From an uncultured Spartobacteria bacterium (GTDB taxonomy: Bacteria > Verrucomicrobiota > Verrucomicrobiia > Chthoniobacterales > UBA6821), in NCBI GenBank assembly GCA_903868795.1, contig CAIPWR010000108.1, positions 5,589-69,588 on the forward strand: DNA of 64,000 nucleotides, written 5' to 3'. The position numbers and the translations under genes were made by a program. The notes under the pieces were generated by a model. It had not been told where the DNA came from and ran no database searches. It worked only from the letters and a program-made list of their open reading frames with translations. This document shows positions 1 through 64,000 of the stretch, in pieces (positions within the stretch are counted from its first letter, which is position 1; every line of letters starts with the position of its first letter).

Positions 1-1264
1 AAGAGTTGGGTTGAGATGCCAGGACGGTATGGAATATGTCGCCCTTTCGTTGGGTATTCTGCGATCAGGTTGTTGTCTTGTACCGATTGCTCCAGAATTG
101 ACTGAATCTGAGAGAGACAATCTTGTCTCAACGATCCAGTTGGACGCAGTAGTTCATCATCAGATCGCCTCAGATGATCAGATCTCTTTTTCAATAGAAG
201 AGCTTCCGGGCGGTCGGGTGAGCGCGGACTTTGATAATCTAAACCCTGCTTTCATTCGGTTTAGTTCCGGAACAACAGGTGCATCAAAGGGTATAGTATT
301 ATCCCACAAAACTCTTCTCGACCGGATTGAAACCGCAAACCGGGGACTAAAGATAATATCTCAAGACCGAGTTCTGTGGGTGTTGTCGATGTCGCATCAC
401 TATGCCGTCTCTATCATGCTGTACCTTTGGAATGGCGCAGCGATTGTTCTGCCAGAAAGTTACCTTCCCGGTGATTTGCTTGCCGCCGCTAATCGTGACC
501 AGGCAACTGTCATTTACGCTGCTCCATGCCATTTTATCTTTCTCACTTCTGGAGAGAATACGGAAAAATTCTCATGGTCTTCCTTGCGGTTGGCGGTTTC
601 TACAACAGCGCCGCTGCTTCAAGAGACCGCAGAAAGATTTACAGCAACTTATGGAGTTCGTCCTCTCCAAGCATTGGGAGTCATGGAAGTCGGGCTGCCC
701 TTTATCAATAACTCTAATGATGGGTTAAGGGATTCTTCTGTGGGGCGCCCATTGCCCGGTTTTGATGTAGAGATTCGAGATACAGCCGGGGTGGCTGTAG
801 GGGCTGGTATTCAAGGAGAACTTTTTGTGAAAGGTCCCGGGATGTTCGACGCGTATATTGATCCATGGCAATTGAGAGAGCAGGTGACTGCACCTGACGG
901 ATGGTTTACTACAGGGGATATCGCGAGGATGGATTCTGCGGGCTATGTCTATCTTCTTGGCCGATCAAGGACGATCATCAATGTGGGGGGAATGAAGTTT
1001 TTCCCAGAGGAGGTTGAAAGGTGCATCGGTACGGTACCAGGTGTCTTAGAATCAAGGGTTATTGCAACCCATCATCCCACTTTTGGATCGGTTCCCATTG
1101 CCGAGATTGTGAAAGCAGATAAAGAGGATGTGCAGATCAAAACCCTTTTGATGCATTGCAGAAAACACCTTGCCCGATACAAAGTGCCGATCGATTTCCG
1201 CTTTGTATCCTCCATCCCTAAGACACCAACTGGAAAAATCAAAAGGACAACATCTTCATTGTAA
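1..1264 (+). CDS. AMP-dependent synthetase/ligase (adenylate-forming aryl/acyl ligase); 5' end lies outside the window
   Basis: The frame of ORF 11..1264 stays open to position 2. Adenylation cores present: SSGTTGASKG, TTGDIARMD, GRSRTIINVGGMKFFPEEVE, PKTPTGKIKR. Confidence 0.9.
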   Translation, partial: RVGLRCQDGMEYVALSLGILRSGCCLVPIAPELTESERDNLVSTIQLDAVVHHQIASDDQISFSIEELPGGRVSADFDNLNPAFIRFSSGTTGASKGIVLSHKTLLDRIETANRGLKIISQDRVLWVLSMSHHYAVSIMLYLWNGAAIVLPESYLPGDLLAAANRDQATVIYAAPCHFIFLTSGENTEKFSWSSLRLAVSTTAPLLQETAERFTATYGVRPLQALGVMEVGLPFINNSNDGLRDSSVGRPLPGFDVEIRDTAGVAVGAGIQGELFVKGPGMFDAYIDPWQLREQVTAPDGWFTTGDIARMDSAGYVYLLGRSRTIINVGGMKFFPEEVERCIGTVPGVLESRVIATHHPTFGSVPIAEIVKADKEDVQIKTLLMHCRKHLARYKVPIDFRFVSSIPKTPTGKIKRTTSSL

Positions 1265-1312
1265 TAATTCATGAATTTACATGAACAATCTTGCGAGATC
1301 TCTTGATCGCAT

Positions 1313-1753
1313 ATGTTTTGGGGTTTACGATTGTGCAGTATGAGAATCATTCTTTTAATTGCTCTTATCGGCTCAGTTTTTTTGCAGGCTGGATGCTCGA
1401 ATGCCGAAAAATATGCCGCTAACCAATCAGCTTCATCTTCTTGGCTGAAGGCTACTGCTGGCACTTCGAGGGTCAGCATTGATGGCACATGGCAATCTTT
1501 AGAGTTCGGATGGGGAGGAGATGGACGATTTGTTCAAACCGGCAACCAGATTACTGGCGCTCTTGGTAATTACTCTGTCCGGGGTGTTATTAACGGATCG
1601 ACCGTCTATCTAACTTTTGATTCGAATGGGTGGACCTACTACACGGGTATTCTGAAAAAGAACGGAAACATGCTTGCCGGCTTTTATTCCAGCTCAGTGC
1701 CTTTTTCATCTCAAAATCAGGGAGTTCTGACTTTGCGTAAAATAGCCGATTAA
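1313..1753 (+). CDS. small putative lipoprotein
   Basis: Hydrophobic N-terminus ending in the lipobox-like LQAGC. No recognisable domain. Confidence 0.5.
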   Translation: MFWGLRLCSMRIILLIALIGSVFLQAGCSNAEKYAANQSASSSWLKATAGTSRVSIDGTWQSLEFGWGGDGRFVQTGNQITGALGNYSVRGVINGSTVYLTFDSNGWTYYTGILKKNGNMLAGFYSSSVPFSSQNQGVLTLRKIAD

Positions 1754-1784
1754 ATAGACGCTTTAGACTGCAATCACTGATTTT

Positions 1785-3032
1785 TTGATGAAGATTGCAG
1801 TCATTGGAGGAGGCCCCTCCGGAAGTGTTGCTGCTGCGTTGCTCGCAGAACGCGGTCACAGTGTCTTTATTTTTGATCAGGGAAGGCGTCCAAATACACT
1901 TGCGGGAGAGTCCTTGGTTCCAGGCGTCATACCGATCCTCCGCAAGCTAGATATTGAGGAGAGGGTTGCAGCAATTAGCGTATTCAAGCCAGGTGTTTCA
2001 TTCTATCCAGGAGGGGGTAAGGAGTTCGCCTTCAGCTTTACCTCGCTGCCAAGGAAGAATCCCCAGTATGCCTACAATGTTCCTAGGCCAGCTTTTGACA
2101 ATCTGCTGCAAAGCCGAGCTTTGGAGTTGGGGGCCATCAAGGTCAATATTAAGGCAGAATTGCATTCTTCAGGAGACAGGCTCTTGTTGTCTCCTGACAC
2201 ACTTAAAAGTGTCAATGCATGGCAAGGAGTGCAACCAGATCTGATTGTTGACGCCTCCGGTCGGCGCAGGATGAGTTCCAAGCTCTTGGACATTCAATCC
2301 GAGACTGGCCCGCGCCGTGATGTTGCTTTCTTCGCCCATTTCCAGGGTTTCTTTCCTGAGACCCCATCAGGTCAGGTAAGGATCAACCGACTTTCGAATG
2401 GTTGGTCTTGGAGGATCCCATTGAGGGATAAAATGTCAGTGGGTGTTGTCATGTCCCAGAAAGACGCCGCTGAACTTGGGACTTCTTCAGCTGAACGACT
2501 CGAGGAAGCAATCAGAAGAGATCCTATACTGAGGAAGGAATCCAAAGACCTTCAACGGGTTTCTGAGGTTCGCACGTATGGGAACTACCAACTGATTGCT
2601 CATCGCGGGAGTGGTAAGAACTGGGCAGCAGTTGGTGATGCATTCGGATTTGTGGATCCCATGTTGTCTCCTGGTATGATGATCGCAATGGACTCTGCTT
2701 TGCTGCTATGCAAGGAGCTAGAGAGATTTCCAATACAGAATGCCTTGGAGAGTTACTCCCAGCGAGTTACTCACGAGTTAAGATCATGGATGGATCTCAT
2801 CTCCTATTTCTATAACGGCAGGATCTTTGAACTTCATGATGCAGGTAAAGCATTCCAGAACCAATATCACTACCTGCCTCTTGAATTTATGGAGTCTTTT
2901 ATGAGCAGGAACATGGCAGGTATGGCCTCGGGCTTTACAACCTCATCTCCATTCAGTCGAGGAGTGCTAAAAAATATGGACCGATGGGTTTTGGGTGAAT
3001 CTGCAACGGATCAAAAATATGCAATCATCTAG
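1785..3032 (+). CDS. FAD-dependent halogenase-like oxidoreductase (copy 1)
   Basis: N-terminal IGGGPSGS dinucleotide fold, GESLVP motif, and the GWSWRIPL (WxWxIP) signature of flavin-dependent halogenases. Confidence 0.7.
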   Translation: MMKIAVIGGGPSGSVAAALLAERGHSVFIFDQGRRPNTLAGESLVPGVIPILRKLDIEERVAAISVFKPGVSFYPGGGKEFAFSFTSLPRKNPQYAYNVPRPAFDNLLQSRALELGAIKVNIKAELHSSGDRLLLSPDTLKSVNAWQGVQPDLIVDASGRRRMSSKLLDIQSETGPRRDVAFFAHFQGFFPETPSGQVRINRLSNGWSWRIPLRDKMSVGVVMSQKDAAELGTSSAERLEEAIRRDPILRKESKDLQRVSEVRTYGNYQLIAHRGSGKNWAAVGDAFGFVDPMLSPGMMIAMDSALLLCKELERFPIQNALESYSQRVTHELRSWMDLISYFYNGRIFELHDAGKAFQNQYHYLPLEFMESFMSRNMAGMASGFTTSSPFSRGVLKNMDRWVLGESATDQKYAII

Positions 3033-3089
3033 TTCTATCAACCCACTCAATAATTAATCCTCGGATGCGAATCCTTTGCTCTTTTTTAG

Positions 3090-4319
3090 ATGAATAACCC
3101 TACAGCTAGTGCTGCGGCTTTTTTTCTCCAGCTTTCCTTGATATTAGCTGCATGCGGGGCCTGCCGTGCGGTCATGCGAAGGATTGGTCAGTCCCCTGTG
3201 ATTGGAGAGATGATTGCCGGTGTTCTCCTGGGCCCATCGCTTTTTGGTATCATTGCCCCAGATCTCTTTCAGGCCGTTTTTTCTGCAGCATCTCGTCCTG
3301 TGTTGTTTGCAGTGGCTCAGCTTGGGCTCTCTCTCTACATGTTTGTAGTAGGCTTAGAATTCCGAACAGATGTCTTTCGCGCAAATCTGAGAACTGCGGC
3401 GCTAGTTTCAGGAGCAGGTATAATCGCACCTTTTATCTTCGCAGGCTTCATAGCATTTTGGCTGGAGCAAAAGGGGGGGTACTTTACGCCGCATGTCTCC
3501 CTAGCTATGGCTGTACTTTTTATCGGCGCTGCTATGTCAATTACGGCATTCCCCATGCTTGCGAGGATTATTCGTGAAAATGGATTGAAGGGCACAACCG
3601 CAGGAACGGTTGCCCTTGCTGCTGGCAGCTTTGATGATGTTGTTGCCTGGATGCTCCTTGCGACTGTGTTGGGGTGTGTTTCTGGAAATCTAATGCTCGT
3701 TGTAGCGGCTCTGGGTGGTGGCCTGCTCTATACATTATTTTGCTTAAAGTTAATTAGCCCTGTCCTTCACCACTACTTCAGAGATCAGAAAAACGATTCA
3801 GCGCTGCTTGGGGTACTGATGCTTCTTTTGGGTTTATGTTCCTGGTTTACTGACTTGATCGGTCTCTATTCTGTATTTGGAGCATTCATTCTAGGTCTCG
3901 CTGTGCCAAGAGGAGGGGCAGCAGAGAAAACCGCAGAGCGTATTAGTCCTGTTACCACGGCGCTACTGCTACCGTTCTTCTTTACCTATTCAGGATTGAA
4001 CACTCGTTTTTCGCTGCTGAACTCTCCCTCGCTATGGCTGATATGCTTGTGCCTAGTCCTGGCAGCAGTAGCCGCAAAACTCGGTGCCTGCTATGGAGCC
4101 GCTCGCTTTTGTGGAAAGACTCATTCCGATGCTCTCACTATTGCGTCACTGATGAATGCGCGCGGGCTTATGGAACTTATTCTTTTGAATATAGGACTTC
4201 AGGCTGGGCTGATCACTCCAACACTTTTCACCATGCTTGTCCTGATGGCTGTTGTGACTACTTTGATGGCAGCACCCGGATTTAATGCTGCGAGGAGACT
4301 CTCAGCCAGTAACTACTGA
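3090..4319 (+). CDS. cation:proton antiporter (CPA/Kef-type Na+/H+ exchanger family)
   Basis: 409 aa and polytopic, with many hydrophobic segments. N-terminal GQSPVIGEMIAGVLLGPS is typical of the CPA family. Confidence 0.75.
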   Translation: MNNPTASAAAFFLQLSLILAACGACRAVMRRIGQSPVIGEMIAGVLLGPSLFGIIAPDLFQAVFSAASRPVLFAVAQLGLSLYMFVVGLEFRTDVFRANLRTAALVSGAGIIAPFIFAGFIAFWLEQKGGYFTPHVSLAMAVLFIGAAMSITAFPMLARIIRENGLKGTTAGTVALAAGSFDDVVAWMLLATVLGCVSGNLMLVVAALGGGLLYTLFCLKLISPVLHHYFRDQKNDSALLGVLMLLLGLCSWFTDLIGLYSVFGAFILGLAVPRGGAAEKTAERISPVTTALLLPFFFTYSGLNTRFSLLNSPSLWLICLCLVLAAVAAKLGACYGAARFCGKTHSDALTIASLMNARGLMELILLNIGLQAGLITPTLFTMLVLMAVVTTLMAAPGFNAARRLSASNY

Positions 4320-5049
4320 AAGGAGTCTTCCCCCAAAGAGGTTTTGTTTCCACTTGGCATCGTTCCTTTTCAAAAGTTGAGATAAGATGTTTAAGTTCGG
4401 GAAAATTAATTGTCCCGCCCTGAATCCATCCCGTCATCCGAGTCCACCATTCTTCAAGTAGGGTCATTATGGATCGCCATCCGCATCCACGGACACCATT
4501 TCGGATTAGCACTGTGCTTCCGTTGCGAGCTGCTGAAGCGAGACGACGAATAAAGAACTCTTGTTCTCTTTTGGGTAGGTAGTGAAGAATATCAAATGCA
4601 CAAATGATCTCCGCGTTGTCCAATGGAAAATTCAAAAGGTTGCCTTGCTGCAAGTCTAGTTGGTGCCCCAGTCGATTAGACGCGTTAATACCCGCTATGA
4701 TTTTCCAGCCCCCCAAGTCACAGCCACGATATTTTGCGTCATGTCCATGAAAATAGAGAAAAAGTCCAAGAAGCCCTAATCCGCAACCGAGATCAACTAT
4801 CATTCCACTAGTGCCTTGCACTGCAGTTAACGCGGTATCAAACACAGGATCAGCTGTGAGTTTACCTTGAATATAGCCCCGAAGCCACCTTCCCCCTGAA
4901 AATGACTGAGCAATCTTTTTGATGACTGCACGCTGCGTAGTCATGAGTCGTTTTTTAGAGAATAACAATTTGATACATGGTGTAAGGTATTTGTCATTAT
5001 CTTGTTGCGAATCAATTGTGACAGGTATGGAAAAATTCTGGGGGAGCAA
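4282..5049 (-). CDS. class I SAM-dependent methyltransferase
   Basis: MIVDLGCGLGLLG glycine-rich SAM motif. The start is uncertain: TTG at 5049 or ATG at 4944. Confidence 0.7.
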   Translation of the reverse strand: MLPQNFSIPVTIDSQQDNDKYLTPCIKLLFSKKRLMTTQRAVIKKIAQSFSGGRWLRGYIQGKLTADPVFDTALTAVQGTSGMIVDLGCGLGLLGLFLYFHGHDAKYRGCDLGGWKIIAGINASNRLGHQLDLQQGNLLNFPLDNAEIICAFDILHYLPKREQEFFIRRLASAARNGSTVLIRNGVRGCGWRSIMTLLEEWWTRMTGWIQGGTINFPELKHLISTFEKERCQVETKPLWGKTPFSSYWLRVSSQH

Positions 5050-5067
5050 CTAGCCTTGAGATGAATC

Positions 5068-5904
5068 ATGGAAAACGGTGAGCCCCAGTTCAAGAACGAA
5101 CCCCTCAGCCATGTTGCTGCAGACTCGAGAGTTCACCTCACGCTTCTAGGAAATCTCAAACAGAAGGGTGCTCACCTATATTTTATCGTTACGGCACTTC
5201 TTTTGGGGGTTCGGTGGCAGATCCTGATCCTCACCGGTCTCAAAAAACACGATCCCTCCAAGGAACGCCTTCGTCTGGGACTTGGATCACTCAAATATAT
5301 CACCTTGCTCGAATCCTGGGGTCTCATACGTACTGAGTTTGTCGGTTTCGACGACGCCTCATCGTGGAGGGGACGGATTATCGCGCCGAATCACCCCTCA
5401 ATGATTGATGCCATATTGATCATGTCCAGAGTCATGCAGACTGACTGTGTGATCAATGCCAAGCTTCTCTCAAACCCACTCACCGTTGGCGCCGCAAGAC
5501 TCTGTAACTTCATTCTTAATGACAGCACCTTGGGGATGATCAAAACCTGCCAGACGAGGCTGGCAGAAGGTGCAAACATTTTGATCTTTCCCGAGGGAAC
5601 ACGTACCCGAACTCTGCCCCTAGGCCGCTTTTACCATTCCTATGCCTTAGCTGCTATCCGCGCTGGAGCCCCAATCCAAACGGTATTCATCGAGTGTGAT
5701 TCGAACTACTTCGGCAGCGAATTCTCTTTCATAAAACCCGCACGTTCAAAAGTCCCCCTTTTATTCAAGATCACTGCAGGCAAGGTCTTCCCCACGACAA
5801 GGGAGCTTTCTCCTCGTGAGCTTTCATCCGAAATCGAAAATTATTTCAGAGAGAATCTAACGAGCAATGGCGTTGGGGTCGCCCGTACAAGGTTTGCAAA
5901 ATGA
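5068..5904 (+). CDS. PlsC-family lysophospholipid/1-acylglycerol-3-phosphate acyltransferase
   Basis: NHPSMID (HX4D) and FPEGTRT acyltransferase motifs. Confidence 0.8.
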   Translation: MENGEPQFKNEPLSHVAADSRVHLTLLGNLKQKGAHLYFIVTALLLGVRWQILILTGLKKHDPSKERLRLGLGSLKYITLLESWGLIRTEFVGFDDASSWRGRIIAPNHPSMIDAILIMSRVMQTDCVINAKLLSNPLTVGAARLCNFILNDSTLGMIKTCQTRLAEGANILIFPEGTRTRTLPLGRFYHSYALAAIRAGAPIQTVFIECDSNYFGSEFSFIKPARSKVPLLFKITAGKVFPTTRELSPRELSSEIENYFRENLTSNGVGVARTRFAK

Positions 5905-6671
5905 AGTCCTTAGATTCACATTGCGTCATCATCCCAAGTTTTAACAGCGGAGATCTGCTGAGAAAAACAGTTCTAGAAGCATTGCAGAACTGTGACAGCG
6001 TTATCGTGGTAGATGATGGTTCTACTGATCAAAGTTGCGAAGGCTTGTGGGGATACCAAGACTCAAACAATGGGCTGACTATACTCACTCACGAAAAAAA
6101 TCTTGGTAAGGGAGCTGCTGTCATTACCGGAATGAGCCATGCCTTACAGAAAGGTTTCTCCCATGCAGCTGTATTTGATGCGGACGGACAGCATTATGCA
6201 GCGGATCTTCGACGCTTCATGGATCAATCTCGCCTGCATCCTGAGGCAATGATTCTGGGAGTTCCGATCTTTGATGCGGAGGCGCCTGCCCTTCGGGTCA
6301 ATGGACGATTAGTGGGTAACTGGTGGACGAACCTCGAGACACTTTGGGGAGGTGTACGAGATTCTCTGTATGGATTTCGGGTTTACCCGATTGAAGCATC
6401 CTTACAAGTCATGCGAAGCATTAAGGGAGGAAGACGTTTTGACTTTGATACCCAGCTTGCCGTCAGGCTCTATTGGAAGGGCATTCCGCCGCTGAATCTT
6501 GATACGCCAGTCACCTACAAGAAGAGGACACAAGGAGGTGTAACGCACTTCAAGTACGTAAGAGACAACCTGCTACTCGTTTATGTACATACTCAGCTTG
6601 CTCTTACCGCCTTTACCATGATCCCAAGGCTGCTTCGATTGCGATCCCGGAGGGCTCTCGATTCCCAGTGA
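5901..6671 (+). CDS. family 2 glycosyltransferase
   Basis: IIPSFNSG, VVDDGSTD and DADGQH motifs. ATGA start/stop overlap with the upstream gene. Confidence 0.8.
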   Translation: MKSLDSHCVIIPSFNSGDLLRKTVLEALQNCDSVIVVDDGSTDQSCEGLWGYQDSNNGLTILTHEKNLGKGAAVITGMSHALQKGFSHAAVFDADGQHYAADLRRFMDQSRLHPEAMILGVPIFDAEAPALRVNGRLVGNWWTNLETLWGGVRDSLYGFRVYPIEASLQVMRSIKGGRRFDFDTQLAVRLYWKGIPPLNLDTPVTYKKRTQGGVTHFKYVRDNLLLVYVHTQLALTAFTMIPRLLRLRSRRALDSQ

Positions 6672-7459
6672 ATTATCTCACTCCAAAACAGAGACGTAGA
6701 ATTGGCTATGTCTCAGCAGGAGCTTTAGGATTTGGGGCGATAAAGACAGGTCTGGCTGGAGCTGCGGGAACAAGTAGCATTCTAGCAGTTGGTAGCGGAG
6801 CCGTCCTGCTGATCCCTTCACTGCTTCGCAACTGTTCATTGTACGGTCAGGTGATCACGAGTTTTGTGCCGGTAGGCAGGCAGGTCTGGTTGACCATCGA
6901 TGATGGGCCCACACCTGAAAACACTCTCGAAATGCTCGATGTGCTCTCTCGGAATAATGCCAAGGCGACTTTTTTTTGCATTGGAAAGCGCATTGCAGAT
7001 AACCCTGAACTTACCACTGCAATTCATTCTGCCGGTCATTCTCTTCAAAATCACACATACAGCCATTCAGTAGGCACTTTTTGGGCTACCACCAGACGCA
7101 GGGCTTTATTGGAAATCAGGGAATGTAGCCGTCTGATCCAAAATGCCTCGGGGATATCCCCTATCCAGTTTAGAGCACCTGCAGGACTTGCAAACCCATT
7201 GCTTCATCGTGCCGTTGAAGACGCTGGGTTGAGCTTTGTCGGTTGGTCCGCTTCCGGACTTGATGGGGTTCCGCGCGACCCCACGGCAGTAATTGAGAGA
7301 ATCATGCACTCTGTAAAACCGGGGGCAATCATTCTTCTTCACGAGAGCTCTCTGAAGAATATGAAGCCAGGAACAAGAGCCAAGACCCTTGAAATACTCC
7401 TGAAGAGGCTTCACCAAGAGGGGTTCACCACCACAATACCGAGCCTGCAATTGAGCTGA
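6668..7459 (+). CDS. polysaccharide deacetylase (NodB/CE4 family)
   Basis: TIDDGP and HTYSH motifs. GTGA overlap with the GT2 gene. Confidence 0.8.
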   Translation: MNYLTPKQRRRIGYVSAGALGFGAIKTGLAGAAGTSSILAVGSGAVLLIPSLLRNCSLYGQVITSFVPVGRQVWLTIDDGPTPENTLEMLDVLSRNNAKATFFCIGKRIADNPELTTAIHSAGHSLQNHTYSHSVGTFWATTRRRALLEIRECSRLIQNASGISPIQFRAPAGLANPLLHRAVEDAGLSFVGWSASGLDGVPRDPTAVIERIMHSVKPGAIILLHESSLKNMKPGTRAKTLEILLKRLHQEGFTTTIPSLQLS

Positions 7460-7509
7460 TCTTTTCTTGTCCGCCGAGGGGCATCTGCTGTTATACTACC
7501 GATCATTTT

Positions 7510-7788
7510 ATGTCAGAAATCACCATTGATGCCCTGAAGACGATTCTGGTCGAGAACTGCATGGTCAAAGTGGATCTCTCGACGATTTCAGAAGAGACTC
7601 CCCTTTTTGGTCCTGAAGGGATCGGGCTGGACTCCCTGGATGCGCTCCAGATCATCATCGCTGTTGAAAAACAGTACGGAGTCATCATAGGAGACCCGAC
7701 TGCTGCTCGGGATGCACTTCAAAGTTTGGGTGTTCTTCGTGATTGGGTCTTGAAAGCCGTAGCCGTACGTCAGTCCGCGATTAACTGA
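7510..7788 (+). CDS. acyl carrier protein
   Basis: 92 aa with the GLDSLDALQ phosphopantetheine-attachment motif. Confidence 0.85.
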   Translation: MSEITIDALKTILVENCMVKVDLSTISEETPLFGPEGIGLDSLDALQIIIAVEKQYGVIIGDPTAARDALQSLGVLRDWVLKAVAVRQSAIN

Positions 7789-7790
7789 CC

Positions 7791-9062
7791 ATGAAACCAA
7801 GCAATCTATACGATGTCGTAATCATCGGGGGGGGGCCTTCAGGTTCTGCTGCGGGGGCACAACTTGCTAAAAGTGGCAAACGTGTGTTGATCCTAGAAAA
7901 GGAGTCGTTTCCTAGATTTACGGTTGGTGAATCTCTGTTGCCTCATGGGAATGATCTTCTTCGAGAGATAGGTGTCTGGGATAAGATGGAACAGGCAGGC
8001 TTCATACGTAAATACGGTGCTGAGTTCTCTACAGGGGATGGAGGAAGACTTCAGCGTTTTTGGTTTGCCAAAAATCTCGGCCAATCCAAGGAATATTCGT
8101 ATCAGGTTGAACGCTCAAAGTTTGATCACATCTTATTGAACCACGCACGAGACCTAGGGTGTGAGGTTTTAGAACAAACGAGAGTACAGGATCTGATTCA
8201 AAATAATCCCGAAAGAATTGAACTGGAATGCACTGGACCTCATGGTGCTCAGAGTTTTTCAAGTCGCTGGGTTATTGATGCTAGTGGAAGAAACTCGTTT
8301 GCAGGCAGTCGTGTGGGCTTGAAAAGAAAAAGCACACAAAAGAATCGGAGAGTTGCCATATATGGTCACTTCGAAGGAGTTTTTCGGAACAGTGGAAAAG
8401 CAGAAGGTCATATTACCATAGCACGATTGGCGGAGGGTTGGTTCTGGTTGATACCTCTTGCAGGCAATCGAACTTCTGTAGGCCTCGTTCTACCTGCAGA
8501 GCAAATGAAAGGAGGATCTCCTGATACACTCAAAGCGATTTTTAATCAGGCAGTTCAAGCAAACACCGAAGTTAAAACACGCATGCACGGGGCAACTCCC
8601 ATTACTCAACTTGCAGCAACAGGTGACTACAGCTGGAAGTTTTCATCATTTGCTTCTGAGAGAGTTATTCTTACCGGAGATGCCGCTGGATTTGTTGATC
8701 CCATATTCTCATCCGGTGTGATGCTGGCATTAAAGTCTGCCATGAGCGCATCTGATCTTATTAATCATGCTGATGCACACGATCGATTCCTTACCAGATG
8801 GGAAAGATTCACGTATACGCGCGAAATCACAGGCTGGATGAACCAGTACGCTCGCATCATCAGAGCATTTTACGACCGCGCAGGATTTGAGGTATTTATG
8901 AACCCTTCGTCGTTCATGAAGATTCCTGGAAGCATTGGCCGCCTTGTAGGGGGAGATGCTGATCCTAGTCTTTCAGATCGAATTCGTCGGGATGCATTTC
9001 ATGTTATCTGCAAAATCCAACGTTTTTTCCCGATTGCACCAGCAATTTCCTCACTGAGGTGA
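7791..9062 (+). CDS. FAD-dependent halogenase-like oxidoreductase (copy 2)
   Basis: IIGGGPSGS, GESLLP and GWFWLIPL (WxWxIP) motifs. Confidence 0.7.
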   Translation: MKPSNLYDVVIIGGGPSGSAAGAQLAKSGKRVLILEKESFPRFTVGESLLPHGNDLLREIGVWDKMEQAGFIRKYGAEFSTGDGGRLQRFWFAKNLGQSKEYSYQVERSKFDHILLNHARDLGCEVLEQTRVQDLIQNNPERIELECTGPHGAQSFSSRWVIDASGRNSFAGSRVGLKRKSTQKNRRVAIYGHFEGVFRNSGKAEGHITIARLAEGWFWLIPLAGNRTSVGLVLPAEQMKGGSPDTLKAIFNQAVQANTEVKTRMHGATPITQLAATGDYSWKFSSFASERVILTGDAAGFVDPIFSSGVMLALKSAMSASDLINHADAHDRFLTRWERFTYTREITGWMNQYARIIRAFYDRAGFEVFMNPSSFMKIPGSIGRLVGGDADPSLSDRIRRDAFHVICKIQRFFPIAPAISSLR

Positions 9063-10073
9063 TTGAGGGTAAAATTCCTCGAGCTATTTCTCAGACTTTT
9101 GAATTTGCCGATGTCTATGAACAGGCACGATCGTGATTATAGGGGTAGGAGTTTTTACCGCTTCCTCTACAATGCATGGTGGTTCGAGTTTGTTCTTTTT
9201 GCATGGCGAATTGTCGGGAAAAGACTGGGTAGGTTTATCTCTCGAGGCATAGGCCTAGCATATTCTCTGACTCATCCAGCAACGGTAAGGGCGATCCGTT
9301 CAAATGTTGCTCTATTGGCACCAGATAAGGCCTCTTTTCGGACTGCCTGCAGGCTACTCATGAACCAGGCTGAATGCTTTTCTATCTACGGAGAGTTGGC
9401 TGCTATCGAGCCTGAAAAAGTTATGGGCCTTCTAGCCAAAAAAGAGGGTTTCCAATTTCTTAAGCAGGCCCATGAAGAAGGGAAAGGGTGTCTTCTGGTT
9501 ACTGGCCACCTGGGGTTCTTCGAGCTTGGTGGCCTCGTGATGAGGCAAATGGATTTCCCTATGACTGCATTGACTCAGCCTGAGCCTTCGCCGGGACTGA
9601 CCCAATGGCGGGCAGACTTCAGGGAAAGATGGGGGGTCAACACCATTGTGGTTGGGGATGATGCCTTTTCAGTTGTTGAAATTGCTAGAACCCTTCGAAA
9701 TGGCGGATTCGTAGCAATGCTTGCTGACCGACCTTACAACAACAGTAACTCCATACCTGTGGAATGTCCCTATGGGCACATGCTGTTTTCGGGAGCCCCA
9801 GTCCTTATTTCTCTTGTCTCCGGGTGTCCCATTATCCCTGTGGGGGTAACAACCCACAGTGATGGGAAGTTCCAAATCACGGCACAACCTCCGATTTATC
9901 CTAAATGGTTACCTGAGGGGAGGGAGCAAAGTCTCGCACACTACACACGGCAGATTGCCAAATCTCTGATCCCGATGTTTATGGAAAACCCTGATCAATG
10001 GTATCATTTCTCGCCGCTAGGATGCACTGCGTCATCCGGGTCGAGCTTAAAACCTGCTTCTACAATCACATGA
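9063..10073 (+). CDS. LpxL/HtrB-type lipid acyltransferase family protein
   Basis: Size and a TGHLGFFE motif resembling the H(x)GNWE box of lauroyl acyltransferases. The start is uncertain (TTG at 9063). Confidence 0.6.
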   Translation: MRVKFLELFLRLLNLPMSMNRHDRDYRGRSFYRFLYNAWWFEFVLFAWRIVGKRLGRFISRGIGLAYSLTHPATVRAIRSNVALLAPDKASFRTACRLLMNQAECFSIYGELAAIEPEKVMGLLAKKEGFQFLKQAHEEGKGCLLVTGHLGFFELGGLVMRQMDFPMTALTQPEPSPGLTQWRADFRERWGVNTIVVGDDAFSVVEIARTLRNGGFVAMLADRPYNNSNSIPVECPYGHMLFSGAPVLISLVSGCPIIPVGVTTHSDGKFQITAQPPIYPKWLPEGREQSLAHYTRQIAKSLIPMFMENPDQWYHFSPLGCTASSGSSLKPASTIT

Positions 10074-10492
10074 GCCAGGGCGCCCTCACTCCGCATGGAC
10101 CAGGTTTTCGCTTTGTAGATCGTTTCGAGAAGTCTAGTGCAGATTCTGGAATCGCATGGAAGACATTCAATGGAACAGAACCATTCTTCGCTGACCACTT
10201 TCCGGATAACCCATTACTGCCCGCGGTTCTTCTTGTAGAATGTGCAGCCCAGGCAGCGGGTATTCTTTGCATGCACGGGTCCACGGAACATCTTGAACCA
10301 ATGTTTCTGGCGAGCATTGACCAGTTCCGAGTTATCGCTGCTGTTTATCCCGGAGATACACTCAAAAGTAGCGTAGCAATCATCAAAACATTCGGGCATC
10401 TTGTTCAGGTAGAAGCAGAATGCCATGTTGGAGACAAAGCTGTTGCAAGGGGGCGGTTGATGCTGAGTCGTCAATTAGGTTCAGCATCTTAA
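10070..10492 (+). CDS. FabA/FabZ-like hotdog-fold dehydratase
   Basis: HFPDNPLLPAVLLVE motif. ATG at 10070 overlaps the upstream stop (ATGA). Confidence 0.75.
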   Translation: MSQGALTPHGPGFRFVDRFEKSSADSGIAWKTFNGTEPFFADHFPDNPLLPAVLLVECAAQAAGILCMHGSTEHLEPMFLASIDQFRVIAAVYPGDTLKSSVAIIKTFGHLVQVEAECHVGDKAVARGRLMLSRQLGSAS

Positions 10493-10519
10493 TGAGATTG
10501 AGCTAGCGCAATCATCAGG

Positions 10520-11221
10520 ATGAATCCATTTGCATCACCTAAAGGTCTACTCTTCCTGATCATTCTCCTGACCATGTCAGTAAACCTGCTCGGAGATACT
10601 CAAAAAGATTCGGTTGGCGACATTTCACCACTGAGGACCATGATCGCCTTACAGAAGTCGATTCATACATTATCTGCTGATTTTTCTCAAAGCCGGTCGT
10701 TAAAGACCCTACGCGATCCAATCATCAGTCACGGAAAACTCTGGATACAACCCCAACAGTTCTTCCGCTGGGAGCTTGGAACTCCACCTAAAACAATCGT
10801 TATAGGAACTCCAACTGAAACAACTGTCATCCAACCATTCAAAAAGACCGCTTCTAAAAAGATCCGCTCATCACCAACTGGGGGTACTGACACCTGTGAG
10901 GCATTTGGGATGATGTCTCTTCCTGGAAATGGAGACTTTGATGATTTTCAACGAGAAGTCCGGATTCTTAAAACTGAGAACTCAGCGGGTATATTCCATG
11001 TGGAGTTTATTCCAAAAAACATCGAACAGGTCCGTGGACTGACCGCAATCAGATTGGATTTTAACTCTCAAACTGGACAGTGGATCCGGCTGGAGTTCCT
11101 GACTCGCGATGGATCATCCATCCGCAACGACTTCACAGATATTAAAATTAACCAGACTTTGGATCCGCACCTCTTCGAGTACAATCTGACTGGATTCAGG
11201 ATCAGCGATGAAAAGAAATAA
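10520..11221 (+). CDS. LolA-like lipoprotein-carrier family protein
   Basis: Signal peptide, size, and position directly upstream of the MMPL gene, as in aryl-polyene clusters. Confidence 0.55.
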   Translation: MNPFASPKGLLFLIILLTMSVNLLGDTQKDSVGDISPLRTMIALQKSIHTLSADFSQSRSLKTLRDPIISHGKLWIQPQQFFRWELGTPPKTIVIGTPTETTVIQPFKKTASKKIRSSPTGGTDTCEAFGMMSLPGNGDFDDFQREVRILKTENSAGIFHVEFIPKNIEQVRGLTAIRLDFNSQTGQWIRLEFLTRDGSSIRNDFTDIKINQTLDPHLFEYNLTGFRISDEKK

Positions 11222-13577
11222 AGCGCTTTGGATTCTGCTATGCCTAGGCGCAACTGCCTACATCGCATTGGGGTTGTCGAGAATCAGCTTCAACGTCGAC
11301 ATCCTACGCCTGCTTCCTTCCCAACTTCATCAGGTTGAGGGGCTCTCTCTTTTCCTAAGGAACTTTGCCCTGCCAAATGAACTGATCATTACCATTAATG
11401 CTTCCGATGCAGAGACAGCAAGTGCCTCAGCGGATAGGGTATCAGAGGCTTTATCAAGCAACCCAAGTCTAGTCAGCCGCGTTGTCGATACTCCTCCATG
11501 GGAGAAAAACCCCGCAACTCTTGCGGAATGTTTGAGCTTCTTGTTGATCAATCAATCATCAGAAAAAACTGATGGTCTAGTTGCGAGCCTCGGGCCTGCT
11601 CAGGCTGAAGAAACCTTAAAGACAACACTACAAGATCTAACCGACTCGATTTCACCACGCGATATGGCCCTGCTGAGTTGGGATCCGTATAGGCTCTCCT
11701 CTTCGCTCATAGAGAACTCAGCACTCAGTTCTTCGCAGCGATCAGCATTCTCATCCCCAGATGGGAGGTTTCGTGTTGTTTATGTAGAGTCTCCCAAGAC
11801 ATTCTCGAACTACAAAGAGACAGCTGAATGGCTCAAAAAAATCAGAGGAGTCGCCACGGCAGCAGTCGTTGGAAAGGATGTGCAACTCGGCTTTACAGGT
11901 GAGCCTGCATTTGTTGCCGAGATATCGACAGGAATGCAATGGGACATGGTTACCTCGGCTGTTACCACCATGGCGCTCATCACGTTCCTTTTTTGGATCT
12001 GTTATCTAGAGATCTCACCACTTCGTTGGCTCCTTTTGCTGCTTCAGTTGATCTTTCTCGTCTCTCTTGCCACAGCTGGGTTATTCCTTAACCAACTCAC
12101 CGCAATAGGTGCTGGATTCGCGTCGGTGATGATAGGTCTTAGTGTCGATTATGGGTACTTTATCTACCAGCAGTCCCTACGACATTCTGGAAGCGTTTCA
12201 GAGTTACAGTGGAAATGCCTCCGGAACATCCTTTGGACATCAAGCACCACCGCTGCGGCCTTCTTTTCGCTGAATCTTAGCAGTCTTCCGGGTCTTTCTC
12301 AACTTGGGAACATGGTTGGTATAGGGGTTTGTGTCGGAGTCATCGTCATGCTTGGGGTCTTTACGCCACTTTGCATTAAGTTTCGGAGTTCTGGGAGCCC
12401 CCTTCCTTCCTCGAAGATTGATCAGATTTTCTCGTCATCCCGTTTCATTAAGTTCGGAGAACTCATGGCTATCACCATGGTGATCGTCTGCCTGGGTACT
12501 TTGATCTTGAAGGGGTTCCCTCATGCGGACTTCTCCCCATCAACTCTTCGCCCTAAAAACAGTCAATCTCATCATGCCCTCGAACAGCTTTCGCATAATC
12601 TTGGAGTCCAGAAGAGCGAACTAAATCTGGTCGTTACTGGTAGAGACGAAACGGAAGTGCTCATCCGGCTACAGAAGACCCAAAAGCATCTTGAGGAAGC
12701 TAAGAGGGGTGGAAAAATACGAAGCTTCATCTCCCCACTTGTGCTTTGGCCTGACTCAGCCAATCAACAAAGGAACCTTTCCTCCCTCGGATCTCTTGAG
12801 AAGGATCTCCCCCGATTGAAGAGTTCTCTTTTCAATGCTGGCTTCAATGAGGGCGCTTTCTCGTTCACTTCAGATGTATTGGGACAGATAGCAGCATGGC
12901 AGACGATAACTCCTCCGATCTGGCCTTCTAACCCAACAAGCCAATGGATTCTTCAACGATTGGCACGCCATACGAATGGAAGCTTTATGGCACTTGGCAT
13001 CGTAGAGCCTGTCCCAGGTTTTGAACGATCTCTTGTTGAAGAATTCAGTAGTGATGGTGTGTATCTCGTAAGTTGGGAAATTTTATCGAAGGAACTTGAA
13101 CAGCTCCTACCCAAGGAAATCATTTTGGTCTCCTTAGGTCTCATTTCTGGGATTCTGGTTATCTTGGCTTTTGGTCTGCGCAGCATCAAAGCCTTGGGCC
13201 TTTTTATTGCTACAACACTCTTGGTTCTCCTCTGCCTTACCGGGGCTATGTCACTTCTGGGGATGACTTGGGGGCTTCTCAATCTTGCAGCAGTTCTACT
13301 GCTTCTAGGTACCGGGACCGACTACAGCATCTTGTTCCTACTAGCACTTCGACGGAATGGAGGCGACATCTCGGCAGCGTATAATGAACTTGGGCTGGTG
13401 ATTTTCCTGTGCTGCACTTCTGCGGCAGTTGGTTTTGGATCCCTTGCATGGGCCAGCAACCTCGGCCTGGCTGCCCTGGGTAAAACCTGTTCTTTAGGTC
13501 TCCTCATTGATGGAGTGATCTCTCTCTTTCTATTGCCCCGACTCTGGAGGTCCCTTTTTACAGAAAAGAAGGCCTGA
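11208..13577 (+). CDS. MMPL/RND-superfamily exporter
   Basis: 789 aa with two blocks of multiple transmembrane segments separated by large soluble domains. Confidence 0.75.
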   Translation: MKRNKALWILLCLGATAYIALGLSRISFNVDILRLLPSQLHQVEGLSLFLRNFALPNELIITINASDAETASASADRVSEALSSNPSLVSRVVDTPPWEKNPATLAECLSFLLINQSSEKTDGLVASLGPAQAEETLKTTLQDLTDSISPRDMALLSWDPYRLSSSLIENSALSSSQRSAFSSPDGRFRVVYVESPKTFSNYKETAEWLKKIRGVATAAVVGKDVQLGFTGEPAFVAEISTGMQWDMVTSAVTTMALITFLFWICYLEISPLRWLLLLLQLIFLVSLATAGLFLNQLTAIGAGFASVMIGLSVDYGYFIYQQSLRHSGSVSELQWKCLRNILWTSSTTAAAFFSLNLSSLPGLSQLGNMVGIGVCVGVIVMLGVFTPLCIKFRSSGSPLPSSKIDQIFSSSRFIKFGELMAITMVIVCLGTLILKGFPHADFSPSTLRPKNSQSHHALEQLSHNLGVQKSELNLVVTGRDETEVLIRLQKTQKHLEEAKRGGKIRSFISPLVLWPDSANQQRNLSSLGSLEKDLPRLKSSLFNAGFNEGAFSFTSDVLGQIAAWQTITPPIWPSNPTSQWILQRLARHTNGSFMALGIVEPVPGFERSLVEEFSSDGVYLVSWEILSKELEQLLPKEIILVSLGLISGILVILAFGLRSIKALGLFIATTLLVLLCLTGAMSLLGMTWGLLNLAAVLLLLGTGTDYSILFLLALRRNGGDISAAYNELGLVIFLCCTSAAVGFGSLAWASNLGLAALGKTCSLGLLIDGVISLFLLPRLWRSLFTEKKA

Positions 13578-13645
13578 AGTCACTTCATAGAGGGCATTTT
13601 GGTCAGAATGACCTCCTCATTGTTTTCAAAATCTGATGTTTTGTT

Positions 13646-14866
13646 GTGATGCCCTCCGTGAATTCATCCAAGCCTGTGATTACAGGATACGGCTGCGTTA
13701 CGCCTCTGGGAGTGGATGTGGAGTCCACGTGGACAGGAATCATTGAAGGAAGGACTGCGAGGAGCCCCATCTCTGCCATCGAGGTTCAAGGGTGCAGAGT
13801 CACTGAAGGTGCGCAGGCAATACTTCCTGAAATACCCTCTCTATCCAAGAAACAGCTTTCTCGTCTTAGTCGTTCCTCCCGACTCGCTCTTCCCGCTGTT
13901 GAAGAGGCACTTCAAATGGCGGGGCTTTTAGACTCCCGAGGAACATCGATCTATCCCCGAATCGAGATGTCGATCAGTACAACTGCATGCGGCATGGAAA
14001 TGGGGGAACAGTTTCTAAACTCTATCTGGCAGGACCATGGCCAAGGGCAAACTGCTAAAGTGGCCCACTATCAAGCCCAACAGCAGGTTAGCGAGATCCA
14101 CCGTCATTTTCGTTTCCACGGCCCCGCAATGATCGTGGCAAATGCCTGCGCTGGAGGGGGCAATGCGATTGGACATGCGGCTGATCTGATCAGGGCTGAT
14201 ATGGCTGATATTGTTCTGGCGGGCGGATATGACGCCCTCTGCGAACTGGTTTACGCTGGGTTTGATTCTCTACAGACACTGGCTCCTGATGCGTGTCGAC
14301 CTTTTGATCGGGGTCGCCGAGGCCTGATGCTTGGCGAGGGGGCGGCTTTTATTGTTCTTGAGAGCGAAGCCCATGCTGAAAAAAGGGGGGCAACAATTCA
14401 TGCTCGTGTTGCCGGTTACGGCCAGACGACTGATACTTTTCATCTCACCCAACCCTCTCAGGATGGAAAACCTCTTGAGAAGGCCATGAGGCAAGCGCTA
14501 CAGGAAGCATCTCTTTCTCCCAGTGATATCGGATATGTGAATGCTCATGGTACCGGTACCCCATTCAATGATGGGGCTGAGGGAAAGGCCTTCGCTAATG
14601 TGTTTGAAGGGCATTCGACCCGACTCAGTTCCACGAAATCAGCCATTGGGCATACTCTTGGAGCTGCTGGTGCTATTGAAGCGCTGATTTGTATTAAAGC
14701 ACTACAAACTGGAATATTACCTCCGCAGATTAATCTCCAAGATCCCGAGCCTCTTGTCTCAAAAGCCTTGGTGAAAATGGACGAACGTGCCGATCTTAAA
14801 GCTGCAATAAGTGTCAATCTAGGCTTCGGTGGCTCTAATGCCGCACTCTTGCTTACCCGGCCATGA
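13646..14866 (+). CDS. beta-ketoacyl-ACP synthase (KAS II-like)
   Basis: Active-site ANACAGG, plus HGTGT and NLGFGGSNA motifs. Confidence 0.9.
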   Translation: MMPSVNSSKPVITGYGCVTPLGVDVESTWTGIIEGRTARSPISAIEVQGCRVTEGAQAILPEIPSLSKKQLSRLSRSSRLALPAVEEALQMAGLLDSRGTSIYPRIEMSISTTACGMEMGEQFLNSIWQDHGQGQTAKVAHYQAQQQVSEIHRHFRFHGPAMIVANACAGGGNAIGHAADLIRADMADIVLAGGYDALCELVYAGFDSLQTLAPDACRPFDRGRRGLMLGEGAAFIVLESEAHAEKRGATIHARVAGYGQTTDTFHLTQPSQDGKPLEKAMRQALQEASLSPSDIGYVNAHGTGTPFNDGAEGKAFANVFEGHSTRLSSTKSAIGHTLGAAGAIEALICIKALQTGILPPQINLQDPEPLVSKALVKMDERADLKAAISVNLGFGGSNAALLLTRP

Positions 14867-15864
14867 GAATTGGAATCCTTTCCTCTGGCGCGGTGACCCC
14901 AGGTTGCATTGGGGTAGAGTCATTGGACTCTCCATGGCCTCAAAAGCTTGTAGTAAGTGGGTCTGGAAAACATTCCTACAATGCCTCCCTCGTAGACCAA
15001 TCTCTGCCTGAGATAACTCGATGGGGGAAAGAACCCCGACTTCGGAGAGCCAGCCCCATCGCCTACTATATGACCGAAGCGGCTTCGCAGGCGCTTTCCG
15101 CTGTCCCTGACATCAATCTATCACGCACGGGGGTCATTGCTTCGTTCTTCCTTGGCTGCCTTGTCTACTCAGTCCGCTTCTACAAGCAAATGACCACTGA
15201 AGGTCGCCGATTTGCTAGTCCGATCCTGTTCCCGGAGACGGTCTTTAACAGCCCTGTAAGTCACCTTGTATCGACTCTTGGAACTTCGGGACCAGTCTAC
15301 TCGCAAGTAGGAGATAAATCCTGCTGGGCCAACTCTCTCCGTACTGCTGAATGTTGGATGCGCAGAGGAAACGTCGACAATGTCCTTTTGATTGGTGCTG
15401 AGGAATTTGATCCCTACCAACTCGATGCTTTTCATTCTGCTGGATGGATGCGTGGAAATGGCTTGGTGCCGGGGGAGGGGGCGGGGGCCATCCTCCTGAC
15501 TTCAAAACCATCTGATCAATCAGTGATACTAGCCGGGCTATCTGACGGTTATTGTTACTCCTCAAAGTCTGAGGCTCTCGCTGCTGGAGTTGAATGCCTC
15601 GCGGCACACCCTCGTGAGTCCAAGGTAATGCCAACGGCAACCGGATGGGTGCAACAGGTCGAATCCAAAGTTGTTGGAGACCGTATGCTTTCAGGTATTT
15701 CTCACCCCTTCTGCGAGGCTTCTACTGCCTCTGCTGTTTGGGATACGATCAGAGCTGCAAAGCTTATTAATCAGGGACTGACTCAGGAGCTAATCGTCCC
15801 TTATTGGGGCCTATCCCAACAGTTTGGTGCAGCCAGACTTACAGCACCTTCATTTACTAGCTAG
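14863..15864 (+). CDS. KS-like chain-length-factor-type protein
   Basis: Thiolase-fold-like sequence that lacks the HGTGT histidine motifs. ATGA-coupled to the KS gene. Confidence 0.65.
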   Translation: MRIGILSSGAVTPGCIGVESLDSPWPQKLVVSGSGKHSYNASLVDQSLPEITRWGKEPRLRRASPIAYYMTEAASQALSAVPDINLSRTGVIASFFLGCLVYSVRFYKQMTTEGRRFASPILFPETVFNSPVSHLVSTLGTSGPVYSQVGDKSCWANSLRTAECWMRRGNVDNVLLIGAEEFDPYQLDAFHSAGWMRGNGLVPGEGAGAILLTSKPSDQSVILAGLSDGYCYSSKSEALAAGVECLAAHPRESKVMPTATGWVQQVESKVVGDRMLSGISHPFCEASTASAVWDTIRAAKLINQGLTQELIVPYWGLSQQFGAARLTAPSFTS

Positions 15865-15867
15865 AGA

Positions 15868-17448
15868 TCAATTTATCGCGCCTGCAAATTCAGGCACTGA
15901 ATCAATCGCGGCAGTCGAGGAATCTGGCGATCGGAACCAGGATTTCCACCCCTCCCGAATCTCGAGGAGGAGCCAACCAAACAAGGAACCAATAATGATC
16001 TTAAGAAGTTGGGAGAGCTTGAAGTTGAAGCCCCCAAAGAGGTCTCTACATCCGTTGTTGTGGCAACCGAAACGGCCATCCTTCCTGCGCTGCATACCCA
16101 TAGCCGCCATCCGACGGTTATAGCAGCGCATCAGCCAGAATACGGGCCATGCGTTTTGGTGACTATATGGAGGCTGGGAAAGTTCTTTTCCACCACTTTG
16201 GAAGATCACTTTAGCAACAAAGAGATAGTAGAGACCCACATCCAGCCTGAATGCGATCTTCATAAGATCGAAGTCACCCATGTAATCGTACTTATTCTGG
16301 TAAAGAGCTTCGAGCATCCGTTGGTAGCTCGTAGTGAACTCCCGATTATGACGGGTCAGTTCTTCGGATAGGTTTTTATTCTTTCTCCAAGACATGATCA
16401 CCTTGACTGCCGAGCTTGTTGTAAAAGCAATCCAGTCCATTCCTGGACTGTAGAACGGATCCAGAAATGCTGAGGCATCTCCAGTAAGCACAAAGCCATC
16501 TCCCGCCTGTACTGTTGAACAGTAAGGAAGATTTCTTCGGAAATGAACGTCGCCTTCGATATATTCGGCACCCTGGAGCATTTCGCGGGCGCCGGCATGA
16601 CGTGAGAGGAAGTCCCTGATTTTTTCGCCTACTGGAGCACGATCATCAGGCCATTCTGCCCGGCGTTGATCGATGACAACTCCGATGCTTGTATCCCCTC
16701 CTTTGAGGGAAATCCACCATGCCCACCAACCATCTCCGATCAGATGATTAGTGGCTGTTCCTCGAATTCCCACAAAGGATCGTGAAAAATCAGATTCGGA
16801 ATCTGAAAGAGATGAGTCATCCCAATCCTTAGCTCCTCTCCAGCGGGACCAAGTGGCGAGCGTTGGATGTGTGGGAGTTGGACGATACCAACCATTTGCT
16901 CTGGCAAGCATGCACTTCAATCCCGAAGCATCAATGACCCATCGGGAGCGAAGAATACTCTCTCCCTTATCAGATTTGATCTTGAGCGTCTGATCTCCTC
17001 CTGCAGCAAGATCAACAGAGGTGACCTGAGCAGGGCGCATAACATCGACCCCCTCACTGCGTGCACGATTGAGGACCTCCTCATCAAGAACTGAACGATC
17101 GACTAAAAATGAGGGTACCGTGGAGAGGTATTTTCCGCCAATTTCAGAACACTCTCTAATCCCGGATGCTTGGTCATTTGAAAACCAAAACCTCAGACCA
17201 TTCTTGCAGATTTGAGATTGGGTCAGAAAGCGGGTGAGACCGAGTTTTCGGCAGAGAAAATATCCACTGACCTCTACGGTGGCTTCCCCGACTCGCCTCT
17301 TAAAAGAAGTATTCTTCTCGATAAGAATGATTCGAAGCGATGGATCTTCCCTCTTCAAAAGGAGGGCCGCCGAAGCTCCACTCAAAGCGCCACCTATGAC
17401 AGCGACATCGTAGCACTTCTCATCATTCTTATGGCTGAGATTGTGCAT
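15868..17448 (-). CDS. FAD-dependent halogenase-like oxidoreductase (copy 3, divergent)
   Basis: VIGGALSGAS, GEATVE, and GWWAWWIS (WxWxIS, a variant of WxWxIP). Confidence 0.65.
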   Translation of the reverse strand: MHNLSHKNDEKCYDVAVIGGALSGASAALLLKREDPSLRIILIEKNTSFKRRVGEATVEVSGYFLCRKLGLTRFLTQSQICKNGLRFWFSNDQASGIRECSEIGGKYLSTVPSFLVDRSVLDEEVLNRARSEGVDVMRPAQVTSVDLAAGGDQTLKIKSDKGESILRSRWVIDASGLKCMLARANGWYRPTPTHPTLATWSRWRGAKDWDDSSLSDSESDFSRSFVGIRGTATNHLIGDGWWAWWISLKGGDTSIGVVIDQRRAEWPDDRAPVGEKIRDFLSRHAGAREMLQGAEYIEGDVHFRRNLPYCSTVQAGDGFVLTGDASAFLDPFYSPGMDWIAFTTSSAVKVIMSWRKNKNLSEELTRHNREFTTSYQRMLEALYQNKYDYMGDFDLMKIAFRLDVGLYYLFVAKVIFQSGGKELSQPPYSHQNAWPVFWLMRCYNRRMAAMGMQRRKDGRFGCHNNGCRDLFGGFNFKLSQLLKIIIGSLFGWLLLEIREGWKSWFRSPDSSTAAIDSVPEFAGAIN

Positions 17449-17463
17449 ATTGTGCGACTATAA

Positions 17464-18504
17464 GTGTCTCGACCTTACGCCTGCAACGGAGTAATTGGCT
17501 TGTCCTCCTCTATGCGCAAATACTGGCTCGCCATCATACAGGCGGCTTTTTCAGTCTTTCTGATCTGGCACATCTTTTCAAATCCCGCCCTCAGAGGGGA
17601 GGCGTCAAAAGTCTTTTCGGCGGCAAATCCTCAGTGGTTGTTTTTTGGGCTCCTCTTAGCCCTGTTGAATGAAACTCTAGCTGCCGTGAGATGGTGGTTA
17701 GTTCTACGCGCTTTCGGCACGCCGGTCTCACTGGGACGAGTGTTCGTCTTTTGTGGAGCCGGTGCGTTTTTTTCTCTTGGGTTACCCGGAACAGGAGGGG
17801 GGGATGCATTCCGGATTCTTTATATCATTCGACTCTACCCTCAAAAGAAACTCAGGGCATCGCTCACAGTCTTGGCAGACAGACTTTGTGGTCTCGTTGC
17901 CTTGATTCTAGCTCTAAGCATTTCTTTGCTTGTGAACTGGCCCCTTTTTGAGGCCCACCCGATAACCCACAAGCTCCTGACGATCTCAGTATCCATACTC
18001 AGCTCGGCTGTTTTTCTCATTTTCCTGTGGTGGCTTACTACGCTCCCTGGGATTCGCTCTCTATGGGTTCCTGGATTCTTGTCCCCCTTGAGGAGACGAT
18101 TTCATCATTTGGGTCATATCTTTAGTGGCTTAGGGGCACGCCCGATCTTGATCCTCCTGGGAATTATTGCGTCAATCGGAGCGACCCTAGCGCACTTCAG
18201 CACCTATTTCTTCAGCGCAAAAGCCTTTGCCGTATCACTCGGTATGATGGACATCTTTGCGATCATGCCGGTAGTGGATACCTTGGTTGCTATTCCAATC
18301 ACTCTTTTTGGGATAGGCCTTCGAGAAACTCTCTTTCAAGAGCTTCTCGGAACCATCTATTCAGTTCCAGGAGGGGCTGCTGCCCTCATCTCTCTTGGCG
18401 GGTTTGGATTGCAGGCAACGGTTTCGATTCTCGGTGGGTTACTTGTGCCCTTTACATCGGCCGCATCCAGATCAACGGAACATACTGCTTCGGATCAAAC
18501 TTAA
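17464..18504 (+). CDS. polytopic membrane protein, flippase-like/LPG-synthase TM-region (UPF0104-like) family
   Basis: About 8 hydrophobic segments and a GTGGGDAFR motif. The assignment is tentative. Confidence 0.5.
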   Translation: MSRPYACNGVIGLSSSMRKYWLAIIQAAFSVFLIWHIFSNPALRGEASKVFSAANPQWLFFGLLLALLNETLAAVRWWLVLRAFGTPVSLGRVFVFCGAGAFFSLGLPGTGGGDAFRILYIIRLYPQKKLRASLTVLADRLCGLVALILALSISLLVNWPLFEAHPITHKLLTISVSILSSAVFLIFLWWLTTLPGIRSLWVPGFLSPLRRRFHHLGHIFSGLGARPILILLGIIASIGATLAHFSTYFFSAKAFAVSLGMMDIFAIMPVVDTLVAIPITLFGIGLRETLFQELLGTIYSVPGGAAALISLGGFGLQATVSILGGLLVPFTSAASRSTEHTASDQT

Positions 18505-18516
18505 AACACGGTAATT

Positions 18517-19809
18517 TTATCTCAGCAGATCTCCTCTGATCATCTGCTCCATGGTTGTGACCTCCTCCGTGGAAATCACTCCAACGCGCCAACACAGAGT
18601 TCCAGTAAGGCGCCCGTCCCTTTCGCTAAAAAACAAGCCGGTGCCAGGAGGCTGAGAGACTGAGGGCACATGCCACCCATCCTGAATAGCTCCTCCGCAG
18701 AAGCTCTGAATTCCCGACATGAATGTCGCAGTATGAGCGTGGAAAAACGAAGAAATCTGTCCCGAAGCCTCTCTCTTCATAAATATCCGGTAGATATTCA
18801 GGGGAAGTCGCCTCATCCAATTCGTCATGATTAAAAAGGCTTCATCGAAGCCCGATTTGGCCATGGAGCTGTACTGATCTAGGAGCATTCTTGCAGCAGT
18901 TTCCAAAGACTCCGTCTCAGACAGCTTCAACGAGAAAAACATTTGGGAAACCTGATTCTGGAAAATTGGTCCATTCGCTCCCCTCTTTCTTTTTTGTAGG
19001 GAGATGGGGCACTCCAAGGATCCATTGTGTATTCCTCTTTCAACCAGCACCCGCCTATGTCCTCTCATCGCAACTGCGAGGAAATAAGGGAGAAGAAAAA
19101 TCCCCCCTGTGAGTTGTTGAGCCTTCTGCCTAATGATCTCTGATTCCTTTTCTGTAAACCTGATCAGTAAGAAATCAGAAACATTAGAACCTTTTGCTTC
19201 TTCCCCGGCCGATCTGACCTGTTCATTACGCAGGATCCAGTATCTATCGATGAACGGCTTTACGGCTTTCAACTTATCTCTCAACCCCATTGGCCGAACA
19301 TCGGGGATGCTGTGCGATGAAGTCCGGCTATCTGGATTACTGGAGCTAGCAGACAGTCGCGAGATCTCTGCTAGAGCCAATTCTGCGCCCTTTCCATCAA
19401 AAATGAGATGACTCCAGCTCATCAGCACCACGGTATCCTCGCACACCGAAACCACATCAATCCGCATCATTCCCCTCCATTCAGTAGTCAGAAGCTTTTT
19501 TGCCAAGTCGAGTGGATCCCTTTGCTGAGAGTGTTCCTTCACCTCGATCTCTGGAACACCGGCTTTCTTCCAGCAAGGGACGGCTCCCGGATAAGCGCGA
19601 CTAATCCTGGCGTGAAGCATTGGATGGCTTGCTGCAAAACGGTCTACTCCAGACTTAAGAGCTGAAATGGAAAACCCTTTGCCCACCGCAACCATGGTGA
19701 CGCATCGGTGGTGCCCCTGTCCGGACTTAGTCATGTAATCGTCCAGAGCTGCAATATAGCAGTCACACCCACTAAGTGGTGCGTTCCATGTAGTGTCTTC
19801 TAAAGACAT
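18517..19809 (-). CDS. condensation-domain-like acyltransferase
   Basis: WSHLIFDGKG matches the HxxxDG condensation/acyltransferase motif. The start is taken at the internal ATG (19809) to avoid overlapping umuC. Confidence 0.5.
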   Translation of the reverse strand: MSLEDTTWNAPLSGCDCYIAALDDYMTKSGQGHHRCVTMVAVGKGFSISALKSGVDRFAASHPMLHARISRAYPGAVPCWKKAGVPEIEVKEHSQQRDPLDLAKKLLTTEWRGMMRIDVVSVCEDTVVLMSWSHLIFDGKGAELALAEISRLSASSSNPDSRTSSHSIPDVRPMGLRDKLKAVKPFIDRYWILRNEQVRSAGEEAKGSNVSDFLLIRFTEKESEIIRQKAQQLTGGIFLLPYFLAVAMRGHRRVLVERGIHNGSLECPISLQKRKRGANGPIFQNQVSQMFFSLKLSETESLETAARMLLDQYSSMAKSGFDEAFLIMTNWMRRLPLNIYRIFMKREASGQISSFFHAHTATFMSGIQSFCGGAIQDGWHVPSVSQPPGTGLFFSERDGRLTGTLCWRVGVISTEEVTTMEQMIRGDLLR

Positions 19810-19835
19810 ATTAAGAAGGTGGCAGATGACATGGG

Positions 19836-21110
19836 TTATACCTGTGCCACTGGTAGTTGCTTCCAATTGGTCGTGTAGTGCGGGGAATGCCTCTCTGATC
19901 TCATCTTCCAGCCCTTGACTGAGCCTTCAGTTCCTTGGGATGCACGGGTGATTACAGGATTCTTGGGATCACCCATGCGGCGGTTGATCTCATCCACGAT
20001 CTTGTCCACATCGATCCGGGCCTTGGGCTGATCAAATAGGCCGGGCTGGTACTCATCCTCGCTCACCAGATTTACAAGCTGCACTCCAGTTTTCTTGTAG
20101 CGGTAGCCGGGCCGGTAGATCTGTTGGAGGAGATCTCGGGCCACAGTCATGAGTTCCGCTGAAGAATGAGTTGGTCGATCCAGCGTGATGGCAATCCCAC
20201 GGGAATACTGGGGCTCATCCCTCATGAAGCGGTTGGTCTGGAGGAAGACCTCTATTCGGGTAGCAAGCAGACCAAAGCGACGGACTTTTTCACTGGCGCG
20301 GGCCACATGATTAGCAAGGGCCTCTTCCAGCTCCTCTAGGAGCTCTACAGGACTTCCAAAGGACCTGCTGGCCATGACTCCCTTCCGGTCTGGAGGCATC
20401 TCTTCCAGCTCTAGGCAGGAGATTCCGTTCAGCTCACGCAGGAGACGCTCCCCGATCACTCCCATGCTCTTCCTGATGGCTGCGGGATCAGCTTGTTTGA
20501 ACTCTAGGGCTGTCTTGACACCCATACCCCTGAGCCGTTGCGCGAGGTTTTTACCAACGCCCCAAAGGTCGCCTGTTTCCATCCCTGTCAGAATCCCATC
20601 AGGATCCCAGTAGCTCGCGAGATCGAAGACCCCGCCAGTGAGATCCTTGTTCTTCTTGGCATGGCGGTTGGAGAGCTTGGCAAGGAGCTTGGTTGAGCCG
20701 ATGCCGATACAGACGGGAATGCCGGTCCACTGAAGCACCTTGGCCCTTAGTACTCGGGCCTGCTCCTCCGTGAATCCCTCTGGAACCTGAAGGAAGGCCT
20801 CATCAATGGAGTAGACCTCGATGGCTGGCACCTCCTCCCGGAGGATCGACATCACTCTGGCACTCATGTCGCCGTAGAGGGTGTAGTTCGAGCTGAAGAC
20901 CTGAACCCCATGCTTTCGGATCACTTCCTGCTGTTCGTGGAGTGGTGCGCCCATGGGAATACCAAGAGCCTTGGCCTCTTCGCTCCGTGAGATGATGCAC
21001 CCGTCATTGTTGGAAAGCACTACGACCGGCTTGTCCTTCAGGGCAGGGTTAAAGACCCTCTCGCAGGAGCAGAAGAAATTGTTGCAGTCGACCAGAGCGA
21101 GGCGGTTCAT
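19836..21110 (-). CDS. umuC: Y-family DNA polymerase V catalytic subunit UmuC
   Basis: MNRLALVDCNNFFCSCERVFNP and VVVLSNNDGC motifs. Start placed at the ATG at 21110. Confidence 0.9.
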   Translation of the reverse strand: MNRLALVDCNNFFCSCERVFNPALKDKPVVVLSNNDGCIISRSEEAKALGIPMGAPLHEQQEVIRKHGVQVFSSNYTLYGDMSARVMSILREEVPAIEVYSIDEAFLQVPEGFTEEQARVLRAKVLQWTGIPVCIGIGSTKLLAKLSNRHAKKNKDLTGGVFDLASYWDPDGILTGMETGDLWGVGKNLAQRLRGMGVKTALEFKQADPAAIRKSMGVIGERLLRELNGISCLELEEMPPDRKGVMASRSFGSPVELLEELEEALANHVARASEKVRRFGLLATRIEVFLQTNRFMRDEPQYSRGIAITLDRPTHSSAELMTVARDLLQQIYRPGYRYKKTGVQLVNLVSEDEYQPGLFDQPKARIDVDKIVDEINRRMGDPKNPVITRASQGTEGSVKGWKMRSERHSPHYTTNWKQLPVAQV

Positions 21111-21126
21111 GAGCTTAATCAAGCAA

Positions 21127-21570
21127 CTAGGACAAGGAAGCGGACTGCTCGCGGAGTAACTTGTCGGCAATTGGGGCAATAGCGGCCAAGTGCGTTCTCA
21201 CTTCAAAGTAGCCACTCTGAATCTCAATCTCCGTCAGAAAACCTACGGATCTTAGAGCATCTAGATACTTCGCCTTTGTAATGGTGATGGCTGCAAAGCG
21301 TTCAGAAACATTATTCCAGTCCCTTTCAGCTCCGCCAAAGTAAGGGGATCCTGCTCTCGTTTCCATCGTCATTGCCAGATTTCCGAGAGAAGCATTATCT
21401 CCACCTTGGTTGAATGTTCGCTCAGTCATGGACTGAATCAAATCGAGAGCGCTCTCTAGCTCCACCCGATCTTGCTGGGGTAGATTTATGGTCATTGAAG
21501 CAATATTGCCCCACTGGAGTGGGTGTCTTAGATCCCAGCATAGATATTCAAAGTAGGTTCCTGACTGCAT
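21127..21570 (-). CDS. hypothetical protein inserted between umuD and umuC
   Basis: 147-aa ORF that fills the umuD-umuC gap with 3-nt and 16-nt spacers. No recognisable motif. Confidence 0.5.
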   Translation of the reverse strand: MQSGTYFEYLCWDLRHPLQWGNIASMTINLPQQDRVELESALDLIQSMTERTFNQGGDNASLGNLAMTMETRAGSPYFGGAERDWNNVSERFAAITITKAKYLDALRSVGFLTEIEIQSGYFEVRTHLAAIAPIADKLLREQSASLS

Positions 21571-21573
21571 AGC

Positions 21574-22002
21574 TTATCTCGCTTGATGGATGATGAAGGT
21601 GACGGCTCCCCAGATAGTGAGCTCCTGATTCTCACCCACCTCAATGGGTGAGAAGGAATCATTGGCTGCTTCTAGGAAGATCCTGCCATTCAGCTTGCGG
21701 AATCGCTTTACGGTGAATTCTCCGTCTATCATGGCCACCACGATCTGACGGTCAGCTGGGCTGACTGACTTGTCCACGATCAGGGTATCGCCAGTGTGGA
21801 TCCCCGCATCGCGCATGGACTCCCCCTTCACCCTAACGAGGAAGGTCGCGGCGGGGTTACGGATCAGTTCCTCATTGAGGTCGATCCCGCGCTCCAGATG
21901 GTCATCAGCGGGCGACGGAAAACCGGCTTCCACCGATGCTGAGACTAGGGGAAGTCGGATGCTGGTGCGTTTTTCTAAGGGAATAGGTGCGGAGAGAGAC
22001 AT
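21574..22002 (-). CDS. umuD: UmuD / LexA-like S24 peptidase
   Basis: VEAGFPSPA (Ala-Gly cleavage site), the GESM serine motif and a TVKRF lysine region. Confidence 0.85.
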   Translation of the reverse strand: MSLSAPIPLEKRTSIRLPLVSASVEAGFPSPADDHLERGIDLNEELIRNPAATFLVRVKGESMRDAGIHTGDTLIVDKSVSPADRQIVVAMIDGEFTVKRFRKLNGRIFLEAANDSFSPIEVGENQELTIWGAVTFIIHQAR

Positions 22003-22009
22003 GCGATTT

Positions 22010-22903
22010 TCAGGGCATTCTCTCACTGGAGATCTTGTTGGCAAGTTGCCTCCCCAGAACAGTGTTCATGTACTTCGCATCAGGGATGATTCCCACCCTT
22101 CCTAGATCCAATCGGTCGGCATCCCAGCAGGTGCCGATCGTTGGGTTGGCATTGTGAGTGGTCTCCGTGTGCCAGGTGCAGGCAAACTCCAGAAGTTCAA
22201 ATTGCTCGTCGGTGATCTGAAAATAAGTGCCTCGAAGCTCATGGGCATAAGCCGCACCTCTTCTGCCATGATCTGGGTCTGAGAATTCGTTCTCCCGCCT
22301 GCTGTCATGGAAGAGGGCAAAGAGTCGCACTACGACGGCATCAGCGCCGGAGCTTGCGGCTAGCATTAGTCCGTTCTGCTCGACCCTTTTCCAGTGATCC
22401 GGGCCATGGTCGGAATGCTCGTCCAATGGAAACTGACTGGTGACAATCCGCCAGAGTTTCTCAAAGTCGATTCCTTGGTCAGAAGATTCAATCTTTTCCA
22501 GATTTTTGGATTCTTCATCGGGAAGGATTCTCTTTTCCCAAGCCTCGATCCTGATCCTCTCACCGGAGAGGCATCCGATCACCGAGAGGATTCCGTCTGT
22601 CACGCTGAAGATGGCGTTCTGACCGTGCTTTCTTCCCATCGTGAGAGCCTCCTCATCGGTCAATCCGGCCACTCCCCAGCCTTCCTCGCGATGCGTGAGA
22701 TCCGGAGAACATCCCGTGATTCGGAAGCAGCGAGAGCCAGCAAGATTCAGTTCTTTTCTGAGTTCCTCATCAGCTTTGGCATTGAGTTCGGCTCCGAGGA
22801 TGATGCCGGGGTTATACGCCGTGATGATGTGGAAATTCCGAGGCCACCCACCGGATGGAGGAGAGGCTTGAAAGACTGTCTCGAGATATTCTGGATGAAT
22901 CAT
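22010..22903 (-). CDS. DUF3293-like N-terminal domain fused to an HD-type phosphohydrolase-like domain
   Basis: The N-terminus has IITAYNPG...EGWGVAG...GQNAIF. The C-terminus has HWKRV...LFALFHDSRR...DPDHG. The ATG at 22903 overlaps the upstream stop (ATGA). Confidence 0.55.
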   Translation of the reverse strand: MIHPEYLETVFQASPPSGGWPRNFHIITAYNPGIILGAELNAKADEELRKELNLAGSRCFRITGCSPDLTHREEGWGVAGLTDEEALTMGRKHGQNAIFSVTDGILSVIGCLSGERIRIEAWEKRILPDEESKNLEKIESSDQGIDFEKLWRIVTSQFPLDEHSDHGPDHWKRVEQNGLMLAASSGADAVVVRLFALFHDSRRENEFSDPDHGRRGAAYAHELRGTYFQITDEQFELLEFACTWHTETTHNANPTIGTCWDADRLDLGRVGIIPDAKYMNTVLGRQLANKISSERMP

Positions 22904-23628
22904 TGCGTGTCCTTCGTGACGGCTAAATCTTCTTTTGTGATCGTGGCTGGAACGCTCGGGACGTGAATAACCTCCTTGATTCCAGTGCTCCTGAGAATAG
23001 TCCAGACGGGATCGTCTTCTGAGATGCGGGTCTTGAGGCAAATGACGTGAGGTCCGAGGGCCATGAATCCGAAGCCAAGTGTTCCAAGATCACTTCTGCG
23101 CCTCACATCCAATCCAATCACTGGAGAGAGGGTGATCCCTGATTCTTTTGAGCTCTTCTGCAATGCCCTGATGAAGCTCGTCATCATGGTGGTAAATCCA
23201 TGACCGAATTGGCCATCGTAAGAGCCTTGGTAATCGTATTCGAGAGCCTCGCGTCCTGTCTTTGATGGGAAGCAGAAGTAAGCGATTCCGGACTCATAAA
23301 CAGGACCTGGCTTGGTTCGGATATAGGGACACGGCATGAATACACCAGAGAACCCATATCCGAGGTATTCCACAAAGCTGTCGGCAATCAGAATGCTGTT
23401 GGCCTGATAGGAGACCAAACTCTGCTTCTCATCACAGTCGGTGGGTTGCTGTTTGACGCCGAAAACCTCATCCTCCCCACACTGCATCACTAGACCAAAG
23501 TCAGCTCCATTGTGTGTTTCTGGAAATCGAAACGCTCCGTAGGGAAAATAGGATCTTATGGCTCGAAGTATCTCTACGGGGGGCTCTAGCAATGTTACTT
23601 CGCCTTGGGGTGTCTGAACGGTTTTCAT
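22900..23628 (-). CDS. hypothetical protein
   Basis: 242-aa ORF, translationally coupled to the downstream gene. No motif recognised. Confidence 0.5.
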   Translation of the reverse strand: MKTVQTPQGEVTLLEPPVEILRAIRSYFPYGAFRFPETHNGADFGLVMQCGEDEVFGVKQQPTDCDEKQSLVSYQANSILIADSFVEYLGYGFSGVFMPCPYIRTKPGPVYESGIAYFCFPSKTGREALEYDYQGSYDGQFGHGFTTMMTSFIRALQKSSKESGITLSPVIGLDVRRRSDLGTLGFGFMALGPHVICLKTRISEDDPVWTILRSTGIKEVIHVPSVPATITKEDLAVTKDTQ

Positions 23629-23688
23629 GATGGATGATTATACCAGTGAAAGTAGACACAGGGTGTCCTAGGCCAGAGAAACAAATAA

Positions 23689-25383
23689 CTACGTGTTTAC
23701 AGTTAGCTGGTAGCTTTCAAGTTCGTTCGGATGAACGCATCTGATCATCGAGACATAGCCGTTTCTATGTTTTCCGCTACTGAAGAAAGTGCATCCACCC
23801 GGCTCCTCCTGATCATCTTGAAATGAGAAAGCAAAATACCTTAAGACGCCTTCATGGACGCCCGTTCCAGCCTTGAAGATTGACATTTGAGACTTTGTCT
23901 TTTTCCCGCTGATATGCCTCCCCAAAAAAGACAACAGATCATGTCTGCCTCGTATAATAACCTTGGAAGGTGCGTTTATATACGAGACATCTTCAACGAG
24001 CAGCCTGGAGAGACCCGATAAATCGCCCTCATTAAGACCTCTCACGTAGCTTTCCACCGCCTTAGCATCATCAAAAGGGAGTTCACGTATCTCCTCCAAT
24101 TTTTCATTCATTGAGGCGGGATTAAGAAACTCCGGTCTCCGAGCGAAAGAGAGGGGGGAAATCTCATCACTGAACTCCTCAAGTCCTTCCACAGAAATAT
24201 TGAATCCGTCATCTACTGGATCCAATAGGACGCTTAGATGAAGGCAACCCATTCCCTGATCTAAGGCCTCTAGTCTATTGATCTGGCGCTGCTCCTCGGA
24301 AAGCGACTCCCGGTTACTGCATGATTCACTCTTTGTATCAACATATAGTAGAAGGCGCTGATCACCCTTTCTCACCGAAAAAGCAGGATGTTTTTTTCTG
24401 AATAGTACTCCCTCCAGGCAATCCACTTCCCATCCATCAGTCAAAAACGCAGCTCCGACAATTTGGAGAGCAAGTGGAAGCTGTGGGTTCGAGTACAAGT
24501 AGGAAATCCCGGCCAGAAGTCCATTGGGCATTCCCGATGCATCGTTCGGGAGTTCAATGTCCATCAATGAAGTTTGGTCCTCGGAGGGACCGATTGGCCC
24601 TCCCTGCAACCAGGCCGTCCCCGCCACGGAATCCCCCTCGGCTGGCTTGTATGAACCGAGGACCTTGTTACTGGCATATATCCTGACACGTATCGGTTCA
24701 TCGCCATCGGGTCTAAGATTCAACTGAATGATGCATCCTTCCCCATAAAGACCTTCATATGGGAGTACCTCCTCCACGACGGACTGAAATTCAAAATCTG
24801 CGTCTCCCTGATCTACATAATACCTTCCACCCTCCATCTGGAGGCGAATTGATCGGAAGTCAGAATGATCGCTGTCCGAATCGCCTTTCTTTTCTTGTAT
24901 CTTGGGCCCCGCAGAAAACATCTTCTGATCCAACTCAGGGCATCCCTCCACCTTACTAAGCGTGTAAGCGAAGGCTGCGAGGCCCCAGATGTAACGATGC
25001 CCGTTGGTTAGTATCGATTGAAGGCAATTGTAGACCGCACAAAAGACCTCAATCTCAAAACCATCTTTAGCGAGCAGGCGGACGATGCCTTCGTGCGATG
25101 ATCCGTCCTCTTCCATGATTGGCTTCAGCGTATGTACCTGAAACTCGTTCTTAGTTTCCCTTTCGGGTTCCTCAAGGATTGGATAGGAAGATTCTGGCTC
25201 CTTGTCGGGATGAGTTCGGATGGTGACTGCTGAGACCGGCTCTTCATTCCCCACCAGATACTGTCCCTCTGCCATGTATTCTCCGTCCCAAAGAAGATTT
25301 CCCGTTTTGAGCACATGATCGATGTGCCTTTCGATTGTAGCTTCATCGCCCAAAACAGTAAGCCAATGCCTTGTGTGATTCAT
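23689..25383 (-). CDS. hypothetical protein (564 aa)
   Basis: Long uninterrupted ORF with no motif recognised. The C-terminal ~110 aa may be NTF2/SnoaL-like (weak). Confidence 0.55.
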   Translation of the reverse strand: MNHTRHWLTVLGDEATIERHIDHVLKTGNLLWDGEYMAEGQYLVGNEEPVSAVTIRTHPDKEPESSYPILEEPERETKNEFQVHTLKPIMEEDGSSHEGIVRLLAKDGFEIEVFCAVYNCLQSILTNGHRYIWGLAAFAYTLSKVEGCPELDQKMFSAGPKIQEKKGDSDSDHSDFRSIRLQMEGGRYYVDQGDADFEFQSVVEEVLPYEGLYGEGCIIQLNLRPDGDEPIRVRIYASNKVLGSYKPAEGDSVAGTAWLQGGPIGPSEDQTSLMDIELPNDASGMPNGLLAGISYLYSNPQLPLALQIVGAAFLTDGWEVDCLEGVLFRKKHPAFSVRKGDQRLLLYVDTKSESCSNRESLSEEQRQINRLEALDQGMGCLHLSVLLDPVDDGFNISVEGLEEFSDEISPLSFARRPEFLNPASMNEKLEEIRELPFDDAKAVESYVRGLNEGDLSGLSRLLVEDVSYINAPSKVIIRGRHDLLSFLGRHISGKKTKSQMSIFKAGTGVHEGVLRYFAFSFQDDQEEPGGCTFFSSGKHRNGYVSMIRCVHPNELESYQLTVNT

Positions 25384-25502
25384 GGGGCCATTCTTTTACC
25401 ACGGAATAATTCATAGAGCTACAAACGTTACCTTTATGACACATGAAAGGTTTGTCTCGAGGGAAGTCCTCTGCTATAAAATTCACAGCATCAGGAACGT
25501 CT

Positions 25503-25620
25503 TTGGGTAACACCAAGGGCTGCCAACCTAGGAAGGAGAAATATCCTAAGGTGGCTGGGTGAGGAAACTCACCCTTGGATAGGGAAACCTATCCGATGTG
25601 CAGCGGGGAGAAATCCCGCT
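25503..25620 (+). ncRNA. candidate structured RNA (unknown class): tandem GAAA-tetraloop hairpins
   Basis: gggtgag-GAAA-ctcaccc (25557-25574) and ggatagg-GAAA-cctatcc (25577-25594), each a 7-bp stem. Also agcggg..cccgct (25602-25620), cctagga..tcctaagg (25527-25551) and ttgg-gtaaca-ccaa (25503-25516). Lies in a 354-nt ORF-free gap. The strand is inferred from the GNRA loops. Confidence 0.4.
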
Positions 25621-25737
25621 GAACAACTATCTCTCCGGCTTTCTAAAGCGCTCTTCCTGATCATCCGATCAACGGGGGGCTTTTTTTATTGCCCGGGTTC
25701 CTGGTGTTTCACCTCAAACGAGAAAGGAAACACCAAC

Positions 25738-25950
25738 ATGAGTCACAAACCCACCCTGGCAGTAAGGATCACCAAGAATCCGTTCCATCATCTTTGGAAC
25801 AACAACGGCACCTGGTGGTGCCACTACACCGAGCACCTACAGGATTACACCAAGTGGCGTGTCCGTCGCAGCCTCCACACGAGCGATTCATCGCTCGCCC
25901 GCGTTCTCCGGGATTCCCTCCTCTGCGAGGCGGCCCATTACGAAGCCTAG
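25738..25950 (+). CDS. small basic hypothetical protein (70 aa)
   Basis: ATG ORF downstream of the RNA candidate. The segment HLWNNNGTWWCHYT...RVRRSLHTSD loosely recalls N-terminal arm regions of tyrosine integrases. No catalytic domain follows. Confidence 0.35.
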   Translation: MSHKPTLAVRITKNPFHHLWNNNGTWWCHYTEHLQDYTKWRVRRSLHTSDSSLARVLRDSLLCEAAHYEA

Positions 25951-26152
25951 GACGCCCAGCGACCTACAACCCAAGCCATACTGCGACCATGCACGGACTC
26001 CAGGAAATCATCTACGCCAATAGGGAAGTCGCCCGAAAGCATAAGGCACGTGCTCTCAGGAAACGAGCTGAACGCGCACAGCAAGTCATTGCCGAGTGCA
26101 TCGTAAGCAGCAGGGGCATTTCGTTCACAACCTCCAAATGTCGATCCAAACC

Positions 26153-26854
26153 ATGAGCACTGAATTCACAAGTCCCGTCGATCTCCCCATCACCCGTTCC
26201 CAGTTCCTTCTCGGAGGGCTAGGTACGATTGCCTTGGCATTGCTTCCTTTTCGGAAGTCAGTGAACACAGTCGCCAGCACAACGTCACCATCGACCCTGC
26301 TTGTTAGGAGGGAGAGTTTAGAGATCCCGGATTACTCATTGGATCAAGCTCGTGAGAAGCTCGATCTCTGGAACATCAAACACCGAGAATCTGCACGCTC
26401 TCTCAAGTGTGAACCCCCTTTATCAGTCATCCTGGGGTTGCTTTTATTTAAGGATCGTCATGACGGCATCGAACGAGATGGTTGGAGGAACAATCCCCTT
26501 AATAAAGAGCTTAGGGAGTTTTTTACCCAAAATAGAATCAGGAGGATCCTTGTGGTAATTGCGAGCGGGGAAGCTGGCCAGCCAATACATGACATCCTGC
26601 AAAGGGAACTACACAAGACCGGAGGATTCGGACCAATCATGAGCCAAATGCCTCTTCATCTGCACTATAGAGCATATATCAAATCTCGGGTTCTCGATTG
26701 CTACGATCCCGCAGATCTCGATTCCACAACTGAGGGATGCAGGCTGAAAGGATTGAGGCGGAGTTTAGCCTCTTGCGGAGAGGTCAATCTCGATGAGTTG
26801 CTTGCGTTGCCATTCCAAGATGCTTTTCGGGAAAGGATGGATGATTTCGTCTGA
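26153..26854 (+). CDS. hypothetical protein with N-terminal hydrophobic anchor/signal
   Basis: The ATG at 26153 overlaps the stop of a 55-codon upstream ORF (25989..26156, ATGA). N-terminus is TRSQFLLGGLGTIALALLPF. Confidence 0.45.
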   Translation: MSTEFTSPVDLPITRSQFLLGGLGTIALALLPFRKSVNTVASTTSPSTLLVRRESLEIPDYSLDQAREKLDLWNIKHRESARSLKCEPPLSVILGLLLFKDRHDGIERDGWRNNPLNKELREFFTQNRIRRILVVIASGEAGQPIHDILQRELHKTGGFGPIMSQMPLHLHYRAYIKSRVLDCYDPADLDSTTEGCRLKGLRRSLASCGEVNLDELLALPFQDAFRERMDDFV

Positions 26855-27209
26855 AGCTATCTAAACGGCAAGAAATCTCACGTAGGTTATCTGGAAACAC
26901 GTTTTTTCGGACCTCCACAATGACGGGTGTGGTGGGTTTGAGAGAGTCTCGGGTCCCGGCAGCCCTCTGTCTGTGGATCAGCCTTGGGCACACTCCTCCA
27001 AATACTGGGGGGAGATCATGACTGACTGCCTAGTCTTTGGAGAGTTCCGACTTGGAGAGACCCAGTGACTTCCCAGGGAACGAGTGGAGCCATTCCTCAA
27101 GGACCTCTTGAAGAAGAGTAACTTCAACAGGATGGGGGGAGGGGAAGGGCCTACTTTGGAAGAATGGATCATGAGGGAATACGATACCTCCAAGTAAGCC
27201 CTTAACGAA

Positions 27210-27482
27210 CTACCCTCCGGCAATTGCTGGAACGATGGAAATCACGTCGGAGTCTTTGACGGGCGTTTGCTTCTCCTGAAGGAAGCGCACGTCCTCGTCG
27301 TTGAGGAAGATATTCACGAAGCGGCGGATTTCTCCCTGCTCGTCCACAATGCGCTCGGCGAAGCCGGGATAGGTTCTGTTAAGTTCGTTGAGAATGTCAC
27401 CGAGGGAGGAGCCCGTTACGGGAACCTCCTCCTGATTGTCGGTGAGCTTCCTGAGAGGGGCGGGGATGCGGATTGTTGCCAT
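27210..27482 (-). CDS. ThiS/MoaD/CysO-family ubiquitin-fold sulfur-carrier-like protein
   Basis: 90 aa starting MATIRIP. Contains RFVNIFLNDEDVRF and ends in IVPAIAGG followed by the stop (C-terminal Gly-Gly). Confidence 0.8.
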   Translation of the reverse strand: MATIRIPAPLRKLTDNQEEVPVTGSSLGDILNELNRTYPGFAERIVDEQGEIRRFVNIFLNDEDVRFLQEKQTPVKDSDVISIVPAIAGG

Positions 27483-27505
27483 GGTCGTGGAATGAAAGTG
27501 GGGGG

Positions 27506-27796
27506 TTACTTGGAGGATGCAGTTTTCTTCGGGTGACGGAGCTTCAGGACCTTGGACCTCAGATCCTCCTCGGAGATCTCGCTGGTGGCGGCCCAGCCTC
27601 CCTGGCCGTCGACGGCATAGACCTAGATTGGTTTGCCGGGAGTATTGCCAGGTTCGTTGAGATAGGTTTTGTGAAGGACGCCGAGACGACACGGCTTTCC
27701 CTGTGCGTTGACGCCCCAGGCCTCGCTGAGTGGCTCAAGGGGTTGGAAACCCCATCCGGAGGCAGGGATGGGACGGAAGGTTATGTTCTTGCTCAT
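27506..27796 (-). pseudogene. small ORF interrupted by an in-frame TAG (27623-27625)
   Basis: MSKNITFRPIPASGWGF...GKPI-TAG-VYAVDGQGGWAATSEISEEDLRSKVLKLRHPKKTASSK-TAA, all in one frame. It lies directly upstream of the ThiS-like gene. Confidence 0.4.
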
Positions 27797-28125
27797 GGGT
27801 GTCTGTGGTTGGTTGGGGTTGGGACACCGGGAATCCGGAAATGCATAACCGCCGACTCCTATCAGAAAGCGGCGGTTGGATCCGGGAGACTGATTTTGTT
27901 CGGAGGATTTCTCCCGCCGCACATCGGATGAGTTAACTCATCCAGCCACCTTGGGTGTGTCTCCTCCCAGGTTGGCACCGCCCGCTTTCGCGGAGGAATT
28001 CCTGAGGTCTGCCACATTACCAGAACACTCATTTCCAAGGAAAACTCTCGGTGTGTCATACGCTCATCATTGTGGGATTTCTCGTCCTTTTCCTTTCCCT
28101 TGCAGAGGAGACAGGCGCACGCTAG

Positions 28126-29316
28126 GTGAGAGGAATGCCCAAGCGTTCCTCTCCCAAATCCTCCTCTTCCCCGAAGCAGAAAAAATCTTCCGTCGTTGAA
28201 AAGACGGTGCCTGTGATGCAGAAAGCTGCAGAAGCTACCAAGGCGAAGGCCAAGCTATCGGCCGAGAAACCATCCTCACAGGGAATCATTCAGGGAAACA
28301 CATCCCGTGATCATATCTATCGGATCTTCGTGATCTTTTCTGAGGTTCAGAATGAGCGTTATCCCACACCAAAAAAGCTGGCAGCTCTTTGCGACGTCAA
28401 AGACAGGACAATCCTTCGTGACATCGATCAGATCAATGGACTTTTGAGCAATTTTGAGACCACTCATGAAAAAGTCGGAAGGGTCGACACCAACGCAATA
28501 GAGTTCGATCACCAGAAAGGTGGGTACCGCCTCAGGCATAAACTCAACCACTTCCCGATCATCCGTGTTGAGGACCCTGATCTGTTAACTCTTCATTTTC
28601 TTCGCCAGTGCCTGGAGCCCTACAAGGACACGGGTATCGGAAAGAGCATGATCGAGTCCTTTAACCGCACCTTCGGTATCCTAACAGGAACGACAGACTG
28701 GAAGCAGTGGGAGCGGATCGTCCACTTCCGGTTTGAGGGTAAGCCCGAGGTTGCCAAGGAGGATGTGAAGCTCTTTGACCTCCTGCACAAGGCTATCAGG
28801 GAAAACCTTCAGGTATCGCTCGACTACAAGCCTGCCAAGGATCCCAAGAGCACACGCATCATCGAGCCTCACTTCCTCTTCATGCGTAACGGTTCCTGGT
28901 ATCTCTATGCCTCAAAGGCCGGCAAGCCCGAGAAGCGTACCCTGAAGTTCGCCCGCATCAGTAATGCCAAACTCACCGGCGAGAAGTTCACCCACGTCCG
29001 GATGGATCCCAAGGACTGCTTTGAATACAGCTTCGGAGTCGTCCCCTCCCAATCCAAGGCTCTCAAGAATCCTGTCGTATTGGAGTTCACCAAGGAGTCC
29101 GCCCAGCGAGTTTCCGAGACACTCTGGCATCCCGAACAAAAAGTGAAGGATCTCCCTGGAGGCGGAGTGCGCCTGGAGCTTCCCTTCGACGAACCGACCT
29201 ACCTGGAACTGAAGCCATGGATCCTCAGCTGGGGTGCCTCAGCCAGAATCATCGGACCGAGAGAACTCAAGGATAAAGTGGCAGAGGATGTGCGGGCGAT
29301 GGCTGCTGGGATTTGA
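28126..29316 (+). CDS. WYL-domain transcriptional regulator
   Basis: Lys/Ser-rich N-terminal tail, an HTH-like YPTPKKLAALCDVKDRTILRDIDQI segment, and the NGSWYLYA WYL signature, followed by a C-terminal extension. Confidence 0.8.
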   Translation: MRGMPKRSSPKSSSSPKQKKSSVVEKTVPVMQKAAEATKAKAKLSAEKPSSQGIIQGNTSRDHIYRIFVIFSEVQNERYPTPKKLAALCDVKDRTILRDIDQINGLLSNFETTHEKVGRVDTNAIEFDHQKGGYRLRHKLNHFPIIRVEDPDLLTLHFLRQCLEPYKDTGIGKSMIESFNRTFGILTGTTDWKQWERIVHFRFEGKPEVAKEDVKLFDLLHKAIRENLQVSLDYKPAKDPKSTRIIEPHFLFMRNGSWYLYASKAGKPEKRTLKFARISNAKLTGEKFTHVRMDPKDCFEYSFGVVPSQSKALKNPVVLEFTKESAQRVSETLWHPEQKVKDLPGGGVRLELPFDEPTYLELKPWILSWGASARIIGPRELKDKVAEDVRAMAAGI

Positions 29317-29370
29317 GCCAAAACACCAGCCCTATTAATCCGAGCATATACCGCCTCCCTGTCCTCTTCC

Positions 29371-30042
29371 TCAAAGCTTACAGAAGCCGCTGTCTCCTTT
29401 CGAATTCTGGAGAAAGCCCTTGATCTGAAAGTCGGAACCAGCGGCGGAGGGTAGATCTTTCGAACTCGCTATGGATGTCCCAATTATCAAGACACGATCG
29501 GATATTTTTCGATTTTCTTCCCAAATGTGTTTACGGATAAAAAGTTGTATCGACTTCTTTTGATAGAGACCCAGGGCATTTTGAGTGAAGGAATTACTTT
29601 CATCGTAATACTCTAAGCCGTAGATGAAATCCAAAACAATCACACCGATTGCGCTCGGGTTTTCAAAATAGCGGATCCAGTCCCCGTAGTCGATGAAGCC
29701 TGGGCCGATTACTAAAACTGCAAATGTAGTAGACGGGTCTTCCTTCAAGAGGTCATTGAATTCACCTTCAGGGCGATTATTTGCTCTCTGACCTATGTCA
29801 ACCAAGTTGATGTAGTTACGATTTTGCCCAAATCTTTCAGGAGCATCCGAAAGTCCCAACTCACACGCCATTTCAGAACAAAACTCTTTTATAAAAAAAG
29901 ACTTACCAGCGCCAGTATCTCCCATCACCAAAACCGAGTGAGGACCCTTTCCCTCCATTTGTGCTTTGAAAGCACTCCGAAGTGTTGTTTTGAATTCATT
30001 AGGAGTCCAGGAGGGAAATCCGTTGTTTATTGGCTTTGTGTT
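29371..30042 (-). CDS. P-loop NTPase of unknown family
   Basis: Walker A motif VMGDTGAGKSFF. Start taken at MNTKPINN (30042). Low-GC gene. Confidence 0.6.
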   Translation of the reverse strand, partial: NTKPINNGFPSWTPNEFKTTLRSAFKAQMEGKGPHSVLVMGDTGAGKSFFIKEFCSEMACELGLSDAPERFGQNRNYINLVDIGQRANNRPEGEFNDLLKEDPSTTFAVLVIGPGFIDYGDWIRYFENPSAIGVIVLDFIYGLEYYDESNSFTQNALGLYQKKSIQLFIRKHIWEENRKISDRVLIIGTSIASSKDLPSAAGSDFQIKGFLQNSKGDSGFCKL

Positions 30043-30065
30043 CATTGCTAATGAATGAGTTGAAA

Positions 30066-30272
30066 TCACGCATATGATCCATCCCATTCTCTCTTTTTTA
30101 GAGTAGGATGGGTTGGGCATTTGTAGCATTTGTGCAAGCCCTTGGCCTCTCGACATTTTAGGCAAAATCGATGGTCTTCAGGACAATACCAGTATTTGCC
30201 ACCAAGGAAATCATCGCAAACATCACATTTTCTAAAAGCCTCCTCAATTGTTAAAAACCCAAGCGGATTCAT
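30066..30272 (-). CDS. 68-aa zinc-binding protein with C3HC4 (RING-HC-like) cysteine/histidine spacing
   Basis: C16-x2-C19-x10-C30-x3-H34-x2-C37-x2-C40-x8-C49-x2-C52, read directly from the translation. Confidence 0.55.
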   Translation of the reverse strand: MNPLGFLTIEEAFRKCDVCDDFLGGKYWYCPEDHRFCLKCREAKGLHKCYKCPTHPTLKKREWDGSYA

Positions 30273-30306
30273 GATTGTTTGGTTTTTAGATTTGGTTTTG
30301 TTTTTA

Positions 30307-31107
30307 TTACGAATTAAATAATCCTATCAGTTTCTTTAGTTCTCGATCCAGCACCGAACCTGCCGTGTAGTCGGCTGGGGAGATCAGGTTGACGCGGCCT
30401 TCTTCGAGTAGCAGCTTGGCCTTCTTTTTTGCGGCTGATCCGGGCTTGTGGACGGCGACGGAGTAGCCGCCCATGTTTTTCACGAGGCTCATGCAGGGGA
30501 CATCGGTCTCCCCGTCACCGATAAAGATCATCCTCTCGAAGGGAATGGGGCGTTTTTCCATTGGCTTGTAGGCGTTGATCCCGGCTGTGTCCCAGACATC
30601 CAGGCATCCCTTGTTGATGCGGAAGAGGAACTGCGTCTTCGTCGTGTAGTTCACGGCCATGGAGGGCCACTTTGCGATGCCGTTCTGGTCATACAGGAAC
30701 GACGAGGCATAGATGGTCTTGAACTCTTTCCCGATTTTGCACCCCTCGATCATCTCCTTGATTCCTGAGGAGATAATGTAGTGCTCGAGCTTCACCCCCT
30801 TGCTCTTGGCAAAGCGGTTCATCCTGCCGAACCAAGTCTCCACGCCCGGGAAGAAATCAATATCCCTTCCATGGTTCTGGAAGGACTTGCGTGTTAGCTC
30901 CACCCCGTTCTGCATCCCGGCCTCGCGGACCATTAAAAACATATAACAAAGGATCGGGTCCGCGTTCTGGGTCTTTGCCAGATCCAGAGCCATCTTCCAG
31001 AACTGCTTTGGCTTCACCCCAAGCTGCGGAATATACCCGTACTCCTGCATGTAGCGGGGACAGAGAGTCCCGTCGAAGTCGTAGCAGAGGGCAACAGTGC
31101 CTTTCAT
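30307..31107 (-). CDS. HAD-superfamily hydrolase
   Basis: CYDFDGTL (motif I) and IGDGETDVPCM (motif IV). Confidence 0.8.
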   Translation of the reverse strand: MKGTVALCYDFDGTLCPRYMQEYGYIPQLGVKPKQFWKMALDLAKTQNADPILCYMFLMVREAGMQNGVELTRKSFQNHGRDIDFFPGVETWFGRMNRFAKSKGVKLEHYIISSGIKEMIEGCKIGKEFKTIYASSFLYDQNGIAKWPSMAVNYTTKTQFLFRINKGCLDVWDTAGINAYKPMEKRPIPFERMIFIGDGETDVPCMSLVKNMGGYSVAVHKPGSAAKKKAKLLLEEGRVNLISPADYTAGSVLDRELKKLIGLFNS

Positions 31108-31165
31108 TGCTGAAGATCTAACCGATACATCTTTCGTGCGACAAACGAAAAGACCTGCCTCAAGA

Positions 31166-31558
31166 TCAAAACAGTCCCTGAAGGCCCTGAAGGCGGATGA
31201 GGGTACTAGTCAGGATCAGGGCCAGCGGTGTTCGGGCTTCTCGTTTCGCTGGCGGATACGGTACCAGAGGTGGTGGCATTCGAAGCAATGGAAAATCAAC
31301 GTCTTCCTTTTTGGTGATGCGCCCCCGAGATGCTGTCGGTTTCCGGCGACGCTTTTTCCCTTCCAGAGCTGCATTCTTTTCGGTCCATCCCTCCTCTCGG
31401 ACATAATCACTGACTTTCCTCACCTCCTCCTCGGTGATCTTCCATCCGTCATGGCGGCGCACGCCGATCACCTTCTCTGGGGTAATCACGAAGGCATACT
31501 CCATCCCGTTCAGGGTGAGGCGGACTTGCCCTTCGGCAGCGTGTTTGAAGGTGTTCAT
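31166..31558 (-). CDS. hypothetical protein with a basic tail
   Basis: 130-aa ORF. The N-terminal 60 aa look globular and the rest is Lys/Arg/Pro-rich. Confidence 0.45.
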   Translation of the reverse strand: MNTFKHAAEGQVRLTLNGMEYAFVITPEKVIGVRRHDGWKITEEEVRKVSDYVREEGWTEKNAALEGKKRRRKPTASRGRITKKEDVDFPLLRMPPPLVPYPPAKREARTPLALILTSTLIRLQGLQGLF

Positions 31559-31587
31559 CTGGATAAATCGATTCGGCAGATTAATCT

Positions 31588-32403
31588 CTAGGCTGCCTTG
31601 CGTTCCTCCCCTTCGTTTCCCTGCTCGGTTGTGGGCACATCACTTTGAGAGGTCGGAGAGACGGGGGAAATCCCGGCGTCGGGATCCTGAGGCTTTTGAA
31701 GTGGTTGTTCAGGAGCGCTCTGGAGGGCTTCCGATTGGGATAAGGGCTTCTGGGTTCCCTTGCGGTTCGACTTTTTCTTTGTAGGGGCAGGGGTGCTGCC
31801 GCTGTCGACTGATGTAGGAGTTGCTTGGGCTTTTGTTTTTCCAGAGCTCTTCGCTTTGGAGCCGGCATCCTTGGAAACCTTCCTACCTTTTTTGGTAGGT
31901 TCCTCGACATGGGCGGCATGGTAGTCCAGTTCTGCGAGATAGACGGCATCCTCAGGAGTCGTTCCTGCGTAAAGAACCTGCATCAGTGCTGGGTAGTAGC
32001 GGTCAGCTGTTCCAAGGGCGGTTCCAAAAAGGCGACGGATCATCCCATCCTCCAGCTTGCCCTCGGGCATCACATGGGATGCATGGAAGCGAACTTCCCC
32101 ATCCTTCCAGTCCATCTCGAAGTTCCCGACAACGAGACCGTAATTGGCACGGGTGATGAACTCCGCGGCAATGGCACGAAAGGGTTCCTTCACCATCACG
32201 GGGTACTCGATGAAGATCTGAAGAACGTCGCCGGTCTTGTCGAAGTTGAAGCGACACTTCTGCACGGCATTGCCCGAGTTCATGGAGAACCAAATACGGC
32301 GCTCCTCGCGTTTGCAACTGTAGCGGATGCCAACTGCCTCAAAATGGTCGAGCAGGGCTTGGAAGGGATCGCCGTAGATGGGGTTATGGTTTTCGTCGTT
32401 CAT
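31588..32403 (-). CDS. YbjN-like (T3SS-chaperone-fold) protein with disordered Lys-rich/acidic tail (copy 1)
   Basis: FITRANYGLVVGNFEMDWKDGEVRFH and YAGTTPEDAVYLAELD. Paralogous to 41936..42682. Confidence 0.65.
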   Translation of the reverse strand: MNDENHNPIYGDPFQALLDHFEAVGIRYSCKREERRIWFSMNSGNAVQKCRFNFDKTGDVLQIFIEYPVMVKEPFRAIAAEFITRANYGLVVGNFEMDWKDGEVRFHASHVMPEGKLEDGMIRRLFGTALGTADRYYPALMQVLYAGTTPEDAVYLAELDYHAAHVEEPTKKGRKVSKDAGSKAKSSGKTKAQATPTSVDSGSTPAPTKKKSNRKGTQKPLSQSEALQSAPEQPLQKPQDPDAGISPVSPTSQSDVPTTEQGNEGEERKAA

Positions 32404-32525
32404 GGGTGTTTTCGGGGTTGGGGAATTGGTTATGGGTTATTGGGAAATCCGGGGGCGGGACAAAGATCCGCGTGTGTCATGAATTCATCTTGGATGGGGC
32501 TGGTGTCAGCATCTGTCGTGACGTT

Positions 32526-33380
32526 TCAATTCATCGCATATCCCGTCTCAGCGAGTTCCCCGAGGCACTTCGGGCAGAGGGCCATTCTCCATGATCGGCC
32601 ACACTCCTTCCGCCAGGTCCAATTGGGACTGTTCAGTGAGGCCCGCACCGCCCTGACCGGTCCATCGATTGGGCAGAGGAATGGGGCCTCTTTCGTGGCT
32701 TGGGTATCCGGGAAATCAAAGAAGCGTCGTGCATAGAGACCCTCAAGGAGGGGATCTCTCCCCTTGTGGAGTGGATGATGCAGGCTTGCCGCAAAATCCC
32801 AGAAGGGTTGGTCCCCCCGGCTTCCAGCATGGCGGATCTCGATCCCCCCGATGGAGTAACACCAGTGTGAGCGTCCTGGCTTGGAGAGCGCTTTACGAAA
32901 ACCGAAAAAGCACTCTTTGAAGAGCCGGCGCACATGGTTTGAGGAGAGCCGTTGCTTCACTGTGTATCCGTCTGGTATCGGGTTGCGCTCGCTTTCGGGC
33001 AAATAGATCCACTCCTCCGTCTTCCCTCGCGGGCCACACTGGAGGATGTAGTCGGCTTCATGGGAGCGCTCCAGAAGGGCAGCAAGGAAAAGAAAATCCT
33101 TGGTATGAGAAAGCTTGCTTCCCCATTGCGGTGCGAGTTGCGTTTCGGAAGGGATCTCACACGGAGTGTATTTTGCATGAAACTCCTCATCCATCGGTTC
33201 TAGAAGGGAAAGATCCGCCAATTCTTTTAGGCGTTGTTCCCTGCTTTCGTTAGCGCAACGGATGTTCTCCAACTTGTCCTCCACAATCCGTTCATCACGC
33301 AGTTTCAAAAAATGGGCGCGTTCCTCCTCATCGAGGTCATCCATTGCGAGGATCGCATCGTAGGCGTTTTCGTATTCCAT
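32526..33380 (-). CDS. hypothetical protein with C-terminal Cys pair
   Basis: 284-aa ORF lying 12 nt downstream of the AAA+ gene. The C-terminal CPKCLGE suggests a zinc-binding knuckle. Confidence 0.5.
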   Translation of the reverse strand: MEYENAYDAILAMDDLDEEERAHFLKLRDERIVEDKLENIRCANESREQRLKELADLSLLEPMDEEFHAKYTPCEIPSETQLAPQWGSKLSHTKDFLFLAALLERSHEADYILQCGPRGKTEEWIYLPESERNPIPDGYTVKQRLSSNHVRRLFKECFFGFRKALSKPGRSHWCYSIGGIEIRHAGSRGDQPFWDFAASLHHPLHKGRDPLLEGLYARRFFDFPDTQATKEAPFLCPIDGPVRAVRASLNSPNWTWRKECGRSWRMALCPKCLGELAETGYAMN

Positions 33381-33392
33381 GGTGATTGGTGT

Positions 33393-34502
33393 TCAGGCGG
33401 CAAAGCCGAGAATCTTGCTTTCGGAGGAGTTTGTTCCCTCCTGCTCATTGAAAATCTCCGCAAGGGAGTAATCCTCCGGCCCTCCAGGTAGAGAGAGTCC
33501 ATGGTGGGCTGCGAGGCGGCGGGCGTCGGTGCGGGAGAGGCGTCCGAAGTGACGGCGTGCCATGAGGCGTCCGGGTCGAAGCAGGGCGTCGTCGAGATCG
33601 GAAGCGCGACAATTCACCGTCGCGATGATCTGCAGGCGGAGGAAGTCGGCCAACATTCCGTCCGAGTAGTTTAGGACAACCTGCACAAGCGAGCGGTTAT
33701 CATTGGCACGGGCCATGAGTGCCTGCTCGGCATCCTCGATGATCAGCGCGAGTTTTTTGTCCTGATGGAGTTCCCTCTGACGGGCCCAGAATGAGATGAA
33801 GTCACTATCGACCAAGCAGCCGATCTCATGAGGAGCGATATAATAGAAGCAATGAGTCTTCGCGTGCTGGGACACCAGATGCCTTAGGAAGGTCGTCTTC
33901 CCGGTTCCAGGAGGTCCCTCCAGAATCGTCAAGCCAGACGGTTTGTCCTCAAAACGATGCATAAAATCCGCATGCCAGCCGTTGAAATCCTCGCCATAGA
34001 GGAGTGATAATTCCTGCGCATCGGGCACCTTGACACCCTCCAGTGGGACGGTCTCCGTCCCGATACATCCGCAGGAACGTTCAATCAGATAGTAGCATGG
34101 CTTGATAGGCTTAACCAAGGACCACGCCATTTTGTAAAGCCGCCGTGCGAGCTTAGCCGTCGACTTCCAGTCGCGACCATAGGCACGGATGGTCGAGCGA
34201 TAGCAGGTGGCGAACATGCCGCTTCGGGTTCGTAGGATAAGAGCTTGGGCGGTGAAAACTCCCTTGCAGTCCCACTCCGAATCGGTACGCAGGAGTTTCT
34301 TTTCAAGACGCTTGCCGAGGGCCTTGAGATCGTATTTGGGAGGAGTGACCTCGACGCGGTGCAGGGGGCCGCTGCCCAGCTCCTCCATGAGACAAAGCGG
34401 AAGTCCCCCACCCTCCTCCATATAAACGGGAACCATGGTGAGTGGAAAGGTTTGCTGCGGAGCGGGCATCAGTGGCTTCTGGTTGAAATCGAAGGTTTCC
34501 AT
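33393..34502 (-). CDS. BCS1-like classic-clade AAA+ ATPase (paralog 2)
   Basis: Walker A GPPGTGKTTF, Walker B LIIEDAEQAL, and ATVNCRASDLDDALLRPGRL. The C-terminus is KILGFAA. Confidence 0.85.
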   Translation of the reverse strand: METFDFNQKPLMPAPQQTFPLTMVPVYMEEGGGLPLCLMEELGSGPLHRVEVTPPKYDLKALGKRLEKKLLRTDSEWDCKGVFTAQALILRTRSGMFATCYRSTIRAYGRDWKSTAKLARRLYKMAWSLVKPIKPCYYLIERSCGCIGTETVPLEGVKVPDAQELSLLYGEDFNGWHADFMHRFEDKPSGLTILEGPPGTGKTTFLRHLVSQHAKTHCFYYIAPHEIGCLVDSDFISFWARQRELHQDKKLALIIEDAEQALMARANDNRSLVQVVLNYSDGMLADFLRLQIIATVNCRASDLDDALLRPGRLMARRHFGRLSRTDARRLAAHHGLSLPGGPEDYSLAEIFNEQEGTNSSESKILGFAA

Positions 34503-34554
34503 GAGTTGTGTGTAAGAGTTGGTTTGATATGCCGGACAGGGTCAGCGTGCAGGC

Positions 34555-35052
34555 TTATCGATGGACGGTGCCGCTATAGGAGCGTCCGCCAGCTGTGGTC
34601 CCCGAAACCGAGTAATTCCCACCGCCGGTGTAGGTGACATTCCCTGATCCGCCCCGATAGGTGCTGTAGCTGGCGCTGCCATTACCATTGTAGGTTCCAC
34701 TGCCGTAGCGGCCGTAGTAGGTCCCGTTCCCGCCACAGTAACCATACGGGCGATAGTAGTTCCCATAGCAACCTCCATAACCGGTATATCCACGATAGCA
34801 CCCGCCCCACCAACCGAAGAATCCGTAGGGTGCATAGCCTCCGTAATATCCGTAGGGATTGTAATAGGTCGCGTAAGGATTTCCGTAATATCCGGGATAA
34901 TAGGTAGTATAAGTAGGCGCAACCCATGGAGTGGTCACCGTGGTTCCATTTGGGTAAGTTATTGTGGCACAGGAGCAAAGTGCTGATGAAATCAGTGTAA
35001 AAAGAATAATGTTATATAAATTAAATGATTTCATTTCTACTATATTAGACAT
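34555..35052 (-). CDS. secreted/lipoprotein-like Gly/Tyr/Cys-rich protein (GY-1)
   Basis: N-terminal signal FTLISSALCSC, followed by an extreme G/Y composition that includes GNYYRPYGYCGG. Confidence 0.65.
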   Translation of the reverse strand: MSNIVEMKSFNLYNIILFTLISSALCSCATITYPNGTTVTTPWVAPTYTTYYPGYYGNPYATYYNPYGYYGGYAPYGFFGWWGGCYRGYTGYGGCYGNYYRPYGYCGGNGTYYGRYGSGTYNGNGSASYSTYRGGSGNVTYTGGGNYSVSGTTAGGRSYSGTVHR

Positions 35053-35138
35053 AGCGATTATTTCTGTTAATTACGAGCTGAAACGCGGAAAGCGTATGAG
35101 ATCGGGATGACATTTCCTGTCGGTTCCAGATGAGGGGA

Positions 35139-36218
35139 TCATGCGGCGAATCCGATGCGGCAGGGTGTAGGTTCCACATCACGGATGGGCTCCGCCGAAA
35201 AGATCTCCGCAAGGGAATAATCAGTGCGCAAAGGGAGCTCCTTCCCGAGCGAACGTGCGAGGCGGTGGCCATCCTGATGGGAAAGGCGACCGAAGGTGCG
35301 TTGGGCGGTCAGGCGACCGGGGCGGAGAAGTGCCTGATCAATATCGGTCGTGGCACAGTTCATGGTCGCGACGATGTGCAACTGGAGGAAATCCGCCAGA
35401 AGGCCATCGGTGACATTCAGGATCGCGGAGACTTCGGAACGATTGTCCATGGCGCGCGGGGCAAGGGCCGCCTCAGCATCCTCCAGAACCATGACGAGCT
35501 TTTTGCCTTCGGCCTCTTGCTTTTGGCCGTTCCAGAAGTCGATGAAATCTGGATTGGAGACGATCCCGACCGTCGAAGGTGGAACGAAGTAGAAGCGGTG
35601 CGAGGTGCGAAGCTCCACCATCAAATGGCGAAGATAGGAGGTCTTTCCGCAGCCTGGAGTCCCGTCAAGGATCGTCAGCCCGTGGGGGCGCTCGGAAAGG
35701 GCCTTGATAAAACCGGTATGCCAATCGAGGAATTCGGAGCCGTAATTGAGCGCCAGCTTCTCCTCGGCGAGACCGAACTCGGCCTTCATCGTGACTGCAA
35801 AGGTGTTGAGATCCCCGCGGCTCACGCGAAGAAGGTGATAGGTGCCGAACTCCGGCGCCTCCTCCTCGTTTGCCACAAGGTAACGTTGCAGGAGACGACC
35901 CAGCAGATGGCATGCACGAAGAGTTGGTCCGTAGACCTTGAGACACCCTTCGTCAAAATGAATGAAGAGCCCGCGATCCGAGCCGAAGATCACATGGAAC
36001 CAATGCTTCTCCTCTCCCATCCCCCCGCTGTCCGAGCGGAGGATGCGTTTGGAGAGATTTTTGGCCATCGAATTGATGTTCCAGCGTGAATCGCGGCAAC
36101 GTAGGCGGAGTCGGTGAAAGTCACGTGTTCCGTAATGTGAGAGAACCGGTTGAGGTGGGTTTTCCCCCGATTCTTCGAAGGCGTAAGAGGTCGAGACGAT
36201 CTGGTTGATGGTATTCAT
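35139..36218 (-). CDS. BCS1-like classic-clade AAA+ ATPase (paralog 1)
   Basis: GTPGCGKTSY, MVLEDAEAAL and ATMNCATTDIDQALLRPGRL. The C-terminus is CRIGFAA. Confidence 0.85.
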   Translation of the reverse strand: MNTINQIVSTSYAFEESGENPPQPVLSHYGTRDFHRLRLRCRDSRWNINSMAKNLSKRILRSDSGGMGEEKHWFHVIFGSDRGLFIHFDEGCLKVYGPTLRACHLLGRLLQRYLVANEEEAPEFGTYHLLRVSRGDLNTFAVTMKAEFGLAEEKLALNYGSEFLDWHTGFIKALSERPHGLTILDGTPGCGKTSYLRHLMVELRTSHRFYFVPPSTVGIVSNPDFIDFWNGQKQEAEGKKLVMVLEDAEAALAPRAMDNRSEVSAILNVTDGLLADFLQLHIVATMNCATTDIDQALLRPGRLTAQRTFGRLSHQDGHRLARSLGKELPLRTDYSLAEIFSAEPIRDVEPTPCRIGFAA

Positions 36219-36274
36219 GGAATGAGTCGAAGGGTCTGGATTGTCAAAAAACTGGTGGATTCCGGTGCGGGGGA

Positions 36275-36673
36275 TCAGTTGATTCCTGCAGCGCGGAGAG
36301 CATTGATGGTTAGGTCACGGGCACCCTCTTCTTCAGGTACAAACTGCTCCACCACCATGCGGATCACCTGCGCCGGGGTGAGGGGACGGAAAACCCGCAG
36401 ACTGCGGCGATGCTCGCGCAGTGCGGACTCCGATTCCTCGTTGGTCGCCGTGGTCCAGATGCTTCCATCCCAAATCTGGATGATGGTTCGCGCAATGTAG
36501 AATCCATGCTCATCCGAGTGGTGCAGCATGCTGTCCACATCGAGGAAGTTTCCCTCCTCATCCTTGTCTAGGAAGAGTGTGGTGATGTAAGTGTCGTTGG
36601 AGGGGTCGTACGTGGGCTTGGATAAGAGCATATGGGTGATTGGCGTGGGGAGTGAATATGAGTTGATTGACAC
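36275..36673 (-). CDS. hypothetical protein (first gene of the minus-strand arm)
   Basis: 132-aa ORF with a GTG start at 36673. No motif recognised. Confidence 0.45.
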   Translation of the reverse strand: MSINSYSLPTPITHMLLSKPTYDPSNDTYITTLFLDKDEEGNFLDVDSMLHHSDEHGFYIARTIIQIWDGSIWTTATNEESESALREHRRSLRVFRPLTPAQVIRMVVEQFVPEEEGARDLTINALRAAGIN

Positions 36674-36694
36674 ATAAACCCTCCTTAATCACCC

Positions 36695-36709
36695 CGACAC
36701 GGAGTGTCG
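36695..36709. promoter_or_regulatory. palindrome CGACAC-gga-GTGTCG (motif site a)
   Basis: Perfect 6-3-6 inverted repeat in the divergent intergenic region. Confidence 0.4.
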
Positions 36710-36736
36710 TTGAAACATCTGCCGTAAATAACAGAC

Positions 36737-36751
36737 CGACACTCCCTGTCG
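36737..36751. promoter_or_regulatory. palindrome CGACA-ctccc-TGTCG (motif site b)
   Basis: 5-5-5 inverted repeat with the same CGACAC..GTCG core. Confidence 0.4.
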
Positions 36752-36962
36752 TTCGCAGGCTTCTTAAGTATCGGCTATGACATCGAACTGTATTACATCT
36801 GATACTGTCGTGATTTTCTCAATTCCAACGTACTCAAAAAGCCGGAAGCCAGGTAGCGGAGGAAAACGTAGGGAGTCATTTTTTCAAACCCTCTTGACCG
36901 GATCCCATTTTATGCAATCTTCCAAAACGATGAATGAACTGTTGACACGCCGAAGGCGAAGA

Positions 36963-36980
36963 CCCGACACAACCGTCGGG
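36963..36980. promoter_or_regulatory. palindrome CCCGAC-acaacc-GTCGGG (motif site c)
   Basis: Ends 14 nt upstream of the ATG at 36995. The 21-mer cccgacacaaccgtcgggacc is identical to the one at 45507. Confidence 0.45.
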
Positions 36981-36994
36981 ACCCTGCGCTTTAG

Positions 36995-37429
36995 ATGTCC
37001 TCTAATTCATTCCCATGTTTACACAGCGATCTAGTTGATCTTGACGAAGCGGCTTCTGGCCGTGTCGCCCACCTTTCGTTGCCGAATTGTCGGTACGAGA
37101 TTCCTCCCTCCCGCAAGAAACGGAACAAGGAGTGGCACCGCTTGCTTAGCTTACGGCGTGCCATGCGCCTTCAAGACCACCTTAGCAAAAAATCGTACTC
37201 CTTTAGCAAACAATGCAACGAGCGCGGGGCATTGGAGTCCGAGATCGACCATATCGAAAAGTTTCTTGAGGCCCACTTCGCCTGGGATCTGCTCGGTGGA
37301 CGTTTCTTTGCCTGCAAGGAACGTGATCTTTCCTTTGAAAAAGTAGCGATCCTGAAGCGTCTGCATTTGCAGGAAATGCGTGAAACAACCCTTGAGCTTT
37401 TTTCTTCGGGCTACCGGAATTTTTGCTGA
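36995..37429 (+). CDS. hypothetical protein (first gene of the plus-strand arm)
   Basis: 144-aa ATG ORF lying 33 nt upstream of AAA+ paralog 3. Confidence 0.45.
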   Translation: MSSNSFPCLHSDLVDLDEAASGRVAHLSLPNCRYEIPPSRKKRNKEWHRLLSLRRAMRLQDHLSKKSYSFSKQCNERGALESEIDHIEKFLEAHFAWDLLGGRFFACKERDLSFEKVAILKRLHLQEMRETTLELFSSGYRNFC

Positions 37430-37462
37430 GCTCCTGTCTTTGGAAAACCTCAATCTCAACCC

Positions 37463-38644
37463 ATGAAAACGCAGAAACCTTCAAACCCTCTTCATCCACT
37501 CACCACGCTCGATCTTAACGCTAACAAGAAAAGTGTTTCTAGAAGCCGTAGCAAGGTCATGATGAACATCGACCTTGCGGATATCGACTCTTGGGGGGCA
37601 GATGCCTGCACTCCTCCTCTTCCTGTCCTTGCCTTTTATGGTGCTGATCCACTTCATCGGTTTGCTTTGCCGCGTGGACGTTTTGATATTGCCCGCCTGA
37701 CGAAACAATTTGCCTCACGAATCGTACGCTCTGACAGTCGTCCCGGAGGAAAATCCGATTCTGAGGATCAGGATGGTTGGAGGAGCGTCCTCTTCCATTT
37801 CAAGGGATTTGGCGCATGGCTGCACTATGAGCACGGCACGATCAGCACCTATGCGGCGACCCGTCGAAAGGCGATGCTCTTGGCTCTGAAGATGGAACGT
37901 TACCATCTCAAGGATAAAGAGACTGGCGGAAGCTTTGAATTGATCTCCCTGGAGAATGGATCGATCGATACCGAGACAGTCACCCTAGGGATGGAAACAA
38001 TCCTTGAAGATCGGATTCTCTCCCTGCATTACGGCGAGGACTTTCCTAAATGGAGTCGCGATTACGAAAGCATAATCACTTCGAAAAAGAGCGGTTTGAG
38101 TATCCTGGATGGGCCTCCCGGCACGGGTAAGAGTTCTTTCATCCGCCACCTGATGGGGAAGTTAAAGAGCTCGCACAGATTCTTTTTTGTTCCCCCGAGC
38201 GTGATCGATGTCGTGAGCAACTCCTCTTTCGTCAGCTTCTGGAGTCGTCAACAGATGAGTCACAAGGGACGCCAGTTCGTTCTTGTGCTGGAGGACTCCG
38301 AAGCTGCATTGATGAAGAGGGCTGCGGACAACCACTCGCTTGTGAGCAGTCTGCTCTCGGTCACCGATGGCCTTCTGGGGGACTTCATGAAGATCCAGGT
38401 AATCTGCACGATCAATTGCAAATACCAGGACATCGATCCTGCTCTTCGTCGTGCGGGACGCTTGGTTGCTCACCGCCACTTCCCTCGACTGAGCTACAGC
38501 AAGGCCTGCTCTCTCGCTGATAAGATCGGTCGTCCCGTTCCGAGCAGGGAGGAATTCTTCGATGGGGACTTCTCCCTCGCCGAGATCTACAACGCCGACG
38601 CCGCTCCCCAGCAGGAGTCGAAAATCATCGGCTTCGCCGCATAA
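37463..38644 (+). CDS. BCS1-like classic-clade AAA+ ATPase (paralog 3)
   Basis: GPPGTGKSSF, LVLEDSEAAL and CTINCKYQDIDPALRRAGRL. The C-terminus is KIIGFAA. Confidence 0.85.
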   Translation: MKTQKPSNPLHPLTTLDLNANKKSVSRSRSKVMMNIDLADIDSWGADACTPPLPVLAFYGADPLHRFALPRGRFDIARLTKQFASRIVRSDSRPGGKSDSEDQDGWRSVLFHFKGFGAWLHYEHGTISTYAATRRKAMLLALKMERYHLKDKETGGSFELISLENGSIDTETVTLGMETILEDRILSLHYGEDFPKWSRDYESIITSKKSGLSILDGPPGTGKSSFIRHLMGKLKSSHRFFFVPPSVIDVVSNSSFVSFWSRQQMSHKGRQFVLVLEDSEAALMKRAADNHSLVSSLLSVTDGLLGDFMKIQVICTINCKYQDIDPALRRAGRLVAHRHFPRLSYSKACSLADKIGRPVPSREEFFDGDFSLAEIYNADAAPQQESKIIGFAA

Positions 38645-38698
38645 TTAACCCGGCGATCAGCGACTCCTCCTGACGCATCTTCCCTATAGAAAAAGGGC

Positions 38699-39154
38699 AT
38701 GAAAAGAATTCTAATCCTGATCACGATCGTCCTCATTACTGCCACTGCTTCTCCCTCTCTTCATGCCAATCCTGGTTGGAATGGCGGATGGAACGGGGGA
38801 GGGGGCTATTCTCATAGCGGAGGCGGTGGACAATATCACCATGGAGGTGGAGTTCAGCATTATCAGGGCGGCGCCAGGTGCTACCCCGGGTGGAATGGAG
38901 GATACTACCGCCCCACTGCCTGCAGTTACGGTGGTGGCTATGGCCATGGTGGAGGGTACGGCGGAGGTTGTGGTTCTGCAGGAGGATGGTATGGCACCGG
39001 AATTCCGAATGGCCTGGGGTGGGTGCTTTGCGGACTCGGACTCGGAGGTCTCTTGGGAGTGGCTACCGCGCCGATGATCGTTGCTCCCCAGCCCGTCTAT
39101 GCTGCTCCTGCGCCCGGCATCTATTCGGCTGCCTACGGCACGCCGGTTTACTAA
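38699..39154 (+). CDS. secreted Gly/Tyr/Cys-rich protein with glycine-zipper hydrophobic tail (GY-2)
   Basis: Signal peptide ending SLHA|NP, a GGYYRPTACSYGG core, and a GLGWVLCGLGLGGLLGVA segment. Confidence 0.65.
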   Translation: MKRILILITIVLITATASPSLHANPGWNGGWNGGGGYSHSGGGGQYHHGGGVQHYQGGARCYPGWNGGYYRPTACSYGGGYGHGGGYGGGCGSAGGWYGTGIPNGLGWVLCGLGLGGLLGVATAPMIVAPQPVYAAPAPGIYSAAYGTPVY

Positions 39155-39181
39155 GACGTCAAGAAGTCGCGCGGTTTTCGT

Positions 39182-40078
39182 ATGAGTTCATTACCTCCAC
39201 CCATGCAGACAGAGTTGTCATTCCGTGGCGAAGAAGATGATTTCCTTCGCGAGTGGCTTCGTGAACGTCGCAAGACGCGTCTGCAGCGTCTAGGTGAATG
39301 GCTGGAGATGTCGGTCCTTCTTCCAGTTATTCAGGGTCTGCTAGCAGTAATCAGGGTAGCCGAGCCACTCCGAGTTGTCCCGGCACCCGTATGGACGATT
39401 GGCTCCATGCTGATCTCGATCGCAGTCTACTCTTCCAGGATGGGGTGGAAACTGGCACTTGGCTTCATCACCCTCTTGATGATCCACGAGAGCGGGCATC
39501 TGCTTGCGGCACGCTATTACGGGGCGCGCATGAGCGTTCCGATCTTCATCCCCTACATCGGGGCGATTATTGACATGAAGGAGCCGATGCGGAATGCCTG
39601 GGAGGAGGCCGTCTTCGGCATCTCGGGGCCGCTTTTGGGGACCCTTGGAGCCTGCCTCTGCTGGATCACGGCAGGCATCACCGGCAGCTTCTACTTCGCC
39701 GAGCTGGCACTCTTTGGTTTTTTCCTCAATCTCTTCAACCTCATTCCACTTGGCTTTCTTGACGGAGGACACGTCGCAGTCGTGCTCACTCGTTGGCTCT
39801 GGATTCCCGGCTACCTCATGATGGGCGCCTTCGCATGGTATGTGCATTCGCCTGTCGTGATTATCTCGCTTGTCGTCATGCTTCCAATGGTCCTCTCCCT
39901 CTTCCGGAAGAAACCACATAAAGACAATCTCTATGACCGCGTGCGGCTCGGGAAGCGTTTCGCCATGGGTGCCATCTACCTGGCCCTTGTCTCTTTCCTC
40001 GCCTGCTCCATGTCCTGGATTTTCATCAAGGACATCTACCCCGGCCTCAAGCAAGGCAAGAGCCTTATCAAGCTTTAA
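39182..40078 (+). CDS. M50 (site-2-protease-type) membrane metalloprotease (copy 1)
   Basis: HESGHLL (HExxH) and NLFNLIPLGFLDGGH (the NxxPxxxLDG motif). Polytopic. Confidence 0.75.
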   Translation: MSSLPPPMQTELSFRGEEDDFLREWLRERRKTRLQRLGEWLEMSVLLPVIQGLLAVIRVAEPLRVVPAPVWTIGSMLISIAVYSSRMGWKLALGFITLLMIHESGHLLAARYYGARMSVPIFIPYIGAIIDMKEPMRNAWEEAVFGISGPLLGTLGACLCWITAGITGSFYFAELALFGFFLNLFNLIPLGFLDGGHVAVVLTRWLWIPGYLMMGAFAWYVHSPVVIISLVVMLPMVLSLFRKKPHKDNLYDRVRLGKRFAMGAIYLALVSFLACSMSWIFIKDIYPGLKQGKSLIKL

Positions 40079-40104
40079 TCCGACGTGTGCGCCGATCTCA
40101 ATAA

Positions 40105-40458
40105 CTAAGAGTGTATGATCAAGCTGGTTCGATTAATCTCCACGTGCGAAGCGATCTCGAATGCCGACTCGATCGCTTGAAGATTTCGTCGAAGTAAATT
40201 CCTTAGTTCGGAATTTGGAATATTTCCCGTTGAGATTTGGAGAAGTCTCCGGGGGGTGCCTTTCAGAAGCAGGGAAACGACAAAGTCGGAATCCTTGCTC
40301 ACAACGATCAAGCCCTCCGAATCTGCCATTGCTGATATTAAAGTGTCGGGAGTCCTATTGCCCATCTCGAGATCCAAGGTATGGATCACCTCATGCCCCG
40401 CGTTACTGAATACGCTGCGAAGCGTACCGGGCAGTTGGGCATCTAACAGGAACCTCAC
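40105..40458 (-). CDS. DUF5615-like (PIN-like) toxin
   Basis: MRFLLDAQLP...VVSKDSDF pattern. Overlaps the DUF433 gene by 4 nt. Confidence 0.65.
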   Translation of the reverse strand: MRFLLDAQLPGTLRSVFSNAGHEVIHTLDLEMGNRTPDTLISAMADSEGLIVVSKDSDFVVSLLLKGTPRRLLQISTGNIPNSELRNLLRRNLQAIESAFEIASHVEINRTSLIIHS

Positions 40459-40697
40459 GCCGCGATCGGTTCAAGCCGCTTCACACGGCTCATCCTTGCA
40501 GCGTACGCAAATACAGCCTTGAGATCATCGGCTTCAAGATCCGGGTAATCGACAAGGAACTGTTCCACCGAGGTCGGGCCGCTAAGCATTTCCAGCACAA
40601 ACTCCACTGGGTATCGCATCCCCCTTAGGCAAGGCTTGCCATGACAGATGTCAGGATCCGTTGTGATTCGGGCCATTAATTCTGCTTCAGACATCAT
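40455..40697 (-). CDS. DUF433 antitoxin-like protein
   Basis: The ITTDPDICHGKPCLRGMRYPV motif is typical of DUF433. Confidence 0.7.
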   Translation of the reverse strand: MMSEAELMARITTDPDICHGKPCLRGMRYPVEFVLEMLSGPTSVEQFLVDYPDLEADDLKAVFAYAARMSRVKRLEPIAA

Positions 40698-40716
40698 GTT
40701 ATCTTATTCTCTATGA

Positions 40717-40923
40717 CTGGCATTTGCAAGTTCACCGGCATCGTGGAATGGCACCGGTATCCCGAATGGTCTCGGGTGGACCCTCTTTGGCCTCCAGGCA
40801 GTCGCTGCCATTGCCTGCCCACCGGTAGTTGTCGCCCCCCAGCCCGTCTACACAGCTCCCGTCTACATCCCCCCGCAGCCTGTGTATTACCAGCCAGTCT
40901 ACGCCAGCCCCGTCGTTTACTGA
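40717..40923 (+). pseudogene. 3' fragment of a GY-family gene (no start codon)
   Basis: The open frame begins right after a TGA at 40714. It encodes ..SWNGTGIPNGLGWTLFGLQAVAAIACPPVVVAPQPVYTAPVY..VVY*, which matches the C-terminus of GY-2 (WYGTGIPNGLGWVLCGLGLG..VAPQPVYAAP). Confidence 0.6.
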
Positions 40924-40935
40924 GCATTTACCTCC

Positions 40936-41661
40936 TTGTACAAGCGAGCGCCTGAAGGACGAAACCCTGACACACCAATCCGGATGACTCCGTTAATGCA
41001 ACTCTCTGCCATCGAGCGATGGGTCGATCCTCGGCGTATCTTCCACACGGTTGATCTCCTGCCGGAACCTCCAGCGTTGCTGGACATGCGACACCTCCTT
41101 ACGCCCAAGCAGGCCGCGGCTTGCGTGCCCGGCATTTGCCTCACGGTAACACCTCCTGCGGCCACCAAATTCAATGCCCAACTCTGTTTTTGGATCACAC
41201 GTGATGGGAAGAAGTCGGCTGTCTGCTCGTTCGCCGAGGGTGATCAGGAAATCTGTGCCGAATGGTTTCCGGATTTTGAGAGCACCAGCGAGATGACGGA
41301 CTTCATCGAGGAGAGGACGACCCGTTTTCTGCTGGAGCATCTCTTCGGACCGGCTTTGGACGAATGGGCCGCCTCAAAAGGGATACGCTGCGAGGAGTGT
41401 GCCAAGCCGTCGTCAGTTTTTGAGTTGGGGGCCAAGGCTTGCCACTACAGCTCAAGCAGCGGGTTTGATGACTGGCTCTTCATCGAGGTTGAGGACGGGG
41501 AAGGCTATGGCGTCACCCTTGGCATCTCGGGACGCGGAGAGTCAGCCACATTCACCTGTGACGAGGAGGGTTTTCTAGAGTTTGATCTTCGTGCCAACGG
41601 ACTCAAGACCGGCACGGAACTCATCGTCTGGATTGAGGGGGCAATCAGTAAGCACGCCTGA
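40936..41661 (+). CDS. hypothetical protein
   Basis: 241-aa ORF with a TTG start (an alternative ATG lies near 40984). No motif recognised. Confidence 0.45.
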   Translation: MYKRAPEGRNPDTPIRMTPLMQLSAIERWVDPRRIFHTVDLLPEPPALLDMRHLLTPKQAAACVPGICLTVTPPAATKFNAQLCFWITRDGKKSAVCSFAEGDQEICAEWFPDFESTSEMTDFIEERTTRFLLEHLFGPALDEWAASKGIRCEECAKPSSVFELGAKACHYSSSSGFDDWLFIEVEDGEGYGVTLGISGRGESATFTCDEEGFLEFDLRANGLKTGTELIVWIEGAISKHA

Positions 41662-41774
41662 TCTTTTTCCTCACATTTCTGATTTTCCACACGTCTGCTT
41701 CACCTGTCCGAAAGGCTACAGCCTGTATCGCTCAAGCCTTTCGCTTAATTTTATCACCAATTTTTCTCACCCAG

Positions 41775-41789
41775 CGACACCTCTCGTCG
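41775..41789. promoter_or_regulatory. palindrome CGAC-acctctc-GTCG (motif site e)
   Basis: The same CGACAC..GTCG core, about 145 nt upstream of the YbjN-like gene at 41936. Confidence 0.3.
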
Positions 41790-41935
41790 CCGCCCTATGT
41801 CAGGATTGCTTCAACTTCAGAATCGATGAACCCAATCCCCGCATCACCATTCCCCGATACGGGAAGATCCCCCCTTTTATACCTTCCACCTTCTAACCTT
41901 CACCCATTCCCTAACTCCTAGCCCCTATATCACCC

Positions 41936-42682
41936 ATGTCCGACTCCAATACCCCGTTTGAACCCGCAACCGGCCCCGACTTCGGAGGGCCCTTCAAGAC
42001 CGTGTGCGATCACTTCGAGGAACACATGAAATCCGTGAACATCGATTGGGAGAAAAAAACCCTCCGTTTCCAAGTTTATGGCGACCACGCGAACATGGAT
42101 GTCCGGATTCGTGTCTGCGAGGAGGATCATGTCCTCCAGTTCTTCATCACGCTACCCTTCCGGGTGGCGAACGAGAAGATGCGACCCATCGTGGCCGATT
42201 TTGTGGCCAGGGCAAATTGGGGTCTCGTCGTCGGATCGCTGGAATTTGACATGAGGGACGGGGAACTCGTCTACCACATGACGCAGTTGCTTGAGAACCA
42301 CACGATCGGTGATCAACTCATAGGACGTCTGTTTCGCACAGGCATGTCGACGTTCGACAGGTACATCCCCGGCATCTTTCAGATCATTTACGGAGGGAAT
42401 ACCCCGGAAGACGCCGTCTACCTTTGCGAATTGGACATGCATTCCTCCCAAGATGCCGACACCCAGTCCTCATCCGTCGCGCCGAAGAAGAAAAAGCCGG
42501 CACCGCGTCGAAAGAAATCCACCAGCAAGGACGCCGGTAAGGAAAGCGGACAGGAGAGTCATTCCTCTGATTCCGGAAACCATGCAGCTCTCGAATCCCC
42601 AGCACCTCAGGATCCCATGGGTAACAATCAGGCAGAGGATCGTGGTACATTTTCTGCAGAGGCCGAGGAGGATGAATTTTAG
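41936..42682 (+). CDS. YbjN-like protein with Lys-rich/acidic tail (copy 2)
   Basis: FVARANWGLVVGSLEFDMRDGELVYH and YGGNTPEDAVYLCELD. Paralog of 31588..32403. Confidence 0.65.
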   Translation: MSDSNTPFEPATGPDFGGPFKTVCDHFEEHMKSVNIDWEKKTLRFQVYGDHANMDVRIRVCEEDHVLQFFITLPFRVANEKMRPIVADFVARANWGLVVGSLEFDMRDGELVYHMTQLLENHTIGDQLIGRLFRTGMSTFDRYIPGIFQIIYGGNTPEDAVYLCELDMHSSQDADTQSSSVAPKKKKPAPRRKKSTSKDAGKESGQESHSSDSGNHAALESPAPQDPMGNNQAEDRGTFSAEAEEDEF

Positions 42683-43136
42683 ATTTTCCAAAGTGGGGAA
42701 TCTAGCTTTCAGCTCCCCTCATTACTGAAAAGTGCTACAAGCATGACATTCCTCCGATGACGACCGAATCCGTTCTTGAAGAGGATTTGAAGTTTTCCCA
42801 AGCGTATGGTTCGTCTATGCCAACGGATGTAAGGATCGCCCGGGCTTCGATGATAGGCTGGAATTCCGCATCAGCCTTCTGTCCCACCAAGGGAGCGGCG
42901 ACTGGGTGGAGGAGACCCTCACGGAGGCCAAGCAGGTGCTCGATGCCGATTCCTCGCCTGTATCGGATCCAGAGTGCAAGTACTGCGGGTATGTGGAGAA
43001 AGCCTCCCAACTGATGCGTTTAGCCGTTTTTGGATGCTGATTGTTCAATAAAGTGCTACAAAAATGATGATCACTCACAATCAAAAAATAAACACAACTT
43101 CGGTTAAAAAATCCGTTTTCAACTAGAGTCCATATT

Positions 43137-43523
43137 ATGAGGGAAGAATTGCGAATTGAGTTAAGTGAGTTATGTGAAGGCAATCCAGGTGTACGTAAAC
43201 TCATGCTCCATTTTTCCACATCTGAAGATGTGGCTTTTACTTCCATAAGTGATTTGGCAGCTATCGTGGGAAAGGATCCCACTGATTCAGCTGTCCGCGA
43301 AGTTGCCGATGAGCTCCTGCGGTATTTTTCCGATCAGCTAGATCTTGGTAATCCCCGCACACGGGCAAACCTTTTTGAGACTTTCCGTGCTGTCAGGAAT
43401 TCCAGAAGGACTTTTGAAGAAGAGGTCGCCGTTCGCCGAGTAAGATTCTTAAAATATCCGCTGGGTGCTCTGGTGCGGGCGACGGGCCTCCATCATCGGT
43501 TCTGGTCTTTGATTTACCCGTAG
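43137..43523 (+). CDS. hypothetical protein
   Basis: 128-aa ATG ORF following an AT-rich spacer. Confidence 0.4.
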   Translation: MREELRIELSELCEGNPGVRKLMLHFSTSEDVAFTSISDLAAIVGKDPTDSAVREVADELLRYFSDQLDLGNPRTRANLFETFRAVRNSRRTFEEEVAVRRVRFLKYPLGALVRATGLHHRFWSLIYP

Positions 43524-43583
43524 AGGATTCCCCGCTGGATGATGGAGTCTGCCCATCGCTTCAGAACGCGAAGCGCGGCAGTA

Positions 43584-44327
43584 TTACGGAGACGATTTCG
43601 ATGCAGTTGCATTTGCATGAAGGTTTTTCCTGAGGAAGAGGTGTTGAGATCCTGGCATCGGGGCGTAATTTTCCAAGGTCATCCCGTGTGTTCCGAGTGT
43701 GGACAGAAGCCTCTCCTTGGGCCAGCAGCGGATCTGGAACTGATCACGGTAACGGATTCGGGCACCGTTCCGAAGGTCATACGAGTCCTCGGTGTAGCGG
43801 TAGAGTCCGTTGCCGAGTGGCTCGACAACCATGTTGCGCTCCATGCGGCCGGTTTTCTTGGACATGGAGCCAAAAGCCCCTTCGCTTGGGGCATCCAGAA
43901 TCAGAAGTCCTCCGGGTTTCAGCGATCGGGCCATGACGGAGCAGGCAAGTTCCAGCTCATGCTCCTCGGTCGTATAGGCGATGACCGTGAAAAGACAGAG
44001 GGCGAGATCCTGATCTCCCTCGGGAATGAAGCCCTGGATCTTTTGGGTGAAATGATTGATCGGCACCTCTGCATCCCCGGCTTTTCGGAGAAGGACCTGC
44101 ATCATGGATGTGGAGGGTTCGACCGCTGTGACTTGATGGCCCTCGAGTGCAAGAGGTATGGCGACACGTCCCGTCCCGGCACCGAAGTCGATGATTTTTT
44201 TCCTGCCATCAGCGTTCCTGGTGATGTGGGAGAGGGTTTCCCGTGTGAAGCTCCCGTACATCGCACCGAAAGTTTCCTCGTAGAAGAAATCGTAGACCTC
44301 GGCCCAAGGTTCATGAGGTAATGGCAT
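43584..44327 (-). CDS. class I SAM-dependent methyltransferase
   Basis: IIDFGAGTGRVAIPLALEGHQVTAVEPS motif. Confidence 0.75.
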   Translation of the reverse strand: MPLPHEPWAEVYDFFYEETFGAMYGSFTRETLSHITRNADGRKKIIDFGAGTGRVAIPLALEGHQVTAVEPSTSMMQVLLRKAGDAEVPINHFTQKIQGFIPEGDQDLALCLFTVIAYTTEEHELELACSVMARSLKPGGLLILDAPSEGAFGSMSKKTGRMERNMVVEPLGNGLYRYTEDSYDLRNGARIRYRDQFQIRCWPKERLLSTLGTHGMTLENYAPMPGSQHLFLRKNLHANATASKSSP

Positions 44328-44473
44328 GTGAAAAGTACTTCACAAGCCTTTCATGCAAGTCAAAGCATATTTCAGTTGTACTGTTCGCGGAATTGACACC
44401 AATGTTGGATTGCCATGTGTCGAGTCAGTTGAGAGAAGAGGATATCTTTTTGATTTTCTAAAAATTCCATCAA

Positions 44474-45394
44474 ATGACTGTTGAACAACTAGCTTCCATG
44501 TTTCCCCTGATCCCCGACGATTTCCGCGAGGATTTGTCCGGTGGACCTTTCAGGGTGGCCTGGTATGCCTCCGCGGGGAACGATCTCCGCCCTGTCGAAT
44601 TACTGAGCCACACAACGGCCCGTCCACAACCGAGTGAAGGAATCAGGGTATTCCTCTACACCGGCATCAATCCGGACTTGAGGAGGCAACTCTGCCGCCA
44701 ATCATGGCCGGGCCATGTGAGCAGGAATCACTGGATATACATGACCCCGAATGGAACTCCGCGATACGAGAGGCCATACGGGGACGCATTTCTTGCCTTT
44801 CACGCCGATCTGATCGTTTTCACCCCCGAGGTTGATCCCCCCGTGCTTTTCAAGACAAGGCGAGGATGTGATTTTAAGCGAGGGATATTTGGTCCTCTCT
44901 TGGAGATATATCACGATTTCTTCGGGGATCAGGAAGCAACCTACAATGTGGAAATGGACTTCGTTTATTCGATTCAATCGATAAACGGAGTTAATAGCAT
45001 TGGTGATTTCGTTGGCTGTGAAACTGGGCTTGTTATTAAAAATAAACAAAATGGCGATACGCTTGATGTAGCTGGACTGCATTCAAGTCCCCGGGAAATG
45101 GAATACTGCAAAATTCTTTATTCTTTCATCTTTCGTGAATGCAAGAGGGAGCCGAGCCTCCTTCTTCAATCGGAAAGCATGCCTTATCCCTCGGGATACC
45201 ATACTCCCCGGAACATCTACATATTCTTCACCAAGATCTCGGATGAACACTTCAGGGATCAACTCCTTGAAAGAGGCATACGAATCACCGCAGGCTGCTT
45301 TGACTCGAATCACGTGCTCGATCAGTTTCGTGGTCTCCGGATGGACTATCCAAAGGATCTCAGGGATCCCGACCGTGTCATTGATGTGCATTGA
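44474..45394 (+). CDS. hypothetical protein
   Basis: 306-aa ORF. The N-terminal WYASAGNDLRP loosely resembles FYPGCERDASA in 46596..47603. Confidence 0.5.
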   Translation: MTVEQLASMFPLIPDDFREDLSGGPFRVAWYASAGNDLRPVELLSHTTARPQPSEGIRVFLYTGINPDLRRQLCRQSWPGHVSRNHWIYMTPNGTPRYERPYGDAFLAFHADLIVFTPEVDPPVLFKTRRGCDFKRGIFGPLLEIYHDFFGDQEATYNVEMDFVYSIQSINGVNSIGDFVGCETGLVIKNKQNGDTLDVAGLHSSPREMEYCKILYSFIFRECKREPSLLLQSESMPYPSGYHTPRNIYIFFTKISDEHFRDQLLERGIRITAGCFDSNHVLDQFRGLRMDYPKDLRDPDRVIDVH

Positions 45395-45506
45395 TCAAAT
45401 CTAGCAACGAATGCTGTCTTACACCGAAAGATTCCTTGCAATAGCCGGAGGTTCTACGCAACTTGCTCACATGATTCACTTGTACAACACGCGTTTTAGA
45501 TGCGCG

Positions 45507-45524
45507 CCCGACACAACCGTCGGG
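45507..45524. promoter_or_regulatory. palindrome CCCGAC-acaacc-GTCGGG (motif site d)
   Basis: The same 21-mer as at 36963. It ends 16 nt upstream of the GTG start at 45541. Confidence 0.45.
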
Positions 45525-45540
45525 ACCGCCATCTTAACAC

Positions 45541-46254
45541 GTGAACAACACAATCAATGACACAGTAACCCCCGTTTCTAACACGCTCCGCAGTCTGGCG
45601 GGGCGGATCGCGCGGGTCCTCCCGTATTTCAAATCCCTACGCAGCACGGAGTGCAGGGCGAGGCTGCTCTTCAACCCTCTCGAGAATTCCACGAGGTTCT
45701 ACCTCTCGGTGCGTGATGCCATGGAAAGGCTCGCGAAGGCTTCTCAGCCCTCGCTTTTGGAGATCGAGATCATCGATTCCTGCGGCGTCGAACCGGAGCT
45801 CATCCTTGCCTTTCACGATCTCCTCTCGAACCGCCCTTCCCGCGTGCGTCTGCGCGTGGTGACCAGGTTCAACCTGATTGACGGATTGATTCTTTTGCCG
45901 ATCTTGGCAGACGAGGTGCACATCGGTGCTCACTGCTGGTGGGAGTGTGTTGATCCCTTAAAAATCGAAGAGGAAAAAGACTGCATTGATGGAGATGAGT
46001 GGAAGAAACCGGTGCGCCGCGGCGCAGGGTCTACCGACGAGCCGGCTCCTCTGGCAGACCATCGCACGCTTCGTGCACTCCTCGGACAGTATCTGCCCTA
46101 TGCGGAATATTCCGGCCGGCGCGTACCGCTAGCAGCAACGTTGAGGGATTTCGGTCTCATTCCAGGAGATCAAGCCGATTTTCTCACCCGCTGCCTCACT
46201 ATGCCGATGCCCACGACACCTGCTGTCTCTGCACCGTGCAACACTCTGAGGTAA
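45541..46254 (+). CDS. hypothetical protein, possibly a degenerate ClpP/crotonase-fold protein
   Basis: By eye, EIEIIDSCGVEPELILAFHDLL...RVVTRFNLIDGLILLPILAD...HIGAHCWW aligns with the ClpP INSPGG...GxAASMG...MIHQP region, but has no Ser/His at the catalytic positions. Confidence 0.35.
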   Translation: MNNTINDTVTPVSNTLRSLAGRIARVLPYFKSLRSTECRARLLFNPLENSTRFYLSVRDAMERLAKASQPSLLEIEIIDSCGVEPELILAFHDLLSNRPSRVRLRVVTRFNLIDGLILLPILADEVHIGAHCWWECVDPLKIEEEKDCIDGDEWKKPVRRGAGSTDEPAPLADHRTLRALLGQYLPYAEYSGRRVPLAATLRDFGLIPGDQADFLTRCLTMPMPTTPAVSAPCNTLR

Positions 46255-46258
46255 TGCC

Positions 46259-46555
46259 ATGAAGAAACTCATCCTTTGCTCGTTGTTCTCCGTCGGCATC
46301 GCCCATGCCCAGCCCTGCGGTTGGGGTGGCTATGCGCGCCCTTACTCTGGGTGGATCTCCACCACTGGAGCCTGTAACGGTGGCGGCTGTTATGCCCCCG
46401 TGCTCTACGGGAACCCCTATGCCTGCGGTTACTATGCGGCTCCCACCGTTCCGGTCACCATCGGCCCACCCACGGGCATCGGCATCTCGTTCTTCGGCCT
46501 GAACATCCTGTCCATCAACCCGACGCTTCCCCAGGCAACCTTGATTACCCGCTGA
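46259..46555 (+). CDS. secreted Gly/Tyr/Cys-rich protein (GY-3)
   Basis: Signal peptide ending IAHA|QP, then CGWGGYARPYSGW, NGGGCYAP and ACGYYAAP. Confidence 0.6.
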   Translation: MKKLILCSLFSVGIAHAQPCGWGGYARPYSGWISTTGACNGGGCYAPVLYGNPYACGYYAAPTVPVTIGPPTGIGISFFGLNILSINPTLPQATLITR

Positions 46556-46595
46556 ATCCACCATCTCCGCATCCAACCCAACCAAACTTATTCAT

Positions 46596-47603
46596 ATGAC
46601 AAAAGAACTCCCTCAGCAAACCGCGCCCGAATGGCTAGAGAACATGACCCAGGAGAACATCCGCGAAAGGTTTTGCCTCGAGGACATCCTCAAGGGCTCG
46701 CTGTTCTATCCCGGATGTGAACGCGATGCCTCGGCATTCGACATTTTCTCCGGGAACTATCACAGCTTTGTATTCGCGGATCCGACAGTCCGCGAAAGCG
46801 ACCTCACTCTCTGGCTCAACGGAGCCGAAATTCCCCACATCCTTCCACAGCACTACAGGCCCGTCGCTTCGACCCGTCTGAGGGATAGCGACCTTTCTAC
46901 CGTGTTCTGCTGGGATGACAAGGACCGTGAAATCTCCCGCTACGGCAGGGTGGGGAGCGAGTTTGTCCAGCGCTGGCGTCATCTTGCAGGTTCGCCGATC
47001 TTTGCTCGGGACGTCTTTTCAACCGGTGAATCCATCACGAAGATTCTCGATGTAGAGATCGAGCCGTACCTGCGCTTGATGGAGAAATCACGTGATGAGT
47101 TTGCGTCATCAATCACGTTCATCAATCGGCGGTTCCGCTATCTGCAGGAGAAAGCGCGTGCCCTTCAGGCCCAATTCGATCCGTTTTGGAATCCCGAGCC
47201 CCCATATGCCCATTGGTTTGTCATGGAGAAGTGTGATACGGCAGCGGAGGAACTTCCCGCCCGGGTCTCACTGCTCTTCCTCGGCGAGGAAGCCTCACTG
47301 GCCTACCGCGCTCTTTACACGGATCGCGGCATTTCCCCCGCGATGATTCTGATCAAGAACTGGAAGAATGGTCATGGAGACAACCGTCCCTGGAGCCGTG
47401 GGGATGTGGACTCTTCTCCCTTCTACAAGGCTGTGACCGAGTGCAGAGAAGCCCCGATGCCGGACATCGCGTTCAAGATTTACCAAGAGGAACCGGACTG
47501 GGAGGGATGGGAGGAGTTTGCGAAGATCCCTCTGGACGACAACTACCGGGGCGAAGCCCCCCTGAGGCTTCTTCGCCATGCCGGAGGAACTCTGGCAAAA
47601 TGA
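46596..47603 (+). CDS. hypothetical protein
   Basis: 335-aa ORF. Its stop overlaps the next start (ATGA at 47600). Confidence 0.5.
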   Translation: MTKELPQQTAPEWLENMTQENIRERFCLEDILKGSLFYPGCERDASAFDIFSGNYHSFVFADPTVRESDLTLWLNGAEIPHILPQHYRPVASTRLRDSDLSTVFCWDDKDREISRYGRVGSEFVQRWRHLAGSPIFARDVFSTGESITKILDVEIEPYLRLMEKSRDEFASSITFINRRFRYLQEKARALQAQFDPFWNPEPPYAHWFVMEKCDTAAEELPARVSLLFLGEEASLAYRALYTDRGISPAMILIKNWKNGHGDNRPWSRGDVDSSPFYKAVTECREAPMPDIAFKIYQEEPDWEGWEEFAKIPLDDNYRGEAPLRLLRHAGGTLAK

Positions 47604-48472
47604 ATAATCGTTTCGCCATCGCGGGTGACGAGCCCGTGTCCTTTGCCCCGCCTGCGCCTCCTGAGATTTGCTGTGAGAGGGATTGGAGCGGTGCGCCGCC
47701 GATCCGTCTCCAACCCTCCGCGCACTACTCATCCGCGCAGACGGATCGAATCATCAACTACTGGCGACCGCGGATTGCGAATCTTGTGGAGAGCGCCATC
47801 GGAATGGTCGGTGATTTTCGTCAATATCAAGAAGGTGGAAAACTCGGTATCGACTGGCAGACCAATGGGAATCCTTATCCCTGTCTGCCGTTTCTGCGTG
47901 TGGTTGGCCCCCCCGAATCGGGAAGAGACATGAGGCACTTCACCGACGAGTCCTGCCACGTCCTGCTTCAGACCTCTACGAAAGAGGAGGCTCAAGAAGC
48001 CTATTGGTTTAAGGGAAGGATTCCCGACGCTCGTGATATCATGGAATGGATAGAACGATGGTCCGTCTGGCTTCCAAACGAGAGCAGTCAGTTTGAATTC
48101 TGGAGCGTTTTCTTGCCAAGCGGGACGTTCGAAAGGTTCTGCCATTATGTGCATTCTCTCGTCCACGACTACTATCTGGAAATCCTTGAGCGCCACACGC
48201 TTTGGGAAGAAAGGATGGAGTGCGAGGGCTGGCCTCCCCCGGCAGAGGATTCACTGCCGACCGCCAAGAATCTCCCCACGTCTATCCGCTACTGGCACCC
48301 AAGACTCCTCCTTGACGAGGAGGAATTCCGCCTCACGGTGGAGAATGCAGCCGAAGTCTTCGCCTTTACTATGGACATGCTGCAACGCTACAGGCATTCG
48401 CTCGACCAGGAGGCCAAAGATGCGCTGGAAATGGCCGCTTACGAGGCGTATCTGCTTGGAAATCCCAGATGA
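47600..48472 (+). CDS. hypothetical protein
   Basis: Start placed at MNNRFAIAG (47600). Its stop overlaps the M50 copy 2 start (ATGA at 48469). Confidence 0.5.
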   Translation: MNNRFAIAGDEPVSFAPPAPPEICCERDWSGAPPIRLQPSAHYSSAQTDRIINYWRPRIANLVESAIGMVGDFRQYQEGGKLGIDWQTNGNPYPCLPFLRVVGPPESGRDMRHFTDESCHVLLQTSTKEEAQEAYWFKGRIPDARDIMEWIERWSVWLPNESSQFEFWSVFLPSGTFERFCHYVHSLVHDYYLEILERHTLWEERMECEGWPPPAEDSLPTAKNLPTSIRYWHPRLLLDEEEFRLTVENAAEVFAFTMDMLQRYRHSLDQEAKDALEMAAYEAYLLGNPR

Positions 48473-49335
48473 ACACTGCGACCACTTCCTTTGCTTTTCG
48501 TAGGCGCCGGCGAACGCAATCCTACATGCACCCTCCTCTCAGATTTGGCGGGATTGCAGGGATTATCATGACTCTTTCCCGCGTCCCAGGACCTTTCTGG
48601 TCGGCGGCCAGCCTTCTTATGTCCCTCGCTTATTATGGTTGCCGGCTGGGGTGGGGCCTTGCCGCTGGATTTTTGGTTCTCCTTTCCGTTCACGAAACAG
48701 GGCATCTGTTGGCGGCTCGCCGTTATCGGCTTAGGACCTCCTGGCCGCTGTTTGTCCCGGGTCTGGGCGCGCTGATCGACATTCAGGAGGCGCCGGGAGA
48801 CCGTTGGCAGAACGCCGTCATCGGTGTTTCGGGACCGGTCTTCGGGACCATCGGAACATTGGTCTGCTTGTTCCTGGCTCATGTCTCGGGTTGCCGTCTC
48901 CTGTATGAAGCCGCTTTTGCGGGGGCCGTCATGAATACCTTTAATCTGATCCCTGTGGGGCCAATGGACGGTGGCCGTGTGGCCGAGCTTTTCTCGCGAT
49001 GGCTCTGGATTCCCGGATACCTGATGCTTGCGGTGATCGTCTGGTATTTACGGGCTCCGGCGGCGGTCCTTCTGCTCCTGCTTATGTTGCCGATCATCGT
49101 CACGCTCTTCCGCAGGAAGAAGTCCTTGAAAAGCGACTCTCCCGACTTGCGGGAACAGTCGCGGGTCTCGCTCGGCAAGCGCCTCGCCATGGGCTTCCTC
49201 TACATCGGGCTCGTCATCATTCTGGCCTCATCGATGTGCTGGATCTTTGTCAAAGACATCGCCCCGAGGCTCCATGCTGGGAAAAGCCTTACTCATTCAA
49301 TTCCCGGCAACAAAACCGCCGGAGTGGACCACTGA
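48469..49335 (+). CDS. M50 (site-2-protease-type) membrane metalloprotease (copy 2)
   Basis: HETGHLL and NTFNLIPVGPMDGGR. The C-terminal KRLAMGFLYIGLV..WIFVKDIAP parallels copy 1. Confidence 0.75.
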   Translation: MNTATTSFAFRRRRRTQSYMHPPLRFGGIAGIIMTLSRVPGPFWSAASLLMSLAYYGCRLGWGLAAGFLVLLSVHETGHLLAARRYRLRTSWPLFVPGLGALIDIQEAPGDRWQNAVIGVSGPVFGTIGTLVCLFLAHVSGCRLLYEAAFAGAVMNTFNLIPVGPMDGGRVAELFSRWLWIPGYLMLAVIVWYLRAPAAVLLLLLMLPIIVTLFRRKKSLKSDSPDLREQSRVSLGKRLAMGFLYIGLVIILASSMCWIFVKDIAPRLHAGKSLTHSIPGNKTAGVDH

Positions 49336-49512
49336 ACGGGAATGATGCCCTGGAACTCCCCCTGCATGGACTTGCCTTCTCGGCTTCCAGCCCTTTTCTG
49401 ACGGGCAAGCCCTCTTGGGGATATGCTCCCTGGATGCTTTTCTGGGAAGCGTCTCTGATTCAGACGACATTTCCTGACGGATTCCTGCGGCAGGCTTTTT
49501 GAACTCAAGCCC

Positions 49513-50154
49513 ATGAAGCCAAAGCTCACCATTCACGCATCACAGCGTATTTCCGAGCGATGCTCCTTACGCCCGGAGGTCCTGATTGGAATGATCGTCT
49601 GCGGGGCGACTGCAGTGATTGAGATGCTCTCCGCCGCGAAGTACGCACACCATCTCTTCTACTCACCAAAAGACATGGAGTGGTTTGTGGCGATTGTCAA
49701 AAACAGCCGCCAGATCCTCACTGTCATGCCGGCCGATTGGGAGCAAGACCGTGTCTTGATAACGAATGCCCAGAAGCGCAGTGTTCGCAAGAAGGCTCTG
49801 GATTGGGAAAGAAAAGGTGCTTCAAAGGCATCGGCCAGCGGTGAAGCGATGAATATAAAGCTCGGTGAGTCGATGGGTCTGCCCGGATGGAAGGTCATCA
49901 TCAGCTACACGCGGAACGGCCATCCTCATACCAAGAACCTTGGCCGCACCGCACCGGAGCATGGGACTCCGGATGACTGGAGTTGGCCCGGACAAGTTCA
50001 TGATTGGGTCAAAGAGCGCCTTGTGGAATCAGGGATTTCCATCCGCACCATCAAGGGGATCCGCTTGGAGAAAAAGTCTGATGGACCGATGGATGGTTGG
50101 TCGCTGCTTGAGAATCTTCCCATGACCCAAGAGGAAATCGCCGCCTGTGCTTGA
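49513..50154 (+). CDS. hypothetical protein
   Basis: 213-aa ATG ORF with no motif recognised. Confidence 0.45.
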   Translation: MKPKLTIHASQRISERCSLRPEVLIGMIVCGATAVIEMLSAAKYAHHLFYSPKDMEWFVAIVKNSRQILTVMPADWEQDRVLITNAQKRSVRKKALDWERKGASKASASGEAMNIKLGESMGLPGWKVIISYTRNGHPHTKNLGRTAPEHGTPDDWSWPGQVHDWVKERLVESGISIRTIKGIRLEKKSDGPMDGWSLLENLPMTQEEIAACA

Positions 50155-50477
50155 AGATATGGGTCCTGTGAGTGATCTGAATATAAGCAAAAAGCATCTT
50201 ACTTATATTCACCGATGTCTGTGGTGTGATCGGGAAAACAAAAAAAGAGTGTAATACAAAATAAACATTTTATCCCTGAGTCAAAAGCGGTTAATCATGA
50301 AAAGATGCTTGAATCTATGTCTTTTAAAAGAGAGAAGGCATTCAGATTCTAAAAACTCATTATGAAGAAAGAATGTATTACACGTGGAAAGATCTTGACG
50401 GAGGCGTATAAATGCGCTACAAAAAACCGCAATATCAATCGATAGTTTGCAACAGGAATCTAACAAAACATTCAGAT

Positions 50478-52010
50478 ATGAACACTAAAGACGAATCCAA
50501 TACCATCCAGTGCCCGAAGTGCTCCCATGACTTCGCCATGAACGAGGCTCTTCTTGCCCGTGTCACCCAGCAGGCCCAGGTCGAAATCGAGACACGCCTC
50601 CAGTTTGAGCGTGAGAAGATCTCCCGTGAGGCCGAGGTCCGTATCGCAGAGGCTGCCAAGACCGCCGCCGTGCAGCGCAAGGCATCCGAGGAGTCTGCCC
50701 GTCTACTCCGTGAGGAGGCAGTTGCCGCCGCCGTGCGCCTCGAGCAGGAGCGTCAAGCACAGCAGTCCACGCTCCAGGCTCAGCGCGAGCAGTTGAATCG
50801 CCAGTCCATCGAGGCCCTCACCAGGCAGTTGGGCGAGATGCAGGAGCAGAACCAGCGCCTTGCGGAGCGCGAACGCCTTGCGGAGATCAACGCCCGCCAG
50901 CAGGCCGAGGCGGCCGCCCAACAGCGCCTCGCCGCCGTCTCCGCGGAGATCGAACAGCGCCTCAAGCAGGAATCCGAGCTCCGCGTGCAGGAGCTGAACC
51001 TCCAGCTCAACACCCTTCGCGATCAGGTCGCCGCCGCAAACAACCGTGCCAACCAGATCAGCCAGCAGAACCAGGGAGCCGCACTGGAGGCCTCCGTCGA
51101 GGAACAGCTACGCACGGCATTTCCACATGATCTGGTCTCCGATGTGCCCGCCGGTGTGAATGGTGCCGATATCATGCTCGACGTGCACAACGACGCTGGG
51201 GTCCACTGCGGACGCATCTTGTTCGAGACAAAAAGAACGGCGCAGTGGTCCAATGACTGGACCCGCAAGCTCGGCGAGGACTTGCATCGTGCCAAGGCCG
51301 ACATCGGGGTGATCATCACCCAGACCATGCCTCGTGACATGAAAACCACAGGGATAAAGGACGGCGTCTGGGTTGCCGATTTCGCCTCTGCCATGACACT
51401 GATCCGCTCAATCCGTTGGGGCCTCCAGGAGTCCCATCTTCAGAAGCGCATCGCCGGACAGTCCGGTGAGGCCTCTGCCATGCTCTACGACTTCGTCACC
51501 TCCAACGACTTTCGCAACCGCGTCCAGACCATCCTCAAGACCTACGCCTCAATGCGTGAAGCACTTCTCAAGGAGCGCCGCTCCATGGACAAGATGTGGA
51601 AGATCCGCGAGGCCCAGCTTGACCTCCTTGCCGGCCACACCACGCACGTCATTACCAACATCGAGGTCAAGACCGGACACCAGCTTGAGGATGACGACAA
51701 CCTGGAGCTTGGAGAGGGGAACGATGACATCGATGTCGACTTCGAGGACGCCGCCCCGGTGACACGCGCCGCACTTCCTCCTTCGTTAGGCGAGGATCTG
51801 GAGCAGCTCGGCGAGATCTTCCTTAGCAAGCTCCGCAAACTAGGTAGTTCCGCTGGCAACAAAGCCATGCGCTTCGAGCTCATCTGGGATGCCGAGAAAT
51901 TCGAACGCGTTAAACAGTACCTCATCGAGGAGGAGCTGATCATCCCCGGACGTGGTCGGGGAGGGAGCGTCAGCCTTCCTGGATACGAAAAGAACCCCGC
52001 AAACGATTGA
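50478..52010 (+). CDS. DUF2130-like protein (Zn-ribbon, long coiled coil, PD-(D/E)XK-like core)
   Basis: CPKCSHDF at the N-terminus, a Q/E/A/R-rich coiled coil, then GADIMLDV...ILFETKRT (a D..ExK-like pattern). Confidence 0.65.
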   Translation: MNTKDESNTIQCPKCSHDFAMNEALLARVTQQAQVEIETRLQFEREKISREAEVRIAEAAKTAAVQRKASEESARLLREEAVAAAVRLEQERQAQQSTLQAQREQLNRQSIEALTRQLGEMQEQNQRLAERERLAEINARQQAEAAAQQRLAAVSAEIEQRLKQESELRVQELNLQLNTLRDQVAAANNRANQISQQNQGAALEASVEEQLRTAFPHDLVSDVPAGVNGADIMLDVHNDAGVHCGRILFETKRTAQWSNDWTRKLGEDLHRAKADIGVIITQTMPRDMKTTGIKDGVWVADFASAMTLIRSIRWGLQESHLQKRIAGQSGEASAMLYDFVTSNDFRNRVQTILKTYASMREALLKERRSMDKMWKIREAQLDLLAGHTTHVITNIEVKTGHQLEDDDNLELGEGNDDIDVDFEDAAPVTRAALPPSLGEDLEQLGEIFLSKLRKLGSSAGNKAMRFELIWDAEKFERVKQYLIEEELIIPGRGRGGSVSLPGYEKNPAND

Positions 52011-52049
52011 TCCCCAATTGTACCTCAATCCCTATATATCCTTCCCAAA

Positions 52050-52289
52050 ATGAAATCCCAACTCGCCCGCCTTCAGCAGACACTCTCTACCCAATCCGAA
52101 CTCATTCAGTCCATGGTTCAGGAAATGGACGTCATTCGCCAAGAGATGGGAATGTGCCGTGACGTGACCGAATTTATGCTCTCCGTGATCTTATCCGGGA
52201 GCGATGCCCGCAAGACGCTCATGGATCAGCCCGTACCTGCATCCCGATCAACCGGCTACTACGGGCTCAACCCCTCCAGGCTCCCATAA
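52050..52289 (+). CDS. small hypothetical protein
   Basis: 79-aa ATG ORF between the DUF2130 and Z1 genes. Confidence 0.3.
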   Translation: MKSQLARLQQTLSTQSELIQSMVQEMDVIRQEMGMCRDVTEFMLSVILSGSDARKTLMDQPVPASRSTGYYGLNPSRLP

Positions 52290-52362
52290 AAGCATCCGAA
52301 TAACTGCCGGATCCCCTGATTTTTATCGCCCAACTATAATCTTACAACATACCAACATTACT

Positions 52363-54570
52363 ATGCCCCTAGAACTCAACGGACATTTCTACACCAACTT
52401 CACGGCTGACCCTGAAGTCTACAATGACGAGCTGAAGGGCTGCATTGTCGAGACAATGGAGAAGATGGAGGACAAGCCGGCCGATGACAAACACCCCATC
52501 ATGCTGCTTGGCAAGATCCAGAGCGGTAAGACCCGTACCTTCGAAGGAGTGATGTCCTTGGCATTCGACAACGGATTTGATGTCTGCATTGTGCTGACCA
52601 AGGGGACCAAGGCCCTGACCAAGCAGACCTTCGAGCGCATCCGTCAGGACTTTGACCAGTTTATCCCTAGTAGAATGCAGGTCTATGATATCATGAGTAT
52701 GCCCACGCTTTCTCGGTTCGTCTTGGGGAGGAAGTTGGTTTTCATCGTTAAGAAAGAGGACGACAATCTCCTCCGCCTGCAGGAAGCCTTATTGCTGGAC
52801 TATCCGGAACTGGGAGAGAAACGCATCCTCATGATTGACGACGAGGCTGATTTTTCCAGCGTTGGATACAGCGGGAAAAAACGAGATGTTTCAGCGATGC
52901 GCGTTGTCGCGAAACAGATCAACGATATCCGCTCCCGTCTTCCCAACAGCCTATTGCTTCAGGTGACAGCCACGCCCTACACCCTGTACCTCCAGCCGAA
53001 GGACATCGTGATCCGTGGAAATGAGTTTTTGCCGGTTAAGCCTTCTCATACCGTTCTGGTGCCCGTGCATGGCGAATATATCGGCGGGGATGTCTACTTC
53101 CCTGAGGTAGATGCAGATGATGGCGAGATCAACCACGCCGACCACATACATGTCTCTGTTCCTGACAATGAGCTGCTTGTCCTGAAGAAAAGGGATCTTC
53201 GTCGCCTCAATCTTCAGCAGACACTGACAGCGCCTTCGATCGAGGTACTCAGGAAAGCCATTGCCACATTCATTATTGGAACAACCATTCGCCGCATTCA
53301 GACCGAGAATCTTGGGAGGGAAGCCGATTTCTACAGCTTCCTCGTTCACACCCAGACCGGCCGTAGTGCACATGACTGGCAGGAGGAGGTCGTATACAAC
53401 CTTCGCAAGGCAATGACCGAAGCGGCGGAGAACCAGGATCCCATACTTATGGAACTCTTCGAGGAATGCTATGCAGACCTCACCCAGTCGGTGACCGCCG
53501 CCGGCTTTCCGACGCCTCCATTGGATACAGTCATCCAACATGCCATCCAGGCATTGCAGGATGAATACCTGAGCATCAGTAAAGTCAACTCCGACGAGGA
53601 GGTGCTCGCCATGTTGGATCTCTCGGGACAACTCAGTCTCACATCACCCATGAACATCTTCATTGGGGGCCAGATTCTCGATCGCGGAATCACCATTTCC
53701 AACCTGATTGGTTTCTACTACGGCCGCGCTCCCAAGAAGTTCCAGCAGGACACAGTACTGCAGCACTCGCGTATGTATGGCTTCCGCTCCCTAGAGGATA
53801 TTGCCGTGACACGCTTCTATACCACGGTCGACATCCACTCAGCGATGAGGCGTATGCAGGAGAGCGATGCCGCCCTTCGCCGCAGGCTTCAGCCAGGTAA
53901 CGAGGACCCCTCCGTGATCTGCATCCAGATCGCAGCGGACAACTCCATCATTCCCTGTAACCCCAACAAGATCCTTCTCTCGCAGGTCACCACGCTGCGT
54001 CCCTACAAGCGCCTCCTGCCGGTGGGTTTCCAGAGTGGATACCGCACTCACATCGCAGGCACGGTTACTATGATTGATGGGTTGATTGCAGACCATCAGG
54101 TCGAGGGAAATCCCAACGCTCCCTTCCTCATGCCCCTCCAAGCAGTTGTCACCATCCTGCGCCGCATCTACGGCACCTTGGAATTCGAGGAAGCCGGCTA
54201 TCCGAGCAACCTCGACGAAATGATCGGAGCGCTCACTCACCTCAGTCAGAATTCCCCGAATGAGGCCGAACGCGGACTGGTCTGGGTACTTTGGCGTGGT
54301 GATCGTGAAATCAACCGATTCAAGGCCAACGGACGCTTCAGTAATGCCCCCGATACCTCCACTCAGGAGGGGCGTGCTGCCCGGGACGTTGCAATCGACA
54401 CCCCAGCGCTCATGCTCTTGCGTCAGAATGGACGCGCCGAGGATAACTGGCGTGGTACACCTTTCTACTGGCCGGTTCTTCTTACGCCTCTTCACACGAA
54501 GACGGCCCTCTTTGCCAACCAAGTCATCGAAGATGATCTGGCTGGTCACAATGATGATGATCAGGATTGA
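52363..54570 (+). CDS. Z1-domain protein (P-loop, methyltransferase-associated defence family)
   Basis: LLGKIQSGKTRTF Walker A and MIDDEADF, in a Z1-like layout. Start placed at the ATG at 52363. Confidence 0.65.
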   Translation: MPLELNGHFYTNFTADPEVYNDELKGCIVETMEKMEDKPADDKHPIMLLGKIQSGKTRTFEGVMSLAFDNGFDVCIVLTKGTKALTKQTFERIRQDFDQFIPSRMQVYDIMSMPTLSRFVLGRKLVFIVKKEDDNLLRLQEALLLDYPELGEKRILMIDDEADFSSVGYSGKKRDVSAMRVVAKQINDIRSRLPNSLLLQVTATPYTLYLQPKDIVIRGNEFLPVKPSHTVLVPVHGEYIGGDVYFPEVDADDGEINHADHIHVSVPDNELLVLKKRDLRRLNLQQTLTAPSIEVLRKAIATFIIGTTIRRIQTENLGREADFYSFLVHTQTGRSAHDWQEEVVYNLRKAMTEAAENQDPILMELFEECYADLTQSVTAAGFPTPPLDTVIQHAIQALQDEYLSISKVNSDEEVLAMLDLSGQLSLTSPMNIFIGGQILDRGITISNLIGFYYGRAPKKFQQDTVLQHSRMYGFRSLEDIAVTRFYTTVDIHSAMRRMQESDAALRRRLQPGNEDPSVICIQIAADNSIIPCNPNKILLSQVTTLRPYKRLLPVGFQSGYRTHIAGTVTMIDGLIADHQVEGNPNAPFLMPLQAVVTILRRIYGTLEFEEAGYPSNLDEMIGALTHLSQNSPNEAERGLVWVLWRGDREINRFKANGRFSNAPDTSTQEGRAARDVAIDTPALMLLRQNGRAEDNWRGTPFYWPVLLTPLHTKTALFANQVIEDDLAGHNDDDQD

Positions 54571-54640
54571 TCAACAGCGCCGCTTTTCAGATCGCCGAAC
54601 CTCATCGCCCTGTTAACAATTCTTAATTCCCTATAACCTT

Positions 54641-57600
54641 ATGTCTGAATTTTTTGAAAAACCGATTCTGAATTCACCCTATGAGCGTCCTGCAAAGCAC
54701 TGGGAACTCGATCAAGACGGGCAGCCGACTCAGAAAATCATCGATGAACGTCGTAAGGTCAAATTCATCACGCCGATTCCGAAGCCGAAAAAGCGGCGTC
54801 GCGGACAGCGTGAGTTGGATCTTCATGCTGGTACTGAAGAACAGAGGTACTCGGAGGATCTGATCAATGAGATTCGTCGTTTGGTGGACGAGTGGAGGGA
54901 GTATCCGCGTAACCTTTGGCAGGTGACTCCTGAAACAGCTCGTCTATTGGAGCATTGGAGGCACCATAATTTTGCCTCTGTGAGACCATTTTTTTGTCAG
55001 ATCGAGGCCGTCGAGACACTGATCTGGCTCACAGAGGTTGCGCCGAATAGTGAACGCGGAAAGAAACTTATAAAAAGTTTAGAGGCATCCAATGAAGAGT
55101 CCAATCCGGGGCTCTATCGACTGGCACTCAAGCTTGCTACTGGCGCCGGGAAGACAACGGTCATGTCGATGGTGATCGCCTGGCAGACCGTGAACGCAGT
55201 CCGCCGTTCTACCAGCAAGCAGTTCACCAAAGGTTTTCTCATCGTCGCTCCCGGTCTGACCATTAAGGATCGCTTGCGCGTCCTGCAGCCGAACGATCCA
55301 GATAATTACTATTCTACTCGTGAGATCGTCCCTCAGGACATGCTGGGCGACATCCAGAAGGCCCGAATTGTTATCACGAACTATCATTCCTTTAAACTTC
55401 GTGAGCGCTTGGAACTTTCCGCAGCTGGACGAGCACTCCTCACCGGACGCACAGGTGAAGCTCTTCAGACCAAGGAGTCCGAAGGACAGATGCTTCAGCG
55501 CGTCATGCCAGAGCTCATGGGAATGAAGCATGTCTTGGTGTTGAATGACGAGGCCCACCATTGCTACCAAGAGAAGCCACCGGAACCTGACGATGAGGAG
55601 CTTAAAGGAGAGGACAAAAAAGAGGCTGCAGAATGTAACGAGGAGGCTCGCCTCTGGATATCGGGCCTCAAAATTGTTCAGGAATATCTCGGGATCAACA
55701 GGGTGATTGACCTCTCCGCTACCCCTTTCTTCTTGAAGGGATCCGGTTATGCGGAAGGAACTCTCTTCCCATGGACGATGTGTGATTTCTCACTCATGGA
55801 TGCCATTGAGTGCGGTATCGTGAAGCTTCCTCGTGTTCCTGTTGCGGAAAATATCACAGGCCCGCAGCAGCTCCCAATTTACCGGGATCTTTGGCCCCAT
55901 ATCGGAAAAGAACTGCCCACCGGCAGCAGTCGCGGCAATGCGGAGCTCGATCCACAGCAGCTACCTCCACTCCTGACTACGGCACTGGAGTCTCTGTACG
56001 GTCATTACAAGAAGACCTTTGACCTGTGGGAGGATAAGGGAATCGAAATTCCTCCCTGCTTTATCATCGTCTGCCAGAACGTCGATATCTCGCGTCTGGT
56101 ATATGAGTACATCTCCGGCTACTACCGCACGGATGATAGGACTGGTACATCGACACTTGTAAACGGCCACTTTGAGCTCTTTCAAAATTTCGACAAGCAG
56201 ACCTGCAATCCTCTTGCCAAGCCTAATACTCTCCTGATCGATTCCCGGCAGCTGGAGTCGGGAGAGGCACTGGATGACAAGTTCAGGAAGGTCGCGGCGG
56301 ACGAGATAGAGCGCTTCCGCCGTGATAAAATTGAACGTAGCGGCGATCCTCGTGCTGGGGAGAACATCTCTGAGCAGGAACTCCTTCGTGAAGTTATGAA
56401 TACAGTGGGTAAGCCTGGTAAGCTCGGTGCCGGGATCCGCTGCGTGGTGTCTGTATCCATGCTGACAGAGGGATGGGACGCCAACAACGTCACCCATATC
56501 CTGGGAGTCAGGGCCTTCGGAACCAAGCTCCTCTGTGAGCAGGTCATCGGTCGCGCACTTCGCCGACAGTCCTATGAACTGAACGAGGAGAACCTCTTTA
56601 ATGTCGAGTATGCTGATATCTACGGAATCCCTTTTGACTTCACGGGCAAGCCCGTCGTGGCAGAACCTCAGCCACCTCGGCAGACCGTGTTGGTTCAGGC
56701 GGTTCGCCCAGATCGCGATCCACTGGCGATCAGTTTTCCTCGCGTAGACGGATACAAAATCGATCTTCCCGAGGAGAACCTCACGGCGAGTTTCGATGAG
56801 AATAGCTACATGGATCTTAATTCCACAATCGTGGGCCCAACCGAGGTCCAGACATCCGGCATCATCGGGCAGACGGAGGAAATGACCCTTGAGCACCTTC
56901 GTGAGGTGCGCCGTTCAACAGTCATCTACCGGTTGACTCAGCATCTATTGATGAACAAGTTCCGAGACTCAGGGGGAGAGCCGAAGCTTCACCTCTTTGG
57001 ACAGCTCTCTAGGATCGTTAGGGAATGGCTGGAAGGCGGCTACCTACGCTGCAGCGGTGATACTCAGGAGGGACTACTACTTCATCTTTATTTGGCCGAC
57101 CGTGCCTGCAATAAAATCGAGCGCGCCATTACCAGCAGTCTCCTTGGAACCCGACCAGTGAAGGCAATCCTGAGCCCCTATAATCCAGTGGGATCCACTT
57201 CCAATCTGAAGCCATTCCCTACATCGAAGCCGACTTGGGACACGGTTGGGAGAGGAAACCCCAAGAACCATGTCAACCTCGTCGTGCTCGACAGCGATTG
57301 GGAAGGTGAATTCTGCCGTGTGGTTGAGAATCACCCTAAGGTCATCGCCTATACCAAGAACCATAATCTTGGTTTCGAGGTGCCCTACCTGTTGGGTTCT
57401 GATGTCCATCGTTATCGTCCGGATTTCATCGTTCTGGTAGATGATGGTCGCGGCTCCAAGGATCCACTCCATCTCATTGTCGAGATCAAGGGATACCGTG
57501 GGGAAGATGCCGTTGAGAAAGCCGGCACTATGAAGACCTACTGGATACCAGGAGTGAACTACCTTGGAACCCATGGTCGCTGGGCATTTGCGGAATTTCG

Positions 57601-57715
57601 CAATGTCTTTGAGATCAACCGAGATCTCAAAGAGGAGATTCAGGCCCACGTTGACAGCATCATCGCTGATGCCGTTGCTGGAGTGATCGTACCACCTGAT
57701 ACTCCAGCGGAATGA
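54641..57715 (+). CDS. res: Type III restriction enzyme Res subunit (SF2 helicase plus PD-ExK nuclease)
   Basis: ATGAGKTT, LNDEAHHC, SATPF and QVIGRALRR helicase motifs. The C-terminus has RPDFIV...IVEIKG. Confidence 0.85.
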   Translation: MSEFFEKPILNSPYERPAKHWELDQDGQPTQKIIDERRKVKFITPIPKPKKRRRGQRELDLHAGTEEQRYSEDLINEIRRLVDEWREYPRNLWQVTPETARLLEHWRHHNFASVRPFFCQIEAVETLIWLTEVAPNSERGKKLIKSLEASNEESNPGLYRLALKLATGAGKTTVMSMVIAWQTVNAVRRSTSKQFTKGFLIVAPGLTIKDRLRVLQPNDPDNYYSTREIVPQDMLGDIQKARIVITNYHSFKLRERLELSAAGRALLTGRTGEALQTKESEGQMLQRVMPELMGMKHVLVLNDEAHHCYQEKPPEPDDEELKGEDKKEAAECNEEARLWISGLKIVQEYLGINRVIDLSATPFFLKGSGYAEGTLFPWTMCDFSLMDAIECGIVKLPRVPVAENITGPQQLPIYRDLWPHIGKELPTGSSRGNAELDPQQLPPLLTTALESLYGHYKKTFDLWEDKGIEIPPCFIIVCQNVDISRLVYEYISGYYRTDDRTGTSTLVNGHFELFQNFDKQTCNPLAKPNTLLIDSRQLESGEALDDKFRKVAADEIERFRRDKIERSGDPRAGENISEQELLREVMNTVGKPGKLGAGIRCVVSVSMLTEGWDANNVTHILGVRAFGTKLLCEQVIGRALRRQSYELNEENLFNVEYADIYGIPFDFTGKPVVAEPQPPRQTVLVQAVRPDRDPLAISFPRVDGYKIDLPEENLTASFDENSYMDLNSTIVGPTEVQTSGIIGQTEEMTLEHLREVRRSTVIYRLTQHLLMNKFRDSGGEPKLHLFGQLSRIVREWLEGGYLRCSGDTQEGLLLHLYLADRACNKIERAITSSLLGTRPVKAILSPYNPVGSTSNLKPFPTSKPTWDTVGRGNPKNHVNLVVLDSDWEGEFCRVVENHPKVIAYTKNHNLGFEVPYLLGSDVHRYRPDFIVLVDDGRGSKDPLHLIVEIKGYRGEDAVEKAGTMKTYWIPGVNYLGTHGRWAFAEFRNVFEINRDLKEEIQAHVDSIIADAVAGVIVPPDTPAE

Positions 57716-58728
57716 GCGTAGGCAGGCTACCATCGCTCTTCCTGTTATCTACCGATCCGGTCGGAGGGATCTGGTTTCCTCCGCGTGCCAAGGATCAAGC
57801 TAATAAACTGCGCAAATGGCACTGGGATGGGAAGCGGATACACTGGTCTCCGGATAAGCCCGAAGGAGCTGATCTTAAGGAGGAGTTCATGGGACGACTT
57901 CTTGATACAGTTGAGAAGTACCGAAAGGCAGCCCCTCAGTCTTTCCTGAAACTCAGCGGGACTTCGAAGACCGGTGTTACCTGGTCCCTGCCTGCCGTGG
58001 GTGCCTGCCCACAGGTCGATGAAACATGCGGCACCTGCTATGCGCTCGACGGATTCTACCGGACCAATATCGCGGCACAAGTTGGGCGTGTCATGAGGCT
58101 GGAATATCTAAGGGATCTTATCGCAAAGAAGCGTCTTGGAGAGTGGATCGATTGGGCCTCCGATACAATAGGACGGCTTCGTCCGATCGAGGCTGTTCCA
58201 AAGAAGATCTCACTCGATGCGCCACTGAGTGAAGCCATACCAGCCAACCACAAAAGAGTGTCCTACATGAGATGGCATGACTCGGGAGATCTCTTTCATG
58301 CGGAGTATGCCAAGGCGGTGCTCGAGGTCTGTAGGAGGACACCCGAGGTATTGCATTGGATGCCCACCAGGATGGGATCTCTCTTGGCAGGCTTACTGGC
58401 TAAGGGAGAGAGGCTTCCACCCAATCTCGCGGTCCAGGTGAGTTGTCATCGGGGAGGCATTCTTGAGAAGGCCCAGCACGCCGCGATCAGTGAGATCCGG
58501 TCCCACCAGCCCACGGCTAGGGTCGGAATGACTTATGCCCATACTGGGAGTAAAAGCAGGATGGTTACTCCCGCAGAGGTTCGATCTTCCTATGGAGAGA
58601 CGGCGTCTCTCTGTCCCGCCACAGTTGCTAAGAAGAGTGAAGATCGTGTCTGCACAGGGTGCAGACGTTGCTGGGCTCAGGCTCAGCCCGACTCTCCCAT
58701 CATTTATGCTATTCACCTAGCAAACTAG
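57712..58728 (+). CDS. three-Cys-motif protein (phage Gp37/Gp68- or GP88-like; uncertain)
   Basis: TWSLPAVGACPQVDETCGTCYALDGFY gives the pattern C-x7-C-x2-C-Y-A. ATGA overlap with res. Confidence 0.45.
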   Translation: MSVGRLPSLFLLSTDPVGGIWFPPRAKDQANKLRKWHWDGKRIHWSPDKPEGADLKEEFMGRLLDTVEKYRKAAPQSFLKLSGTSKTGVTWSLPAVGACPQVDETCGTCYALDGFYRTNIAAQVGRVMRLEYLRDLIAKKRLGEWIDWASDTIGRLRPIEAVPKKISLDAPLSEAIPANHKRVSYMRWHDSGDLFHAEYAKAVLEVCRRTPEVLHWMPTRMGSLLAGLLAKGERLPPNLAVQVSCHRGGILEKAQHAAISEIRSHQPTARVGMTYAHTGSKSRMVTPAEVRSSYGETASLCPATVAKKSEDRVCTGCRRCWAQAQPDSPIIYAIHLAN

Positions 58729-58739
58729 GTACCAACAAC

Positions 58740-59810
58740 ATGCCATCGGAAAAAATAACCCCCACTAGCAAGAGCAAACGAAAACTCGGAATTGTCTCTC
58801 TCTACGCAGGTGCAGGTGGCCTGGATATTGCGGCCTGCCGTACAGGGATGGTCGAGGCAATTGTCTCTACGGATGCGAATGCGACATTCCTATCTACCAT
58901 AGAGAAGAATCTTCCCGTTCATTTTCCAGAGGTGCGTCATGCCTCCATCGTGGAGGACGGCACGACGATCAAAGGATCAGTTCTGAAAAAACTCCTTGGT
59001 TACACCCCAGATATTGTTATGGGAGGTCCTCCATGCGATGATTTTACATCTTTAGGTAAAAAAAGAGGGCTTGCTGGTGAAAAAGGAAATCTTATATATC
59101 AATATTTGAGAGTTGTTAATGAAATAAAACCCAAAGTTTTTATTTTCGAAAATGTTCCTAATCTTGCGAAGCAGTTTAGAAGAGCCTTTGAGACTTTTCT
59201 ATCGGATGCAGAAGGTATGGGTTACCATATTAAATGGGCTCTTTTAAAAGCCTGTGACTATGGTGCTCCAACATCAAGAACAAGAATTTTTGTAGTTGGT
59301 TGGAAAAGCCAAATTAATAATAGTCGATACCAGTTTCCAAATGTAACTCATAGAGAACTTAATTTAGAGCAAGCTGAGTTGTTAAATAGCGATGAAACTA
59401 TGCCGATGGTTTACATTAGAGACATCCTGCAGTCATTGCCTGATGTTGGAACAAATGAAGCTGAAAAGTTTTTAAATCATGTTGGAAGGCCTCATCGGCC
59501 AGAAACAATAGAGCATTTAAAAACGGTGCCAATGGGTAAAAGTGTAAAGAAGTCTTATAGATACAGGTCTCCTTGGGATGGTTTAATTCAGTCTCTTACT
59601 GCAGGAGTTGATTATGCCACTAAGTCATATATTCATCCGATATATCATCGTGAAATGTCAGTGCGAGAGTACGCTAGAATACATGGATTCGCTGATTCAT
59701 GGGACTTTTCAGGAACTCACCACAATGGAATTAAACAAGTAGCAAATGCAGTTCCAATTCCACTTGGTAGTGCAGTTATCAAATCTGTTGCACAAATGCT
59801 TTCTAAATAA
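58740..59810 (+). CDS. DNA (cytosine-5)-methyltransferase
   Basis: Motif I LYAGAGGLD, motif IV GGPPCDDFT, motif VI FIFENVPNL, and motif X QVANAVPIPLG. Confidence 0.9.
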   Translation: MPSEKITPTSKSKRKLGIVSLYAGAGGLDIAACRTGMVEAIVSTDANATFLSTIEKNLPVHFPEVRHASIVEDGTTIKGSVLKKLLGYTPDIVMGGPPCDDFTSLGKKRGLAGEKGNLIYQYLRVVNEIKPKVFIFENVPNLAKQFRRAFETFLSDAEGMGYHIKWALLKACDYGAPTSRTRIFVVGWKSQINNSRYQFPNVTHRELNLEQAELLNSDETMPMVYIRDILQSLPDVGTNEAEKFLNHVGRPHRPETIEHLKTVPMGKSVKKSYRYRSPWDGLIQSLTAGVDYATKSYIHPIYHREMSVREYARIHGFADSWDFSGTHHNGIKQVANAVPIPLGSAVIKSVAQMLSK

Positions 59811-59813
59811 AGT

Positions 59814-62591
59814 ATGAAAAAGAAAAACGATAAAAAGAAGATTGAAGCACTAACTCATAAAGAGGCTAAGAGAGCTAATATTCCTACAGTTGAACATCAA
59901 TCGGTAATATCTGACGAGACCTCTATTATAAAAAAACGCACATACAAAAGAAATGCGGAATTAGATCCTCAGCTTTTATGGCATGGAAAAGATGAACAGA
60001 ACTGGAGTGATCTAGTTGTTGATGCACCACCAATCTTTATACAAGAAAAAATACATCCCAAGGCGCTAATTGACGACCTTCAAAGAGTTGCTAGAGCGAC
60101 AAAACATGAAATTGGGGAGATAACTGCAGATCTCTTTGAAGATTTTGATGGAATACCTCACGGGGTTGATAAAACGGAGTTTTATTCTCATGACCAAAAC
60201 TGGTCTAACAGGATGATATTAGGAGACTCTCTCCAAGTTATGGCTAGTTTAGCCGAACGCGAGGGTTTGCAAGGCAAAGTTCAATGCATCTATTTTGATC
60301 CCCCTTACGGGATAAAATTTAATAGTAATTTTCAGTGGTCTACAACAACACGCGACGTCAAAGATAATAAAGCTAATCATATAACGCGAGAGCCAGAAAT
60401 GGTTAGAGCCTTCCGAGATACTTGGCGTGATGGAATACATAGCTATCTTACTTATCTAAGAGATAGAATGACCGTAGCTCGCGACCTTCTTTCTAATACG
60501 GGGTCTATTTTTGTTCAGATAGGTGATGAGAACGTGCACTTAGTTCGATCATTGCTAGATGAAGTCTTTGGTGAACAAAACTTTGTGAGCCAGATTGCAT
60601 TCAAAAAGAATCTACCTCTAGGTTCGAGAACTCTACCCGGAATATATGATATTATTCTTTGGTATGCAAAAGACATAGACCAAGCAAAAATTAAGAAGCT
60701 ATATGAGCCAAAACCAATTGGATTGGGTACGGGATATACTTGGATCGATGATGGTAATGGTAGAAGAAGAAAAATGTCTTCGGAAGAAAGGCGGGATTTA
60801 ACACTATTACCAGAAGACTGTCGGCCATTCTTTACCAGCGATTTAGCGTCATCTGGTTATACGCCTACATGCTTCTTTGATATCGATTTTAAGGGAAAGA
60901 TATTTAGAGCAACCAAGCGAAGCTGGAAAACTAATAAGACTGGTATGCAACGATTAATCAAAAGTGATAGAATATTAGCGCCTGCAACTCTGCCAACGTT
61001 TGTTAAATTCTTTGATGATTTTCCCGCTAAAGAGATTCACAACTTGTGGGATGATACACATGGTGCAACTGATCTAATATATGTAGTTCAGACTTCTAAC
61101 AAAGTAGTCCAGCGGTGTATACTTATGGCTTCTGATCCAGGCGACTTAATTTTGGATCCTACATGTGGTTCCGGAACTACCGCGTATGTTTCAGAGCAAT
61201 GGGGTCGTCGTTGGATTACAATTGATACTTCGCGGGTGTCACTTGCATTAGCGCGCAGTAGAATAATGGGTGCACGCTATCCATTCTATCTTCTTGCCGA
61301 TTCACCCGAAGGACAAATCAAGAAAGGAGAATTGACTGATACAGCTCCCAGTACCCAGCTCACGCATGGAAATATTCGTCACGGGTTTGTTTATGATAAA
61401 GTTCGTCATGTTACGCTTAGATCCGTTGCGACAAATACAGAGATAGATTTTATATGGGAAAGCTTCGAGGAAAAGCTAGCTCATCTAATGCAAGAAATTA
61501 ATAACATTCTTGGTACATCGTGGCAGGAATGGGATGTTCCAAGAGATGCAATTATTTCATGGCCTGATAATGCCAAAAAGCTTCATGCCGATTGGTGGAA
61601 AATCAGAATTAGTCGCCAGGAAGAAATTGATGCCTCAATTCTAACAAATGCTGAGTTCGAGGATCTTGTTGATAAACCATTCGTAGACGAGAAGCGAGAT
61701 CGCGTAGCTGGACCTTTTTCTGTTGAGAGCCTTAGCCCACATCGGGTTCTGGGAGTAGATCATGATGGGAGCCTGATTGATCCGCTCAAGATTGCCGAAC
61801 AGGCACCTGGCTATGGGGAGCTTCGGACCTTTGAGCAGATGATCTTGGATAATTTACTCAAGGCCGGAGTCCAACAGCGTGATAAGAAAGACCGTATCAC
61901 TTTCGAGTCGATCGAGGCATGGCCAGGGGGACGCTACCTTTGCGCCGTTGGCACCTTTAAGGAAGGCGATGCAGAAAAACGCGCTGGTATCTTGGTGGGG
62001 CCGGAATTTGGAACTGTTTCTAGGCCTGATCTTGTTGAGGCAGCAAGGGAGGCGGGTGATGCGAAGTTCGATGTGCTGATCACCTGTGCCTTTAACTACG
62101 ATGCAATGGCCACGGAGTTCAATAATCTAGGTAAGATCAAGGTGCTCAAGGCCAGGATGAATGCCGATCTTCATATGGCAGGAGAACTCAAGAACACAGG
62201 GGCAGGGAATCTCTTCGTGATCTTTGGGGAGCCGGATATGGATGTTATTGATGAGAAAGACGGCCTCATAAGAATCCATGTGAAGGGAGTCGATGTATTT
62301 GATCCAACTTCCGGAGAGGTTCGTAGTGATGATACCGACGGCATCGCTTGCTGGTTCATTGACACGGACTACAACGGAGAGAGCTTTTTCGTGCGCCATG
62401 CCTATTTCCTGGGACAGAAGGATCCGTACAAGGCGCTCAAGACGACGCTCAAAGCAGAAATCGACAAGGAGGCATGGGAGACCCTGCATAGCGACATATC
62501 CAGGCCCTTTGAACGGCCCAAGAGCGGCCGTATTGCCGTGAAGGTGATCAACCACCTCGGCGATGAAGTGCTCAAGGTGCTCAAGGTCTAA
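59814..62591 (+). CDS. mod: Type III-like Mod DNA methyltransferase (beta-class N6A/N4C)
   Basis: IYFDPPYGIKF (motif IV) precedes DPTCGSGTTA (motif I). 925 aa. Confidence 0.8.
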   Translation: MKKKNDKKKIEALTHKEAKRANIPTVEHQSVISDETSIIKKRTYKRNAELDPQLLWHGKDEQNWSDLVVDAPPIFIQEKIHPKALIDDLQRVARATKHEIGEITADLFEDFDGIPHGVDKTEFYSHDQNWSNRMILGDSLQVMASLAEREGLQGKVQCIYFDPPYGIKFNSNFQWSTTTRDVKDNKANHITREPEMVRAFRDTWRDGIHSYLTYLRDRMTVARDLLSNTGSIFVQIGDENVHLVRSLLDEVFGEQNFVSQIAFKKNLPLGSRTLPGIYDIILWYAKDIDQAKIKKLYEPKPIGLGTGYTWIDDGNGRRRKMSSEERRDLTLLPEDCRPFFTSDLASSGYTPTCFFDIDFKGKIFRATKRSWKTNKTGMQRLIKSDRILAPATLPTFVKFFDDFPAKEIHNLWDDTHGATDLIYVVQTSNKVVQRCILMASDPGDLILDPTCGSGTTAYVSEQWGRRWITIDTSRVSLALARSRIMGARYPFYLLADSPEGQIKKGELTDTAPSTQLTHGNIRHGFVYDKVRHVTLRSVATNTEIDFIWESFEEKLAHLMQEINNILGTSWQEWDVPRDAIISWPDNAKKLHADWWKIRISRQEEIDASILTNAEFEDLVDKPFVDEKRDRVAGPFSVESLSPHRVLGVDHDGSLIDPLKIAEQAPGYGELRTFEQMILDNLLKAGVQQRDKKDRITFESIEAWPGGRYLCAVGTFKEGDAEKRAGILVGPEFGTVSRPDLVEAAREAGDAKFDVLITCAFNYDAMATEFNNLGKIKVLKARMNADLHMAGELKNTGAGNLFVIFGEPDMDVIDEKDGLIRIHVKGVDVFDPTSGEVRSDDTDGIACWFIDTDYNGESFFVRHAYFLGQKDPYKALKTTLKAEIDKEAWETLHSDISRPFERPKSGRIAVKVINHLGDEVLKVLKV

Positions 62592-62594
62592 AGA

Positions 62595-63860
62595 ATGAGT
62601 GTTACGGCGACTGTTCTCTTCGGCAAACCACAGCATGAGATTCAGAGTCTCATAGAGGAGAGCATCTCTAAGTCTCTCACTACGAGTATCGTAACAGGGT
62701 TCGCCACACCTGGAGGGCTAAAAGCAATTGAGGAGCCAATTAAGGCGGTGCCCGGGAAGATCTCAACAATAATTGTTGGTGCTGCTACATACCCAGGCTT
62801 TGTAGCGCTTGATGACCTTAATGCAGCCGGGGTTCCTCTAAACCGTCTTTTTATCCATCTGGGTCATACTCGAGAGTCGGGAACCTACAAAAATCCTGTA
62901 GTGCGTTTTCACCCGATGCTGCACAGTAAGATTTTCTACATGGAGTTTCCGGACGCCAAGGCTTGCGCCTTTATTGGCTCCCATAATATGACGTCATTTG
63001 CTCTCAAGGGACTGAATGGGGAGGCAGGTGTGATGCTGGAGGGGCCATCAAAATCACCAGAATTTCAAAAAGTCAGGGATCATATCGAAGAGGCAAAGAC
63101 TCAGGCGGTTAACTATTCTCCTGGTATGAAGGATGCCTACGCCTGGTGGGCACGCGAGTACCTGGATGGAATGAAAGCGGAGATGAAAATACCGATTGAG
63201 TCCACAATGGGGAGGACGATTCTGATCTTTGCGAAGGTCGAGGGCAAAGAGCGCCCTCAAGATGGGCATAACGTCTATTTCGAGATTCCGGCAGGTATTG
63301 ATCAAATCGAGTCGATGAAGACGGAGATGCATTTGTTTCTCTTTGCAACACTACCGGCTGACCCCTGGACGGCGTTGAATACTGTTCCCGAAGAGTCCTA
63401 CACTTGCCAGATCCAAGGTGTGGAAAATGAACAAGGTAACAGAGAGGTAGCAGCTGACTGGAGAATTACAGGAACAACTCCCCCTGTGTTGCATGATGTG
63501 CCGACAAAACGATATCGCCCCTTAACGCGAAAAGGAAAACAACAGGTCAGAGCAAAGGTTATGAAGAGTGGTGTCACTTCATACGAATATTTCTTTGAGC
63601 AGAAGAAGGACCGATGGGAACCGTTGTACTCAGATGCTCCTGCAATCTATGGCTATAGGAACTCCCTCAAAGGTAATCCCAATCAGAAGGTCTCACCAGA
63701 TCCTGATGATCCTAAAGCCGAAAATGGATGGAAGCTGGTCACGGGACTTGTATCCCATGACAGATCAAATAAAGAAAAGGATATGAAAGCTCTGGAGCTT
63801 GTACTGCCAGACTCTGGATCATTCATCCTCGTCTCCCTTAGGAAAAGCAAGAAGGCCTAG
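62595..63860 (+). CDS. PLD/HKD-superfamily nuclease-like protein
   Basis: A single HKD-like motif, HSKIFYMEF...FIGSHNMT. Confidence 0.65.
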   Translation: MSVTATVLFGKPQHEIQSLIEESISKSLTTSIVTGFATPGGLKAIEEPIKAVPGKISTIIVGAATYPGFVALDDLNAAGVPLNRLFIHLGHTRESGTYKNPVVRFHPMLHSKIFYMEFPDAKACAFIGSHNMTSFALKGLNGEAGVMLEGPSKSPEFQKVRDHIEEAKTQAVNYSPGMKDAYAWWAREYLDGMKAEMKIPIESTMGRTILIFAKVEGKERPQDGHNVYFEIPAGIDQIESMKTEMHLFLFATLPADPWTALNTVPEESYTCQIQGVENEQGNREVAADWRITGTTPPVLHDVPTKRYRPLTRKGKQQVRAKVMKSGVTSYEYFFEQKKDRWEPLYSDAPAIYGYRNSLKGNPNQKVSPDPDDPKAENGWKLVTGLVSHDRSNKEKDMKALELVLPDSGSFILVSLRKSKKA

Positions 63861-63887
63861 TACCTAAGAAAAGAACACTCTAAATCA

Positions 63888-64000
63888 TGAAATTCCTGAT
63901 TGCAGATACTTTTACATCAAGTCTGGCCCGTTTGATGGCTGACGAACAGAAGGCCGTCAAGACGACGGTCTTTGATCTGCAGACAAACATCGAGCATCCA
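63888..64000 (+). CDS. hypothetical protein, N-terminal 37 codons only
   Basis: An ATG ORF (MKFLIADTFTSSLARLMADEQKAVKTTVFDLQ) runs off the window. From memory, it resembles N-termini of helicase-type defence proteins, but I could not verify this. Confidence 0.4.

Follow-up and report, generated by a model that had tools for sequence, protein, structure and literature searches.

Gene content of the array

The window, that is the whole stretch of 64,000 nucleotides that was analysed, ends in an array of genes, all of which lie on the + strand. Its features are as follows.

50155..50477, no strand: AT-rich intergenic spacer 5' of the array (323 nt, 34.4% GC vs 51% for the whole window)
50478..52010, + strand: DUF2130 protein, 510 aa (Pfam PF09903, 161 bits)
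52050..52289, + strand: small ORF, 79 aa (gene call on an identical scaffold; no family match)
52363..54570, + strand: helicase-Z1 protein, 735 aa (Pfam Z1 PF10593, 87 bits)
54641..57715, + strand: Res subunit, BPTD_3080 family (NCBIfam NF046055, 1279.7 bits)
57712..58728, + strand: GP88/DUF5131-like Cys-rich protein, 338 aa (Pfam GP88, 76.7 bits)
58740..59810, + strand: C5-cytosine DNA methyltransferase (dcm), 356 aa (Pfam DNA_methylase PF00145, 189.5 bits)
59814..62591, + strand: Mod subunit, 925 aa (N6_N4_Mtase, 100 bits; PADLOC MTase_III PDLC03632, 1250 bits)
62595..63860, + strand: PLD/HKD-family nuclease, 421 aa (HSK...E...GSHN motif at H110)
63888..64000, + strand: UvrD-type helicase, 5' end (690-aa gene on the identical scaffold L248)

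The seven domain calls of the preliminary description were all borne out by Pfam, PADLOC or motif evidence, as were the AT-rich spacer ahead of the array and the close packing of the genes in one direction; between 52363 and 63888, neighbouring genes either overlap or lie 3-70 nt apart. Z1 and res are 70 nt apart, res and GP88 overlap by 4 nt, and the following gaps are of 11 nt (GP88 to dcm), 3 nt (dcm to mod), 3 nt (mod to PLD) and 27 nt (PLD to helicase). The further ORF that had been noticed downstream, with its start at 63888, turns out to be the beginning of the UvrD-type helicase gene, and the array runs beyond the window end. Scans for promoters and terminators, including sigma-70-like sites in the spacer, yielded no better than shuffled sequence.

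On an identical scaffold, the DUF2130 gene was called with the same start as here, 50478. The gene is absent from the best-scoring 80 of >580 related res loci and from L083, the locus that holds the closest relative of the core described below; DUF2130 is an unrelated neighbour, outside this core. The 735-aa form of the Z1 protein is identical to database protein P0072 and matches PADLOC 'Helicase_II' (176 bits, residues 74-762). As an MzaC equivalog it was rejected (52.8 bits vs a cut-off of 1500). It belongs to a clade of ~725-aa helicase-Z1 proteins with >4,000 relatives, in which small ORFs of 126-162 aa precede other members too, and relatives at 68%, 58% and 49% identity stand alone 5' of SNF2-DUF4391-Mod-Res, Mod-FRG-Res and BREX loci. 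The view that Z1 had lost its AIPR or ATPase partners is not supported, since the clade stands alone in 3/3 other contexts, with no AIPR or MutL-like gene. Helicase-Z1 is probably a stand-alone module, a single-protein restriction-type enzyme, and the tight spacing could mean that it is co-transcribed and functionally coupled with the core.

The res-mod-helicase core and its guest slots

The Res subunit matches the NCBIfam model 'BPTD_3080 family restriction endonuclease' (NF046055) with 1279.7 bits for a cut-off of 800, and Pfam ResIII with 41 bits, RE_endonuc being slightly under its cut-off (22.6 bits). It carries the motifs GAGKT at 168, DEAH at 303, SAT at 359, QxxGR at 634 and D928...E948-I-K950. 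Judged by these motifs, Res is an SF2 helicase motor with a C-terminal PD-(D/E)XK-like nuclease. In Mod, the N6_N4_Mtase match spans residues 156-474, with DPPY at 162, ahead of the CGSG SAM motif, and the PDB entries closest to it are Type III Mod subunits (6k0w, 58 bits; EcoP15I 4zcf, 50 bits). At the level of sequence, Mod is a beta-class N6/N4 DNA methyltransferase of the Type III kind, and its DPPY motif predicts m6A. On L248, a 100%-identical metagenome scaffold, the helicase is a UvrD-type protein of 690 aa, whose gene is named '3'-5' exonuclease' by PGAP.

BPTD_3080-type res has >580 relatives among species-representative genomes; the order and slot counts given here refer to the best-scoring 80 of these loci, with ORFs called mechanically. 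Within this set res lies 5' of mod in 68/68 loci with both genes, and the same order is seen on PGAP-annotated plasmids of Rhodococcus, Pseudomonas and Gemmobacter. Thus, the position of res before mod, which had been regarded as unusual, is invariant in the BPTD_3080 family, and the separation of the two genes by others is not unusual either, with nested genes in 33/68 loci. UvrD homologues of 50-61% identity lie 3' of mod in 34 of the best-scoring 80 loci, and also in L088, L089 and L254-L258. Twelve loci, among them the Rhodococcus plasmids, had no UvrD gene within a distance of at least 4.9 kb, so that the helicase is usually, not universally, the third gene of the core. A literature search for the BPTD_3080 family found no paper, and the core appears as a widespread, little-studied three-gene restriction system. 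We propose that Res, Mod and the UvrD-type helicase would form a Type III-like, ATP-dependent restriction-modification system. By analogy with Type III enzymes, Mod would mark host DNA at a short asymmetric site, Res and Mod would use ATP to find and cut unmarked DNA, and the helicase would be an accessory.

Guest genes are present in about half of the res-mod loci, and guests between mod and the helicase in most helicase-bearing loci. Res and mod are adjacent in 35 of the 68 loci with both genes and separated by 0.5-3.8 kb of cargo in 33; this cargo comprises Bro-N, HATPase_c_4 with DUF4062 or Schlafen, DUF1016/YhcG, GmrSD and Fic, as well as NYN, deaminase, reverse transcriptase and AAA+subtilase genes. 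Mod and UvrD are adjacent in 7 loci and separated by 0.7-4.9 kb in 25 (best 80 of >580), by AAA_21/AAA_15 ATPases, subtilase, RhuM, DarT with macro, AbiEii or KAP. Type I loci have the same guest repertoire, with Fic, Bro-N/ORF6N, DUF1016, GmrSD, RhuM, AbiEii and Schlafen-like ATPases. Both junctions, res-mod and mod-helicase, appear permissive, with self-contained guest genes being exchanged there, probably when the conserved genes on either side recombine. Type I restriction-modification operons offer a precedent, in that defence or toxin genes are nested between subunit genes, as is PrrC in EcoprrI (PMC12707154).

In the window, the mod-helicase slot is occupied by the PLD gene. Its product has a single motif (H110-S-K...E117...G128-S-H-N131); the N-terminal domain of its model matches SauUSI (E 5e-8), NucT, Nuc and NgoAVII R, and its beta-rich C-terminal half, of ~220 aa, gave no match. 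In Tardiphaga and Microvirga, relatives of 56% and 54% identity occupy the same mod-UvrD slot, and a Type I hsdMSR operon ends with a further relative, of 51% identity; in 3/4 contexts the PLD gene is directly 5' of the same UvrD family. Compared with L083, it is a clean insertion with junctions at gene boundaries. This nuclease would probably be an extra DNA-degrading effector.

The GP88-dcm pair

The res-mod slot of the window carries a two-gene unit, made of a Cys-cluster protein and a C5-methylase of a small clade. In addition to its GP88 match, the Cys-rich protein has a sub-threshold Pfam match to DUF5131 (16.7 bits). Invariant features are C99-x6-C106-x2-C109, RWHDSGD, HWLPTR and C301...C314xxC317xxC320, and the three-Cys motif aligns with the DUF5131 N-terminus. 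Its AF2 model (pLDDT 89.5) shows a strong fold match to models of viral GP88 and Gp37/Gp68 (E down to 1e-8) and a weak one to radical SAM proteins (RlmN probability just 0.54), the best PDB fold matches being generic TIM barrels (E 0.035). A PDB sequence search gave no match, and no sequence-level similarity to spore photoproduct lyase; no nuclease family was matched in Pfam, PADLOC, NCBIfam or PDB sequence and fold searches, and a literature search found no paper on GP88/DUF5131 function. DUF5131 is listed as a subgroup of the radical SAM superfamily, and RadicalSAM.org places its cluster beside that of spore photoproduct lyase (PMC9477430). Motifs and model suggest, indirectly, an iron-sulphur-type enzyme related to this superfamily. 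Members linked to dcm carry ~95 additional aa at the N-terminus, a domain that is missing from phage homologues and could serve in DNA reading.

The dcm gene (40% GC) likely starts at ATG 58740, not at GTG 58659. Its motifs are I LYAGAGG, IV GGPPCDDF (PCD, not PCQ), VI ENV, VIII PTSRTR and X QVANAVP. The same variant motifs recur in all GP88-linked dcm genes, and among the 150 nearest representatives PCD was found in the GP88-linked clade only; PCD, PTxRxR and ANxVP are specific to this clade.

A C5-methylase neighbours GP88 in 6/6 contexts at an identity of at least 52%. In L083, the order is res-GP88-dcm-mod-UvrD, with no PLD, Z1 or DUF2130; res is 89% and GP88 87% identical to those of the window, dcm just 62%. 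Elsewhere, the pair lies 3' of mod in one lineage and 3.6 kb past UvrD in another; in a third it is found with vsr beside a different system, dcm being divergent from an overlapping vsr-GP88 operon. The pair is in or next to a BPTD_3080-type system in 5/6 contexts, with a shifting position. Homologues less similar to GP88 (40-43% identity), and the many from phages (25-30%), lack an adjacent methylase; among the phage loci, ~1 of 158 has a C5-methylase next to it.

The reading we prefer, with low confidence, is that GP88 and dcm carry out a two-step cytosine modification. The methylase would make m5C or hold the flipped cytosine, and its radical-SAM-related iron-sulphur partner would then act on that base; there is precedent for C5-methylase homologues that supply hypermodification pathways (PMC12783734). 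If true, the pair would yield a second self-mark beside that of Mod.

It is also conceivable, though we hold it to be somewhat doubtful, that the pair follows Type II logic as a self-contained restriction-modification unit, a selfish defence cassette in which dcm would protect its sites and the Cys-cluster effector would damage or cut DNA without m5C. GP88 and dcm always move as a unit, to varied positions, each of the remaining guests is a defence or toxin module complete in itself, and the extra ~95-aa domain could read DNA. In the classical layout of m5C Type II systems, a Vsr repair gene accompanies the methylase and restriction genes; the locus in which dcm diverges from vsr-GP88 resembles this M/V/R arrangement, which favours restriction. 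However, we know of no restriction nuclease with a GP88-like fold and no nuclease family matched GP88, and the 40-43% and phage homologues without adjacent methylase are hard to square with a DNA-damaging effector. The unequal identity of GP88 and dcm across the two loci is neutral in this respect. Vsr, a known dcm-linked repair gene product, repairs the T:G mismatches that arise from m5C deamination, and the Cys-cluster protein could likewise be a repair enzyme for C5-methylase side-products, with radical chemistry as in spore photoproduct lyase. Its strict adjacency to dcm, its translational coupling to vsr in one locus and the position of DUF5131 clusters beside spore photoproduct lyase (PMC9477430) are in line with this proposal. 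Yet it seems quite unlikely: that locus already encodes Vsr, from which GP88 would have to differ in function, phage homologues are unlinked to C5-methylases, with ~1 adjacent case in 158 loci, and similarity to spore photoproduct lyase is missing at the sequence level. The observations as a whole do not separate a second modification step from a restriction partner or a repair enzyme, and two-step cytosine modification is our preferred reading of the pair with low confidence.

The array as a whole and its known relatives

We consider it fairly likely that the array is a co-directional stack of separable defence modules, with a core, two guest slots and neighbours, and not one integrated novel system. 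Indeed, L083 has the core block without Z1, DUF2130 and PLD, which argues against one mixed unit. The earlier idea of a mixture of known system types holds in so far as the parts come from several types, but not for a single unit, since each module is found without the others elsewhere. Likewise, the region resolves into catalogued systems in part: res and mod are catalogued (NF046055; PADLOC MTase_III) and in family-normal order, whereas the GP88-dcm pair and PLD are uncatalogued. In the PADLOC v2 comparison, the GP88-like protein, PLD and DUF2130 matched no system beyond weak matches.

A multi-component machine of the DISARM or BREX kind, extending from Z1 or DUF2130 to the helicase, would fit the single strand and the close spacing from 52363 to 63888, and the parts list is DISARM-like (helicase, N6 and C5 methylases, PLD), with a weak match of PLD to DrmC and a match of dcm to DrmMII. 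Moreover, relatives of Z1 are repeatedly found just 5' of methylation-based systems. We nevertheless judge it very unlikely, as every module is seen without the others, DrmA/DrmB (DUF1998) gave no match, the DrmC match is of 17 bits, generic Type II methylases outscore DrmMII as matches of dcm, and homologues of Z1, DUF2130, PLD, GP88 and dcm occur in 0/80 related res loci (best 80 of >580). The stack may conversely be a juxtaposition without functional meaning, in which insertion-tolerant junctions collect hitch-hikers that are of no use to the host system and do not depend on it. The cargo is indeed highly diverse and unrelated across loci, the PLD insertion is clean at gene boundaries, and the PLD family is also found after a Type I operon. 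This too is unlikely, because GP88-dcm stays in or next to a BPTD_3080-type system in 5/6 contexts despite its moves, and PLD stays directly 5' of the same UvrD family in 3/4 contexts. Such affinity hints at more than chance, but shared recombination tracts might produce it as well.

Separable modules, as we favour, can each be compared with known systems. With its Z1 domain and helicase-like N-terminal region, the Z1 protein recalls the MZA system, of which MzaC is the Z1-domain component, and dcm-AIPR-Z1 clusters; in contrast to these, no MutL-like or AIPR gene is present in the window or in three related Z1 contexts. The PLD protein, with its single HxK...GSxN motif and PLD fold at residues 1-195, resembles NgoFVII/NgoAVII R, the SauUSI N-terminal domain and Nuc/NucT, its RE_NgoFVII match being sub-threshold (19.4 bits, cut-off 23.8). 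The Cys-rich protein is above the Pfam GP88 cut-off and akin to phage GP88 (PF17338) and DUF5131/Gp37-Gp68 (PF07505), but its cellular subfamily has the ~95-aa N-terminal domain and an obligatory C5-methylase neighbour, and the phage members have neither. In phages with MT and TET/5mYOX, a C5-methylase reportedly acts before a second enzyme, which works on the C5 substituent. The window dcm keeps the Asn of motif X (QVANAVP), where we take N374 of M.MpeI to lie; the active-site Arg of CmoX mirrors the engineered N374K change of that enzyme (PMC12783734). The GP88-dcm pair would be similar to such two-step hypermodification (MT + TET/5mYOX; CmoA-CmoX-CmoY) in that a C5-methylase-fold enzyme is joined by a second enzyme for the C5 substituent (PMC12783734); those pathways are phage-encoded, with dioxygenases or ligases.

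With respect to Type I nesting, the host operon here is Type III-like, has two slots and carries a methylase-containing pair as guest instead of a lone toxin. The core itself is akin to EcoP15I and EcoP1I, with Mod nearest to 4zcf and 6k0w, and Res having SF2 motifs and a C-terminal PD-(D/E)XK-like motif. However, the order is res-mod where theirs is mod-res, a helicase is usually the third gene in the window's family, Mod, at 925 aa, has a conserved extension of ~440 aa relative to classical Type III, and Res has no similarity to EcoP15I Res detectable by phmmer and reaches 18.9 bits with the model for Type III endonucleases, which has a cut-off of 564. The Pseudomonas avellanae plasmid p1NCPPB4222 (NF046055, PGAP) has the same res-mod-helicase order, with three proteins 54-62% identical to those of the window, and the partners named by PGAP are 'site-specific DNA-methyltransferase' and '3'-5' exonuclease' (UvrD-like). 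This plasmid copy is compact; in the window, by contrast, two genes are inserted between res and mod, and the PLD gene separates mod from the helicase.

The array and its restriction core

From 50.4 kb to the end of the window, long ORFs follow one another tightly on the plus strand, and the domains named for them in the preliminary description were all borne out by Pfam, PADLOC and NCBIfam. The starts of the DUF2130, Z1 and dcm genes and the length of the helicase were fixed by independent gene calls on an ENA metagenome scaffold that is 100% identical to window positions 42363-64000.

Genes of the array
50478 onwards, +, DUF2130 gene (PF09903, 161 bits)
52363 onwards, +, Z1 protein, 735 aa (PF10593, 87 bits; PADLOC 'Helicase_II', 176 bits)
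54641-57715, +, res, ResIII helicase with a C-terminal RE_endonuc domain near threshold
between res and dcm, +, GP88-like Cys-rich protein (Pfam GP88, 76.7 bits; DUF5131 sub-threshold)
58740 onwards, +, dcm, C5-cytosine methylase, 356 aa (Pfam, 189.5 bits)
59814-62591, +, mod, 925-aa N6/N4 methylase (PADLOC MTase_III PDLC03632, 1250 bits)
between mod and the helicase, +, PLD protein (weak NgoFVII-type PLD match)
63888 onwards, +, UvrD-type helicase, 690 aa, cut by the window end (gene call on the identical scaffold)

From Z1 through the helicase the intervals are 70, -4, 11, 3, 3 and 27 nt, in agreement with the small gaps and overlaps reported earlier, and the AT-rich spacer described ahead of DUF2130 (50155-50477) was recovered, with 34.4% GC versus 51% for the window. 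Scans of the array for consensus promoters and terminators gave results no better than shuffled sequence. There were no tRNA genes in the window and no Rfam families in 49-64 kb, and no meaningful repeats, direct or inverted, bordered the inserts. With the whole island as megablast query, E. coli genomes gave no match and plasmids only two short ones, both in res; a Klebsiella res homologue also had no match in E. coli genomes.

Upstream of the island, a further co-directional run of mostly unannotatable genes occupies 37463-50154 and includes the following.

Annotated genes of the upstream run
37463-38644, AAA ATPase
39182-40078 and 48469-49335, two Peptidase_M50 paralogues
41936-42682, YbjN-family gene

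Since six ORFs of this run had no Pfam match and the ten scanned gave essentially no PADLOC match, the variable or defence region may begin well before 50.4 kb.

The res product falls in NCBIfam NF046055, 'BPTD_3080 family restriction endonuclease' (1279.7 bits, equivalog cut-off 800), its residues 5-999 aligning to positions 1-969 of the 970 in the profile. It carries the SF2 motifs GAGKT at 168, DEAH at 303, SAT at 359 and QxxGR at 634; inside the RE_endonuc match lies D928...E948-I-K950. Against classical Type I and Type III endonuclease models it scored far under the cut-offs, and phmmer detected no relative in the PDB, EcoP15I Res included. Mod has the beta-class order, with DPPY at residue 162 ahead of the SAM-binding CGSG, and among solved structures it is closest to Type III Mods (6k0w, 58 bits; EcoP15I 4zcf, 50 bits). 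Its C-terminal ~440 aa (residues about 487-925) match no Pfam family, and conservation is highest over the last 300 aa, which are 90-96% identical to L083, the closest relative of the core, versus 26-78% elsewhere in the protein. The C-terminal domain may serve as a docking site for Res or the helicase.

A res scan of species-representative genomes returned more than 580 relatives, of which the best 80 were kept (62-67% identity, many phyla). Both genes occur in 68 of these loci, and in all 68 mod comes after res on the same strand. In PGAP annotations, Rhodococcus plasmids show a 'BPTD_3080 family restriction endonuclease' followed by a 'site-specific DNA-methyltransferase', and plasmids of Pseudomonas avellanae and Gemmobacter have the same order plus a third gene, labelled '3'-5' exonuclease', which is a UvrD-like helicase. 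Of the best 80 loci, 34 have a homologue of this helicase (50-61% identity) after mod; 12 others, with 4.9 kb or more available downstream, gave none. Taken together, the 68 loci, the plasmid annotations and the helicase counts indicate that res before mod is the family norm and that the BPTD_3080 core usually consists of three genes. Thus, the res-before-mod order first described as unusual is the ordinary one within this family. We found no study of the BPTD_3080 family in the literature. In the wider superfamily, gene order and the habit of nesting vary, since in a distant relative from Roseimicrobium gellanilyticum (L252, 11716-18217; mod 35% and res 34% identical) mod precedes res and an FRG-domain gene is nested between them.

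Cargo slots and neighbouring genes

In the 68 loci drawn from the best 80 of more than 580 relatives, res and mod are adjacent in 35 (gap at most 265 nt) and 0.5-3.8 kb apart in 33. Pfam scans of 41 larger ORFs in those gaps identified the following families.

Cargo families between res and mod
Bro-N, 8 ORFs
HATPase_c_4 (with DUF4062 or Schlafen AlbA_2), 7 ORFs
DUF1016/YhcG, 3 ORFs
GmrSD_N, 3 ORFs
Fic, 3 ORFs
PDDEXK_3, 2 ORFs
NYN, 2 ORFs
cytidine-deaminase-like (dCMP_cyt_deam_1, Inv-AAD, MafB19-deam), 2 ORFs
AAA+subtilase, ORF6N, ABC-type ATPase, reverse transcriptase and 23S-rRNA-IVP protein, 1 ORF each

At the junction of mod and the helicase, again among the best 80, the two genes are adjacent (57-61 nt) in 7 loci, and 25 loci hold 0.7-4.9 kb of cargo, including AAA_21/AAA_15 ATPases, AAA+subtilase, RhuM, DarT with macro, AbiEii, KAP NTPase, DprA-like and DUF4041+T5orf172 proteins. 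Both junctions serve as slots for cargo from recognised families of defence and toxin genes, so ORFs of no recognised family within them are good candidates for new defence genes. The res-mod inserts of two loci (L019 and L040) contain two minus-strand ORFs of 380-391 aa with no obvious family; these and the deaminase-like ORFs are candidates for unrecognised defence genes. Given the diverse cargo of related loci, the window, with the GP88-like and dcm genes in the first slot and PLD in the second, is one case of a general pattern.

The cargo families are those common as nested genes in Type I hsd operons. PrrC/EcoprrI is the precedent for nesting within a Type I operon (reviewed in PMC12707154). 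By analogy with PrrC, guests would perhaps be expressed together with the restriction system and might back it up, and we infer that recombination through the conserved genes on either side swaps one guest for another. If confirmed, the slots would extend the PrrC-type nesting of Type I systems to a second restriction class.

Compared with L083, the PLD gene is a clean insertion, in which 1.29 kb replaces 7 nt. The protein has a single motif, H110-S-K...E117...G128-S-H-N131, invariant across 30 homologues. In Foldseek, its modelled N-terminal domain matched SauUSI (5e-8), NucT (1e-5), Nuc (7e-5) and also NgoAVII R, and its C-terminal half gave no match. About 455 homologues were found, with contexts such as these.

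Contexts of PLD homologues
Tardiphaga, 56% identity: res-mod-HNH-PLD-UvrD
Microvirga, 54%: GmrSD-mod-PLD-UvrD, the PLD stop overlapping the helicase start
Sinorhizobium glycinis, 51% (L259, 9001-10272): last in a Type I hsdM-hsdS-hsdR operon, 55 nt after hsdR

Because the S. glycinis copy ends a Type I operon, the PLD family is associated with at least two types of restriction operon.

The Z1 protein falls in a large clade whose members are ~725 aa long; its search gave more than 4,000 matches at E <=1e-10. Three relatives (68%, 58% and 49% identity) are stand-alone genes accompanied by one or two small ORFs, before or after, and AIPR or MutL-like partners are absent around all three. The preliminary description had remarked on the lack of such partners; this is true of the window genes, and it is shared by the relatives rather than peculiar to the window. 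The three relatives, in the order given, stand at the 5' edge of SNF2-DUF4391-Mod-Res-dcm, of Mod-FRG-Res in Roseimicrobium (beside an integrase) and of a Bacillus BREX system. In four contexts, Z1 is directly upstream of a different methylation-based system each time, BPTD_3080 included, which looks like a recurrent pairing. A chromosomal site common to the window and three of the Z1 loci (L249-L251) was considered and dropped, the YbjN genes being only ~40% identical. DUF2130 had no counterpart in any related locus.

L083 (res 89%, GP88 87%, dcm 62% and mod 67% identical to the window) has Schlafen-like, DUF1016 and DUF5658 genes ahead of its core, where the window has Z1 and DUF2130. After the UvrD-like helicase, the closest relatives (L083, 15061-19017; L088, about 15008-15787) encode a 287-aa protein of no named family, and two BrxD-like ATPases (PADLOC BrxD, 148 and 47 bits) and a DEAD/Cas3-like helicase also lie downstream. 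These genes may form a further attached system; the window stops short of that region.

The GP88-like protein and its C5-methylase partner

The GP88-like protein matches PF17338 over residues 178-322 (76.7 bits, gathering threshold 24.4 bits), and PF17338 is carried by all 71 close homologues detected among 5.8 billion clustered proteins. In an alignment of 25 homologues, C99-x6-C106-x2-C109 followed by YAL, the motifs RWHDSGD and HWLPTR, and a C-terminal cluster C301...C314-x2-C317-x2-C320 are invariant. The AlphaFold model is confident (pLDDT 89.5) and places a beta/alpha core behind the three-Cys motif, whose Cx6Cx2C spacing is unlike the canonical radical SAM CX3CX2C; the DUF5131 score is low (16.7 bits). 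A profile search of PDB sequences found nothing, and Foldseek against the PDB gave no significant match, only generic TIM barrels (best E 0.035; RlmN probability 0.54). Among predicted viral proteins, the model matched GP88 and Gp37/Gp68 at E values down to 1e-8, and viral radical SAM models weakly (probability 0.5-0.9). DUF5131 is listed among the radical SAM subgroups, and its megacluster also contains spore photoproduct lyase (PMC9477430). Since the PDB searches gave no significant match, the radical SAM link is drawn from the Pfam/SFLD classification and weak fold matches. In the literature, DUF5131 appeared in a classification table only, and TcmP, Gp37/Gp68 and PF17338 in incidental mentions only.

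A C5-methylase adjoins every GP88-like homologue of at least 52% identity whose neighbourhood could be read.

Contexts of the GP88-like gene
window: res-GP88-dcm-mod-PLD-UvrD
87% homologue (L083): res-GP88-dcm-mod-UvrD
73% homologue: res-GP88-dcm-mod-UvrD
58% homologue: res-mod-GP88-dcm-UvrD
55% homologue: mod-UvrD, 3.6 kb, then GP88-dcm
52% homologue: divergent dcm opposite an operon of overlapping vsr and GP88 genes, next to an unrelated pair of SNF2 and N6-methylase genes

Homologues of 43% identity or less are without a methylase and sit in integrative or phage-like regions. For the hundreds of phage GP88 homologues (25-30% identity), a C5-methylase is adjacent in about 1 of 158 loci, and the neighbours are mostly ORFs of 70-150 aa.

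The dcm product retains motif I, the catalytic Cys and ENV (PF00145, 189.5 bits) and deviates in three motifs, with PCD versus PCQ, PTSRTR versus QxRxR and ANAVP versus GNAVP. The GP88-partnered methylases share motif IV GGPPCD[DN]F, motif VIII P-T-x-R-x-R and motif X Q-V-A-N-[AS]-V-P. Among the 150 nearest dcm representatives at 50% identity (of 1.84 billion proteins), 123 have PCQ, 8 PCE and 3 PCD, and all three PCD proteins fall within the GP88-linked clade. Judged from its sequence, dcm is a member of the C5-cytosine methyltransferase family with a clade-specific signature.

The database protein P0326 (681 aa) has a PCE-type C5-methylase (Pfam, residues 3-326) and a 350-aa C-terminal tail, in which C-x5-C-x3-CYAHDG, RFSHIGE, VIYTR and CPVT...C..C..CF are collinear with the GP88-like protein. 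The tail had no Pfam match, and its comparison with GP88 was non-significant both by hhalign (E 0.038, probability 1.4%) and with a custom GP88 HMM. P0326 may be a natural methylase-GP88 fusion.

Over 58740-61513, dcm and the first 1.7 kb of mod have ~40% GC versus 50-55% in res, GP88 and 3' mod, and the same dip occurs in L083 (9026-11836, 77% identical; 42-44% versus 49-53%). Recent transfer was considered as the source of the low GC and rejected, because the dip in L083 makes it an old, conserved property of the lineage and not a recent event.

Proposed mechanism and relation to known systems

Our comparisons establish family membership and the integrity of the motifs, and show that the architecture recurs and that the modules are independent. 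By analogy with Type III enzymes, Mod would mark host DNA, probably with m6A given its DPPY motif, and Res would act with Mod, using ATP to locate and cut unmarked DNA, with the helicase as a putative accessory.

For the GP88-dcm pair, our preferred reading is that cytosine would be modified in two steps, the methylase making or presenting the base and the putative Fe-S enzyme then acting on it. This reading is suggested by the radical SAM classification of GP88/DUF5131, by the resemblance of the m5C methyl to the thymine methyl handled by spore photoproduct lyase, by the altered catalytic-loop motif of the methylase, and by a precedent, hypermodification pathways supplied by C5-methylase homologues (PMC12783734). 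Almost as likely, and its strongest rival, is a Type II-like restriction pair: the divergent dcm facing a vsr-GP88 operon has an M / V-R layout, which supports this explanation. A repair role for the GP88-like protein is a third option. Carboxymethyl transfer of the CmoX type by dcm is unlikely because, on our own reading, the motif X Asn is retained. On a bolder reading, offered tentatively and with low confidence, the two enzymes might together perform a DNA chemistry that is new: the GP88-like protein would be either a radical SAM-type enzyme that converts m5C, or a cytosine kept flipped by the methylase, to a self-mark base not seen before, or an m5C-gated, radical-based restriction effector. 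If true, this would offer a first clue to the function of the very large GP88 / Gp37-Gp68 family of phages. If confirmed, the pair itself would link the phage-common GP88/DUF5131 family to a distinctive C5-methylase clade.

If confirmed, these results would also describe a neglected Type III-like family with more than 580 loci in species-representative genomes of many phyla and on plasmids, with the consistent architecture of res, mod and usually a UvrD-like helicase. Such loci could be overlooked or divided by defence-annotation tools built around a compact mod-res pair; in PADLOC v2, mod matches strongly and res reaches at most 26 bits.

Among known systems, DISARM was rejected, as none of the seven proteins matched DrmA or DrmB (DUF1998) and the DrmC match was 17 bits (E 8e-4). 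MZA was also rejected, with MzaC at 52.8 bits against a cut-off of 1500 and no MutL-like ATPase or AIPR partners among the window genes. With classical Type III systems such as EcoP15I, the island shares a beta-class N6-adenine methylase related to Type III Mods. It differs from them in its Res (NF012027, 18.9 bits versus a cut-off of 564; PADLOC REase_III at most 26 bits) and in the res...mod order kept throughout the BPTD_3080 family, in contrast to a compact, mod-first mod-res pair; on Res family and gene order, we therefore rejected a classical Type III system. The composite island reported earlier was correctly observed and its interpretation is supported in part only: by sequence comparison, the island is a member of the catalogued BPTD_3080 family with nested cargo.
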